DNA from: an uncultured Oscillospiraceae bacterium
GTDB lineage: Bacteria > Bacillota > Clostridia > Oscillospirales > Oscillospiraceae
NCBI GenBank assembly: GCA_964496235.1
Contig: CAZBYU010000002.1
Coordinates: 1 to 27,311, forward strand
Reading direction: 5' to 3'
Length of the DNA stretch: 27,311 nt
This document shows, in pieces, positions 1 through 27,311 of this stretch. The position numbers and the translations under genes were made by a program. The notes under the pieces were generated by a model. That model was not told where the DNA came from and did no database searches. It saw only the letters and a list, made by a program, of their open reading frames with translations. Numbering within the stretch: the stretch's first letter is position 1; the number at the start of each line of letters is the position of its first letter.

Positions 1-163
1 GGCGGTGATAAGCGGGTCGGAGAGTACGTATGTGGAGCTGGGTGTTATAAAATCAGTCCCGACACCGGGGATATTCCTCGCGGCAGGAGTCGTGCTTATA
101 ATAATGCTACCGCTTGTTCAAATCCTGAAAAAGTGCGAAAGAACGGAGAGTGAAGTAATATGA
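1..163 (+). CDS. 3' end of a membrane protein, probably an MFS-type sugar transporter (partial, runs off the window start)
   Basis: Not in the ORF track. The frame from nt 2 is open: AVISGSESTYVELGVIKSVPTPGIFLAAGVVLIIMLPLVQILKKCERTESEVI*. It has one hydrophobic helix, and its TGA (161-163) overlaps the GH2 ATG (160-162) in an ATGA coupling. The MFS identity is inferred. Confidence 0.6.
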   Translation, partial: AVISGSESTYVELGVIKSVPTPGIFLAAGVVLIIMLPLVQILKKCERTESEVI

Positions 164-1875
164 CAATGCTGACACGCTGGGGCAAAGCCCTCGACAAGGA
201 TAATGTTCTTCCGGAATACCCACGACCACAGATGGTACGCAGTAGTTATGTAAACCTAAATGGTCGGTGGAGCTACGCAATAACGGCAAGCGATGACCCG
301 CCCGAAAGCTTTGAGGGAGAAATTATCGTTCCGTTTTCGCCGGAAGCTCCCCTGTCCGAGGTCGACCGTACACTTAAACCGGGTGAAGCACTGTGGTATA
401 AGCACGCAATAGGCGAAACAAAACGTGATGGTGAGAGGCTTCTGTTGCATTTCGGTGCAGTGGATCAAGAGGCTGTGGTTTACATAAATCACGAGCAGGT
501 TGCCCGACACGTGGGTGGTTACGCGGCTTTCGAGGTTGACATAACTAATCATCTATATTCGGACAGAGACAGCGAGATAATCGTATGCGTTCATGACGGC
601 ACGGACACGAACGAATACACACGCGGCAAACAGCGCACGAAGCGCGGCGGCATATGGTACACCCCGCAAAGCGGAATATGGCAGAGTGTGTGGGCAGAAT
701 GGGTACCCGAGGCACACATCTCGGCACTGCGTATAACGCCGTGCGTGGAGCGCGAATGCGTGGAGATAGAGGTTCAGAGCGCGACGGACGATGTATGCAC
801 CGTCATATTCAACGGTCTGAGCTACGACGGTCGGACGAACGCGGCAATAAACGTACCTGTGCCGGAAGCCGAGCTATGGTGTCCGGAGAACCCAAAGCTG
901 TATAACTTCACGGCTGAGCTTGGCAAGGATCGCGTGGAGGGCTATTTTGCAATGCGTTCTGTTGGCGTGGGACATGACGATATGGGCAGACCGTGTCTCA
1001 TGCTAAATGGCAAGCCGTACTTCCATTCCGGCGTATTGGATCAGGGATATTGGCCGGACGGACTGTACACCGCGCCGAGTGACGAGGCAATGATATACGA
1101 CATTGAGCTGATGAAGTCGATGGGCTTCAACATGCTGAGAAAGCACATAAAAATCGAGCCTATGCGCTGGTATTATCACTGCGACAGGCTGGGTATGCTT
1201 GTGTGGCAGGACATGATAAACGGCGGCGGGACATACAACGCGCTGACAATAACCGCGCCGCTGATAACCGGGCGGCATAGGAAAGACAACGACTATAAAC
1301 GCTTCGCACGAGAGGACGCGGCGGGGCGTGAACAGTATTACGCCGAGCTGGAGGCAATGATCACTCAGCTTTATTCTTGCCCATGCATTGTGATGTGGGT
1401 TCCGTTCAATGAAGGCTGGGGGCAGTTCGACGCGGCGGAGGCAGTGGCGCGAATACACGCGCTGGACACGACGCGCACTATCGACCACGCAAGCGGCTGG
1501 CACGACCAAGGGATAAGCAACGTGAAAAGTCTGCACGTTTATTTCTATAAATACCGTTTCAAGCCCGACGAGCAGGGACGCGCGGTAGTGCTGTCGGAGT
1601 TCGGCGGGTACAAACTGAGCATTGCGGGACACACGTGGAACAACGCAAGCTTCGGCTATCGCGGATATAAGACAGAGGCGGCACTGCTTGCGGCGTTTTG
1701 CAAGCTTTACGAGCGTGAGATAATAACCGCGCGTGACAAGGGGCTTGCCGCAAGCGTTTACACTCAGCTCAGCGACGTGGAGGACGAGGTGAACGGCTTT
1801 GTCACCTACGACCGAGAGCATGTGAAGTTCGACGTGAACGCCGTGAGCGAAATAAACCAAAGGCTGATAGGATAA
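160..1875 (+). CDS. Glycoside hydrolase family 2, cytoplasmic (no signal peptide)
   Basis: 571 aa. N-terminal LNGRW, LLLHFGAVDQ and HVGGY sugar-binding-domain motifs; TIM-barrel motifs MGFNMLRKH, WVPFNEGWGQ (acid/base Glu) and LSEFGG (nucleophile Glu). GGAGAG RBS at 145-150. Confidence 0.92.
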   Translation: MTMLTRWGKALDKDNVLPEYPRPQMVRSSYVNLNGRWSYAITASDDPPESFEGEIIVPFSPEAPLSEVDRTLKPGEALWYKHAIGETKRDGERLLLHFGAVDQEAVVYINHEQVARHVGGYAAFEVDITNHLYSDRDSEIIVCVHDGTDTNEYTRGKQRTKRGGIWYTPQSGIWQSVWAEWVPEAHISALRITPCVERECVEIEVQSATDDVCTVIFNGLSYDGRTNAAINVPVPEAELWCPENPKLYNFTAELGKDRVEGYFAMRSVGVGHDDMGRPCLMLNGKPYFHSGVLDQGYWPDGLYTAPSDEAMIYDIELMKSMGFNMLRKHIKIEPMRWYYHCDRLGMLVWQDMINGGGTYNALTITAPLITGRHRKDNDYKRFAREDAAGREQYYAELEAMITQLYSCPCIVMWVPFNEGWGQFDAAEAVARIHALDTTRTIDHASGWHDQGISNVKSLHVYFYKYRFKPDEQGRAVVLSEFGGYKLSIAGHTWNNASFGYRGYKTEAALLAAFCKLYEREIITARDKGLAASVYTQLSDVEDEVNGFVTYDREHVKFDVNAVSEINQRLIG

Positions 1876-1881
1876 AAGCAC

Positions 1882-1926
1882 GAAAAGAGATTGTTGCGGA
1901 AATTACTCTTGCAACAGTCTCTTTTC
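1882..1926 (+). terminator. Intrinsic terminator of the transporter-GH2 unit
   Basis: GAAAAGAGATTGTTGCGG...TTGCAACAGTCTCTTTTC. Mismatches resolve as G-U pairs on the + strand, and the right arm ends in a U-rich run. Confidence 0.75.
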
Positions 1927-2020
1927 ATAATTATATTAAAATGAAATGTGGATTCAGGGTCTTATACCGGCGAGCCGAATGTGATCGCCGATTTTTCGAG
2001 TAATCGTTGAGATAATGGGT

Positions 2021-3436
2021 TTACTTCACAGTGAACGTCATCTTGCAGCTACCGTCGGCAAAGACGAACTCTATCTCATGCTCGCCGTTATCAAGTGCTT
2101 CAAGCACATCTGCTGAGATGACGACCTCGCCGTCGGAGTTTATCTCAAACTCAACCTCAACACCGTCGATATAGACTTTTTCGACCTTATCCGAATTGAG
2201 GAGTATTCTTAATTCCTCTCCACAGCCCTTGATCCATTCCGCGTCCTTACCCTCTACGACATAGTAGCTCGGCGTGAGGAAATCAACAGCGGTCGAAGAT
2301 GCCGCAGAAGGCACGTAAGAACCGACTAAGGTGGTCATCTCTACGCTTGAAATCTGTCCTTGGGTCATTTTACGAATATCTGTGGTGACAGAGCCTTTAG
2401 AGGTGAGCTTGGACGTGTCGGGAGTGACTTTGACACCGGTATTTCTGTTCGCCCCGCCTTTTCCGATGGGCGCACCCACATCGCCATCAAAAGGATACAT
2501 ATCTTCGGTTTCCGCTTTGACCTGTGCATTGTCGGAAATGACGATAGTGCCGACGTTACCGGTGGCTGAGCCTGTGCCTATGGCGGCACCGCCTGAGGAT
2601 TTTGCGTTGACCGTTGCGTCACCGGAGATTTCTATACCGCTGACATCCTTTGTTCCTGAGCCGCCGCCTATACCTGCACCGTAATGACTGCTTGCAGTTA
2701 CATTCGCATCGCCGGAAATGACGATGTCACGAGCGTATTCGGTATCGCCACCGCCCGCGCCTATACCCGCGCCGCCGACACCGCCGCCGGCATTTATCGT
2801 GCCGCCGGTAATATGAATGCCCTCGGCATTGCCACCATTGCCTCCGCCGATAGCGGCAGAGCTACGCGCACCGCTTGCATTGATGGTTCCGCCCTCGATT
2901 GTGATGTTGCTCGTGCTGTTATTATTAGACCCGCCTATGCCCGCGCCGAGACCGTGAATGTTCTTTGCGACAAGGCTACCGTTGTCATCTTTATCCGTTA
3001 TCGTGAGGGTTCCCTTGCTGTCTGCGTCGTTCTTTTCAAGACCCGCACGACCATTTTCGGATAGCTCAATGGAAAGGCTGTTATCTCCGTCAAGCTCTAT
3101 GTTCACATTGCCGTCACCGGTGACTTTTATGGGGGCGGCATCACTGTCAACATAGTCCAAATCAATCTTGAGGTCATCAATGGTGACATTCGCCGTTGCT
3201 CCAGCCTCGGCATTTATAGAAACCGTATTTGTATTGGAAGAACCTGTTATTATGGGGTTAGAGTCGGCAACATTCTGTTGTCCGTTATCCTGTGAAACGG
3301 TTTGCCCACTTTCAGTCGCACTGACCGTTATACTGCCAACAGCTATATCCCAGTCCGCAAAAGCCGCACCTCCCATTGAGAGAACCAAGCACAGCGCAAG
3401 CGCGAGGGAAAACACAGTCTTAGCAAGCTTCTTCAT
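2021..3436 (-). CDS. Secreted Gly-rich repeat (probable beta-solenoid) protein with a C-terminal Ig-like domain
   Basis: Start re-assigned to ATG 3436 (GGAGG at 3444-3448), giving 471 aa. Sec signal peptide MKKLAKTVFSLALALCLVLSMGGAAFA. Six A(G/A/P)IG-type Gly motifs alternate with I-x-I-x-G strands. No LPxTG or SLH anchor is visible. Confidence 0.85.
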   Translation of the reverse strand: MKKLAKTVFSLALALCLVLSMGGAAFADWDIAVGSITVSATESGQTVSQDNGQQNVADSNPIITGSSNTNTVSINAEAGATANVTIDDLKIDLDYVDSDAAPIKVTGDGNVNIELDGDNSLSIELSENGRAGLEKNDADSKGTLTITDKDDNGSLVAKNIHGLGAGIGGSNNNSTSNITIEGGTINASGARSSAAIGGGNGGNAEGIHITGGTINAGGGVGGAGIGAGGGDTEYARDIVISGDANVTASSHYGAGIGGGSGTKDVSGIEISGDATVNAKSSGGAAIGTGSATGNVGTIVISDNAQVKAETEDMYPFDGDVGAPIGKGGANRNTGVKVTPDTSKLTSKGSVTTDIRKMTQGQISSVEMTTLVGSYVPSAASSTAVDFLTPSYYVVEGKDAEWIKGCGEELRILLNSDKVEKVYIDGVEVEFEINSDGEVVISADVLEALDNGEHEIEFVFADGSCKMTFTVK

Positions 3437-3512
3437 TTTTCTACCTCCATAATAAATTGTGCATAATCGGCTCATGCATATTAAAACCAACAGTAAGATT
3501 GATCATATGTCA

Positions 3513-3563
3513 TACATTTTCTTGAAGAAAATGTAGAAAACGCATGCGTTTTCTACTTGTCAA
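3513..3563 (-). promoter_or_regulatory. Perfect -35 (TTGACA) plus two overlapping palindromic operator candidates upstream of the secreted protein
   Basis: TTGACA on the - strand at 3558-3563. GTAGAAAACGCATGCGTTTTCTAC (3533-3556) is a perfect 24-bp palindrome; TACATTTTCTT-G-AAGAAAATGTA spans 3513-3535. The -10 is poor. Confidence 0.55.
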
Positions 3564-3656
3564 TCCAGCTGTCTTTTGCTGACACAATTATAAACTAAAG
3601 TGCTTTATCTCGCAAGATTTTTTATAGTAGAATTCCAGATTTTTATGTGAGAAAGC

Positions 3657-3693
3657 GCGTTATTAGGGCGGCTGAAAGCCGCCCTAATAACGC
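3657..3693. terminator. Perfect 17-bp inverted repeat just downstream of the XRE gene (terminator or REP-like)
   Basis: GCGTTATTAGGGCGGCT-GAA-AGCCGCCCTAATAACGC, 6 nt from the stop at 3700. There is no clean U-tract. Confidence 0.6.
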
Positions 3694-3699
3694 ACCATA

Positions 3700-4149
3700 T
3701 CACTCTCTGTTTGCTTTCCAATAGTTCAGCTTGGGCAACATCGCGCTCATATGGTCGCGTACCTGCTCGCGCGACCATTCCGCGCTCGACATATGCTCAA
3801 CGCAGAAGTCTATGAGCGCGTCCATGTCAGTATAGGTATGCTTGCCGTCGACATAGCACCATTTGCAATACTCCTCGTTGATGCCGCCGTCGGGGTCGCG
3901 GCTCATGAGCGTGTCATCAAGCGGCATGCCACAACACTGGCACACCAGATGACAGGGCGAACCCAAAAGAGTGTTGATGGAGACATCGAAAAGTTTGGAA
4001 AGAAGCTTGAGTGTATCCGTGTTCGGCTGGGTATCTCCGTTTTCCCAGCGGGAAACCGCCTGACGCGTGACGAACAGTTTTTCAGCAAGCTCGTCTTGGG
4101 AAAGTCCGTTTTTCGTGCGAAGCTGATATATGACATCTTTGGTATCCAT
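3700..4149 (-). CDS. XRE-family HTH transcriptional regulator with a C-terminal zinc-ribbon domain
   Basis: Start re-assigned to ATG 4149 (GGAGG RBS), giving 149 aa. HTH: LRTKNGLSQDELAEKLFVTRQAVSRWENG. C-terminal CQCCGMP...YCKWCY. Confidence 0.9.
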   Translation of the reverse strand: MDTKDVIYQLRTKNGLSQDELAEKLFVTRQAVSRWENGDTQPNTDTLKLLSKLFDVSINTLLGSPCHLVCQCCGMPLDDTLMSRDPDGGINEEYCKWCYVDGKHTYTDMDALIDFCVEHMSSAEWSREQVRDHMSAMLPKLNYWKANRE

Positions 4150-4224
4150 ATTATAATTCCTCCATTTAAGAAAGCGATGAACAAACAACGCACTCACAGC
4201 CTGTATCTTTGTTGCGTTAAGGGT

Positions 4225-4268
4225 ATTATACAACGGGCGATACACTATGTAAAGCAACAGGCTGTTGC
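4225..4268 (-). promoter_or_regulatory. Sigma-A promoter of the XRE gene with an adjacent palindromic operator
   Basis: TTTACA (4248-4253), 17 nt, TATAAT (4225-4230). GCAACAG-G-CTGTTGC (4254-4268) abuts the -35. Confidence 0.75.
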
Positions 4269-4389
4269 GCGTAAAAAAGAACGGCTCATCTGCACACGGC
4301 ATAGCCGAGTAGAGGGGAGTTTATGATGTTTTATTAAGAAAATCCGAAGAATGACAGTAGCAAAGCGCAATCGCGCCGCAACATTACCG

Positions 4390-5097
4390 TCAGCAACAGA
4401 AGAAGCGATAGCCGCAGGTAGGACCGAGGCACATATTGAGCGCACACATCGTAAGACAGAGCTTGTCTGTACTCAAGCCGGTGGAATAGTGGGTGGAATA
4501 GTTATCATAGAAGTCTCCCCCGCTTTGAAGCTGTTCCAAAAGGCGGCGGTACTGCTCATTACCCGGCTCTATCTCAACGGCACGTCGAGCGGCCTCGAGC
4601 GCGGCGATTTTGTTGCCCATATACATATTCGCACCGGCGGTGAGATAATACCACTTGCCGTCACGCTCGGCAACAGGGACACCGGACAGGGCGTTCAGAG
4701 CCTCGCGGTACATGCCGTTGCGAATATAGTTTTTCGCGGCGGTATACTCACTGCGTTCGTTTTGACGCGCCGCGCCGGTAGATCCGCCGAAATCGCCCCA
4801 ATCGCTCCAGCCAGACCATGACCCCCATGGGTTATACCCACCGGAGGAATAACCGCCGTAGCCACCGTAGCCGCCCTGCGAGGAATATCCGTATCCCCGG
4901 GGATCGCTCTGCTGAGCTGTGCCGTTTTTAATTTGGTCATAGGCGGCGTTTATTTCGTTCATCTTCTGCGCTGCCGTGGGGTCGTTGGGGTTGAGATCCG
5001 GGTGATATTTCTTCGTCAAGTCCCGATATGCTTTTTTCACCTCGTCGTCCGTCGCGTCGCGCGACACGCCGAGTACCTTATACGGGTCCTGATACAT
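4390..5097 (-). CDS. Class C J-domain (DnaJ-domain) protein with Gly/Tyr/Trp-rich linker, TPR-like helices and Cys-rich C-terminus
   Basis: Start re-assigned to ATG 5097, giving 235 aa. DPYKVLGV...KKYHPD...INAAYD is a J-domain with an intact HPD. TPR-like [18 protein letters not shown]. Tail [23 protein letters not shown]. It lacks the CxxCxGxG repeats of canonical DnaJ. Confidence 0.9.
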
Positions 5098-5938
5098 CTG
5101 TTTTTCCTTCCTTTTCTGCCGCCTTATGCGGGGAAAACTTGCTGTCGAATTGTTGCCATATACCAAGGCAGAGAATGTTCTTCAAAATGTCCGCGTCCTG
5201 GACAAGCGGGAGCTTATCGAACCAATACACGCACTCGCTCATCAGCATCTTCAGTATGCCTCGAAACCGCACCTCATTGTCAAGCCCATAGTAACGGCGA
5301 AACGGATTGTAGCTTTCATGCCGGGTGTCCGCGTCAAGATCCATCACCGCGTCCATGATATACACAGCACGACCGAGCGAGTTGCCGAGGGCGCGAAGCG
5401 TATCGCCCCAGCGATCATCTCTCCACACGAGAAGCTCACCCATCAGTGCGCCGAAGGTTGCCGCGGCGGAGTCGGGGGATTCATCACGCGCTCTTTCCAG
5501 ATCGTCAAGCGCGGCAAGGGATCTGGTCATAGCCCTATGCTGTCGCGGATAAGCATCGCAAAGAGACAAATATGTGCGCCGAAGTGCACGAGCCTCCGCA
5601 AGCGATGCGAGGTTTGCGTCATCGCGCCAATCGTCCATACATTTGAGATAGGCGAGCATGACGTTCATATCCGCGGCGTAATCCGTAGCCGCAGAGGAAA
5701 AAAAGGCATGTGGCTTTTTCGGGTGCGCGATACAACGAAGCTCCCCCGCGCTCTCCTCCGGCTCATAAAGCGAACCCAGAAGAAGCACGAGGAAGGTCAA
5801 ATCATAATTAAGCGTGAGCCGTGAAATCTCTCCGTGGCGTATTTTCAGTGCGCGGCACAGCCCGCAATAACACGCACGATAACGCGCCTGCTGTTCCTCT
5901 GTCAATGCGCCGGGCAATGCGGCGAGATAGCCGAACAT
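5078..5938 (-). CDS. DUF5685-like conserved hypothetical protein
   Basis: 286 aa. MFGY start, YCGLC, LNYD, CxxHP, KxxDDWRD and YxxDAxxDxxxD...YNP motifs match my recollection of DUF5685. Overlaps the J-domain gene by 20 nt. Confidence 0.8.
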
Positions 5939-5939
5939 A

Positions 5940-6341
5940 TCAGGTCTTTCCGAAGAAGGATGTGCCGCATTTACGGCAGACTATTTTAACCTTGCCGCGG
6001 CGGCGGGGAACACGCAGACTCGTCCGACAGCTCGGACATGTGAAGAACTTATAGTCCTTGCGCTGAATCCAACGCTCACGGCGGAGGCGACACCATGCGT
6101 CAAACTTATATTTCAGGCGCATATACTTGCCGTTTTCTTCGCGGCGTTTATACACGTTGCGGGAAAACATGCGAAAATATATAAAACCGAGCAGGACAAT
6201 CGCCAACGGATAGACAAGACCGCTTATGCTCTTAACGAAGCTTGCCAGCAACAGCAAAATAAGATCTACCACCAGCAAAAACATATTCAGCTGGTCATTG
6301 CCGTTTCTTCCGGCCATAAACCGTGCCAAACGCTCTCTCAT
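5940..6341 (-). CDS. Small membrane protein with a C-terminal zinc ribbon
   Basis: 133 aa. Two hydrophobic helices after FMAGRNGNDQL, a basic linker, then CPSC...CRKC. One-nt gap to the next ATG. Confidence 0.85.
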   Translation of the reverse strand: MRERLARFMAGRNGNDQLNMFLLVVDLILLLLASFVKSISGLVYPLAIVLLGFIYFRMFSRNVYKRREENGKYMRLKYKFDAWCRLRRERWIQRKDYKFFTCPSCRTSLRVPRRRGKVKIVCRKCGTSFFGKT

Positions 6342-6373
6342 TTACTCACCTTAATACTGCATTTTTGTATATG

Positions 6374-6409
6374 GTGATTTTATCACAATGATGTTCTAAA
6401 ACATCACAA
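6374..6409 (-). promoter_or_regulatory. Extended -10 and repeated motifs upstream of the J-domain operon
   Basis: TG-A-TAAAAT on the - strand (6377-6385). ATCACAA direct repeat at 6382 and 6403 (21-nt period). Palindrome TGATGTT-N4-AACATCA at 6389-6406. Confidence 0.4.
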
Positions 6410-6472
6410 AATTGTTAATAATCAATACTTTGAAAGGCTCGGTAGCATCAGGCGCATACACGAGGATATGAA

Positions 6473-6503
6473 AGGCAGACGGCTGTTCTTCAGCCGCCCG
6501 CCT
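6473..6503 (-). terminator. Probable terminator downstream of ddl
   Basis: - strand AGGCGGGCGGCUG-AAGAA-CAGCCGUCUGCCU then UUC. Two mismatches become G-U pairs only on the - strand. Confidence 0.6.
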
Positions 6504-6556
6504 GATAATGGTCTGTATTAATATCGCGTTTTGCGCTAAAAAGAGGCAATTAATGC

Positions 6557-7621
6557 TTACAGACTCTTCTTACGCGCGTCGAGGGAGAGGAACACTATCT
6601 TTTCGCAAAGCTCGGCATAGCTCATACCCTCTACGGCGGCGGCACGCGGAATAAGGCTGTTCGGGGTCATGCCGGGGAGGGTGTTGACCTCCAGACACCA
6701 AGCACGTCCCTCCTCGTCCAAGATAAAGTCCGTGCGGGAATAAACCGAGAGACCGAGTGCGCGGTGGAATTTCAACGCCGCTTCGCCCATGAGCGCGTGT
6801 TCCTCCGGGGTGATAGGCGCAGGGCAGAGTTCTCTCGCGCCCTCGTCACCGGACTGATACTTGGCAACATAGTCGAACCTGCCCTCGGGTGGAACGATCT
6901 CGATGGCGGAGAGATAGCGATCGTCGAGGACGGGGACGGTCATCTCACGACCTGTTATCTTGCGCTCGACAACGGCGCGGTCGGAGTATTTCAGCACCTC
7001 GGCAAGACCGGCTCTCAGCTCATCGCGCGTCTCGGCAATGACGACACCGATGGACGAGCCGCCGTTGACCGCCTTAATCACGCAGGGAAGGAAAAGCTCC
7101 TCGGTGAGAGAGGGGATATCGTCAGTAGTATAGGTGATCTCGCGCCACTCGGGAGTCAGAACACCAGCAGACTCCATAATGCGCTTTGCAACCGCCTTGT
7201 CCATTGCCATGGCACTGCCCAAGGGCGCAGAGCCGGTATACGGCACACCCAAGAGGTCAAGAGCGGACTGGATTTTTCCGTCCTCCCCGTCCGCGCCGTG
7301 CAGACCGAGGAAAACGCAGTCGGCAAGACGGCAAAGCTCCAATACGTTTTTGCCGAGGCGGCTGGGGCTTTTATCGCGGCGGGCGGCTTTCACGGCGGCA
7401 ATATCAGGCGCGGTGCGACCGACGGCGACATCGCCGCAGAAGCCGTCCGGCACATCGAAAACAGACTCCAAAGAGCCGTCATAATCCTCCAAGCCCATGA
7501 ACATGTCGACAAACACGGCCTTGTGACCCAATGAGCGCAAAGCGCGGCAGACCGATGTCCCCGTGACTAGAGCGACATGACGCTCAGAGCTTACGCCGCC
7601 ACCCAAAACAACTATTTTCAT
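6557..7621 (-). CDS. ddl: D-alanine--D-alanine ligase
   Basis: 354 aa. VLGGGVSSER, LHGADGEDG, GSAMAMDK, GGSSIG, omega loop FDYVAKY, EVNTLPGMT...SLIP. AAAGGA RBS. Confidence 0.95.
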   Translation of the reverse strand: MKIVVLGGGVSSERHVALVTGTSVCRALRSLGHKAVFVDMFMGLEDYDGSLESVFDVPDGFCGDVAVGRTAPDIAAVKAARRDKSPSRLGKNVLELCRLADCVFLGLHGADGEDGKIQSALDLLGVPYTGSAPLGSAMAMDKAVAKRIMESAGVLTPEWREITYTTDDIPSLTEELFLPCVIKAVNGGSSIGVVIAETRDELRAGLAEVLKYSDRAVVERKITGREMTVPVLDDRYLSAIEIVPPEGRFDYVAKYQSGDEGARELCPAPITPEEHALMGEAALKFHRALGLSVYSRTDFILDEEGRAWCLEVNTLPGMTPNSLIPRAAAVEGMSYAELCEKIVFLSLDARKKSL

Positions 7622-7652
7622 TACAGAGTATCCTTTCGGTTTTATACTGCTT

Positions 7653-7676
7653 ACGCTCCCGCCGAGGCGGGAGCGT
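7653..7676. other. GC-rich hairpin between the M20 peptidase gene and ddl
   Basis: ACGCTCCCGC-CGAG-GCGGGAGCGT. No U-tract in the transcribed (-) direction. Confidence 0.5.
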
Positions 7677-7713
7677 TTAGACTATATACGATTATACCTT
7701 GCTGTATGCCTTA

Positions 7714-9150
7714 TCAGCACTGCTTCATGACGCGAATGAAGAACTCAACCGCGCGTTCGATGACTTCAAGACGAATATGCTCGTCATTGCCGTGAATGGT
7801 GCTACGCTCCTCACCGGTGAGGTCCATGGCAGAGAAGCGGTAAACGCGGTCGCTTATCTCGCCGTAATGGCGGCTGTCGGAACACTGAACCATGAGGTAC
7901 GGGGAGACGACACAGCCCTTCCACGTGCCTGCGACGGCGTTTGCAACGCGCTCCCAGCCGATGCAATCGGTGCGGGAGATGGGGCTGGGGTTCATGCACT
8001 GACCGACGGAGAGCTTGATTTTGGGGTCATTGACGACAGAGGCAATATACTCCTTCGCGCTCTCAACGGTATCCTCGGGATTGAGGCGGAGGTTGGAGAC
8101 GATAGAGGCAGACGGCGGAATGACGTTGGGGGCCTTGCTACCGCTCATCTGGGTAAATGCAACGGTGGTACGCATAAGAGCATTAAGCTCACCGCCGGAC
8201 TTTTTGCAGATGGCATCAAGCACACCGCTAAAGCACCAGAGGTTGGAGAAGATGACGCGGTAAAGGAAGGTGGAACGGCGACCGAGCGTGTCGAACATCT
8301 CCGCCACGGGCTTGGTAAGATGCGCCTTGAACGGATGCTTTTCGACCTTGGTGCAAGCCTCAGACAGGCGGACAATGGGCGAATTGGGCTTGGGTGCGGA
8401 GGCGTGACCACCGGCGGAGGAAACGGAATACTCGAGGTTGAGCATACCCTTTTCCGCAATGCCGATGAGACCGCACGGCTCATGCACACCGGGGAAGATA
8501 TTGTCCACAACGCCGCCGCCCTCGTCGACGACCATTTCAAGCTCTATTCCCTGCTCCTTAAAGTAGTTGACAATATGACGCGCACCCTTGCCGTTTATCT
8601 CCTCGCCGCCGGAGAACGCGAAGTAGATATCGTTTTCGGGGGTGAAGCCCTGCTTTATGAGGTTCTCTGCGCCGGAGAGTATGCCGTTGAACGTGACCTT
8701 GGTGTCAAGAGTTCCGCGACCCCACATTATGCCGTCGCTGACCTCAGCCTCAAAGGCAGGGTGAGTCCAGTTTTCTTCCTCGACAGGCACAACATCATAG
8801 TGCGCCATGAGGACGGAGGGCTTGCCGTCACCCTTGCTACCCTTCCAGTGGAAAAGGAGACCTCTGTCTTCAAAGCGAGTGAGAGGGCAGGTCTTTATCA
8901 CGTTCGGGAAAAGCTCGGGAAGCTTGCCGATGAGCTTTTCAAACTCGGCATCGTCTTCAAGTGAGTGGTCATAATACGAGACGGTGCGGCATTTTATAAG
9001 CTCGGCGAGAGAGTTGACTGCAGCATCGCGGTCAAACTCAACAGGCTCAAACTCCTTTTTGCCGGTGTCCTTGGGCGTGAACATCGCCGCGCGAACGAGA
9101 ATAACGGCAAGAAACGCAACGATTGCCGCAAGAATTATCCAGCCTATCAT
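7714..9150 (-). CDS. M20-family metallopeptidase/amidohydrolase (carboxypeptidase-S/PM20D1-like) with an N-terminal membrane anchor
   Basis: 478 aa. AHYDVVP, GRGTLDTK, GGEE, VDEGG and IHGNDE metal-ligand motifs. Hydrophobic N-terminus MIGWIILAAIVAFLAVILVRAAMF. Confidence 0.9.
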   Translation of the reverse strand: MIGWIILAAIVAFLAVILVRAAMFTPKDTGKKEFEPVEFDRDAAVNSLAELIKCRTVSYYDHSLEDDAEFEKLIGKLPELFPNVIKTCPLTRFEDRGLLFHWKGSKGDGKPSVLMAHYDVVPVEEENWTHPAFEAEVSDGIMWGRGTLDTKVTFNGILSGAENLIKQGFTPENDIYFAFSGGEEINGKGARHIVNYFKEQGIELEMVVDEGGGVVDNIFPGVHEPCGLIGIAEKGMLNLEYSVSSAGGHASAPKPNSPIVRLSEACTKVEKHPFKAHLTKPVAEMFDTLGRRSTFLYRVIFSNLWCFSGVLDAICKKSGGELNALMRTTVAFTQMSGSKAPNVIPPSASIVSNLRLNPEDTVESAKEYIASVVNDPKIKLSVGQCMNPSPISRTDCIGWERVANAVAGTWKGCVVSPYLMVQCSDSRHYGEISDRVYRFSAMDLTGEERSTIHGNDEHIRLEVIERAVEFFIRVMKQC

Positions 9151-9191
9151 TATTTGTTTTCCTCCTTAGATTTTGCCTGATTTCGACTCAA

Positions 9192-9860
9192 TCAGTCGAG
9201 AACATGCTTTTTATAAAGAATTCTGGAGACACCGATGGTGAAGAGAACGCCGATGGGAACCATGATGCCGACAGTAGACGCGTTGAGTGCGGGTACGAAG
9301 ATGAAAAGCACCAGCATGAGGATAACAGGAGCAACGGCGATTTTCCAGTTCTTCGAGACAAACACGACGCCGAGTCCGCCGAAGAGTGCGGGAAGGATCT
9401 GTGCAAAGGCGGGGGCAAGCACAGGCGCGTCGAGAATCGGGGCAAGCGGCGTGATGAGGATAACACCGAGGATTATTATAAGCGTGGTGACGATGCTGGA
9501 AACCGCGATCGCGACAGTGGAGACGACCTCGCCCTCCTCGGAACGGATGCTGACATCCGCCTGGTCAAGCGCGTTGAGCGCGACGGGAAGCTTGAGGTTG
9601 GAGATATTGCCGGTGACAAAGCTGAGATATGAGCCGCCCGCGCCGAGCATGGGGACATAGGTGAAGGTCTCGACAATGCCGACTGCCCAGTACATGGGGG
9701 CGGTGGCGATGAAGCCCATCAAAAAGCCGTGCCAATCGGGGGTGGCGTTAAAGATTATGCCGACAAGCGCGGGGAACATCATAAGCACGACAACCATGCT
9801 CAGATTCCAAATGCGCCCGGCCTTATGTACAGAATGGATATAGGACGATTCGTTTTTCAT
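9192..9860 (-). CDS. Multi-pass membrane protein, partner of the DUF5058-like protein
   Basis: 222 aa, several hydrophobic helices, conserved-looking YLSFVTGNISNLKLP and EEGEVVSTVA segments. AGGAGGAGG RBS. Confidence 0.8.
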   Translation of the reverse strand: MKNESSYIHSVHKAGRIWNLSMVVVLMMFPALVGIIFNATPDWHGFLMGFIATAPMYWAVGIVETFTYVPMLGAGGSYLSFVTGNISNLKLPVALNALDQADVSIRSEEGEVVSTVAIAVSSIVTTLIIILGVILITPLAPILDAPVLAPAFAQILPALFGGLGVVFVSKNWKIAVAPVILMLVLFIFVPALNASTVGIMVPIGVLFTIGVSRILYKKHVLD

Positions 9861-9880
9861 TTCCGTTACCTCCTCCTATT

Positions 9881-10618
9881 TTAAGAAAGCCATGCGGTGA
9901 TGGGGATCGCGCTCGCCATGCCGATGATAAGACTTGCGGGGAGTGCATAGTCGCTGACCCAACGCCAGTTGGTCTTTTTCACAAGCACGCCCGCCACGCA
10001 CATAACAAGTGCGGACACGAACATGACCAGCGGCGGGATAAGACCGGAAAGGTTGCCGGAGAAGACAGAGCCGAAATCACAGAAAACATAGCCGAGAAAG
10101 GCAGAGATCATACCGGTGAACATAGAGGCAGAGAAAATCTCCGTCCACTTATGGTCACGGTTTTCCATGCTGATCATGCCCTTTTGCAGCTTTTCGGCAA
10201 CGACGGGAACAAGCCAGATGCCGATCATAATGCTGAGTGTCATGACCCATGCGATAGTGACATACTGCTGTGCGGTGAGGGAGGAAACCTGACCGAAGAC
10301 AAGCCCCATCGCGCTCTCCGCGTTCGACGCGGCAATGGTTTCATAAGAAAGCGAGCCGACGACGCTGAGTCTCAACCAAGGCAGAGGCACACCGAGGTCT
10401 TTTGCGAGAGTGATAACGCTGATGACGATGGCCACGGCAGGTGCAATGGTGAATATTGCCGCCGTGCGGGCAATGCGCTTTAGCTTTGCGCGTTCCATGC
10501 CGATGGCAAGACCGCGCCGCCACGCCTTGACGAGGAAAAACACCGACTGTGCAAGCACAGCGGCGATTATCACGCCGACGATGACGAAAAGAATGGGGCT
10601 GTTGACATTGAAAGTCAT
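9881..10618 (-). CDS. DUF5058-like multi-pass membrane protein
   Basis: 245 aa. LGVPLPWLRLSVVGSLSYE motif (my recollection of DUF5058) and about six hydrophobic segments. 20-nt gap to the partner gene. Confidence 0.8.
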   Translation of the reverse strand: MTFNVNSPILFVIVGVIIAAVLAQSVFFLVKAWRRGLAIGMERAKLKRIARTAAIFTIAPAVAIVISVITLAKDLGVPLPWLRLSVVGSLSYETIAASNAESAMGLVFGQVSSLTAQQYVTIAWVMTLSIMIGIWLVPVVAEKLQKGMISMENRDHKWTEIFSASMFTGMISAFLGYVFCDFGSVFSGNLSGLIPPLVMFVSALVMCVAGVLVKKTNWRWVSDYALPASLIIGMASAIPITAWLS

Positions 10619-10765
10619 TCTTCTTTTCTCCTTTGCTTACTTTTTTATATGCCTATATGAGTCTGCGAAAATATAAACATATTTTATCACAACACCGCGA
10701 TAAAGAAAAGGGGCAAGAGGGCAAAAATATGTCAATCTGCCTTGATTTTTCACGCACGCTTCTTT

Positions 10766-10821
10766 TTTACGCCGATTTTACTTCACGCGGCTTTCGGATT
10801 TTACGCATGAGGGGGTAATAT
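10766..10821 (+). promoter_or_regulatory. Candidate Pho box and -10 of the pst operon
   Basis: TTTAC at 10766 and 10777 (11-nt period) and again at 10800, followed by TAATAT at 10816-10821. There is no canonical -35, as expected for a PhoB/PhoP-activated promoter. Confidence 0.55.
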
Positions 10822-10892
10822 ATGCCTGCGTCCGAGAGGGGCGCGAAGGAAGAACAGGAAACAAACAAGCATAATCGAAAGGAGAAAAGGAT

Positions 10893-11705
10893 ATGAAAAA
10901 GATAATCGCAGTAATCATGGCGACCGTGATGTGCCTCGCGCTTGCCGCCTGCGGAGGCAACAACGACGTCAATTCCGGCAAAAGCGTGACCACAGACGGC
11001 TCGACCTCAATGAGCAAGGTAATAGGCGCGTTGGGCGAGGCATTCGAGAACGAGACCGGAATCACCGTAAGCTACAATGCGACAGGCTCCGGCTCAGGCA
11101 TTCAGGCCGTAGCAGAGGGCAGATGCGACATCGGGCTTTCAAGCCGCGCACTCAAGAGTGAGGAAGAGGCAAGGGGGATTACGGCAACCGTACTCGCCTA
11201 TGACGGCATAGCCATCATCGTAAACCCCGAAAACACGCTCAACGAGCTTAGCATTGCGGATATCGCCGCGATATACACCGGCGAAGTCACAAACTGGGCA
11301 GAACTCGGCGGCGCAGACGCGGAGATCGTTGTGATCGGGCGCGAGGGCGGAAGCGGTACGCGCGACGGCTTTGAGACCGTGACCGGCACGGTGGATATGT
11401 GCAAATACCGCCAGGAGCTGACTTCGACCGGTGATGTGATAACGGCGGTTGCGAGCAACCCCAATGCAATAGGCTATGCCTCTCTCGCCTCCGTAAAGGA
11501 CAGCGTAAAGGCGGTCACGGTTGACGGCGTTACCGCGAGCGAGGAGAGCGTAAAGGACGGCAGCTACGCCGTATCCCGCCCGTTCGTGCTGGTAACGTCG
11601 AATGACCGCGCACTTTCCGCCGAGGCACAGAGCTTCATCGACTTTGTCATCTCCGACGCCGCCGTGAGCATCATAAGCGAGGCTGGCGCAGTGAGCGCGA
11701 AGTGA
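10893..11705 (+). CDS. pstS: Phosphate ABC transporter substrate-binding lipoprotein
   Basis: 270 aa. Lipobox LAAC, DGSTSM, ATGSGSGI, GREGGSGTRDGF, NPNAIGY. AAAGGAG RBS. Confidence 0.95.
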   Translation: MKKIIAVIMATVMCLALAACGGNNDVNSGKSVTTDGSTSMSKVIGALGEAFENETGITVSYNATGSGSGIQAVAEGRCDIGLSSRALKSEEEARGITATVLAYDGIAIIVNPENTLNELSIADIAAIYTGEVTNWAELGGADAEIVVIGREGGSGTRDGFETVTGTVDMCKYRQELTSTGDVITAVASNPNAIGYASLASVKDSVKAVTVDGVTASEESVKDGSYAVSRPFVLVTSNDRALSAEAQSFIDFVISDAAVSIISEAGAVSAK

Positions 11706-11722
11706 ACAACAACGGAGTGTAA

Positions 11723-12595
11723 ATGAGAAAAAGACGGCTTATTGAGGGTGCGGTACACGGAGTGTTCGCGCTCTTCGGCGGGGTGTCGGTGGCGTGCGTG
11801 GCAGTGATAAGCATATACCTTATCATCTCCGGCATACCCGCAATGCGCGAGATAGGGCTTGGCAAATTCCTGCTGGGGCGAACGTGGGCTTCCAACGCCG
11901 CCTCCCCCGAATTCGGCATTCTGCCCTTTATCATGACGAGCATTTACGGCACGGCGGGGGCTCTTATTCTGGGCGTGCCGACGGGGTTTTTCACCGCGGT
12001 GTATTTATCCAAGTTTGCACCGACTGCGGTGCGGCGGGGTGTAGAACGCGCCGTGAACCTCTTGGCGGGTATTCCGTCGGTCGTTTACGGGCTGGTGGGT
12101 ATGCTGGTGCTTGTGCCGGGCGTGAGAAAACTGTTTCACGTGCCGGACGGAGCGAGCCTTCTGTCGGCAATAGTAGTGCTTGGGGTGATGATACTGCCAA
12201 GCCTTATAAAGGTATCGCTAACGGCATTGGACGCCGTGCCGCGCGAATATGAGGAGGCTTCGCTCGCACTCGGCGCAACTTTGACGGAAACGGCGTTTCG
12301 CGTATCCGTTCCGGCGGCAAAAAGCGGCATTGCGGCGGCAATAGTCCTCGGCGCGGGTCGCGCCGTGGGCGAGGCAATGGCGGTGATGATGGTTGCGGGT
12401 AATGTGGCGAACATGCCCTCACTTTTTCAAAGCGTCCGCTTTCTCACGACAGCTGTTGCAAGCGAGATGGCATATTCCAGCCCCGGCAGTTTACAGCGCG
12501 ACGCGCTGTTTTCCATCGCGCTGGTGCTGTACGTGTTCGTAATGCTGATAAACGCGGCGTTGAACGTTATGCTAAAGCGGCGCGGAGAGAGGTGA
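11723..12595 (+). CDS. pstC: Phosphate ABC transporter permease PstC
   Basis: 290 aa. LAGIPSVVYG, EEASLALGAT (EAA loop), GRAVGEAMAVMMVAGN. Confidence 0.95.
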   Translation: MRKRRLIEGAVHGVFALFGGVSVACVAVISIYLIISGIPAMREIGLGKFLLGRTWASNAASPEFGILPFIMTSIYGTAGALILGVPTGFFTAVYLSKFAPTAVRRGVERAVNLLAGIPSVVYGLVGMLVLVPGVRKLFHVPDGASLLSAIVVLGVMILPSLIKVSLTALDAVPREYEEASLALGATLTETAFRVSVPAAKSGIAAAIVLGAGRAVGEAMAVMMVAGNVANMPSLFQSVRFLTTAVASEMAYSSPGSLQRDALFSIALVLYVFVMLINAALNVMLKRRGER

Positions 12596-12599
12596 CAGC

Positions 12600-13442
12600 A
12601 TGGAGAAAAGGCGAAAAATATACACAGGCGCAATGCACACACTGATGACGGCGGCAATGGGACTAACCGCGGCACTGGCTGTTTTCATAATCATATACGT
12701 GTTTGCCAATGGGCTTGGCAGTCTGACATGGGAGTTTATCTCGACAAAGCCGAGCTATCTCGCCGGGAGAATCGGCATTTTGCCGGACATACTCAACACG
12801 CTGTACATCATTATCGCAACGCTTGCCGTCGTTTTGCCGCTGGGCGTGGGAGCGGCGATATTCCTAAACGAGTATTCGCAGAGCGGACGAGTGAGGTCGG
12901 TCATTGAGTACGCGGCGGAAACGCTGTCGGGTATTCCGTCAATAATCTACGGACTTGTCGGCATGCTCATATTTTCACGCAGTATGGGAACGAGCCTTGC
13001 CGCGGGTGCGATGACGCTTGTGATAATGAATCTGCCGACGGTGATGCGTACGGCACAAGAGAGTCTGAAAACCGTGCCGCAGTCATACCGCGAGGGTGCG
13101 TTCGGTCTCGGTGCGGGGAAATGGCGGGTGATAAGCACGGTCGTTCTCCCCTGCTGTGTGGACGGAATAATAACCGGGTGCATACTCTCGGTCGGGCGCA
13201 TACTGGGCGAATCGGCGGCATTGCTGTTCACGGCGGGGCTTGCACACAACCTGAACGGTCTTGTTGAGGGGCTGTCCCGTCCGGGTGCAACACTGTCGGT
13301 GGCGTTATACGTATACGCAAAAGAAGAGGGCGAGTTCGGCGCGGCATTCGCAATAGGCGCGATACTGCTTGTTTTGACGCTGGTGATAAACCTTGCGGCT
13401 GAGCTTGTAGGCAGATACTTTGCAAAAAGGAGAAGCACATGA
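12600..13442 (+). CDS. pstA: Phosphate ABC transporter permease PstA
   Basis: 280 aa. [29 protein letters not shown]. Confidence 0.95.
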
Positions 13443-14194
13443 ACGAGATTATAACGGCGCGTGAACTGAAGCTGTGGTACGGCGAGAACGCGGCATTGAA
13501 AGGGATTGACCTTGCCATTCCCGAAAAGAGCATTACCGCGCTGATAGGTCCGTCCGGCTGTGGAAAGACCACTTTTCTGAAAACTCTGAACCGCATGAAT
13601 GACCTTGTACCCGGCGTGAAAATAACCGGCGAGGTCAAATATAAGGGGGAGAGCATTTTCGCAAAGAGTGTGGACGTGAGCGAACTGAGGCGCAGTATAG
13701 GCATGGTCTTTCAAAAGCCGAACCCTTTCCCCATGAGCATTTACGACAACGTCGCATACGGTCCGCGTACACACGGAGTAAAGGCGCGGCAGGAGCTTGA
13801 CGATATAGTGGAGGAGGCTTTGCGCGGCGCGGCGGTATGGGACGAGGTGAAGGACAGGCTGAAAAAAAGTGCGCTCGGTCTATCCGGCGGACAGCAACAG
13901 CGGCTTTGCATTGCACGCGCTCTCGCCGTCAAGCCGGAGGTATTGCTCATGGATGAGCCGACAAGCGCACTCGACCCGATTTCGACGGCGCGTATAGAGG
14001 AGTTGGCGTTGCAATTAAAAGAAAAATACACTATAATCACCGTGACCCACAACATGCAACAGGCCGCGCGTATATCCGACATGACCGCCTTTTTCCTTTT
14101 AGGTGAGCTTGTGGAGTTCAGCGACACGAAAACGCTTTTCTCCGCGCCGAGAGACACGCGCACAGCCGACTACATATCCGGCAGATTCGGCTGA
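13439..14194 (+). CDS. pstB: Phosphate ABC transporter ATPase
   Basis: 251 aa. Walker [44 protein letters not shown] overlap with pstA. Confidence 0.97.
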
Positions 14195-14232
14195 TAAAGA
14201 GCCACAATTGCCGACAGGGAGATGATAAGCTT

Positions 14233-14907
14233 ATGATTTGGTGCGTTGACGACGAGGGGACAATACGCGATATCGAGGTATACACACTCACGCAAACAGG
14301 CTTTGACGCAAGGGGCTTTGCCGACGGCGCGGCAATGTTCGCGGCACTGGAGTATGAAACACCGGAGCTTATAGTGCTGGATATCATGCTACCCGGCATG
14401 GACGGCGTGGATATACTGAAAAAGCTACGTTCCTCGAGTGCGTGGCGGAATATCCCCGTGATAATGGCAACTGCTAAGGGTACGGAGATGGACAAGATAC
14501 AATCTCTCGACACAGGGGCAGATGATTATCTCGTCAAGCCCTTCGGAATGATGGAGATGGTGTCACGCATAAAGGCAGTGCTTCGCCGCTGTGGCGGCGC
14601 AGAGCGCACGGACGCGCTTGATTTTTGCGAAATAAGTCTCAACGACGCGGCGCGTACCGTGACGGTAAACGGCGCGGCAGTGAGCCTGACATACAAAGAA
14701 TTCGAGATATTGAAGCTATTCATGCGTCACCCCGGAGCGGTGCTTTCTAGGGAAAAGCTACTGTCGGAGGTATGGGGTGTGGATTATTTGGGCGAATCGC
14801 GGACGGTGGACATGCACATCAAAACCCTGCGGCAAAAGCTGGGGAGTGCGGGCAGACACATCGAAACTGTGATAAACGTCGGTTACAGATTGGGGAGCGG
14901 CAAATGA
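14233..14907 (+). CDS. phoB: OmpR/PhoB-family response regulator (PhoB/PhoP)
   Basis: 224 aa. VDDE, LDIMLPGMDG, ADDYLVKPF; winged helix SRTVDMHIKTLRQKL, NVGY. Lies directly after pstB. Confidence 0.88.
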   Translation: MIWCVDDEGTIRDIEVYTLTQTGFDARGFADGAAMFAALEYETPELIVLDIMLPGMDGVDILKKLRSSSAWRNIPVIMATAKGTEMDKIQSLDTGADDYLVKPFGMMEMVSRIKAVLRRCGGAERTDALDFCEISLNDAARTVTVNGAAVSLTYKEFEILKLFMRHPGAVLSREKLLSEVWGVDYLGESRTVDMHIKTLRQKLGSAGRHIETVINVGYRLGSGK

Positions 14908-16124
14908 GCCGAAGAATATTCAGATCTATCATGGCGGTGGCATTGAGTGTGCTTGCCGCCGGGCTTTTGATCGCGGGGAGCTTCTTTTACGGTTTCTATG
15001 CCTCCGCCGAGAGCGGCAGACTGCGCGAGGAACTGTTGCTTGCAAGCGTTGCGGCAGAGAACGAGGGTGTGGCATATTTCGACGCGCTGGGTGAGCGAGA
15101 TTTTCGCTTTACGCTGGTTTCGGGAGAGGGCATGGTGCTGTATGACAGCATGGCCGATGCCGACATGATGGAAAACCACCTCGATCGAGAAGAGATAAGC
15201 GAGGCACTGAACACCGGATACGGTAGCAGTGTGCGCTATTCCACCACGCTCACGCGGCGCACCTCGTATGAGGCCGTGCGCTTAAACGACGGGAGCGTAC
15301 TACGCATAGCGTCGACGCAGTTCACGCTCGGCACACTGATAACTGGCATGCTACCGGCGATATGCGCGGTAATACTCATATCGGTCGTGACGGCAATAGT
15401 GCTGTCTCAGCGCATGGCGAAAAGTCTCATCAAACCGATAGAGGCACATGACGAGCGCAACAGGCGCGAATTCACGGCGAACGTGTCGCACGAGCTGAAG
15501 ACCCCTCTGCAAACCATAATCGGCAGTGCGGAGCTTTTGGAAACCGGTCTTGTAAAGCCGGAGGACACACCGCGTTTTGTCGGCAACATCAAGTCGGAGG
15601 CTGAGCGGCTTGTCGCGCTGATAAACGACATTATACGCCTTTCCCAGCTCGACGAGGGGGCTGAAATACCGACGGAGACGGTCAATCTGCGTGATGTAGC
15701 CGAGGAGGTAATTGACGTGCTGACCCCTGCGGCGGAGAAACGGAACGTCAGCCTCGGTGTAATCGGCGAGGCAAGCTTGGACAAAGGCATAAGACGGTAC
15801 ATGTACGAGATATTATACAATCTCTGCGACAACGCAATACGCTACAACGTCGAGGGCGGCAAGGTCAACGTGACGGTGAAAAATGGAGTGGATTGCACCG
15901 TTATATCGGTCAGCGACACCGGCATAGGCATTCCGCGCGAGCATCAAGAGCGCGTTTTCGAGCGGTTTTATCGCGTGGACAAGAGCCATTCCCGCGAAAC
16001 CGGCGGCACAGGACTCGGTCTTTCCATCGTCAAGCATGCCGCCGCCTGTCAAGGCGGCACGGTGACGCTCGAAAGCAGCGTGGGCAAAGGCACGACCGTG
16101 AATGTAGTGTTTAGGAATAAATAA
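14904..16124 (+). CDS. phoR: PhoR-like sensor histidine kinase, short form lacking a HAMP/PAS linker
   Basis: Start re-assigned to ATG 14904 (ATGA overlap with phoB), giving 406 aa. Two TM helices flank an extracellular domain. H-box ANVSHELKTPL, N-box DNAIRYN, DTGIGI, FERFYRVD, GTGLGLSIVK. Confidence 0.88.
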   Translation: MSRRIFRSIMAVALSVLAAGLLIAGSFFYGFYASAESGRLREELLLASVAAENEGVAYFDALGERDFRFTLVSGEGMVLYDSMADADMMENHLDREEISEALNTGYGSSVRYSTTLTRRTSYEAVRLNDGSVLRIASTQFTLGTLITGMLPAICAVILISVVTAIVLSQRMAKSLIKPIEAHDERNRREFTANVSHELKTPLQTIIGSAELLETGLVKPEDTPRFVGNIKSEAERLVALINDIIRLSQLDEGAEIPTETVNLRDVAEEVIDVLTPAAEKRNVSLGVIGEASLDKGIRRYMYEILYNLCDNAIRYNVEGGKVNVTVKNGVDCTVISVSDTGIGIPREHQERVFERFYRVDKSHSRETGGTGLGLSIVKHAAACQGGTVTLESSVGKGTTVNVVFRNK

Positions 16125-16132
16125 AACGGCAC

Positions 16133-16162
16133 AAAAGCAACCTCAATATGAGGTTGCTTTTT
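16133..16162 (+). terminator. Intrinsic terminator of the pst-pho operon
   Basis: AAAAGCAACCTCA-ATA-TGAGGTTGCTTTTT, 8 nt after the phoR stop. Confidence 0.88.
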
Positions 16163-16182
16163 CTTCCAACACATGCTATATT
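16154..16182 (+). promoter_or_regulatory. Sigma-A promoter for the acyltransferase gene, overlapping the terminator
   Basis: TTGCTT (16154-16159), 17 nt, TATATT (16177-16182), with an extended TG at 16174-16175. Confidence 0.65.
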
Positions 16183-16225
16183 GTATTTTACATTTGAAAC
16201 TATTAACCCACAGGAGAGGCACACA

Positions 16226-17281
16226 ACGAAAGAGAGGACCGCATGGATTGACTTTGCACGTGCTATGGCAATACTTGCCGTTGTACTTTGTCACGCTTCC
16301 GAACCTTTCTATACGATAGAAGTTGATTTTATAAACACGCTGTCTCTTAAAAGTCGTCTCTTCGGGTTCTCTGCATTTACCGTCGGTCGTCTGGGTGTTC
16401 CGATATTTCTTATGATATCCGGCTATTTGCTGTTAGACCGTGAATATGACAGTGACAAAACGTTACGCTTTTGGAAAAACAACTGCCTGCATCTTTTTAT
16501 ATGCACAGAATTATGGCTGATTATTTATGCCGTATTTGCACAGCTTATGGGTACATGTAATTATTCTTTTTCCGAGATACTTGAAGTAATGCTGTTTATA
16601 CGTAACGTAAGTGCTCCTCATCTCTGGTACTTGCCGATGATTCTGGGTGTATATCTGCTGATTCCATTTGTCGCCAACGGAATTAAAAAAGTCAATCCGC
16701 GCCTTCTTCTTTTTCCTTTACTTATTTTTTCGGCATACGTATTCGCCTTGCCAACATTGAATGTTGCCGAAAGCGTTTTTGATGGAAACTCAAAACCTCT
16801 CACCTTTTTCACCGAGTTCAGCGGCGGAGCTTATGGGCTGTTTCTGCTCATGGGATACACGATAAAGAAGGGCTGTCTGAAAAAGTTCAAAACCGTATAC
16901 ATCGCGCTTTTTTGCGGCATAGCGTTTATTGCCACGGTTGTGTTTCAGCTGACCGCATACAACCATTGGTGTAGATATAATGTTTGGTACGACAATCTGT
17001 TTTTATTCCTTTGCTCCGTTTCTCTTTTTGAGTTGGCTTCCAGAGTAAAGATAAGCAAGACACCAAAGCCGATCTCAACTTTGTCATACTACTCTTTTCC
17101 GATTTTCCTTATTCATAAGATAGTTCATACACTTTTACTGCCATACTTTCTAGCTATGGACATGCATTACCCGCCAAAGGTCATTTTGCTTTTCGCATGT
17201 GTAACTGCAATCACGCTCCCCCTTGTAATGCTGATAAGCAAAACCCCCAAGATAGGCAATTATATTCTATACCTAAAATAG
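16226..17281 (+). CDS. Acyltransferase-3 (membrane O-acyltransferase) family protein with an apparent ACG start; AT-rich
   Basis: WIDFARAMAILAVVLCH, VPIFLMISGYLLL, HLWYL, SFPIFLIH motifs and many TM helices. The track ATG (16148) lies in the terminator loop, upstream of the promoter. AGGAGAGG at 16212-16219 points to ACG at 16226 (351 aa). Confidence 0.85.
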   Translation, partial: TKERTAWIDFARAMAILAVVLCHASEPFYTIEVDFINTLSLKSRLFGFSAFTVGRLGVPIFLMISGYLLLDREYDSDKTLRFWKNNCLHLFICTELWLIIYAVFAQLMGTCNYSFSEILEVMLFIRNVSAPHLWYLPMILGVYLLIPFVANGIKKVNPRLLLFPLLIFSAYVFALPTLNVAESVFDGNSKPLTFFTEFSGGAYGLFLLMGYTIKKGCLKKFKTVYIALFCGIAFIATVVFQLTAYNHWCRYNVWYDNLFLFLCSVSLFELASRVKISKTPKPISTLSYYSFPIFLIHKIVHTLLLPYFLAMDMHYPPKVILLFACVTAITLPLVMLISKTPKIGNYILYLK

Positions 17282-17317
17282 CTCGCATTTTGCCTTACAC
17301 AACTATAATATTGTGAT

Positions 17318-17350
17318 AAAAATGCAGTTTCTTCACGAAACTGCATTTTT
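17318..17350. terminator. Bidirectional terminator between convergent genes
   Basis: AAAAATGCAGTTTC-TTCAC-GAAACTGCATTTTT, with A/T tracts on both sides. Confidence 0.88.
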
Positions 17351-17373
17351 TGTTAAGATTATCATAACTTTTT

Positions 17374-17577
17374 TTAACGCATCAATCGTACCCGGCGGAG
17401 ATTTCGGCGATGACTGTGCCTATTATGGCGATGGCGTTCAAGCTCACTCGCACGCGCCTGTAGCTTTTCCACAAGCTCCGCCGTATTCTCTTTTTCGGCG
17501 GGTGCGGCATCACCCGCACTATCTACCCGCACATTATCGGCTTTAACCTTGTTTTCAAGCTTTTCTTTCTCTTCCAT
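17374..17577 (-). CDS. Small hypothetical protein (67 aa), acidic N-half and His/Arg-rich tail
   Basis: GGAGG at 17585-17589 before ATG 17577. Follows yfcE after 23 nt and ends before the terminator. Confidence 0.6.
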   Translation of the reverse strand: MEEKEKLENKVKADNVRVDSAGDAAPAEKENTAELVEKLQARASELERHRHNRHSHRRNLRRVRLMR

Positions 17578-17600
17578 GATTACGCCTCCCACGGCACAAA

Positions 17601-18152
17601 TCACGCTTTACCGTCGGGGTAGCTCATATATGGCTTGCCCTCGATATCCTTCCATGTGAAAACACCGTTTTCATAGGTCATATAGCTATGGGGTGATGCC
17701 TCCTTGGGAATGGAGACGGAGCCGGGATTGAGATAGCTTATCTCCCCTGCCGTCTTGTGTTCGGGAACGTGAGTATGCCCGCAAAGAAGCACGCCGCCTA
17801 CGGCAAGCTTGGGGGGATTATGAACATCGAAGAGATGACCATGCGTGGCAAACACCGGTGTACCGTCAAAATCAAAAAGCGCGTAGTCGGCAAGCACGGG
17901 GAAATCAAGCACCATCTGGTCGACCTCCGCGTCACAGTTGCCGCGCACGGCGGCTATTATATCGGCATGTGCATTGAGAAGCCGGGCTGTTTCGCGCGTG
18001 TCATAATCCCGCGGAAGGTCGTTTCGCGGACCGTGGTACAAAAGATCACCGAGGAGCAGGAGCTTATCCGCACCCTCCGCCTCAAAGCGTTTGAAAAGCA
18101 GGCGGCAGAAATAAGCCGAGCCGTGTATGTCCGAGGCGATGAGCCATTTCAT
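17601..18152 (-). CDS. yfcE: YfcE/MJ0936-family metallophosphodiesterase
   Basis: 183 aa. SDIHGS, LLGDLLYHGPRN, VRGNCD, THGH, GHTH, NPGSVSIPK. GGAGG RBS. Confidence 0.92.
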   Translation of the reverse strand: MKWLIASDIHGSAYFCRLLFKRFEAEGADKLLLLGDLLYHGPRNDLPRDYDTRETARLLNAHADIIAAVRGNCDAEVDQMVLDFPVLADYALFDFDGTPVFATHGHLFDVHNPPKLAVGGVLLCGHTHVPEHKTAGEISYLNPGSVSIPKEASPHSYMTYENGVFTWKDIEGKPYMSYPDGKA

Positions 18153-18187
18153 GTTATCATACCTCCAGATTGTTCTTTAATTGAGCT

Positions 18188-18216
18188 ATTATAGTTGATT
18201 CTCCGAAATCAGTCAA
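18188..18216 (-). promoter_or_regulatory. Sigma-A promoter of yfcE
   Basis: TTGACT (18211-18216), 17 nt, TATAAT (18188-18193). Confidence 0.8.
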
Positions 18217-18291
18217 CGCTCAGTTCGGTTAATACCGCGCAAATTAACAGATATTTTACCTGTTATCATACACAAAAGGCAAAATTATCGG

Positions 18292-18320
18292 CTGACACAT
18301 TGTTAATTATATGATATACT
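18292..18320 (+). promoter_or_regulatory. Sigma-A promoter of the Fe-S flavoprotein-hypA unit
   Basis: CTGACA (18292-18297), 17 nt, TATACT (18315-18320), with an extended TG. Confidence 0.75.
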
Positions 18321-18401
18321 GTCGATGACAATCAGTACACGAGCATTTACCCAATACTAACATGACCCCCTAAGAAATATATTAATAAGGAGAGTATCAG
18401 C

Positions 18402-21083
18402 ATGGCACAGCTAAGACCCAAGATAGTCAAGCTCGCCAAGGTAATAGGCGGTGCTTCCGGACTGATGAACAAAATCGACGAGAACGCCCCGGAGTATTAC
18501 AGCCTTGTCAACATCGTATCCGACGACGAGGCGGACATTGCCATAGCCGCCGGGCTTCGCAAGGAACGCACGGCAGGGTATCTCGCGGAGAAGGTCGGAA
18601 AGAGCGTGGAGGAGATTCAGGGCGCACTCGACAACCTTGTATATTACGGCATTTTCCGCCGCACCTACAGCAAGGAGCTGGGCGAGGACATATATTTCAT
18701 GCAGATTTTCGCCCCCGGAATACTCGAAATGATGGTGAACAAAAAAGAGCTTATGGACGCACACCCGGAGGTCGGACGCGCGTTCGAGGAATACACGAGA
18801 ATTCGCATGCAGTCGATGGGTCCTTTGCTTCCGGACGGATATGGGCTTATGCGCGTTATCCCCGTGGAAAGCGCGATCAAGGATATCCCCGGCGTAACCG
18901 ATGACGAGAGACTGAGCTACTATCTCGACAAATATGACACATTCTCCGTTTCTTCCTGCTCCTGCCGCGCCTCGCGCACCTCTATCGGCGACGGTTGCGG
19001 GCATCTGGACGAGGATATGTGCGTTCAGATGGGCAAGGGCGCGGAACACTACATACGCTCCGGCAGAGCGCGTGAAATAACGCGCGAGGAGGCTATGGAG
19101 ATAATAAAACGCGCCGAGGAAAACGGTCTCATGCACGACATTCCCAACATAGAGGGTGCGGGAGACAGCTCGGCAATATGCAACTGTTGCTCTTGTGCAT
19201 GCTTCGGTCTGAGAGCGGGGCTTATGTTCGGCGCACGTGACGCAATACGCTCAAACTTTGTGGCGGAAATAGACGAGGCAAAGTGCGTGGCATGTGCCCA
19301 GTGCGTGGAGATATGCCCAGGAAACGCATTGAAGCTCGGTCAAAAGCTTTGCACCACGGACGATACGAGCGCACCGGAGTACGTAAAGATTACGGACACG
19401 TTCAACTTTGCCAAGGCTCGCAACGAAGATTACCGCGAAAACCGCGAGGACGTTCTTCCCTCCGGCACTGCGCCGTGCAAGAGTGCGTGTCCCGCACATA
19501 TCCCGGTGCAGGGCTATCTCAAGCTTGCCGCACAGGGGCGTTACACCGAGGCACTTGAGCTTATAAAGAAAGAAAACCCCTTCCCCGCCGTATGCGGGCG
19601 CATATGCAACAAACGCTGTGAGGCGGAGTGTACGCGCGGCAGTGTGGACGAGGCGGTTGCAATCGACGAGGTCAAGCGGTTCATTGCAGACCACGACATG
19701 AGCGAAGCAACTCGCTATATCCCCAAGATGGTCAACCAGATAGGCAGACCCTACAGCGAAAAAATCGCCATAGTGGGTGCAGGTCCCGCCGGCATGAGCT
19801 GTGCATACTACCTTGCGAACAAGGGCTACAGCGTGACGGTGTTCGACCGCAACAGCGTACCCGGCGGCATGCTGACACTGGGTATTCCGTCGTTCAGGCT
19901 GGAAAAGGACGTGCTGAACGCGGAGATAGACATTCTGCGCGAGATGGGCGTGGAATTCAAGTGCGGCGTTGAGGTCGGCAAGGACATCACACTCGCCGAG
20001 CTTCGCAAGCAGGGCTACAAGGGCTTCTACCTCGCCATCGGCGCGCAAAAGTCCGCAAAGCTGAGCATTCCGGGCGAGGAGCTGAACGGCGTGTTCGGCG
20101 GGGTCGACTTCCTGCGCGAGGTGAACCTCGGCAACAAGCCCGCTATAGGCAAGAAGTGCGCCGTTATAGGCGGCGGCAACGTGGCTATGGACGTGTGCCG
20201 CAGTGCGGTGCGCCTCGGCGCGGAGGAAACTTACATACTCTACCGCCGTTCGGAGGAGGAGATGCCCGCAGACAAGGACGAGGTGAACGAGGCGAAGCAC
20301 GAGGGTGTCAGCTTTAAGTTCCTCGCCGCCCCCGTGGAGATAATGGGTGCGGACGGCAAGGTCACCGCAATAAAGGCAGAGCTTATGGAGCTTGGAGAAG
20401 CGGACGAAAAGGGTCGTCGCAAGCCCGTAGGCACAGGCAAATTCGAGACTATAGAAGTCGATTCCGTTATTGCCGCCGTAGGTCAGGTAGTCGACTGGGG
20501 TTCAATCGACGTAGGCGAGCTGAAAACCACCTCCCGCGGCACGGCAGAGGCAGACGCACTGACCTATCAGACGGCGCAGTGCGACATATTCGTCGGCGGA
20601 GACTGCTACACCGGTCCCAAGTTTGCAATTGACGCTATCGCCGCAGGCAAGGAAGCCGCGATAAGTCTGCACCGCTACGTCCACCCCGGTCAGACTCTGA
20701 CTGCCGGACGCGACAGACGCGTATACCACGCGCTCGACAAAAACCAAGTACTGCTTGACGTGGCAAGCTTCGACAACGACCACCGTCAGCTTGCCGGTTA
20801 CAGCGAGACGAAAGCCAAGACCTTCTCCGACGCACGTGTGACCTTCACTGAGGAGCAGGTCAGGCGCGAATGCGCCCGTTGCCTCGGTTGCGGCGCGACG
20901 AAGGTGGACAACTATCTGTGTATAGGTTGCGGTCTTTGTACGACGAAGTGCAAGTTCGACGCAATACACCTGAAGAAGGTGCGCGATTGGCATGCAACCA
21001 CGTTTGAGACCATGCCGATAAAGGTTGCGGAAAACCTTGTCAAGCGTACAGGAGGCATCGTGAAAAAGGCGGTCAGCAAGTAA
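18402..21083 (+). CDS. Large Fe-S flavoprotein: GltD/NfnB/DPD-like NAD(P)H oxidoreductase core with extra N-terminal Cys-rich and ferredoxin domains
   Basis: 893 aa. FAD motif IVGAGPAG, NAD(P) motif VIGGGNVAMD followed by YRR, DPD-type cluster motifs PCKSACP and CGRICNKRCEAEC, ferredoxin motifs CVACAQCVEICP and CIGCGLCTTKC, and an N-terminal CSC...CGH...C...ICNCCSCAC set. AAGGAG RBS. Confidence 0.9.
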   Translation: MAQLRPKIVKLAKVIGGASGLMNKIDENAPEYYSLVNIVSDDEADIAIAAGLRKERTAGYLAEKVGKSVEEIQGALDNLVYYGIFRRTYSKELGEDIYFMQIFAPGILEMMVNKKELMDAHPEVGRAFEEYTRIRMQSMGPLLPDGYGLMRVIPVESAIKDIPGVTDDERLSYYLDKYDTFSVSSCSCRASRTSIGDGCGHLDEDMCVQMGKGAEHYIRSGRAREITREEAMEIIKRAEENGLMHDIPNIEGAGDSSAICNCCSCACFGLRAGLMFGARDAIRSNFVAEIDEAKCVACAQCVEICPGNALKLGQKLCTTDDTSAPEYVKITDTFNFAKARNEDYRENREDVLPSGTAPCKSACPAHIPVQGYLKLAAQGRYTEALELIKKENPFPAVCGRICNKRCEAECTRGSVDEAVAIDEVKRFIADHDMSEATRYIPKMVNQIGRPYSEKIAIVGAGPAGMSCAYYLANKGYSVTVFDRNSVPGGMLTLGIPSFRLEKDVLNAEIDILREMGVEFKCGVEVGKDITLAELRKQGYKGFYLAIGAQKSAKLSIPGEELNGVFGGVDFLREVNLGNKPAIGKKCAVIGGGNVAMDVCRSAVRLGAEETYILYRRSEEEMPADKDEVNEAKHEGVSFKFLAAPVEIMGADGKVTAIKAELMELGEADEKGRRKPVGTGKFETIEVDSVIAAVGQVVDWGSIDVGELKTTSRGTAEADALTYQTAQCDIFVGGDCYTGPKFAIDAIAAGKEAAISLHRYVHPGQTLTAGRDRRVYHALDKNQVLLDVASFDNDHRQLAGYSETKAKTFSDARVTFTEEQVRRECARCLGCGATKVDNYLCIGCGLCTTKCKFDAIHLKKVRDWHATTFETMPIKVAENLVKRTGGIVKKAVSK

Positions 21084-21424
21084 TGCATGAGCTTGGTATA
21101 TGCGACGCGCTTTTGAAGCTTGTCGGCAACATTGCCCGAGACGAACAGCTTGAGGGCGTGAAAAGCGTGACGATTGAGGTAGGGTCACTGTCCGGAGTCG
21201 TACCCGCCTACCTCAAAGACTGCTGGGTCGCAGTATCCGACGGCACAGCATACGAAAAGACCGAGCTTTTCGTGGAAAGCGTACCCGGCGAGGCGCAATG
21301 CCTTGACTGCGGAGAGCGTTTTACCGCGGATTTGAACAGGCTTATCTGCCCCAAGTGCAACGGAACAAAGCTCACGCCCCTATCGGGGCGTGAGCTGACG
21401 CTGAAAGAAATAGAAGCAATATAA
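21083..21424 (+). CDS. hypA: HypA/HybF-family nickel metallochaperone
   Basis: 113 aa. N-terminal MHE Ni motif, VGSLSGVVP, two Zn knuckles CLDC and CPKC, SGREL. TAATG overlap with the flavoprotein. Confidence 0.93.
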   Translation: MHELGICDALLKLVGNIARDEQLEGVKSVTIEVGSLSGVVPAYLKDCWVAVSDGTAYEKTELFVESVPGEAQCLDCGERFTADLNRLICPKCNGTKLTPLSGRELTLKEIEAI

Positions 21425-21433
21425 CACCTGACA

Positions 21434-21467
21434 AAAATCAGCCGTCTCATTCGAGACGGCTGATTTT
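21434..21467. terminator. Bidirectional terminator between hypA and argS
   Basis: AAAATCAGCCGTCTC-ATTC-GAGACGGCTGATTTT, a perfect 15-bp stem. Confidence 0.9.
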
Positions 21468-21493
21468 GTCGTTATTGTATTTCGCCGCAGAAG

Positions 21494-23158
21494 TCACATG
21501 GACTCTGGTGCGGAAACACCGAGGAGATCAAGGGCATTCTTGAGGGTAATTTCAAGTGCCATTACAAGACCGACGCGCTGGTTGGTAAGCTCGGGGTCAT
21601 CGGGGTTGTTGACACGGGCGACATTGTAATAGCTGTGGTAGAGCTTGACGAGGGAGATGATGTACTCATTGACGATGTTGGGCTTGCGGGTCTTTGCGGC
21701 CTTGGCAACAAGACCGGGGAACTCGCTCATCATCTTCATAAGGAGAAGCTCCTTTTCGTCGGTAAGGCGGTCATAGTTGTCGACCGGCTTGAAGGCGGGG
21801 ATATCGGGGTTGCGGAGTATGGAACACATACGAGAGTGTGCATACTGGGCATAGTAAACGGGGTTGTTGTTGTCCTTGGCAACAGCCTGCTTAACGTCGA
21901 AGTCCATCTGAGAGGAGATATCCTTGGAACTGAAGAACCAGTGTGCCGCGTCAACGCCAACCTCCTCGGTAAGCTCGCGAATGGTGATGGCGTTGCCGGT
22001 GCGCTTGCTCATCTTGACCTCAACACCGTTTTCGACCATACGAACCATCTGGATAAGCTCGACAGAGAGGGTATCCTTCGGGCAACCGAGAGCGGAGAGA
22101 GCCGCTTGCATACGCGTGACGTAGGAGTGGTGATCCGCACCCCAGAGATTGACGAGCTTGGTATAGCCGCGCTCGAGCTTATAGACATGGTTTGCGATAT
22201 CGGGGGTAAGGTAAGAGAGTGTTCCGTCGCTCTTGCGAAGAACACGGTCTTTGTCGTCGCCGTAGTCGGTACTCTTGAACCAGAGTGCGCCGTCCTTTTC
22301 GTAGAGAAGCCCCTTCTCGTCCATGAGCTTGAGGCAGTCATTTATACGCTGTCTGTCGTTCTCATAAAAGAAGGTCTCATGCACCCAAGATTCGATGTTG
22401 ACACCGAAATTCTTCAGGTCACGGTCGATCTTATCAAGCTCGAGCTTTTTGCCGGTCTCCATGAAGTAGTGAAGACGCTCGTCACCCTCGACGGAGAGCC
22501 ACTTGTCACCGTCTTTCTCGGCAATAAGGTCGGCAATACCCTTAACGTCCTCGGCATGGTAGCCGTCTTCGGGCAGGGGGTACTCAGCGGCACGACCGAA
22601 ATGCTCATAATATCGCGCGATGAGGGATTCGCCGAGCTTGACGATCTGGTTGCCGGCATCGTTGACGTAGAACTCTCGGAGAACGTCATACCCGCTCTTT
22701 TCAAGCAGACGGCATATGCATTCGCCCCAGACGGCGTTACGGGCATGACCGCAGTGCAGATCACCCGTGGGGTTTGCGGAAACCCACTCGACAAGAATAC
22801 GCAGACCGTTGCCGGAATCGTTCTTGCCGTAATCGCCCTTGGCTTCGAGAACCTTGTTGATAACGCCGGAGAGTGCGTCACCGCGCAGACGGAAGTTTAT
22901 AAAGCCGGGCTTTGCCACGGTGATGGACTCAGCCTCGGGCAAAGACTCACGCAGCTTTGCGGCAAGCTCCTCGCCGATCTGCATGGGGGGCATATGCAAC
23001 TCACGGGCAAGGCGCATGGCCGTGCTGGATGCATAGTCACCCATCTTCGAGTCACGGGGAACTTCGACAAGCAGAGTGTCCTCGTTGCCCTCTATGCCAT
23101 AACAATCAAGAAGCGCGTCACTCAGCGCGTCATATATTTTCTTCTCAAAATCGCTCAT
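21494..23158 (-). CDS. argS: Arginine--tRNA ligase
   Basis: 554 aa. Class I HIGH-type motif SANPTGDLHCGHAR, GADHHSY, KMSKRTG, YYAQYAHSR. ATGA overlap with argR. Confidence 0.96.
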   Translation of the reverse strand: MSDFEKKIYDALSDALLDCYGIEGNEDTLLVEVPRDSKMGDYASSTAMRLARELHMPPMQIGEELAAKLRESLPEAESITVAKPGFINFRLRGDALSGVINKVLEAKGDYGKNDSGNGLRILVEWVSANPTGDLHCGHARNAVWGECICRLLEKSGYDVLREFYVNDAGNQIVKLGESLIARYYEHFGRAAEYPLPEDGYHAEDVKGIADLIAEKDGDKWLSVEGDERLHYFMETGKKLELDKIDRDLKNFGVNIESWVHETFFYENDRQRINDCLKLMDEKGLLYEKDGALWFKSTDYGDDKDRVLRKSDGTLSYLTPDIANHVYKLERGYTKLVNLWGADHHSYVTRMQAALSALGCPKDTLSVELIQMVRMVENGVEVKMSKRTGNAITIRELTEEVGVDAAHWFFSSKDISSQMDFDVKQAVAKDNNNPVYYAQYAHSRMCSILRNPDIPAFKPVDNYDRLTDEKELLLMKMMSEFPGLVAKAAKTRKPNIVNEYIISLVKLYHSYYNVARVNNPDDPELTNQRVGLVMALEITLKNALDLLGVSAPESM

Positions 23159-23661
23159 TTCCCATTTGCCTCCATACTGATGGTGTTATAGATATTCTCA
23201 GATGCACATAAATCCTTCAACTGGCGGCAAAAATCGCTCGCCGCATCATTGTCCGACATTATGAGCAAAATTGTGTCGGCACCTGCAAGAGAGCCGACGA
23301 AGCCCGGGTGTTCGAGCTTGTCGATATACGCACAGACGGCGTTCGCCATGCTGATTATCGTTTTGACAACGATAATGTTCTGCACCGCCGTAAACGACGG
23401 AGCCGACATCTGCGCGATATACTGAAGATGTTCAACTCCTTTTCCGTCCTCACTCATGCCGGGATCGGCCACATACATGGGAAGCCCATCGGGACCGATC
23501 TGCTTTACAAGACCGAGGGCGCGGATATCTCGCGACACTGTGGACTGAGTACATTCAACTCCCCGTGCCGCAAGCAGATCCATCAAATCTTTTTGAGTTC
23601 TCACCTCGCGGGTAGATAGTAGCTCCAAAATCAACTGCTGTCGTCGCGTGTTCACAGACAT
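23155..23661 (-). CDS. argR: Arginine repressor (ArgR/AhrC family) with an atypical C-terminal motif
   Basis: 168 aa. RRQQLILELL, TQKDL, TQSTVSRDI winged helix. C-terminal IIVVKT...GSLAGADTILLI. Confidence 0.92.
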   Translation of the reverse strand: MSVNTRRQQLILELLSTREVRTQKDLMDLLAARGVECTQSTVSRDIRALGLVKQIGPDGLPMYVADPGMSEDGKGVEHLQYIAQMSAPSFTAVQNIIVVKTIISMANAVCAYIDKLEHPGFVGSLAGADTILLIMSDNDAASDFCRQLKDLCASENIYNTISMEANGK

Positions 23662-23727
23662 CCCCCCTTATCCCCCTTACAACGAAATTCATGACGGGTA
23701 TCCCATTCAATATCCGTCAGTTTATTC

Positions 23728-23736
23728 ATTATAACA
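23728..23736 (-). promoter_or_regulatory. Extended -10 promoter of argR-argS
   Basis: TG-T-TATAAT on the - strand, about 65 nt upstream of the argR ATG. The -35 is poor. Confidence 0.6.
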
Positions 23737-23818
23737 TGCCGCGTTGAAAAAAGCTATACTAATTTAACGCACATTTTGACACATTCCTTTACTTTTGGAC
23801 GCGAATTTCTTGTATATT

Positions 23819-23879
23819 CTTGCACATATATGCAAACGCGCCGAAAAACGCGAAAATCCCGGCGGCATAAACATGCATT
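23819..23879. promoter_or_regulatory. Two ARG-box-like palindromes
   Basis: TGCAC-ATAT-ATGCA (23821-23834) and GGCAT-AAAC-ATGCA (23864-23877) match the Firmicute ARG-box core TGMAT-N4-ATKCA with one mismatch each. Confidence 0.6.
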
Positions 23880-23904
23880 TTGCCACCGGGGATAATACAC
23901 AAAG

Positions 23905-24085
23905 TCATTGTTCGTCGCTTTGGGTATCCTCTTTGGGGATACTCGCGGAGTTATGCGAGCCTTTTGGGAGGCAGACGTTATTGCGGAATAGCGTGGGCGA
24001 CATGCCTTTGAACTTGGAAAAGTTTAACTGTCGCCGACTCGATAACAGCGGATAGATTATCCTGAATACTAGCTGCTTTATTCAC
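23905..24085 (-). pseudogene. Possible degraded small gene with an AraC C-terminus-like remnant
   Basis: GAGGTG, 7 nt, GTG opens a 35-aa ORF (24085-23978). A shifted frame reads NFSKFKGMSPTLFRNN..., resembling the AraC-family F-x-K-x-F-K-K-x-x-G-x-S-P-x-x-F-R end. Confidence 0.3.
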
Positions 24086-24166
24086 AAAGCATCACCTCAA
24101 GACTGTTCTTGTGTAATTCTTTGCTTTGGAGATTTCACAAGGATTGCGTCAAATCCTCACAACGTA

Positions 24167-24207
24167 GGAAAGACCGGCCGTATTTTCGCGGATACGACCG
24201 GCTTTCC
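24167..24207 (-). terminator. Probable terminator of the arc operon
   Basis: - strand GGAAAGCCGGUCGUAU-CCGCGAAA-AUACGGCCGGUCUUUCC, with a G-U pair on the - strand and a UCUUUCCU tail. Confidence 0.6.
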
Positions 24208-24327
24208 AGATACGTTTAATTCTGGCGAACGGCAGGCGAACCACGTCCGCCTAATGGAGTGATATGTAATGCATAAATGCAATACAGCTTATTCGCTCCG
24301 ACGGTCGAGAATTCTACTGCTATTTTA

Positions 24328-25779
24328 TCAGCTAAGGACGAGCATCGTAGCTGTGAGAATTACGCCGACGACAACCGCGAGGATAGCAAGGAGCTTGCCG
24401 GCGAACTTCAGCCAAGTCTCATAGGGAACACGAGCCAGGGCAAGACCACCCATGATGAAGCCGCAGGTTGGAGTGAAGAGATTGACAAAACCGTTGGCGG
24501 CAACGTTTATCATGATGGAGGTCTCCGCAGACCAACCGAGACCGGCAACTATCGGGGAAACGATAGGAGCGGAGAGGCTGGCAAGACCGGAGGATGAGGG
24601 AACGAGGAAGCTCAGACCGATGTGCAGCAGGTAGTCAAGCACGCCGAAGATAGCGGCAGGCAGACCGGAGGCAGACAGCGCGGTGACGGAAGCCTCGACA
24701 AGCCAAGTGCCGAGACCGGTGGTGTTCATGATGACGGTGGTGGCACGGGCAAGGGCGATAACGAGGTTGACTGAGATCATATCGCCAAAGCCGGCAACAA
24801 CGCACTTCATTATCTGGCTCTTGTCTTCAAGACCGACAAAGCCGATGATGATGCCCATGATGAGGAACCAAGTGGCGGCATCGTCAAACCACCAGTCACC
24901 GAGGCAGTTGCCGGTGAGGAAGGAGCTGAAGCCGAGGGCGTTGTAAACGGTCTCGGTGAGGCTACCCCAAGGAATGAAGCCGAGGATCATAATGACAAAG
25001 GACGCACCGAAGATCCACAAAACCGCCTTCTGACGACCGGTGAGCTTGACATCGTCGGCAATCTCACCGGAGCCGTAAGCCTTGCGGCATTCCTCAAGCT
25101 GTTCGGCAGTGAGAATGGAGCCTTTGTTGCTCTTGACGCTCTTTGCATAGTGGGTGACGAAGAGCGCGGCAATGAGATAAGAAACAAGCCAAAGGATAAT
25201 GCCTTCGACGTAGACAATACCCGTGTTCATCTCAACACCGACATCTGCCGCGGCGGCAACAGCCGCGCCGGTTGCAAATGGGTTGATAGTAGAGCCGAGA
25301 ACGCCGGTGCCTGCGCCGAGCAGAACGGTGGCCGCGCCAACCAGCGGGTCAAAGCCGGCGGCAAGCATGGTGGTAGCAAGAAGGATATAGAAGCCGACGG
25401 TTTCCTCACCCATGCCGTAGGTCGTGCCGCCGATGGAGAACACGAACATCAGTATCCAGATGAGGGCGATTTCTTTGCCGTGAAGCTTCTTGACAAGCAC
25501 CTGAACACCGGTCTCTAGAGCACCGGTAGCGGTGACGATAGCCAAGAACGCGCCGAGGCAGAACACGAAGCCGATAACATCGCCCGCGTTATGCCAGCCG
25601 TTGATGGGAGACATGAGAATGTCGCTGAGAGAAGCACCGACAACTGCGGCTTCCTGACCGGTGTCGGGGTCGGTATAGGTCTGACCGGCGGCAAACCAAG
25701 TCACGGCGGATACGACGAGAAGGATAGCTATGAGAATCGCAAAAGTACTGACTGAACGTCTTTTTTTCGTTCCTGCCAT
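24328..25779 (-). CDS. YfcC-family basic amino acid (arginine/ornithine) antiporter
   Basis: 483 aa, polytopic. GGTTYGMGEET, GSTINPFATG, PSSSGLA, TPTCG motifs. Lies downstream of carbamate kinase. Confidence 0.88.
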   Translation of the reverse strand: MAGTKKRRSVSTFAILIAILLVVSAVTWFAAGQTYTDPDTGQEAAVVGASLSDILMSPINGWHNAGDVIGFVFCLGAFLAIVTATGALETGVQVLVKKLHGKEIALIWILMFVFSIGGTTYGMGEETVGFYILLATTMLAAGFDPLVGAATVLLGAGTGVLGSTINPFATGAAVAAAADVGVEMNTGIVYVEGIILWLVSYLIAALFVTHYAKSVKSNKGSILTAEQLEECRKAYGSGEIADDVKLTGRQKAVLWIFGASFVIMILGFIPWGSLTETVYNALGFSSFLTGNCLGDWWFDDAATWFLIMGIIIGFVGLEDKSQIMKCVVAGFGDMISVNLVIALARATTVIMNTTGLGTWLVEASVTALSASGLPAAIFGVLDYLLHIGLSFLVPSSSGLASLSAPIVSPIVAGLGWSAETSIMINVAANGFVNLFTPTCGFIMGGLALARVPYETWLKFAGKLLAILAVVVGVILTATMLVLS

Positions 25780-25810
25780 TAGTAGTTTCTCCTTTACTCT
25801 TTTTTATTGG

Positions 25811-25838
25811 GGAAGAACCGAGCTTCATCGGTTCTTCC
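25811..25838. other. Intra-operon hairpin between arcC and the antiporter gene
   Basis: GGAAGAACCGA-GCTTCA-TCGGTTCTTCC. On the transcribed strand it is followed by CCAATAAAAAA, not a U-tract. Confidence 0.6.
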
Positions 25839-25848
25839 TTATTCACAA

Positions 25849-26781
25849 TTACTTTTCGATGACCGTGCCGGTCTTGCCCTCGAGAGCCTCGGCGGCTCTG
25901 GCAAGGGAGGTAATGAGCGCGATGCCGGTGCCACTCTTGACGAACTCCATGCAGGATTCAACCTTGGGAAGCATGCTACCGGGTGCGAACTGACCCTCTG
26001 CAATGTACTTATCTGCCTCGGCGAGAGTCATGGAGGGAAGCTCCTTCTGGTCGGGCTTATTGAAGTTTACGCAGACACGGTCAACCGCCGTGAGGATGAT
26101 AAGCTGGTCGGCCTTGACATCACGAGCAAGGAGTGCGCTTGCGCGATCCTTGTCGATGACGGCGGCAACGCCATTAAGACCGTTCTCGGTCTCGACGACC
26201 GGGATTCCGCCGCCGCCGACGGTGATGACAATGTCACCGGCAGAGACAAGCTGTTCGACAACATCAAGCTCGACAATGCGCTTGGGGATCGGGGAGGGAA
26301 CGACACGGCGATAGCCGCGACCTGCGTCCTCAACGAACACGAAGCCCTTTTCGGCCGCAATCGCGTCTGCCTCTTCCCTTGTGTAGAAGCTACCGACGGG
26401 CTTGGTGGGGTGTTCAAAGCCGGGGTCGTTCTTATCAACGACGACCTGCGTGACAACAGTGGCACAGGGCTTGTTGATGCCGCGAGACTTCATCTCTTCC
26501 TGAATGGTCTGCTGGAGATGATAGCCGATATAGCCCTGGGTCATCGCACCGCACTCGGGGAAGGGCATATACGGCGTGTTGCCGCCCTTATTTGCCGAGA
26601 ACTCCAACGCGAGGTTTATCATGCCGACCTGAGGACCGTTACCGTGTCCGATGACCAGCTCATAGCCCGCCTCAACGAGGTCTACGAGGGACTTTGCGGT
26701 TTCCTTGACAAGCTTTAACTGCTCCTCGGGGGTCTTGCCGAGAGCATTGCCTCCGAGCGCTACTACTATTCTCTTACCCAT
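25849..26781 (-). CDS. arcC: Carbamate kinase
   Basis: 310 aa. IVVALGGNAL, HGNGPQVG, KPVGSFY, GRGYRRVVPSP, GGGGIPV, AVIDKD, GSMLPKV. Confidence 0.97.
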   Translation of the reverse strand: MGKRIVVALGGNALGKTPEEQLKLVKETAKSLVDLVEAGYELVIGHGNGPQVGMINLALEFSANKGGNTPYMPFPECGAMTQGYIGYHLQQTIQEEMKSRGINKPCATVVTQVVVDKNDPGFEHPTKPVGSFYTREEADAIAAEKGFVFVEDAGRGYRRVVPSPIPKRIVELDVVEQLVSAGDIVITVGGGGIPVVETENGLNGVAAVIDKDRASALLARDVKADQLIILTAVDRVCVNFNKPDQKELPSMTLAEADKYIAEGQFAPGSMLPKVESCMEFVKSGTGIALITSLARAAEALEGKTGTVIEK

Positions 26782-26784
26782 GGC

Positions 26785-27311
26785 TTACTTGAGAGTGGCG
26801 TACATGACAGCCTTGATGGTGTGCATGCGGTTTTCCGCTTCGTCGAACTGACGGGCCTGCTTGCCGAGGAAAACATCTTCGGTGACTTCCATTGCGGGGA
26901 GACCGAACTTCTGATAGATGTCCTCGCCGACGGTCGTTTCACGATCGTGGAAGGAGGGCAGGCAGTGCAGGAAGATGGCGGTGGGACTTGCCATAGCCAT
27001 GACGTTGGCATTCACCTGGTACGGGAGAAGCAACTCAATGCGCTTTCCCCACAGCTCGGCAGGCTCGCCCATGGAGACCCAAATATCGGTGTAGACGATG
27101 TCACAGTCCTTTGCGCCGACGGAAACATCATCGGTCAGGACGATCTCGGCACCGGTCTCTGCGGCAACAGCCTTGCACTTGGCAACCAGCTCATCGGAGG
27201 GCATAAGCTCCTTCGGACCGCAGGCGCAAAAGCGCATGCCGAGCTTGGAGCAGACTACCATGAGGGAGTTTGCGACGTTGTTGCGGGCATCACCGAAGAA
27301 GGTGAGCTTGC
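26785..27311 (-). CDS. arcB: Ornithine carbamoyltransferase, probably catabolic (5' part outside the window)
   Basis: The frame is open to the window edge: KLTFFGDARNNVANSLM..., YTDIWVSMGE, FLHCLP, AENRMHTIKA. 3-nt gap to arcC. Confidence 0.93.
   Translation of the reverse strand, partial: KLTFFGDARNNVANSLMVVCSKLGMRFCACGPKELMPSDELVAKCKAVAAETGAEIVLTDDVSVGAKDCDIVYTDIWVSMGEPAELWGKRIELLLPYQVNANVMAMASPTAIFLHCLPSFHDRETTVGEDIYQKFGLPAMEVTEDVFLGKQARQFDEAENRMHTIKAVMYATLK

Follow-up and report, generated by a model that had tools for sequence, protein, structure and literature searches.

The window analyzed here is the whole 27,311-nucleotide stretch from an uncultured Oscillospiraceae bacterium, and its minus strand carries three adjoining genes arranged as one operon in the ORF list (Table 1). 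In the order of reading, these encode a small membrane protein with a zinc ribbon (ZnR), a protein of the DUF5685 family and a partner protein composed of a J domain, a TPR domain and a cysteine tail. The ZnR and DUF5685 genes are separated by 1 nt (position 5939), and the DUF5685 and J genes overlap by 20 nt (5078–5097). The third ORF was listed as 4390–5166; alignment of homologues sets its true start at the ATG at 5097, giving a protein of 235 aa. With this start, the original prediction of three tightly coupled genes holds, and the cysteine clusters assigned to their products (CPSC/CRKC, YCGLC and a six-Cys tail) are all present.

Table 1. Positions of the operon, its leader and selected protein features within the window
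Feature	Position	Strand	Basis
ZnR, 133 aa	5940..6341	-	ORF list, weak Zn_ribbon_4 match, 13-sequence alignment A7
DUF5685 protein, 286 aa	5078..5938	-	PF18937 match, AF2 model
DUF5685 first Asp-rich motif D102-D-W-R-D106	5621..5635	-	alignment A1, model
DUF5685 second acidic motif D196-x3-D200-x3-D204	5327..5353	-	alignment A1, model
DUF5685 three invariant cysteines C25, C28, C69	5732..5866	-	alignment A1, model
Partner protein, 235 aa, J/TPR/Cys tail	4390..5097	-	PF00226, AF2 model, alignment A2
Cysteine-string tail of the partner	4393..4467	-	census of 113 partners
Leader between ddl and the operon	6342..6556	-	read from sequence

Behind ddl, the leader shows a hairpin with a T-run. It also holds an AT-rich segment that resembles a promoter, and a ribosome-binding site (AAGGTGAG) precedes 6341. 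Because of this terminator-like hairpin with its T-run, the ribosome-binding site, and a promoter-like site belonging to the HTH gene downstream of the operon, the three genes look like a transcription unit of their own, as judged from the sequence. As the leader signs were read by eye, a consensus scan of the leader listed no strong sigma-70 site, and Rfam gave no match in or around the operon, leader included, the operon start is a position that we infer. The ddl gene adjoins the module only in close relatives (7 loci) and is thus treated as local synteny.

ZnR has an N-terminal RFMxGRxGxDxL motif, two hydrophobic helices (2-TM), a basic FRxFSRN..KRRxEN stretch and, at the C-terminus, a CPxC...CxxC zinc ribbon that is placed in the cytoplasm; Pfam gives a weak Zn_ribbon_4 match. 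In the 13-sequence alignment (A7), G11, R12, G14, D16, C102, P103, C105, C122 and C125 are invariant. For ZnR, the ESM Atlas yields nothing more specific than Bacillota clusters labeled "Zn-finger containing protein", none of them named.

Predicted fold and conserved residues of DUF5685

The middle protein matches PF18937 over residues 1–265 (profile positions 1–271 of 272; Pfam, E 7e-88, 295 bits against a cut-off of 26.7), which confirms the DUF5685-like identity proposed earlier. A literature search found no published function for DUF5685. The AF2 model of the protein (pLDDT 93.2, pTM 0.90) superposes in VIA-align on hexaprenyl-PP synthase 2azj with Z 18.5 and rmsd 3.1 over 234 of 286 residues; other matches are MoeN5 (Z 16.3), Ord1 (9v4g, Z 14.0) and squalene/dehydrosqualene synthases (Z about 11.7). 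[quoted passage not shown] DUF5685 is predicted from its model to be a soluble enzyme with the trans-IDS (class I isoprenoid synthase) fold. The predicted model is an all-alpha bundle superposable on the isoprenoid synthase fold superfamily, and it bears the two acidic metal-binding motifs of that superfamily, which would, given the fold, face each other across a cavity.

In the 46-sequence DUF5685 alignment (A1), D102 of the first motif is invariant and D106 is present in 45 of 46 sequences. This motif ends helix 83–107 of the model and may be the equivalent of the FARM on helix D, on the basis of helix order rather than residue-level superposition. In the second motif, which ends helix 178–199, D196 and D200 are invariant and D204 occurs in 45/46 sequences; with their spacing of i, i+4 and i+8, the three Asp residues share one helix face. 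Invariant Y193 and N211 flank the motif before and after, and the consensus ahead of it is Y193-I-x-D196, without a preceding Gln. The three cysteines C25, C28 and C69 are conserved in 46/46 sequences. C25 and C28 lie on helix 14–35 of the model and C69 tips an inserted beta-hairpin (63–81); together they are presumed to form a metal site, for which the possible fourth ligand H71 is not conserved. E148 is a further invariant residue, D156 is near-invariant, and R40, K75 and R190 are conserved basic residues.

Sequence comparison gives no corresponding link. Only PF18937, and not PF00348, is returned for DUF5685 by hmmscan; hhalign of A1 against six PF00348 neighbors gives E 0.12 (probability 0.5%); and the best match in a PDB sequence search, nonaprenyl-PP synthase, has a non-significant E of 0.74. 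The kinship between DUF5685 and trans-IDS thus rests on the predicted fold.

The partner protein and its cysteine tail

The partner consists of a J domain with the HPD motif (residues 1–60), a disordered Gly/Tyr linker (62–107), a 2.5-repeat TPR domain (110–198) and the Cys tail. PF00226 (DnaJ) matches residues 4–58 with E 8e-20, KKYHPD is present, and Pfam matches to TPR are weak. The pLDDT values of the AF2 model are about 93 for the J domain, below 50 for the linker and 92–97 for the TPR. Against generic TPR structures the TPR domain scores Z about 12, within the range of common helical repeats; as a generic TPR, it was dropped as a clue to function. The partner has no DnaJ_C or DnaJ_CXXCXGXG match, and none of the NCBIfam models for full-length DnaJ comes near its cut-off. 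With an HPD and with neither zinc-finger nor DnaJ_C domain, the partner would be classed as a class C J-domain protein whose J domain looks functional, in agreement with what had been proposed from the window's sequence.

All cysteines of the window's partner lie in its tail, which has 6 Cys, ends in -CC, belongs to the hydrophobic "type B" and is a moderately hydrophobic predicted helix. A census of 113 partners indicates that this concentration is general: the median number of Cys is 7 in the last 30 aa and 0 elsewhere, and tails hold 6–11 Cys within about 25 residues. The C-terminal residue is Cys in 85 of 113 partners (75%), compared with 1.5% of this genome's long ORFs, and 56/113 (50%) end in -CC. 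The best 19-residue hydropathy of the tails is 1.1–1.4, less than a membrane span typically reaches. In the acidic type-A tails the cysteines are spaced in a fixed pattern (CxxCxxxxCxDCCCECMGGDLIxCC); type-B tails have no constant spacing and contain much Leu, Met and Phe. Tail sequence drifts, and Cys-richness and the C-terminal Cys stay. Pfam and PDB searches with the tails gave no family match and no solved-structure match; the PDB matches in the tail search fell on a His-rich run before the tail.

Of 116 partner ORFs, 105 retain an intact HPD. The J domain or its HPD has been lost beside DUF5685 at seven loci (L024, L026, L027, L037, L039, L041 and L028). Since the partner is reduced to TPR and Cys tail in several lineages, or lacks the HPD, the conserved core of the partner at the sequence level is the TPR with the C-terminal cysteine string and not the J domain.

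Conservation, fusions and genomic neighbors

Across Clostridia, DUF5685 and its partner are inseparable. Among 50 loci sampled across the phylum, about 40 have the two genes side by side, in many cases with an overlap, and a J/TPR/Cys-tail gene directly follows DUF5685 in all 80 of the best species-level loci, which were found with the narrower alignment A3; relatives occur in at least 578 species genomes. The neighborhood conservation that the original prediction had named as a check is thereby observed, and the module is conserved in hundreds of Clostridia species. The DUF5685 family comprises about 7,000 clusters at 50% identity, and many carriers are abundant gut Oscillospiraceae, Christensenellales and Lachnospiraceae.

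The pair usually has a membrane protein next to it, and two kinds occur. ZnR adjoins it in 53/80 loci, ahead of DUF5685 in some and behind the J gene in others, and an unrelated polytopic membrane protein, M170, replaces ZnR in other lineages. The zinc-ribbon protein thus stands as a frequent neighbor in the module as first described, but it is replaceable. CECMGGD-type tails pair with M170, and hydrophobic tails with ZnR or with neither. In the window's genome, a metagenome-assembled genome (MAG) that is 75% complete, no M170 homologue was found.

In three genera, DUF5685 carries its own acidic Cys-rich C-terminal tail ending in CxC. This is a genuine fusion, and in the same three genera a true polyprenyl synthase gene (PF00348) follows the tail-fused DUF5685. 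Other apparent DUF5685 forms of 350–380 aa among the representatives look like frameshifted read-through or start-codon extensions, and a search through proteins of 717–2045 aa turned up no long fused form, which is weak evidence. PF00348 is also found in the cluster of a second divergent DUF5685 clade. A clade with Hsp70, PF00348 and DUF2232 keeps DUF5685, a membrane protein and the three Cys, and its cysteine tail is absent.

Nine species have an additional Hsp70 gene immediately upstream of DUF5685; the 8 of these Hsp70s that were placed in a tree group together, separate from the housekeeping dnaK. These private paralogs would be indirect support for stimulation of an Hsp70 ATPase by the partner. 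Divergent clusters carry lid-less Hsp70s. To judge from gene content, the J domain, the private Hsp70 paralogs and the lid-less Hsp70s tie the module to Hsp70, as the original prediction had supposed. Its further proposal, that the J-protein recruits DnaK to DUF5685 as a client, proves incomplete, as the J domain is lost in several lineages and DUF5685 is, by prediction, an isoprenoid-synthase-fold enzyme with invariant metal-binding-type Asp motifs rather than a passive client. A plain chaperone–client relation, in which the J-protein only brings DnaK to DUF5685 and/or ZnR for folding, assembly or regulation and the tail undergoes no chemistry, is hard to reconcile with partners that persist beside DUF5685 without a J domain or HPD. 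The intact HPD, a Gly/Tyr linker resembling a G/F region, the 20-nt overlap, which suggests co-translation, and the private Hsp70 paralogs would suit such a relation. It is quite unlikely, and it would account neither for the invariant Asp motifs of catalytic type nor for the Cys tail, its fusion to DUF5685 or the neighboring PF00348 genes.

The PF00348 neighbors bear on another possibility, namely that DUF5685 makes or remodels an isoprenoid lipid (polyprenyl, squalene-like or a polyprenyl phosphate derivative) at the membrane, with the TPR/Cys-tail protein as a tail-anchored adaptor. Chain-elongating trans-IDS and MoeN5, the closest folds, act on lipids, and the tail-less clade still keeps DUF5685, a membrane protein, PF00348 and Hsp70. 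DUF2232 proteins are proposed ECF S-subunits with a cell-wall/lipid II phenotype (10.64898/2026.05.13.724699), which would fit a lipid-related role, and the window's tail, a moderately hydrophobic predicted helix, might serve as an anchor. On the other hand, the hydropathy of the tails is low for a membrane span, and a lipid-synthesizing role leaves unexplained why cysteines are confined to the extreme C-terminus, often as the last residue, and why the enzyme of one family has such a tail fused to it. M170, moreover, has no profile link to DUF2232: hhalign against DUF2232-like proteins gives a non-significant E of 0.016 (probability 2.8%). Such a lipid enzyme is rather unlikely, and so, to the same degree, is the adaptor role that goes with it, in which the partner would tether DUF5685 to the membrane protein and, via J, to Hsp70.

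Possible lipidation of the tail and comparison with known systems

In the favored reading, which is possible without being probable, the cysteine tail would be prenylated by DUF5685, and the partner, as a recruiter of DnaK, would thereby be tied to the membrane next to ZnR. DUF5685 would bind an allylic prenyl diphosphate, e.g., FPP from the cell's IspA-type synthase, via its Asp motifs and would move the prenyl group onto at least one thiol of the partner's C-terminal tail, with the TPR acting as a docking handle. The lipidated tail would hold the partner to the membrane on its cytoplasmic side, beside ZnR or, in other lineages, M170, and its J domain would switch on DnaK or a private Hsp70 for a membrane-proximal task.

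Several lines of evidence point to prenylation. The predicted fold (pLDDT 93) resembles trans-IDS (Z 18.5) and also MoeN5 and Ord1, and the Asp and Cys residues named above are invariant or nearly so. The partner gene lies directly downstream of DUF5685, often overlapping it, and a tail whose sequence drifts while Cys-richness and the C-terminal Cys persist would fit a modification substrate. The fusion of a Cys tail to DUF5685, a Rosetta-stone arrangement with PF00348 next to it, the presence of PF00348 in the cluster of the second divergent clade and the correspondence between membrane partner and tail type are all consistent with this reading, and a single IspA-like PF00348 gene in the window's genome could supply the donor. 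Precedents exist for both halves of the scheme: trans-IDS-like enzymes prenylate peptides (PMC13290415), and a eukaryotic cysteine-string J-protein is anchored by lipidation (PMC4447612).

Other observations argue against prenylation. Characterized trans-IDS-like peptide prenyltransferases modify Trp and carry, before the second motif, a Gln that recognizes the Trp indole (PMC13290415), and neither feature applies to DUF5685. Bacteria, moreover, are not known to S-prenylate their own proteins. No tail is found in the clade that carries Hsp70, PF00348 and DUF2232, so that the chemistry common to the family may not involve the Cys tail. The fixed Cys spacing of type-A tails resembles a metal site as much as a lipidation site, the kinship to trans-IDS is one of predicted fold (hhalign against PF00348, E 0.12), and no clear dnaK was found in the window's genome, which is 75% complete.

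The type-A tails also bear on a possible role in metal or Fe–S maturation, in which the Cys tail would be a cluster scaffold that loads the three-Cys site of DUF5685 with the help of the J domain and Hsp70. IspG and IspH carry 3-Cys clusters, and HscB and HscA serve IscU; by analogy, the DUF5685 site would hold a [4Fe–4S] cluster with an open iron, or else a zinc ion. The three invariant Cys without a conserved fourth ligand, the spacing of type-A tails and the dedicated Hsp70 paralogs beside the module would be in keeping with this, and like HscB–HscA–IscU the module combines a specialized J-protein and a dedicated Hsp70 with a Cys-rich, presumably metal-binding partner. The idea comes close to the "Hsp70-dependent maturation" of the original prediction. 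As a whole it is unlikely: type-B tails, the kind found in the window, are unlike a cluster scaffold in their variable spacing and their many Leu, Met and Phe residues; the tails match no known metal-binding family; the membrane partner would have no reason to follow tail type; and the tail-less clade keeps the three Cys and Hsp70 but no scaffold. The module also differs from HscB–HscA–IscU in having no IscU-like domain and no iron–sulfur genes in its loci, and the partner is not of HscB type, as TIGR00714 (hscB) scores 20 bits (E 5e-4) against a cut-off of 46.75, over the J domain only.

Returning to prenylation, the closest enzymes for comparison are ComQ (with ComX), PalQ, the P domain of ChrPC and Ord1, which share with DUF5685 the isoprenoid-synthase alpha fold and the first Asp-rich motif. 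ComQ-type systems and the module both place the enzyme gene upstream of, and overlapping, the presumed substrate gene; ComQ-type modification occurs at or near a terminus, with PalQ needing a terminal residue, and the partner's tail is likewise terminal. DUF5685 differs from ComQ and PalQ in its Y-x-x-D-x3-D-x3-D motif, which lacks the Gln shared before the second motif by the ComQ/PalQ/ChrPC-P/Ord1 group, in the extra Cys3 site on an inserted beta-hairpin and in matching PF18937 only. The partner, too, is unlike ComQ-type substrates: it is a J/TPR protein of 200 aa that bears a Cys string and lacks a conserved Trp.

These likenesses also raise the idea of a ComQ/ComX-like signal, in which the tail would serve as core peptide. 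After prenylation and cleavage it would leave the cell as a lipopeptide, either a signal or an antimicrobial, and the membrane protein would be its exporter or receptor. Gene order and overlap recall comQ–comX, the trans-IDS-like fold is shared (PMC13290415), and a Peptidase_A24-like gene lies in the fusion-type cluster. However, the 80 loci share no conserved gene for a protease, an exporter or a sensor kinase, a J/TPR protein of 200 aa would have to act as the "leader", and one family carries the tail on the enzyme, which together make a secreted signal very unlikely.

If DUF5685 lipidates the tail, the module would provide a new class of acceptor for trans-IDS-like prenyltransferases, of interest for biocatalysis (PMC13290415). 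Lipidation of the tail by DUF5685 would in that case also explain Hsp70 activity at the membrane in Clostridia. If one of the rival explanations is true, the module would still represent a new pathway, for isoprenoids or for the handling of metals, that is linked to Hsp70 and has Hsp70 lineages of its own. To our knowledge, Clostridia lack DjlA, and no native protein S-prenylation is known in bacteria, so that lipidation by DUF5685 would be the first case. The full claim, that Clostridia possess a native S-prenylation system in which trans-IDS-fold DUF5685 lipidates the cysteine string of a J/TPR partner to give a lipid-anchored Hsp70 recruiter, as a bacterial analogue of DNAJC5/CSP and the first Cys-directed prenyltransferase of ComQ/PalQ type, is doubtful though conceivable.

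Eukaryotic protein prenylation offers a parallel in chemistry. Cys motifs such as -CC or -CXC form the C-terminus of Rab proteins, and -CC ends are thus common to Rab and to 50% of partners. CaaX farnesyl/geranylgeranyl transferases and Rab GGTase use a zinc site and a prenyl diphosphate, as, by analogy, DUF5685 would. These transferases are alpha–alpha barrel heterodimers whose fold is unrelated to that predicted for DUF5685, and no alpha–alpha barrel prenyltransferase is in the structure match list of the DUF5685 model.

Among J-proteins, the cysteine string of CSP (DNAJC5) of animals is internal and is palmitoylated by DHHC enzymes. In the partner, by comparison, the string is C-terminal, the neighboring enzyme has a prenyl-handling fold and lipidation is hypothetical. 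CSP and the partner are both class C J-proteins with an HPD and a cysteine string, which in CSP is the membrane anchor (PMC4447612). Homology is limited to the J domain, and the partner adds a TPR; the likeness is taken as one of analogy, not of family membership.

The class C J-proteins DjlA, acting with DnaK, and DjlB/DjlC, acting with the third Hsp70 HscC, are thought to bring Hsp70 to the membrane in E. coli. They have ordinary transmembrane helices as anchors, without the enzyme partner, Cys tail or TPR found here; as in the present module, where it occurs in 9 operons, a private Hsp70 paralog sometimes accompanies them.

Organization and conservation of the module

The start of the partner of DUF5685, a protein with a J domain, tetratricopeptide repeats (TPR) and a Cys tail, is placed at the ATG at 5097 because all aligned homologues open with M-x-x-DPYxVLGV; AAGGAAGGA lies 5' of this codon. 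Once this start is set, the 1-nt gap and 20-nt overlap originally predicted among the three ORFs are borne out. In Pfam, DUF5685 matches PF18937 (E 7e-88), the partner matches DnaJ (PF00226, E 8e-20) and, weakly, TPR, and ZnR, a 2-TM protein, gives nothing beyond a weak zinc-ribbon match; NCBIfam models yielded no further specific assignment for these window proteins. The ddl gene is followed by a hairpin with a T-run, an RBS lies ahead of 6341, and the regulator gene has a separate promoter-like site (4253-4225); thus, as read from the sequence, the three genes look like one transcription unit. The Rfam search returned no element in or around the operon.

Features of the module, its flanks, the partner protein and the tail fusions
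Feature	Position	Strand	Remarks
ZnR ORF	5940-6341	-	133 aa, ORF listing
DUF5685 ORF	5078-5938	-	286 aa, ORF listing
Partner ORF as listed	4390-5166	-	real start 5097 (ATG), 235 aa
ddl	6557-7621		flanking gene
HTH_3/Zn_ribbon_2 regulator	3700-4152	-	150 aa; flanking gene
Gly-rich protein	2021-3490	-	489 aa
J domain of partner	residues 1-60		confident in model
Gly/Tyr linker of partner	residues 62-107		disordered in model
TPR of partner, 2.5 repeats	residues 110-198		confident in model
C-terminal tail of partner			helical in model, low confidence
DUF5685-tail fusions	L131:1501-2628, L132, L133		three genera

The regulator combines an HTH_3 domain at its N-terminus with Zn_ribbon_2 (PF12674, E 7e-26) at its C-terminus, and its position next to the module is not conserved in other genomes. 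The Gly-rich protein starts with a signal-peptide-like segment, contains long repeats of the GGxGxG type and probably belongs to the surface or beta-helix proteins.

Of 401 genomes sampled from the phylum, 50 carry PF18937, and within the window's class most of the families sampled are represented; a pattern scan found DUF5685 relatives in at least 578 species genomes. A profile search over 1.84 billion representatives gave 6,994 DUF5685 clusters at E <= 1e-3, 2,646 of them at E <= 1e-30. Neighbourhoods were counted using HMMs made from the three window proteins. In the phylum sample, about 40 of the 50 loci have a J-type partner immediately 3' of DUF5685 and in the same orientation. This arrangement recurs in all 80 of the best further species-level loci (Oscillospiraceae, Christensenellales, Lachnospiraceae, Dehalobacter, Sedimentibacter, Tissierellales and Anaerofilum hominis), and ZnR adjoins the pair in 53/80. 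ZnR is found upstream of DUF5685, as in the window, or downstream of the J gene; the trio thus stays together although the place of ZnR within it changes. Other lineages have M170 instead of ZnR, an unrelated polytopic membrane protein of ~170 aa with no Pfam family. One genome of the same family as the window's genome contains two paralogous modules (L012 and L045). In one, the tail is hydrophobic and ZnR was not detected; the other has M170. This suggests that the two kinds are not redundant.

Predicted fold of DUF5685 and a candidate reaction

In an alignment of 46 diverse DUF5685 members, C25, C28, C69, D102, E148, G189, Y193, D196, D200 and N211 are invariant, D106, D156 and D204 are near-invariant, and basic character is kept at R40, K75 and R190. 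When the AlphaFold2 model from this alignment (pLDDT 93.2, pTM 0.90) is compared exhaustively with known structures, trans-isoprenyl diphosphate synthases rank first: the best match is a hexaprenyl-diphosphate synthase (2azj; Z 18.5, rmsd 3.1 Å, 234/286 residues), followed by the prenyltransferases MoeN5 (Z 16.3) and Ord1 (Z 14.0) and, lower, by squalene/dehydrosqualene synthases (~11.7) and terpene cyclases (~10). Foldseek places the same families on top (E ~1e-3). The acidic motifs lie at the C-terminal ends of model helices 83-107 and 178-199, which by helix order would be the counterparts of the helices on which this fold carries its first and its second Asp-rich motif, and the three Cys connect helix 14-35 to an inserted beta-hairpin (63-81) at its tip. 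By sequence, no link was obtained between DUF5685 and the polyprenyl synthetase family PF00348, and the putative isoprenyl-diphosphate-synthase-type assignment therefore rests on predicted fold and motif pattern.

The reading tentatively favoured here is that DUF5685 prenylates the Cys tail of the partner. The computed evidence covers the predicted fold, the motifs, the gene coupling, the tail statistics, the fusion, the PF00348 neighbours and the Hsp70 paralogs. As to donor, acceptor, transfer and localisation, we infer that a prenyl diphosphate would be used to alkylate thiols in the C-terminal tail, with docking via the partner TPR, and that the lipidated tail would anchor the J-protein at the membrane beside ZnR, where it might activate DnaK or a private Hsp70. 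That the module is a native bacterial system of protein S-prenylation is doubtful.

The mechanistically nearest known systems would be, by analogy, the ComQ/PalQ/Ord1 group and the eukaryotic cysteine-string protein. The former resembles the module in enzyme fold, gene pairing and the terminal modification proposed here. This likeness could also point to an exported lipopeptide, as for ComQ/ComX, which is very improbable. Known trans-IDS-like peptide prenyltransferases all act on Trp and all use a Gln (PMC13290415); both this Gln signature and the Trp acceptor are missing from the DUF5685 module, a weak point of the favoured reading. Cysteine-string protein is a J-protein anchored to membranes by lipidated Cys (PMC4447612) and appears to share only its J domain with the window's partner. 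The module is counted with neither group; its members belong to Pfam DUF5685 and class C J-proteins, and it is read as a putative transferase of trans-IDS-like type whose substrate would be the accompanying J-protein. The literature searched gives no function for DUF5685, which is named only once, where the domains of C. difficile R20291 are listed (PMC9403866), and a large J-protein survey mentions neither Clostridia, Firmicutes nor polyprenyl and contains no such architecture (PMC10410713).

The cysteine tail and its gene contexts

The partner TPR is generic in structure comparison (Z ~12). Among 113 partners, the median number of Cys is 7 in the last 30 residues versus 0 in the remainder; 85 end in Cys and 56 in -CC, against a background of 1.5% Cys-ending long ORFs in the window's genome. 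Type A tails are acidic with fixed spacing (CxxCxxLxCxDCCCECMGGDLIxCC), and every membrane partner detected beside them is M170, joined by ZnR in one locus (L028). Type B tails, the window's kind, are hydrophobic, Cys/Leu-rich and variable, and are seen with ZnR or without a detected third gene. For type A tails metal binding is equally possible, a weak point of the favoured reading; an Fe-S or zinc maturation system after the HscB/HscA/IscU pattern is, as an analogy, unlikely.

Five partners (L024, L026, L027, L037 and L039) consist of TPR and tail without a J domain, and HPD is lost in those of L041 and L028. The J domain is not universal, and the conserved unit is therefore DUF5685, TPR and Cys tail, to which the J domain is a frequent addition. 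The plain chaperone-client model of the original prediction, in which the J-protein recruits DnaK to its neighbours as clients, is judged quite unlikely.

DUF5685 itself bears an acidic Cys-rich C-terminal tail (…DCCCDCCDCDDLI…ECFC) in three genera, all from one family. These fusions are 63-73% identical to one another across all 376 residues, contain 17-18 Cys in the whole protein and have a His-rich run ahead of the tail; the genes 3' of them encode a small single-pass protein of 150 aa and, with a PF00348 match at E 3e-49, a true polyprenyl synthase. At L031, a Peptidase_A24-like membrane protein is also downstream, and hydrogenase maturation genes (hypF-like) are nearby.

A divergent DUF5685 clade (L032, L034, L035, L036, L050) has neither J gene nor Cys tail, and is a further weak point of the favoured reading. 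Its five-gene cluster comprises DUF5685, PF00348, a DUF2232-type membrane protein, a 160-aa unknown and a 510-aa lid-less Hsp70. That DUF5685 is a lipid-making enzyme, with the partner as a tail-anchored adaptor, is somewhat unlikely. The PF00348 synthase of this clade has N-D-x-N-N as its second Asp motif and ends in (E/S)WFW.

Hsp70 genes linked to DUF5685

In nine species DUF5685 is immediately preceded by a gene for a full-length Hsp70; the four of these genomes searched (those of L085, L098, L102 and L120) also have an ordinary dnaK within an hrcA-grpE-dnaK-dnaJ operon. The Hsp70 tree, which includes eight of the nine adjacent Hsp70s, groups these eight in one clade (100/100 support) that is separate from the housekeeping copies; the 510-aa Hsp70s make up another clade, which is very divergent. 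The fusion, the PF00348 clusters and the private Hsp70 thus support the prenyl and Hsp70 links each independently of the window's genes. In the window's own MAG (75% complete, 440 contigs), no clear dnaK was found, the best PF00012 match scoring 35 bits over a partial profile only, and there is only one other, weak J-domain match; the assembly probably missed the housekeeping chaperone operon. Elsewhere, a third Hsp70 copy of one genome (L139, G405:C52) adjoins a 352-aa J-protein and a ClpB-like gene, and forms a long branch in the tree.

Follow-up and report, generated by a model that had tools for sequence, protein, structure and literature searches.

Organization of the locus

We analyzed a 27,311-nucleotide stretch of DNA from an uncultured Oscillospiraceae bacterium (the window), in which three consecutive minus-strand genes code for a DUF5058 membrane protein, a second membrane protein that we refer to as the partner, and an M20 metallohydrolase (Table 1). 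An earlier sequence-only reading had grouped these genes as one module, and the three open reading frames are indeed present where it placed them, together with the 20-nt gap that it described between the DUF5058 and partner genes (9861-9880) and strong ribosome-binding sites (RBSs) for all three genes; those of DUF5058 and the partner, read from the sequence ahead of the start codons, are AAGGAG and AGGAGGAGG, respectively. The partner and hydrolase genes are 41 nt apart, and a small inverted repeat (9181-9201) extends across the partner stop codon and lacks a T-run on the transcribed strand. In other species the median spacing of these two genes is 13 nt, with a 4-nt overlap at three loci. 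As the same reading held, the module includes neither an ATPase nor a substrate-binding protein. The divergent neighbor is a phosphate ABC operon (pstSCAB) with a PhoB/PhoR-like pair, and it is unrelated to the module.

Table 1. Coordinates of the module and of the features at its edges
Feature	Coordinates	Strand	Basis
5' leader, RBS AAGGAG, candidate extended -10-like TGATAAAAT at 10689-10681	10619-10700	minus	read from sequence
DUF5058 subunit, 245 aa	9881-10618	minus	PF16481 match
Partner subunit, 222 aa, no family name	9192-9860	minus	ORF without Pfam or NCBIfam match
Partner/M20 spacer with RBS AAGGAGGA ahead of the M20 start	9151-9191	minus	read from sequence
M20 metallohydrolase, 478 aa, N-terminal transmembrane anchor (residues 2-19)	7714-9150	minus	PF01546 and PF07687
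G+C-rich stem-loop, 10-bp stem, no U-tract, between M20 stop codon and ddl	7653-7676	minus	
ddl, D-alanine--D-alanine ligase	6557-7621	minus	NCBIfam PRK01372, 296.9 bits, above cut-off

A consensus scan of the leader found no promoter, its predicted fold is not unusual (z -0.5), and there are no Rfam matches in the 5' region of the module or anywhere in the window. At the other end, the 92-nt spacer between the M20 gene and ddl folds strongly (-31.4 kcal/mol, z -4.3), and a TATAAT sequence (7696-7691) lies just upstream of the stem-loop. A terminator scan did not flag this stem-loop, which likely marks the putative 3' boundary of the module. The ddl gene also lies 3' of the M20 gene in two genus relatives (loci L035 and L041), and of 80 other loci just 1 has it; it is a neighbor in this genus only, and outside the conserved module.

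The hydrolase carries both family domains, the catalytic domain (PF01546, E 6.4e-26) and the inserted dimerization domain (PF07687, E 5.9e-12). Among NCBIfam models it comes closest to the PRK08262 'M20 family peptidase' set, all below their cut-offs; the best of these (NF006113) gives 319.9 bits where 503 is required, and on these scores the protein is related to the PRK08262 equivalogs and not a member. The candidate metal and catalytic residues H117, D149, and E183/E184 align to H67, D100, and E134/E135 of DapE (3ic1), corresponding to the H-x-D, bridging-D, and EE motifs, and D209 and H453 are further candidates placed by motif alone. With its metal-ligand motifs present, the enzyme appears to be intact.

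Conservation of the pair and its enzyme neighbors

DUF5058 and the partner form an obligate pair, and their co-occurrence, on which the sequence-only reading depends, extends well beyond this genus. In all 38 sampled loci with enough flanking DNA, distributed over many families of the phylum, the next gene downstream of DUF5058 is the partner, with a median gap of 14 nt. DUF5058 is likewise upstream of the partner in 74 of 78 further species, and the complete DUF5058-partner-M20 order recurs in 72 to 74 of 74 to 78 further species; the arrangement is therefore more than chance. The pair is present in 30 of 394 good-quality genomes sampled over the phylum (∼7 to 8%), close relatives of the partner are found in at least 586 species genomes, and the partner family comprises 937 representative clusters at E≤1e-3. 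We searched the literature on DUF5058/PF16481, bacterial PM20D1 homologues, and split antiparallel carriers and found nothing on the family. The pair is thus widespread, with one half known only as a DUF and the other half belonging to no family.

The anticipated enrichment next to peptidases is also strong. In a tally over the approximately 25 phylum-level loci with room, the adjoining gene codes for a metallo-amidohydrolase or peptidase in about 22, and at least six families are represented. These include M20 enzymes (PRK08262-type, ArgE/DapE-type, and glutamate-carboxypeptidase-like), a TIGR01891/CpsA-like amidohydrolase, a carbamoylase-type amidase, an M42 aminopeptidase, and an Amidohydro_1 Xaa-Pro-dipeptidase-like enzyme. 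Three loci (L008, L029, and L031) lack an adjoining hydrolase, and PucR-type regulators are present in five. PM20D1-like activity on N-acyl amino acids is a reasonable guess for the putative function of the M20 enzyme, in line with these adjoining families.

Predicted membrane architecture of the three proteins

The DUF5058 protein matches PF16481 over the entire profile (positions 1 to 222 of 222; E 1.9e-68, 230.9 bits, cut-off 28.2), and a profile search of PDB sequences with it returned nothing. Its loops carry 13.6 K+R on the predicted inside (odd loops) and 3.1 on the outside, and in the modeled topology it is predicted to be N-out/C-out, with two transmembrane (TM) helices, a re-entrant hairpin entering from the outside, and four further TM helices. 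The hairpin spans approximately residues 76 to 103 and has the motif LGxPxPWLRLSVxG..YE, in which R83 and E93 are invariant in a 32-sequence alignment.

The partner matches no Pfam or NCBIfam family and is predicted to be N-in/C-in, with two TM helices, a hairpin entering from the inside, and four TM helices. Its loop K+R content (11.5 inside versus 1.7) is in the opposite register to that of DUF5058, and the two proteins are thus probably inserted in opposite membrane orientations, as judged by charge bias. The partner hairpin (approximately residues 69 to 100) has the motif PxLGxGGxYLxFxTGNxxNLKxP; G15, Y78, G84, and P92 are invariant in the family, and E64, N85, and E109 are nearly so. A profile search of PDB sequences gave only MerF matches, which we judge to be chance. 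The AF2 model of the partner alone is confident (pLDDT 92.8), and a structure search with it found no relative and no recognizable transporter fold. In the ESM Atlas, the matches were unnamed clusters apart from a single 463-aa DUF5058 cluster (score 0.84).

The helix order is the same in the DUF5058 and partner models, and DSSP assigns no strands at the hairpins of either. We looked for subunit homology that would make these look-alike halves and could not demonstrate it: hhalign gives probabilities of 3 to 24% (23.7%, and 3 to 8.7%), and the ungapped hydropathy cross-correlation (r 0.39) is no better than with reversed profiles or unrelated membrane proteins. What speaks for look-alike halves is therefore the shared helix order and the opposite charge bias.

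Fusions among the homologues were limited to three that join DUF5058 to the partner and one that joins the partner to M20; all are singletons, and one is frameshifted. We treat them as probable artifacts, given that the termini are predicted to face opposite sides of the membrane. One natural fused singleton (P0128) was used as a modeling scaffold only, with an alignment to the fused query supplemented by close DUF5058 relatives and a third fused sequence. In the resulting model (pLDDT 88.4, pTM 0.85) the subunits are packed confidently; the linker clashes with the predicted C-out/N-in termini and is therefore only a modeling device. The best and mutually consistent structural neighbors of this model are the 7+7 TM inverted-repeat carriers UraA/SLC23, SLC26/SulP, SLC4/Band 3, and Bor1, whose first repeat aligns with DUF5058 and second, inverted repeat with the partner, and both they and the modeled pair have short central helices that break mid-membrane. 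Unlike in these carriers, however, the K+R bias of the modeled pair fits six crossings and a re-entrant hairpin rather than seven crossings per repeat, and no strand is predicted by DSSP before the half-helix, a feature of their TM3 and TM10. Neither subunit has a Pfam match to Xan_ur_permease, Sulfate_transp, or HCO3_cotransp at E≤0.01, or to any transporter Pfam family.

The N-terminal segment of the M20 enzyme is a strongly hydrophobic 18-mer, and in all 95 homologues the positive charges follow the helix: mean K/R is 0.21 ahead of it and 3.39 over the next 15 residues. By the positive-inside rule, the anchor is therefore predicted to be N-out/C-in, which would leave the catalytic domain in the cytoplasm; the rule is statistical, and the topology calls here are predictions from charge bias. 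None of the non-PRK08262 hydrolases beside the pair has an N-terminal hydrophobic segment, signal peptide, or anchor. The outward-facing enzyme of the sequence-only reading is contradicted on both counts, and the M20 catalytic domain is probably cytoplasmic and membrane tethered.

A putative two-subunit importer and its alternatives

Obligate pairing, the hydrolase link, and the confident packing of the fused chain together make a hydrolase-linked heterodimeric secondary transporter the best reading, and we consider an antiparallel importer coupled to cytoplasmic hydrolysis to be probable, if by a modest measure. The sequence-only reading had also arrived at a heterodimeric secondary transporter, taking in either the products or the substrates of the hydrolase; the first part stands, whereas import of the substrate is more likely than import of the product, since the anchor is not of the outward type and the other hydrolases have no export signals. 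DUF5058 and the partner would thereby form an obligate heterodimeric secondary carrier of oppositely oriented subunits, with one hairpin entering from the outside (DUF5058) and the other from the inside (partner). Hairpin residues R83 and E93 of DUF5058 and G84, N85, and K90 of the partner, along with its E64, would contribute to a putative central site for the substrate and a coupling ion. In the proposed, putatively ion-coupled direction, the carrier would bring in an N-blocked amino acid, an N-carbamoyl amino acid, or a short free-carboxylate peptide, and the M20 enzyme, held at the inner membrane face by its N-terminal helix, would cleave it to amino acids in the cytoplasm.

There is precedent for such an arrangement in Escherichia coli, in which AbgT with AbgA/AbgB mediates p-aminobenzoyl-glutamate uptake and M20-type hydrolysis. 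As proposed here, a hairpin-bearing secondary carrier imports an N-acylated amino acid and adjoining M20 amidohydrolases cleave it in the cytoplasm; AbgT, however, is a single polypeptide of a named family, whereas the module has two oppositely oriented proteins and a membrane-tethered hydrolase. Neither subunit has an ABG_transport Pfam match, and the AbgT family does not appear in the 50 best structural matches of the two-subunit model. Antiparallel heterodimers encoded by adjacent genes, with opposite charge bias, are also known among the SMR pairs (EbrAB and YdgEF) and DUF606 pairs. The module shares with them the adjacent genes, opposite K+R bias, and predicted opposite insertion, but their subunits are small (4 to 5 TM) and clearly homologous, in contrast to the six TM helices and hairpin in each subunit here, for which homology is not demonstrable.

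We weighed other roles for the components. The M20 enzyme could be an outer-face ectoenzyme on a signal-anchor, whose extracellular cleavage of peptides or N-acyl amino acids would free an amino acid for the pair to import. It does carry an N-terminal hydrophobic helix, and among its eukaryotic relatives yeast carboxypeptidase S is lumenal and PM20D1 is secreted; in addition, the partner-M20 fusion (P0126) would start the anchor at the inside C-terminal face of the partner and so place the enzyme outside. P0126, however, is represented once, on a single contig, and could be an artifact of sequencing, the charge distribution around the helix throughout the homologues is the reverse of a type II signal-anchor, and every other hydrolase family beside the pair lacks an export signal, and we consider an ectoenzyme improbable. 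A role for the pair as something other than an importer, either exporting the hydrolysis product or amino acids with AzlCD/BrnFE-like logic or acting as a membrane scaffold or regulator of the hydrolase, seems to us similarly unlikely. It draws on the transport direction being one that we infer, on the partner modeled alone having no recognizable transporter fold, and on the setting in the clade of the window, where no dedicated regulator accompanies the module and its surroundings are housekeeping genes such as those for MurC, Ddl, MscL, and cardiolipin synthase. The AzlCD/BrnFE/YgaZH exporters are two-gene membrane carriers of amino-acid-like solutes with neither ATPase nor binding protein, as is proposed for the pair. 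Against this, the subunits of the pair are of similar size and match neither AzlC (PF03591) nor AzlD (PF05437), the whole two-subunit model resembles carriers only, the invariant charged hairpin residues, predicted to be buried, would fit a transporter, and both the genomic tie to catabolic hydrolases and the PucR-type regulators in other lineages fit uptake.

A genus-specific variant of the importer reading would have the module salvage cell-wall or D-amino-acid peptides in connection with the downstream D-Ala-D-Ala ligase. The ddl gene follows 92 nt after the M20 gene with no U-tract terminator between them and does so likewise in the two genus relatives, and MurC is directly upstream of one module (L002) in a genome of the same order. 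The link is weakened, however, by the rarity of ddl at the other loci and by the identity of the L002 ligase, which is MurC and not the recycling ligase Mpl; ddl and murC are both housekeeping genes, and the strong stem-loop and TATAAT separate the M20 gene from ddl. We regard this variant as the least plausible of these alternatives, and very unlikely.

Returning to the antiparallel importer, we suggest tentatively, and as a possibility that we would not yet favor, that the pair represents an undescribed transporter family with perhaps a new fold, elevator-like and built of two separately encoded opposite subunits, a surviving 'pre-fusion' stage of inverted-repeat evolution that serves gut and rumen anaerobes, with the tethered M20 enzyme, in uptake and cleavage of N-acyl amino acids or related host or dietary conjugates. 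The corrected orientation of the hydrolase shifts the sensible experiments to substrate uptake and away from extracellular cleavage. If the pair is a carrier, structural biologists would gain a natural case of antiparallel subunits with re-entrant hairpins encoded by two genes, and gut Clostridia would have a new route for taking up peptides or N-acyl or N-carbamoyl amino acids, metabolites of a class whose turnover by gut microbes is poorly mapped.

The DUF5058 gene pair and its probable transcription unit

Open reading frames and family matches confirm the three genes at 7714-10618 that were noticed in the sequence-only reading, namely a full-length DUF5058 protein (P0001), a membrane protein partner (P0002), and an M20 hydrolase with an N-terminal anchor (P0003). 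The partner matched none of the Pfam and NCBIfam models searched, and the best NCBIfam matches of the hydrolase are the PRK08262 'M20 family peptidase' models, at 319.9 bits against a cut-off of 503 and thus below it. The genes are separated by gaps of 20 nt (P0001-P0002) and 41 nt (P0002-P0003), with AAGGAG, AGGAGGAGG, and AAGGAGGA upstream of the respective start codons, and a scan of the transcribed strand found no terminator-like sites between them. Between the partner and M20 genes of other species the median spacer is 13 nt, and at times the two overlap by 4 nt.

Features of the window and of other sampled loci
Feature	Location	Strand	Basis or description
P0001, DUF5058/PF16481, 245 aa	9881-10618	minus	Pfam, E 1.9e-68; full length
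P0002, partner, 222 aa	9192-9860	minus	ORF, same direction as P0001 and P0003
P0003, M20 hydrolase, 478 aa	7714-9150	minus	Pfam; Peptidase_M20 and M20_dimer domains
TATAAT, perfect -10 hexamer, after M20 stop codon	7696-7691	minus	sequence
Stem-loop, 10 bp, G+C-rich, no U-tract, between M20 stop codon and ddl	7653-7676	minus	sequence
ddl	6557-7621		downstream of the module
murC, locus L002	4557-5957		directly upstream of the module
PGA_cap (CapA-like) gene, locus L022	7509-8885		after the pair
DUF5058 gene, locus L004	G056:C1:837013-837657		one in-frame TGA; complete genome
DUF5058 gene, locus L030	G359:C98:14903-15707		in two pieces

The 92-nt spacer between the M20 gene and ddl is predicted to fold at -31.4 kcal/mol (z -4.3), and its very stable stem-loop could be a U-less terminator, an RNA-stabilizing element, or part of a ddl leader; an Rfam search of the window and 5' region found no riboswitch or other element. 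The gene ddl adjoins the module only in the window's genus, and divergent upstream neighbors are a phosphate ABC operon (pstSCAB) and a PhoB/PhoR-like pair. In two lineages the module borders on a cell-wall gene (ddl here, murC in L002), probably by chance among housekeeping genes. The source genome is an incomplete 1.8-Mb MAG of 440 contigs, and the closest named relatives for the locus are gut and rumen Oscillospiraceae, Faecousia and 'Catabacter' MAGs.

Co-occurrence of the two membrane proteins, on which the proposed heterodimer depended, is clear: among 40 fetched loci, a P0002 homologue lies directly downstream of DUF5058 on the same strand in all 38 where the contig continues (median gap, 14 nt). 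A partner-motif search yielded 80 further species, with DUF5058 directly upstream in 74 of 78, and the partner family comprises 937 representative clusters at 50% identity. DUF5058 and its partner are thus an obligate pair, and the module is a recurrent uncharacterized system, not peculiar to the window; across the phylum, 30 of the 394 good-quality genomes sampled carry DUF5058, as do 11 of 24 relatives from the genus, and no mention of DUF5058 or PF16481 was found in the literature searched. We note that the in-frame TGA in L004 may reflect a pseudogene, a sequencing error, or a recoded codon, and that the split gene in L030, where the partner and M20 genes are intact, may be a decaying copy. 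A spirochaete-labelled MAG (Spirochaetaceae, JAQQAK010000009.1, L079) carries a partner homologue 66% identical to that of the window, which could represent horizontal transfer or a binning error.

Adjoining hydrolases and their orientation

The neighbor of the pair is nearly always a metallo-amidohydrolase, drawn from many families. A link of this kind had been anticipated and is borne out: of the phylum-level loci with space for such a gene, about 22 of 25 have an amidohydrolase or peptidase next to the pair. This tally is over related, nonindependent loci and carries no statistic; L008, L029, and L031 have none. The anchored PRK08262-type M20 enzyme of the window adjoins the pair in about 20 of 40 loci and, within the closer set from the partner-motif search, in 72 of 74; TIGR01891/CpsA-like amidohydrolases do so in eight loci, and the other neighbors are ArgE/DapE-type and glutamate-carboxypeptidase-like M20 enzymes, a hydantoinase/carbamoylase-type amidase, an M42 aminopeptidase, and an Amidohydro_1 enzyme resembling Xaa-Pro dipeptidase. 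These families share the cleavage of an amide at an amino acid's amino group, with the carboxylate free, and recruitment of at least six of them beside the pair, otherwise hard to explain, points to a shared substrate class. PucR-family regulators accompany the module in five loci. In one lineage (L022) the place of the peptidase is taken by a PGA_cap protein that faintly matches MslH, a lasso-peptide C-terminal epimerase.

The M20 motifs of P0003 are present (H117, D149, E183/E184, D209, and H453). The sequence-only reading had placed this enzyme outside the cell, but the charges around its anchor contradict that: among 95 PRK08262-type homologues adjoining the pair, the helix begins no more than about 5 residues from the N-terminus, and K+R averages 0.21 before it versus 3.39 over the 15 residues that follow, with the excess after the helix in 95/95. 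The positive-inside rule then predicts N-out/C-in, which would tether the catalytic domain to the inner side of the membrane. The other hydrolase types all lack a hydrophobic segment at the N-terminus and are therefore taken to be cytoplasmic. Given a catalytic domain predicted to be cytoplasmic, substrate import is the simplest logic.

Predicted architecture of the pair

In alignments of 32 DUF5058 sequences and of 54 partner sequences, each subunit has a conserved Gly/Pro-rich stretch, polar in part, that follows its second helix, with the motif LGxPxPWLRLSVxG..YE in DUF5058 (R83 and E93 invariant) and PxLGxGGxYLxFxTGNxxNLKxP in the partner (Y78, G84, and P92 invariant; E64, N85, and E109 near-invariant; K90 invariant among close relatives). 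Per-loop K+R alternates strongly in both. DUF5058 averages 5.6, 5.4, and 2.6 in loops 1, 3, and 5, and 0.5, 1.8, 0.5, and 0.2 in the N-terminus, hairpin region, loop 4, and C-terminus, which predicts N-out/C-out with the hairpin entering from outside. The partner averages 3.7, 2.1, and 3.4 in the N-terminus, loop 4, and C-terminus, and about 0.6 in loops 1, 3, and 5, which predicts N-in/C-in with the hairpin entering from inside. Both subunits are thus predicted to share one layout (two TM helices, hairpin, four TM helices) in opposite orientations. Homology between the two by hhalign reached a probability of only 23.7%, and 3 to 8.7% in further runs, and their hydropathy profiles correlated no more closely than those of controls.

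Fusion of DUF5058 to the partner is very rare in nature, with three singletons, of which one is frameshifted. The singleton metagenomic fusions P0125, P0126 (704 aa), P0127, and P0128 join either partner and M20 or DUF5058 and partner, one with an internal frameshifted stretch, and the ESM Atlas holds a 463-aa DUF5058 cluster of 54 members. Were they genuine, these would conflict with the predicted topology; the DUF5058-partner fusions do not fit the predicted C-out/N-in termini and are probably artefacts. P0128 was used only as a single-chain device for modelling both subunits, and a check of its alignment showed the DUF5058 rows over the first half and the partner rows over the second. The model (pLDDT 88.4, pTM 0.85) is disordered only in the linker, and such confidence lends indirect support to a defined DUF5058-partner complex. 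Modelled alone, the partner reached pLDDT 92.8, and a structural search with it gave no meaningful neighbor.

Proposed mechanism

An antiparallel two-subunit secondary importer working with a cytoplasmic, membrane-tethered M20 hydrolase is the likeliest mechanism, one that we favor with moderate confidence. Antiparallel heterodimers such as paired SMR proteins are the closest organizational analogues of the pair, and the closest structural ones are the 7+7 inverted-repeat carriers (UraA/SLC23, SLC26/SulP, SLC4/Band 3, and Bor1). These carriers, however, have seven crossings per repeat, whereas six and a hairpin are predicted for each subunit here, so the likeness is taken to be one of working principle, that of an inverted-repeat carrier whose central helices are broken, and the pair is not counted as a member of that fold. 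Functionally, AbgT with AbgAB is the closest analogue of the module. The pair would import N-blocked amino acids or short peptides, and the hydrolase, tethered on the cytoplasmic side, would be coupled to that import. Two diverged copies of the module occur in each of two genomes (L002 and L009 in G432; L037 and L038 in G008), which suggests paralogous systems with different substrates.

Follow-up and report, generated by a model that had tools for sequence, protein, structure and literature searches.

We describe a two-gene operon, encoded in a 27,311-nucleotide stretch of DNA (the window) from a 75%-complete MAG of a gut or rumen Oscillospiraceae bacterium, that we read as an IsrA-type reductase fed by NAD(P)H together with its private HypA nickel chaperone, with HypB provided in trans (probability about 0.6). 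The pairing of enzyme and HypA is real and conserved, and is not a product of chance. Both this link and the idea of nickel are already in the literature (Kronen et al. 2023, mSystems, PMC10134865); the present locus is a further, confirmatory example. The operon and its parts are as follows:

18292–18320, plus strand: promoter-like site, CTGACA-17-TATACT with an upstream TG (TG-extended -10), 10 of 12 consensus matches
18402–21083, plus strand: isrA-like gene for a multi-Fe-S flavoenzyme of 893 aa (open reading frame, translation, Pfam and NCBIfam domains)
18402–18830, plus strand: winged-helix-like N-terminal subdomain, residues ~1–143 (AF2 model, pLDDT 85–97)
18834–19271, plus strand: six-cysteine subdomain with two CxC motifs, residues ~145–290, the proposed Ni/Fe-S catalytic site
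19266–19352, plus strand: ferredoxin-type [4Fe-4S] motif C295xxC298xxC301xxxC305P (+ C317) (Pfam Fer4, residues 289–311)
19464–20648, plus strand: GltD/NfnB-like core (Fer4_20, PF14691, 74 bits; Pyr_redox_2, PF07992, 106 bits)
20880–20951, plus strand: C-terminal ferredoxin-type motif C827xxC830 ... C840xxC843xxC846xxxC850 (Pfam Fer4_9, residues 840–863)
21083–21424, plus strand: hypA, coding for a HypA-family metallochaperone of 113 aa, its translation coupled to that of the enzyme gene (Pfam HypA)
21434–21467, no strand assigned: hairpin terminator of 15 bp (terminator scan and direct reading of the sequence)

The two open reading frames overlap by a single nucleotide: the enzyme gene ends in AAG TAA, and the ATG CAT GAG of hypA begins on the final A of the stop codon, giving TAATG. 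The promoter-like site, called as a consensus scan match only, lies ~80 nt upstream of the enzyme start codon. In the upstream regions of orthologues conservation is confined to the ribosome-binding site and the start codon. A small palindrome 3' of the -10 element was considered as an operator and rejected, as it is not conserved in these regions. No Rfam family was recovered in the window or the leader, even at E values up to 1. The terminator hairpin begins 9 nt past the hypA stop codon and is followed by a T-run. The convergent argS gene (21494–23158, minus strand) faces it, and A/T runs flank the hairpin on both sides, so that the terminator is probably bidirectional and common to both transcription units. 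The preliminary description of a closed unit with its own promoter, TAATG coupling and a terminator 9 nt after hypA thus holds, the promoter as a consensus match.

The large protein combines a GltD/NfnB-like core with ~330 additional N-terminal residues. The core comprises a two-cluster Fer4_20 domain (residues 355–435) and an FAD/NAD(P)H domain (residues 454–749) with GAGPAG and GGGNVAMD motifs. This nested arrangement is shared with NfnB, GltD (the small subunit of glutamate synthase) and YgfK/AegA. Unlike these proteins, the present enzyme has an additional N-terminal domain of 330 aa as well as a ferredoxin motif near its C-terminus, and it scores below the NCBIfam cut-offs: 473.6 against 516 for PRK12771, 332.8 against 471.75 for gltA, 311.4 against 482.95 for gltD_gamma and 357.5 against 835.3 for YgfK. 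No gene for a GltB or NfnA partner lies near the locus. Cysteines of the first ferredoxin-type motif are invariant in 42 sequences, and those of the C-terminal motif across the three paralogues of the genome.

The N-terminal region appears to consist of two parts. Fold searches with the whole N-terminal model returned weak winged-helix folds only, and the model of residues ~1–143 matched winged-helix regulators only (VIA Z up to 7.3, Foldseek E 0.03 or worse), a weak likeness to a common fold. The second part holds six cysteines (C186, C188, C207, C260, C262 and C267) that are invariant in 42 diverse homologues, as are R189, E239, H245 and N261. Searched alone against solved folds, the partly low-confidence model of this subdomain found no match (best VIA Z 2.8, best Foldseek E 1.2), which does not prove a new fold; its sequence profile matched PDB entries solely through the ferredoxin motif.

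These features agree with those published as characteristic of the IsrA-like "clade 9" oxidoreductases, to which we assign the enzyme by its described features. IsrA itself (VUZ27132.1), from Acetobacterium wieringae ISORED-2/strain Y, is a putative isoprene reductase (PMC10134865). Both proteins are ~900 aa long, and no database domain covers their N-terminal ~270–330 aa; each has an NfnB/GltD-like FAD/NAD(P)H core (roughly residues 300–800 in the clade), four canonical [4Fe-4S] motifs and a hypA gene immediately 3'. Two of these [4Fe-4S] motifs are the extra ferredoxin-type ones, at residues 289–311 and 840–863. The CxC motifs of IsrA, Cys180/182 and Cys254/256, correspond to C186xC188 and C260xC262 here; the two CxC motifs and six cysteines were judged at the level of sequence. 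A nearby hypB, also a feature of the clade, is missing from the window, but neighbouring hypB is frequent and not universal in the family, and its absence does not exclude membership. The isr operon is longer, with five genes (isrA-hypA1-hypB-ferredoxin-hypA2) against two here, where hypB lies elsewhere in the genome. Most organisms with IsrA homologues are strict anaerobes, belonging to the Firmicutes and other phyla. The present genome differs from the IsrA description in its several paralogous modules and in its gut or rumen habitat; given this habitat and the unassigned substrate, isoprene is not implied for the present enzyme.

Among 988 IsrA homologues, HypA adjoins 73% and HypB 56%, with a mean hypA distance of 1.05 genes, and isoprene co-induces IsrA, HypA and HypB in an A. 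wieringae genome without [NiFe]-hydrogenase or hypCDEF (PMC10134865). In Pelotomaculum schinkii hypA is up 373-fold and hypB 585-fold (bioRxiv 10.64898/2026.02.25.708027). Nickel at the six-cysteine site of IsrA ("cluster V") is a proposal of PMC10134865; we found no biochemical evidence of nickel in any family member in the literature (Kronen et al. 2023 and 2026 preprints).

The adjacency of enzyme and hypA is widely conserved. At least 542 relatives of the enzyme were found among species-representative genomes, and we examined the best 80 loci, which span Oscillospiraceae, Lachnospiraceae, Peptostreptococcaceae, Spirochaetota, Chloroflexota and others; no Acetobacterium locus is among these 80. 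In 71 of them hypA lies immediately 3' on the same strand. It was undetected in the other 9, several of which end at contig edges. Where the junction was measured (n=61), the genes overlap in 23 cases (by 8 or 1 nt), and most others are separated by a gap of at most 22 nt. HypB joins the module in 21 of the 80 loci and is absent from most Oscillospiraceae loci. Within the genus, HypA lies downstream of 42 of the 58 full-length enzyme copies. Five clades were delimited on the HypA tree, and the enzyme tree recovers every one of them as monophyletic with 100% support: the clades match, and the two members of the module have co-diverged. The adjacency extends across paralogues, genera and phyla. 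The module is also present in Terrisporobacter mayombei DSM 6539, Metaclostridioides mangenotii N8 and Kineothrix alysoides, in which we found no PF00374 large subunit and no HypD. The T. mayombei DSM 6539 record is titled complete genome.

HypA/HybF proteins are nickel metallochaperones that serve [NiFe]-hydrogenase and, in H. pylori, urease. The HypA encoded here covers the family profile over residues 1–111 of 113 (Pfam PF01155, 106.2 bits against a cut-off of 28.9), and its own profile matches the solved HypA of H. pylori and T. kodakarensis with E ~1e-15. It shares with HypA/HybF chaperones (PDB 6G81, 2KDX, 3A43) the same length, the N-terminal MHE and the two CxxC pairs of the zinc site. 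M1, H2, E3, C73xxC76 and C89xxC92 are invariant in an alignment of 34 HypA sequences, in line with the earlier reading of a retained nickel motif and both zinc knuckles; every HypA examined has M/L-H-E and both CxxC pairs. Unlike these chaperones, it adjoins a flavoenzyme gene and not a hydrogenase, and it reaches 78.2 bits against the cut-off of 88.1 of TIGR00100, the NCBI equivalog of hydrogenase HypA. By this score it belongs to a divergent subfamily and is not a hydrogenase-chaperone equivalog.

The genome holds at least four paralogous modules of IsrA-type reductase and HypA. Three are complete pairs on contigs C2, C55 and C69, the two paralogues of the present enzyme being 55% and 45% identical to it. 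The fourth is represented by a hypA of the same type at the start of contig C266, which falls in a 100%-supported clade of enzyme-linked HypAs. We considered this fourth gene as the hydrogenase-linked one and rejected the idea, as its identity to the hydrogenase-linked HypA is 23% and its place in the tree is within an enzyme-linked clade. Elsewhere in the MAG, contig C121 carries a truncated hypB (TIGR00073, 162 bits, over the cut-off) in which the CH...C metal motif is retained; a congener with a 99%-complete genome has a stand-alone hypB to which this fragment is 96% identical. Searches of the contigs of the 75%-complete MAG found no [NiFe] large subunit, HypD, urease alpha subunit or CODH/prismane protein, and no dedicated nickel importer (CbiM, NicO); at this completeness such absences are not proof. 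The preliminary description of a lone HypA in the absence of hydrogenase, urease and hypB is accurate for the window. It does not extend to the genome, since hypB exists in trans and the genus normally possesses a [NiFe]-hydrogenase, hypFDE and a separate hypA.

The domain homologies of the large protein suggest how it may work: electrons from NAD(P)H would enter at the GltD/NfnB-like FAD domain and pass through the four canonical [4Fe-4S] clusters to the conserved six-cysteine site. There a substrate would be reduced, by analogy at an unactivated or conjugated C=C bond. The genomic evidence is consistent with the co-translated HypA acting as a client-specific nickel metallochaperone, which, together with the genome's single stand-alone HypB GTPase in trans, would load nickel into or next to the six-cysteine site during maturation. 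The nickel model is favoured by the number of copies, the adjacency, the co-divergence, the MHE signature, the hypB linkage, the isolates with no detected hydrogenase, the published induction data, and the six invariant cysteines with H245 and E239. Against it count the location of hypB outside the operon, the 9 of 80 loci with no detectable hypA, the lack of a recovered importer and the TIGR00100 score; in addition, the genus owns a [NiFe]-hydrogenase, in whose maturation this HypA might take part. The earlier suggestion that the flavoprotein is a new HypA client stands in so far as it is a likely client or partner, judging by adjacency, matching trees, hypB in 21 of 80 loci and the three isolates; the claim of novelty does not, as the link had been published (PMC10134865).

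The odds appear evenly balanced for a broader proposal: that IsrA-type enzymes form a new class of nickel enzymes with a Ni-(Fe-S) cofactor in the six-cysteine domain, served by private, co-evolving HypAs and a shared HypB, and that their radiation in the genus, up to six copies per genome, has produced nickel reductases for various unsaturated compounds derived from diet or host. If nickel use is true, the list of nickel enzymes would grow by one, and HypA/HypB would have a third class of clients after [NiFe]-hydrogenase and urease. The family is abundant in gut and rumen anaerobes and could drive the reduction of unsaturated dietary compounds. The present case shows several co-diverging pairs of enzyme and HypA maintained in one small Oscillospiraceae genome, probably all served by a single HypB.

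HypA and HypB could instead deliver another metal (zinc, iron or cobalt), or help to build an unusual Fe-S cluster on the six cysteines. We consider this unlikely, although metal specificity is not revealed by sequence and no nickel importer was found in the 75%-complete genome: we know of no documented role for HypA/HypB outside nickel enzymes. As PMC10134865 discusses, the all-cysteine site resembles Fe-S or double-cubane sites as much as nickel sites, but M-H-E and the CH...C of HypB are nickel ligands in every characterised HypA/HypB pair (PMC10134865).

The strict one-to-one pairing, in which each paralogue has its own co-diverging HypA, would also be expected if the HypA-like protein were a permanent structural or redox subunit, its zinc ribbon stabilising or capping the N-terminal domain with no delivery of metal. 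Translational coupling, which suggests equimolar synthesis, and the absence of hypB from the operon and from most Oscillospiraceae loci fit this alternative as well. We nevertheless regard it as rather improbable. A structural role would not need the N-terminal Met-His-Glu that is invariant in 34 divergent HypAs, and private pairing is compatible with chaperone function: in E. coli, HypA (for Hyd-3) and HybF (for Hyd-1/2) are client-specific paralogues and still chaperones. Moreover, hypB, the metal-delivery GTPase, is linked to the module in 21 of the 80 loci and in 56% of published neighbourhoods (PMC10134865). Complex prediction for the N-terminal domain with HypA scored 0.00 in both runs, which were made without controls; these scores bear on binding in neither direction. 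The earlier idea that HypA was repurposed as an electron-transfer subunit found no support in our analysis.

That HypA merely serves a [NiFe]-hydrogenase of the organism, its place beside the flavoenzyme being incidental, is very improbable: of the 24 other genomes sampled in the genus, 21 do encode a [NiFe]-hydrogenase of group 4, along with hypFDE and a hypA of its own, and the hydrogenase may be unassembled in a MAG of 75% completeness, but the hypA of the hydrogenase locus is a different gene (23–33% identical to the four HypAs of the MAG, 33% to the one studied here, and a long-branch outlier in the tree), hypA adjoins the enzyme gene in 71 of 80 loci, as it does in three isolates with no detected hydrogenase large subunit or HypD, and the two trees are congruent. 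Neither the window nor the MAG ties HypA to a [NiFe]-hydrogenase or urease; the missing hydrogenase and hypFDE are probably an assembly gap, and neither one window nor an incomplete MAG is a safe basis for claims of "no hydrogenase". Across the genus, 42 of 74 HypA genes are linked to the enzyme and 20 lie beside the hydrogenase.

The flavoenzyme gene of the window and the hypA gene behind it are arranged as follows:

18292-18320, forward strand: promoter-like site with an extended -10 element (promoter scan)
18402-21083, forward strand: flavoenzyme gene, 893 aa (ORF call and translation)
21083-21424, forward strand: hypA, 113 aa (ORF call and translation)
21434-21467, strand unassigned: hairpin of 15 pairs with a T-run, beginning 9 nt past the hypA stop (terminator scan)
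21494-23158, reverse strand: argS

In the sequence, the last A of the flavoenzyme stop codon TAA is the first base of the hypA ATG; the upstream neighbour is a divergent YfcE-type phosphodiesterase gene (domain search). The preliminary description of a closed bicistron is correct in that the ORFs, the overlap, the promoter-like site and the hairpin are all present. The hairpin had also been listed as a perfect terminator delimiting the unit. Because A-runs precede it, T-runs follow it and the argS gene converges on it, it is probably a bidirectional terminator serving both hypA and argS and not reserved for the gene pair.

The 113-aa protein is a full-length match to Pfam HypA (106 bits) and keeps the MHE motif and both CxxC pairs, as first described. 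Its TIGR00100 score lies under the equivalog cut-off, and a profile of such HypAs matches the solved HypA of H. pylori and T. kodakarensis at about 1e-15. The flavoenzyme has a GltD/NfnB-like core, composed of a Fer4_20 two-cluster domain and a nested FAD/NAD(P)H domain (Pfam, NCBIfam), with two ferredoxin-type motifs beyond it (Pfam). Assignment as a GltD, NfnB or YgfK equivalog was rejected, every NCBIfam score being under its cut-off. The N-terminal ~330 residues have no family match in Pfam or NCBIfam. Residues C186, C188, R189, C207, E239, H245, C260, N261, C262 and C267 are invariant in 42 of 42 diverse homologues, as is the ferredoxin motif adjoining this six-Cys site. AF2 modelling of the N-terminal 345 residues (pLDDT 82) gave a winged-helix-like part, for which alone weak structural matches were obtained, followed by an alpha/beta Cys-rich part. 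Modelled by itself, the Cys-rich part reached a pLDDT of 73.5 (core 80-96), and structure searches with it gave no match (VIA, best Z 2.8; Foldseek, best E 1.2).

The closest published counterpart is IsrA, a 901-aa oxidoreductase that isoprene induces in Acetobacterium wieringae. It combines NAD(P)H/FAD sites with four canonical [4Fe-4S] clusters, and its six-Cys site includes two CxC motifs, Cys180/182 and Cys254/256 (PMC10134865). Compared with the published description of IsrA, the window's enzyme shows every hallmark tested. The isr operon contains two hypA and a single hypB, and its genome lacks [NiFe]-hydrogenase and hypCDEF; HypA and HypB occur in 73% and 56% of the neighbourhoods of 988 "clade 9" homologues, and nickel was proposed at the six-Cys site (PMC10134865). 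In Pelotomaculum schinkii, isoprene raises hypA 373-fold and hypB 585-fold (bioRxiv 10.64898/2026.02.25.708027). Our literature search found no biochemical test of nickel in the IsrA family. The window unit is a further member of this family; both its link to HypA/HypB and the nickel hypothesis date from a 2023 publication. Four points are new: one small genome contains four or more co-diverging modules; it has just one stand-alone hypB, which is highly conserved; the genus has a distinct hypA linked to its hydrogenase; and no solved fold was found for the six-Cys subdomain.

Searched with a profile, 1.84 billion representatives gave 278 clusters with E of at most 1e-30, among them both fused (~900 aa) and stand-alone (~360 aa) forms. 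Many proteins of ~350-370 aa (matches P0192-P0272) carry the IsrA-type N-terminal Cys-rich domain and the ferredoxin motif without the flavoprotein core, and resemble the 350-aa 'ferredoxin' of the isr operon. The stand-alone form was not found in the genome of the window (G000).

The pairing of enzyme and HypA is real and conserved. A scan of species-representative genomes yielded at least 542 relatives of the flavoenzyme, the closest of which belong to uncultured Oscillospiraceae sampled from human gut, goat and rumen. Of the 80 best loci, 71 have a HypA ORF immediately after the enzyme gene and on its strand, and several of the other nine are truncated by contig ends. The two genes overlap at 23 of 61 measured junctions, and most of the others have gaps of at most 22 nt. 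An adjacent hypB occurs in 21/80 loci, mostly outside Oscillospiraceae and usually directly upstream. The genus, sampled in 24 further genomes, has 58 full-length enzyme copies in them, 42 with HypA downstream; in 16 genomes of the order's other families, no copy was found. Five clades of the HypA tree each reappear as a monophyletic group in the enzyme tree, at 100% support. The module has been duplicated and passed on as one unit.

The G000 assembly, a MAG (1.82 Mb, 440 contigs, 75% complete), has four HypA genes, three of them outside the window:

contig C55, 4377-7393, reverse strand: flavoenzyme gene directly followed by hypA
contig C69, 2545-5629, forward strand: flavoenzyme gene directly followed by hypA
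contig C266, 36-377, forward strand: fourth hypA, starting 36 nt from the contig start

Identity to the window's proteins is 55% (C55) and 45% (C69) for the enzymes and 35-36% for the HypAs. Since the C266 HypA falls inside a 100%-supported tree clade whose members all follow such enzymes, its gene marks a fourth module with the enzyme gene unassembled. Other genomes of the genus have 1-6 module copies. Alpha/beta-hydrolase genes (Pfam Hydrolase_4, lipase/esterase-like; L010:195-1154 and L011:564-1523, both forward) flank two of the four modules, and the C69 hypA is followed by a GntR/FCD regulator gene; these neighbours may hint at ester- or lipid-derived substrates. An oleate hydratase adjoins the A. 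woodii homologue (Kronen et al., PMC10134865).

We favour, at a probability of roughly 0.6, a reading in which each HypA would be a client-specific nickel chaperone, assisted by a shared HypB in trans, for maturation of the six-Cys catalytic site, to which electrons would pass from NAD(P)H through FAD and the [4Fe-4S] chain. A hypB (TIGR00073, 162 bits) is present in G000, cut short where contig C121 ends. It retains the CH...C metal motif and shares 96% identity with a stand-alone 223-aa hypB from a congener whose genome is 99% complete. Two LarA-like (Lar_N) genes, on C111 (184-765) and C44 (1039-1674), show that the organism has other, predicted nickel-dependent enzymes; both hypB and LarA had been suggested as genome checks. 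LarA-type enzymes are known to get nickel via their own Lar maturation proteins, not HypA. The 75%-complete assembly yielded neither a CbiM nor a NicO nickel transporter. Delivery by HypA of a metal other than nickel is unlikely. A permanent structural role for HypA as a subunit of the flavoenzyme is slightly less probable still: that the MHE motif is invariant and that linkage to hypB recurs both speak against it.

The unit had been described as lacking hydrogenase, urease and hypB. Searches of the 75%-complete G000 gave no [NiFe] large subunit, HypD, urease alpha or CODH/prismane, but hypB is present on C121 and the hydrogenase is probably unassembled rather than absent, because 21 of 24 congeners, the two closest included, carry a short (~360 aa) group-4 [NiFe] large subunit. 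Its locus was located in the same-genus 99%-complete genome G015:

L094 (G015:C36:27000-39500), about 3422-10552: Mbh/Mrp-type hydrogenase locus, in the order hypF, hypD, hypE, Complex1_30kDa-like subunit, 360-aa group-4 [NiFe] large subunit, hypA, MnhE (Mrp-type)

These genes have zero tblastn matches in G000. The hydrogenase-linked HypA of G015 is only 23-33% identical to the four G000 HypAs; the hydrogenase of the genus, present in G000 or not, has its own separate HypA. Three isolates, Terrisporobacter mayombei DSM 6539 (record titled complete genome), Metaclostridioides mangenotii N8 and Kineothrix alysoides, carry hypB-enzyme-hypA modules, and neither PF00374 nor HypD was found in their genomes, which lends independent support to the view that hydrogenase is not the client of this HypA; both are present in two other module-bearing genomes. 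That HypA is a hydrogenase chaperone lying beside the flavoenzyme incidentally is highly improbable, given the conserved adjacency, the congruent trees and the genomes where hydrogenase was not found.

Beyond argS, the window contains:

23155-23661, reverse strand: argR, overlapping argS by 4 nt
24328-25779, reverse strand: DcuC/YfcC-type putative basic amino acid antiporter
25849-26781, reverse strand: carbamate kinase arcC

The region 21494-26781 (reverse strand) appears to belong to a catabolic cluster of the arginine deiminase type beside the arginyl-tRNA ligase gene.
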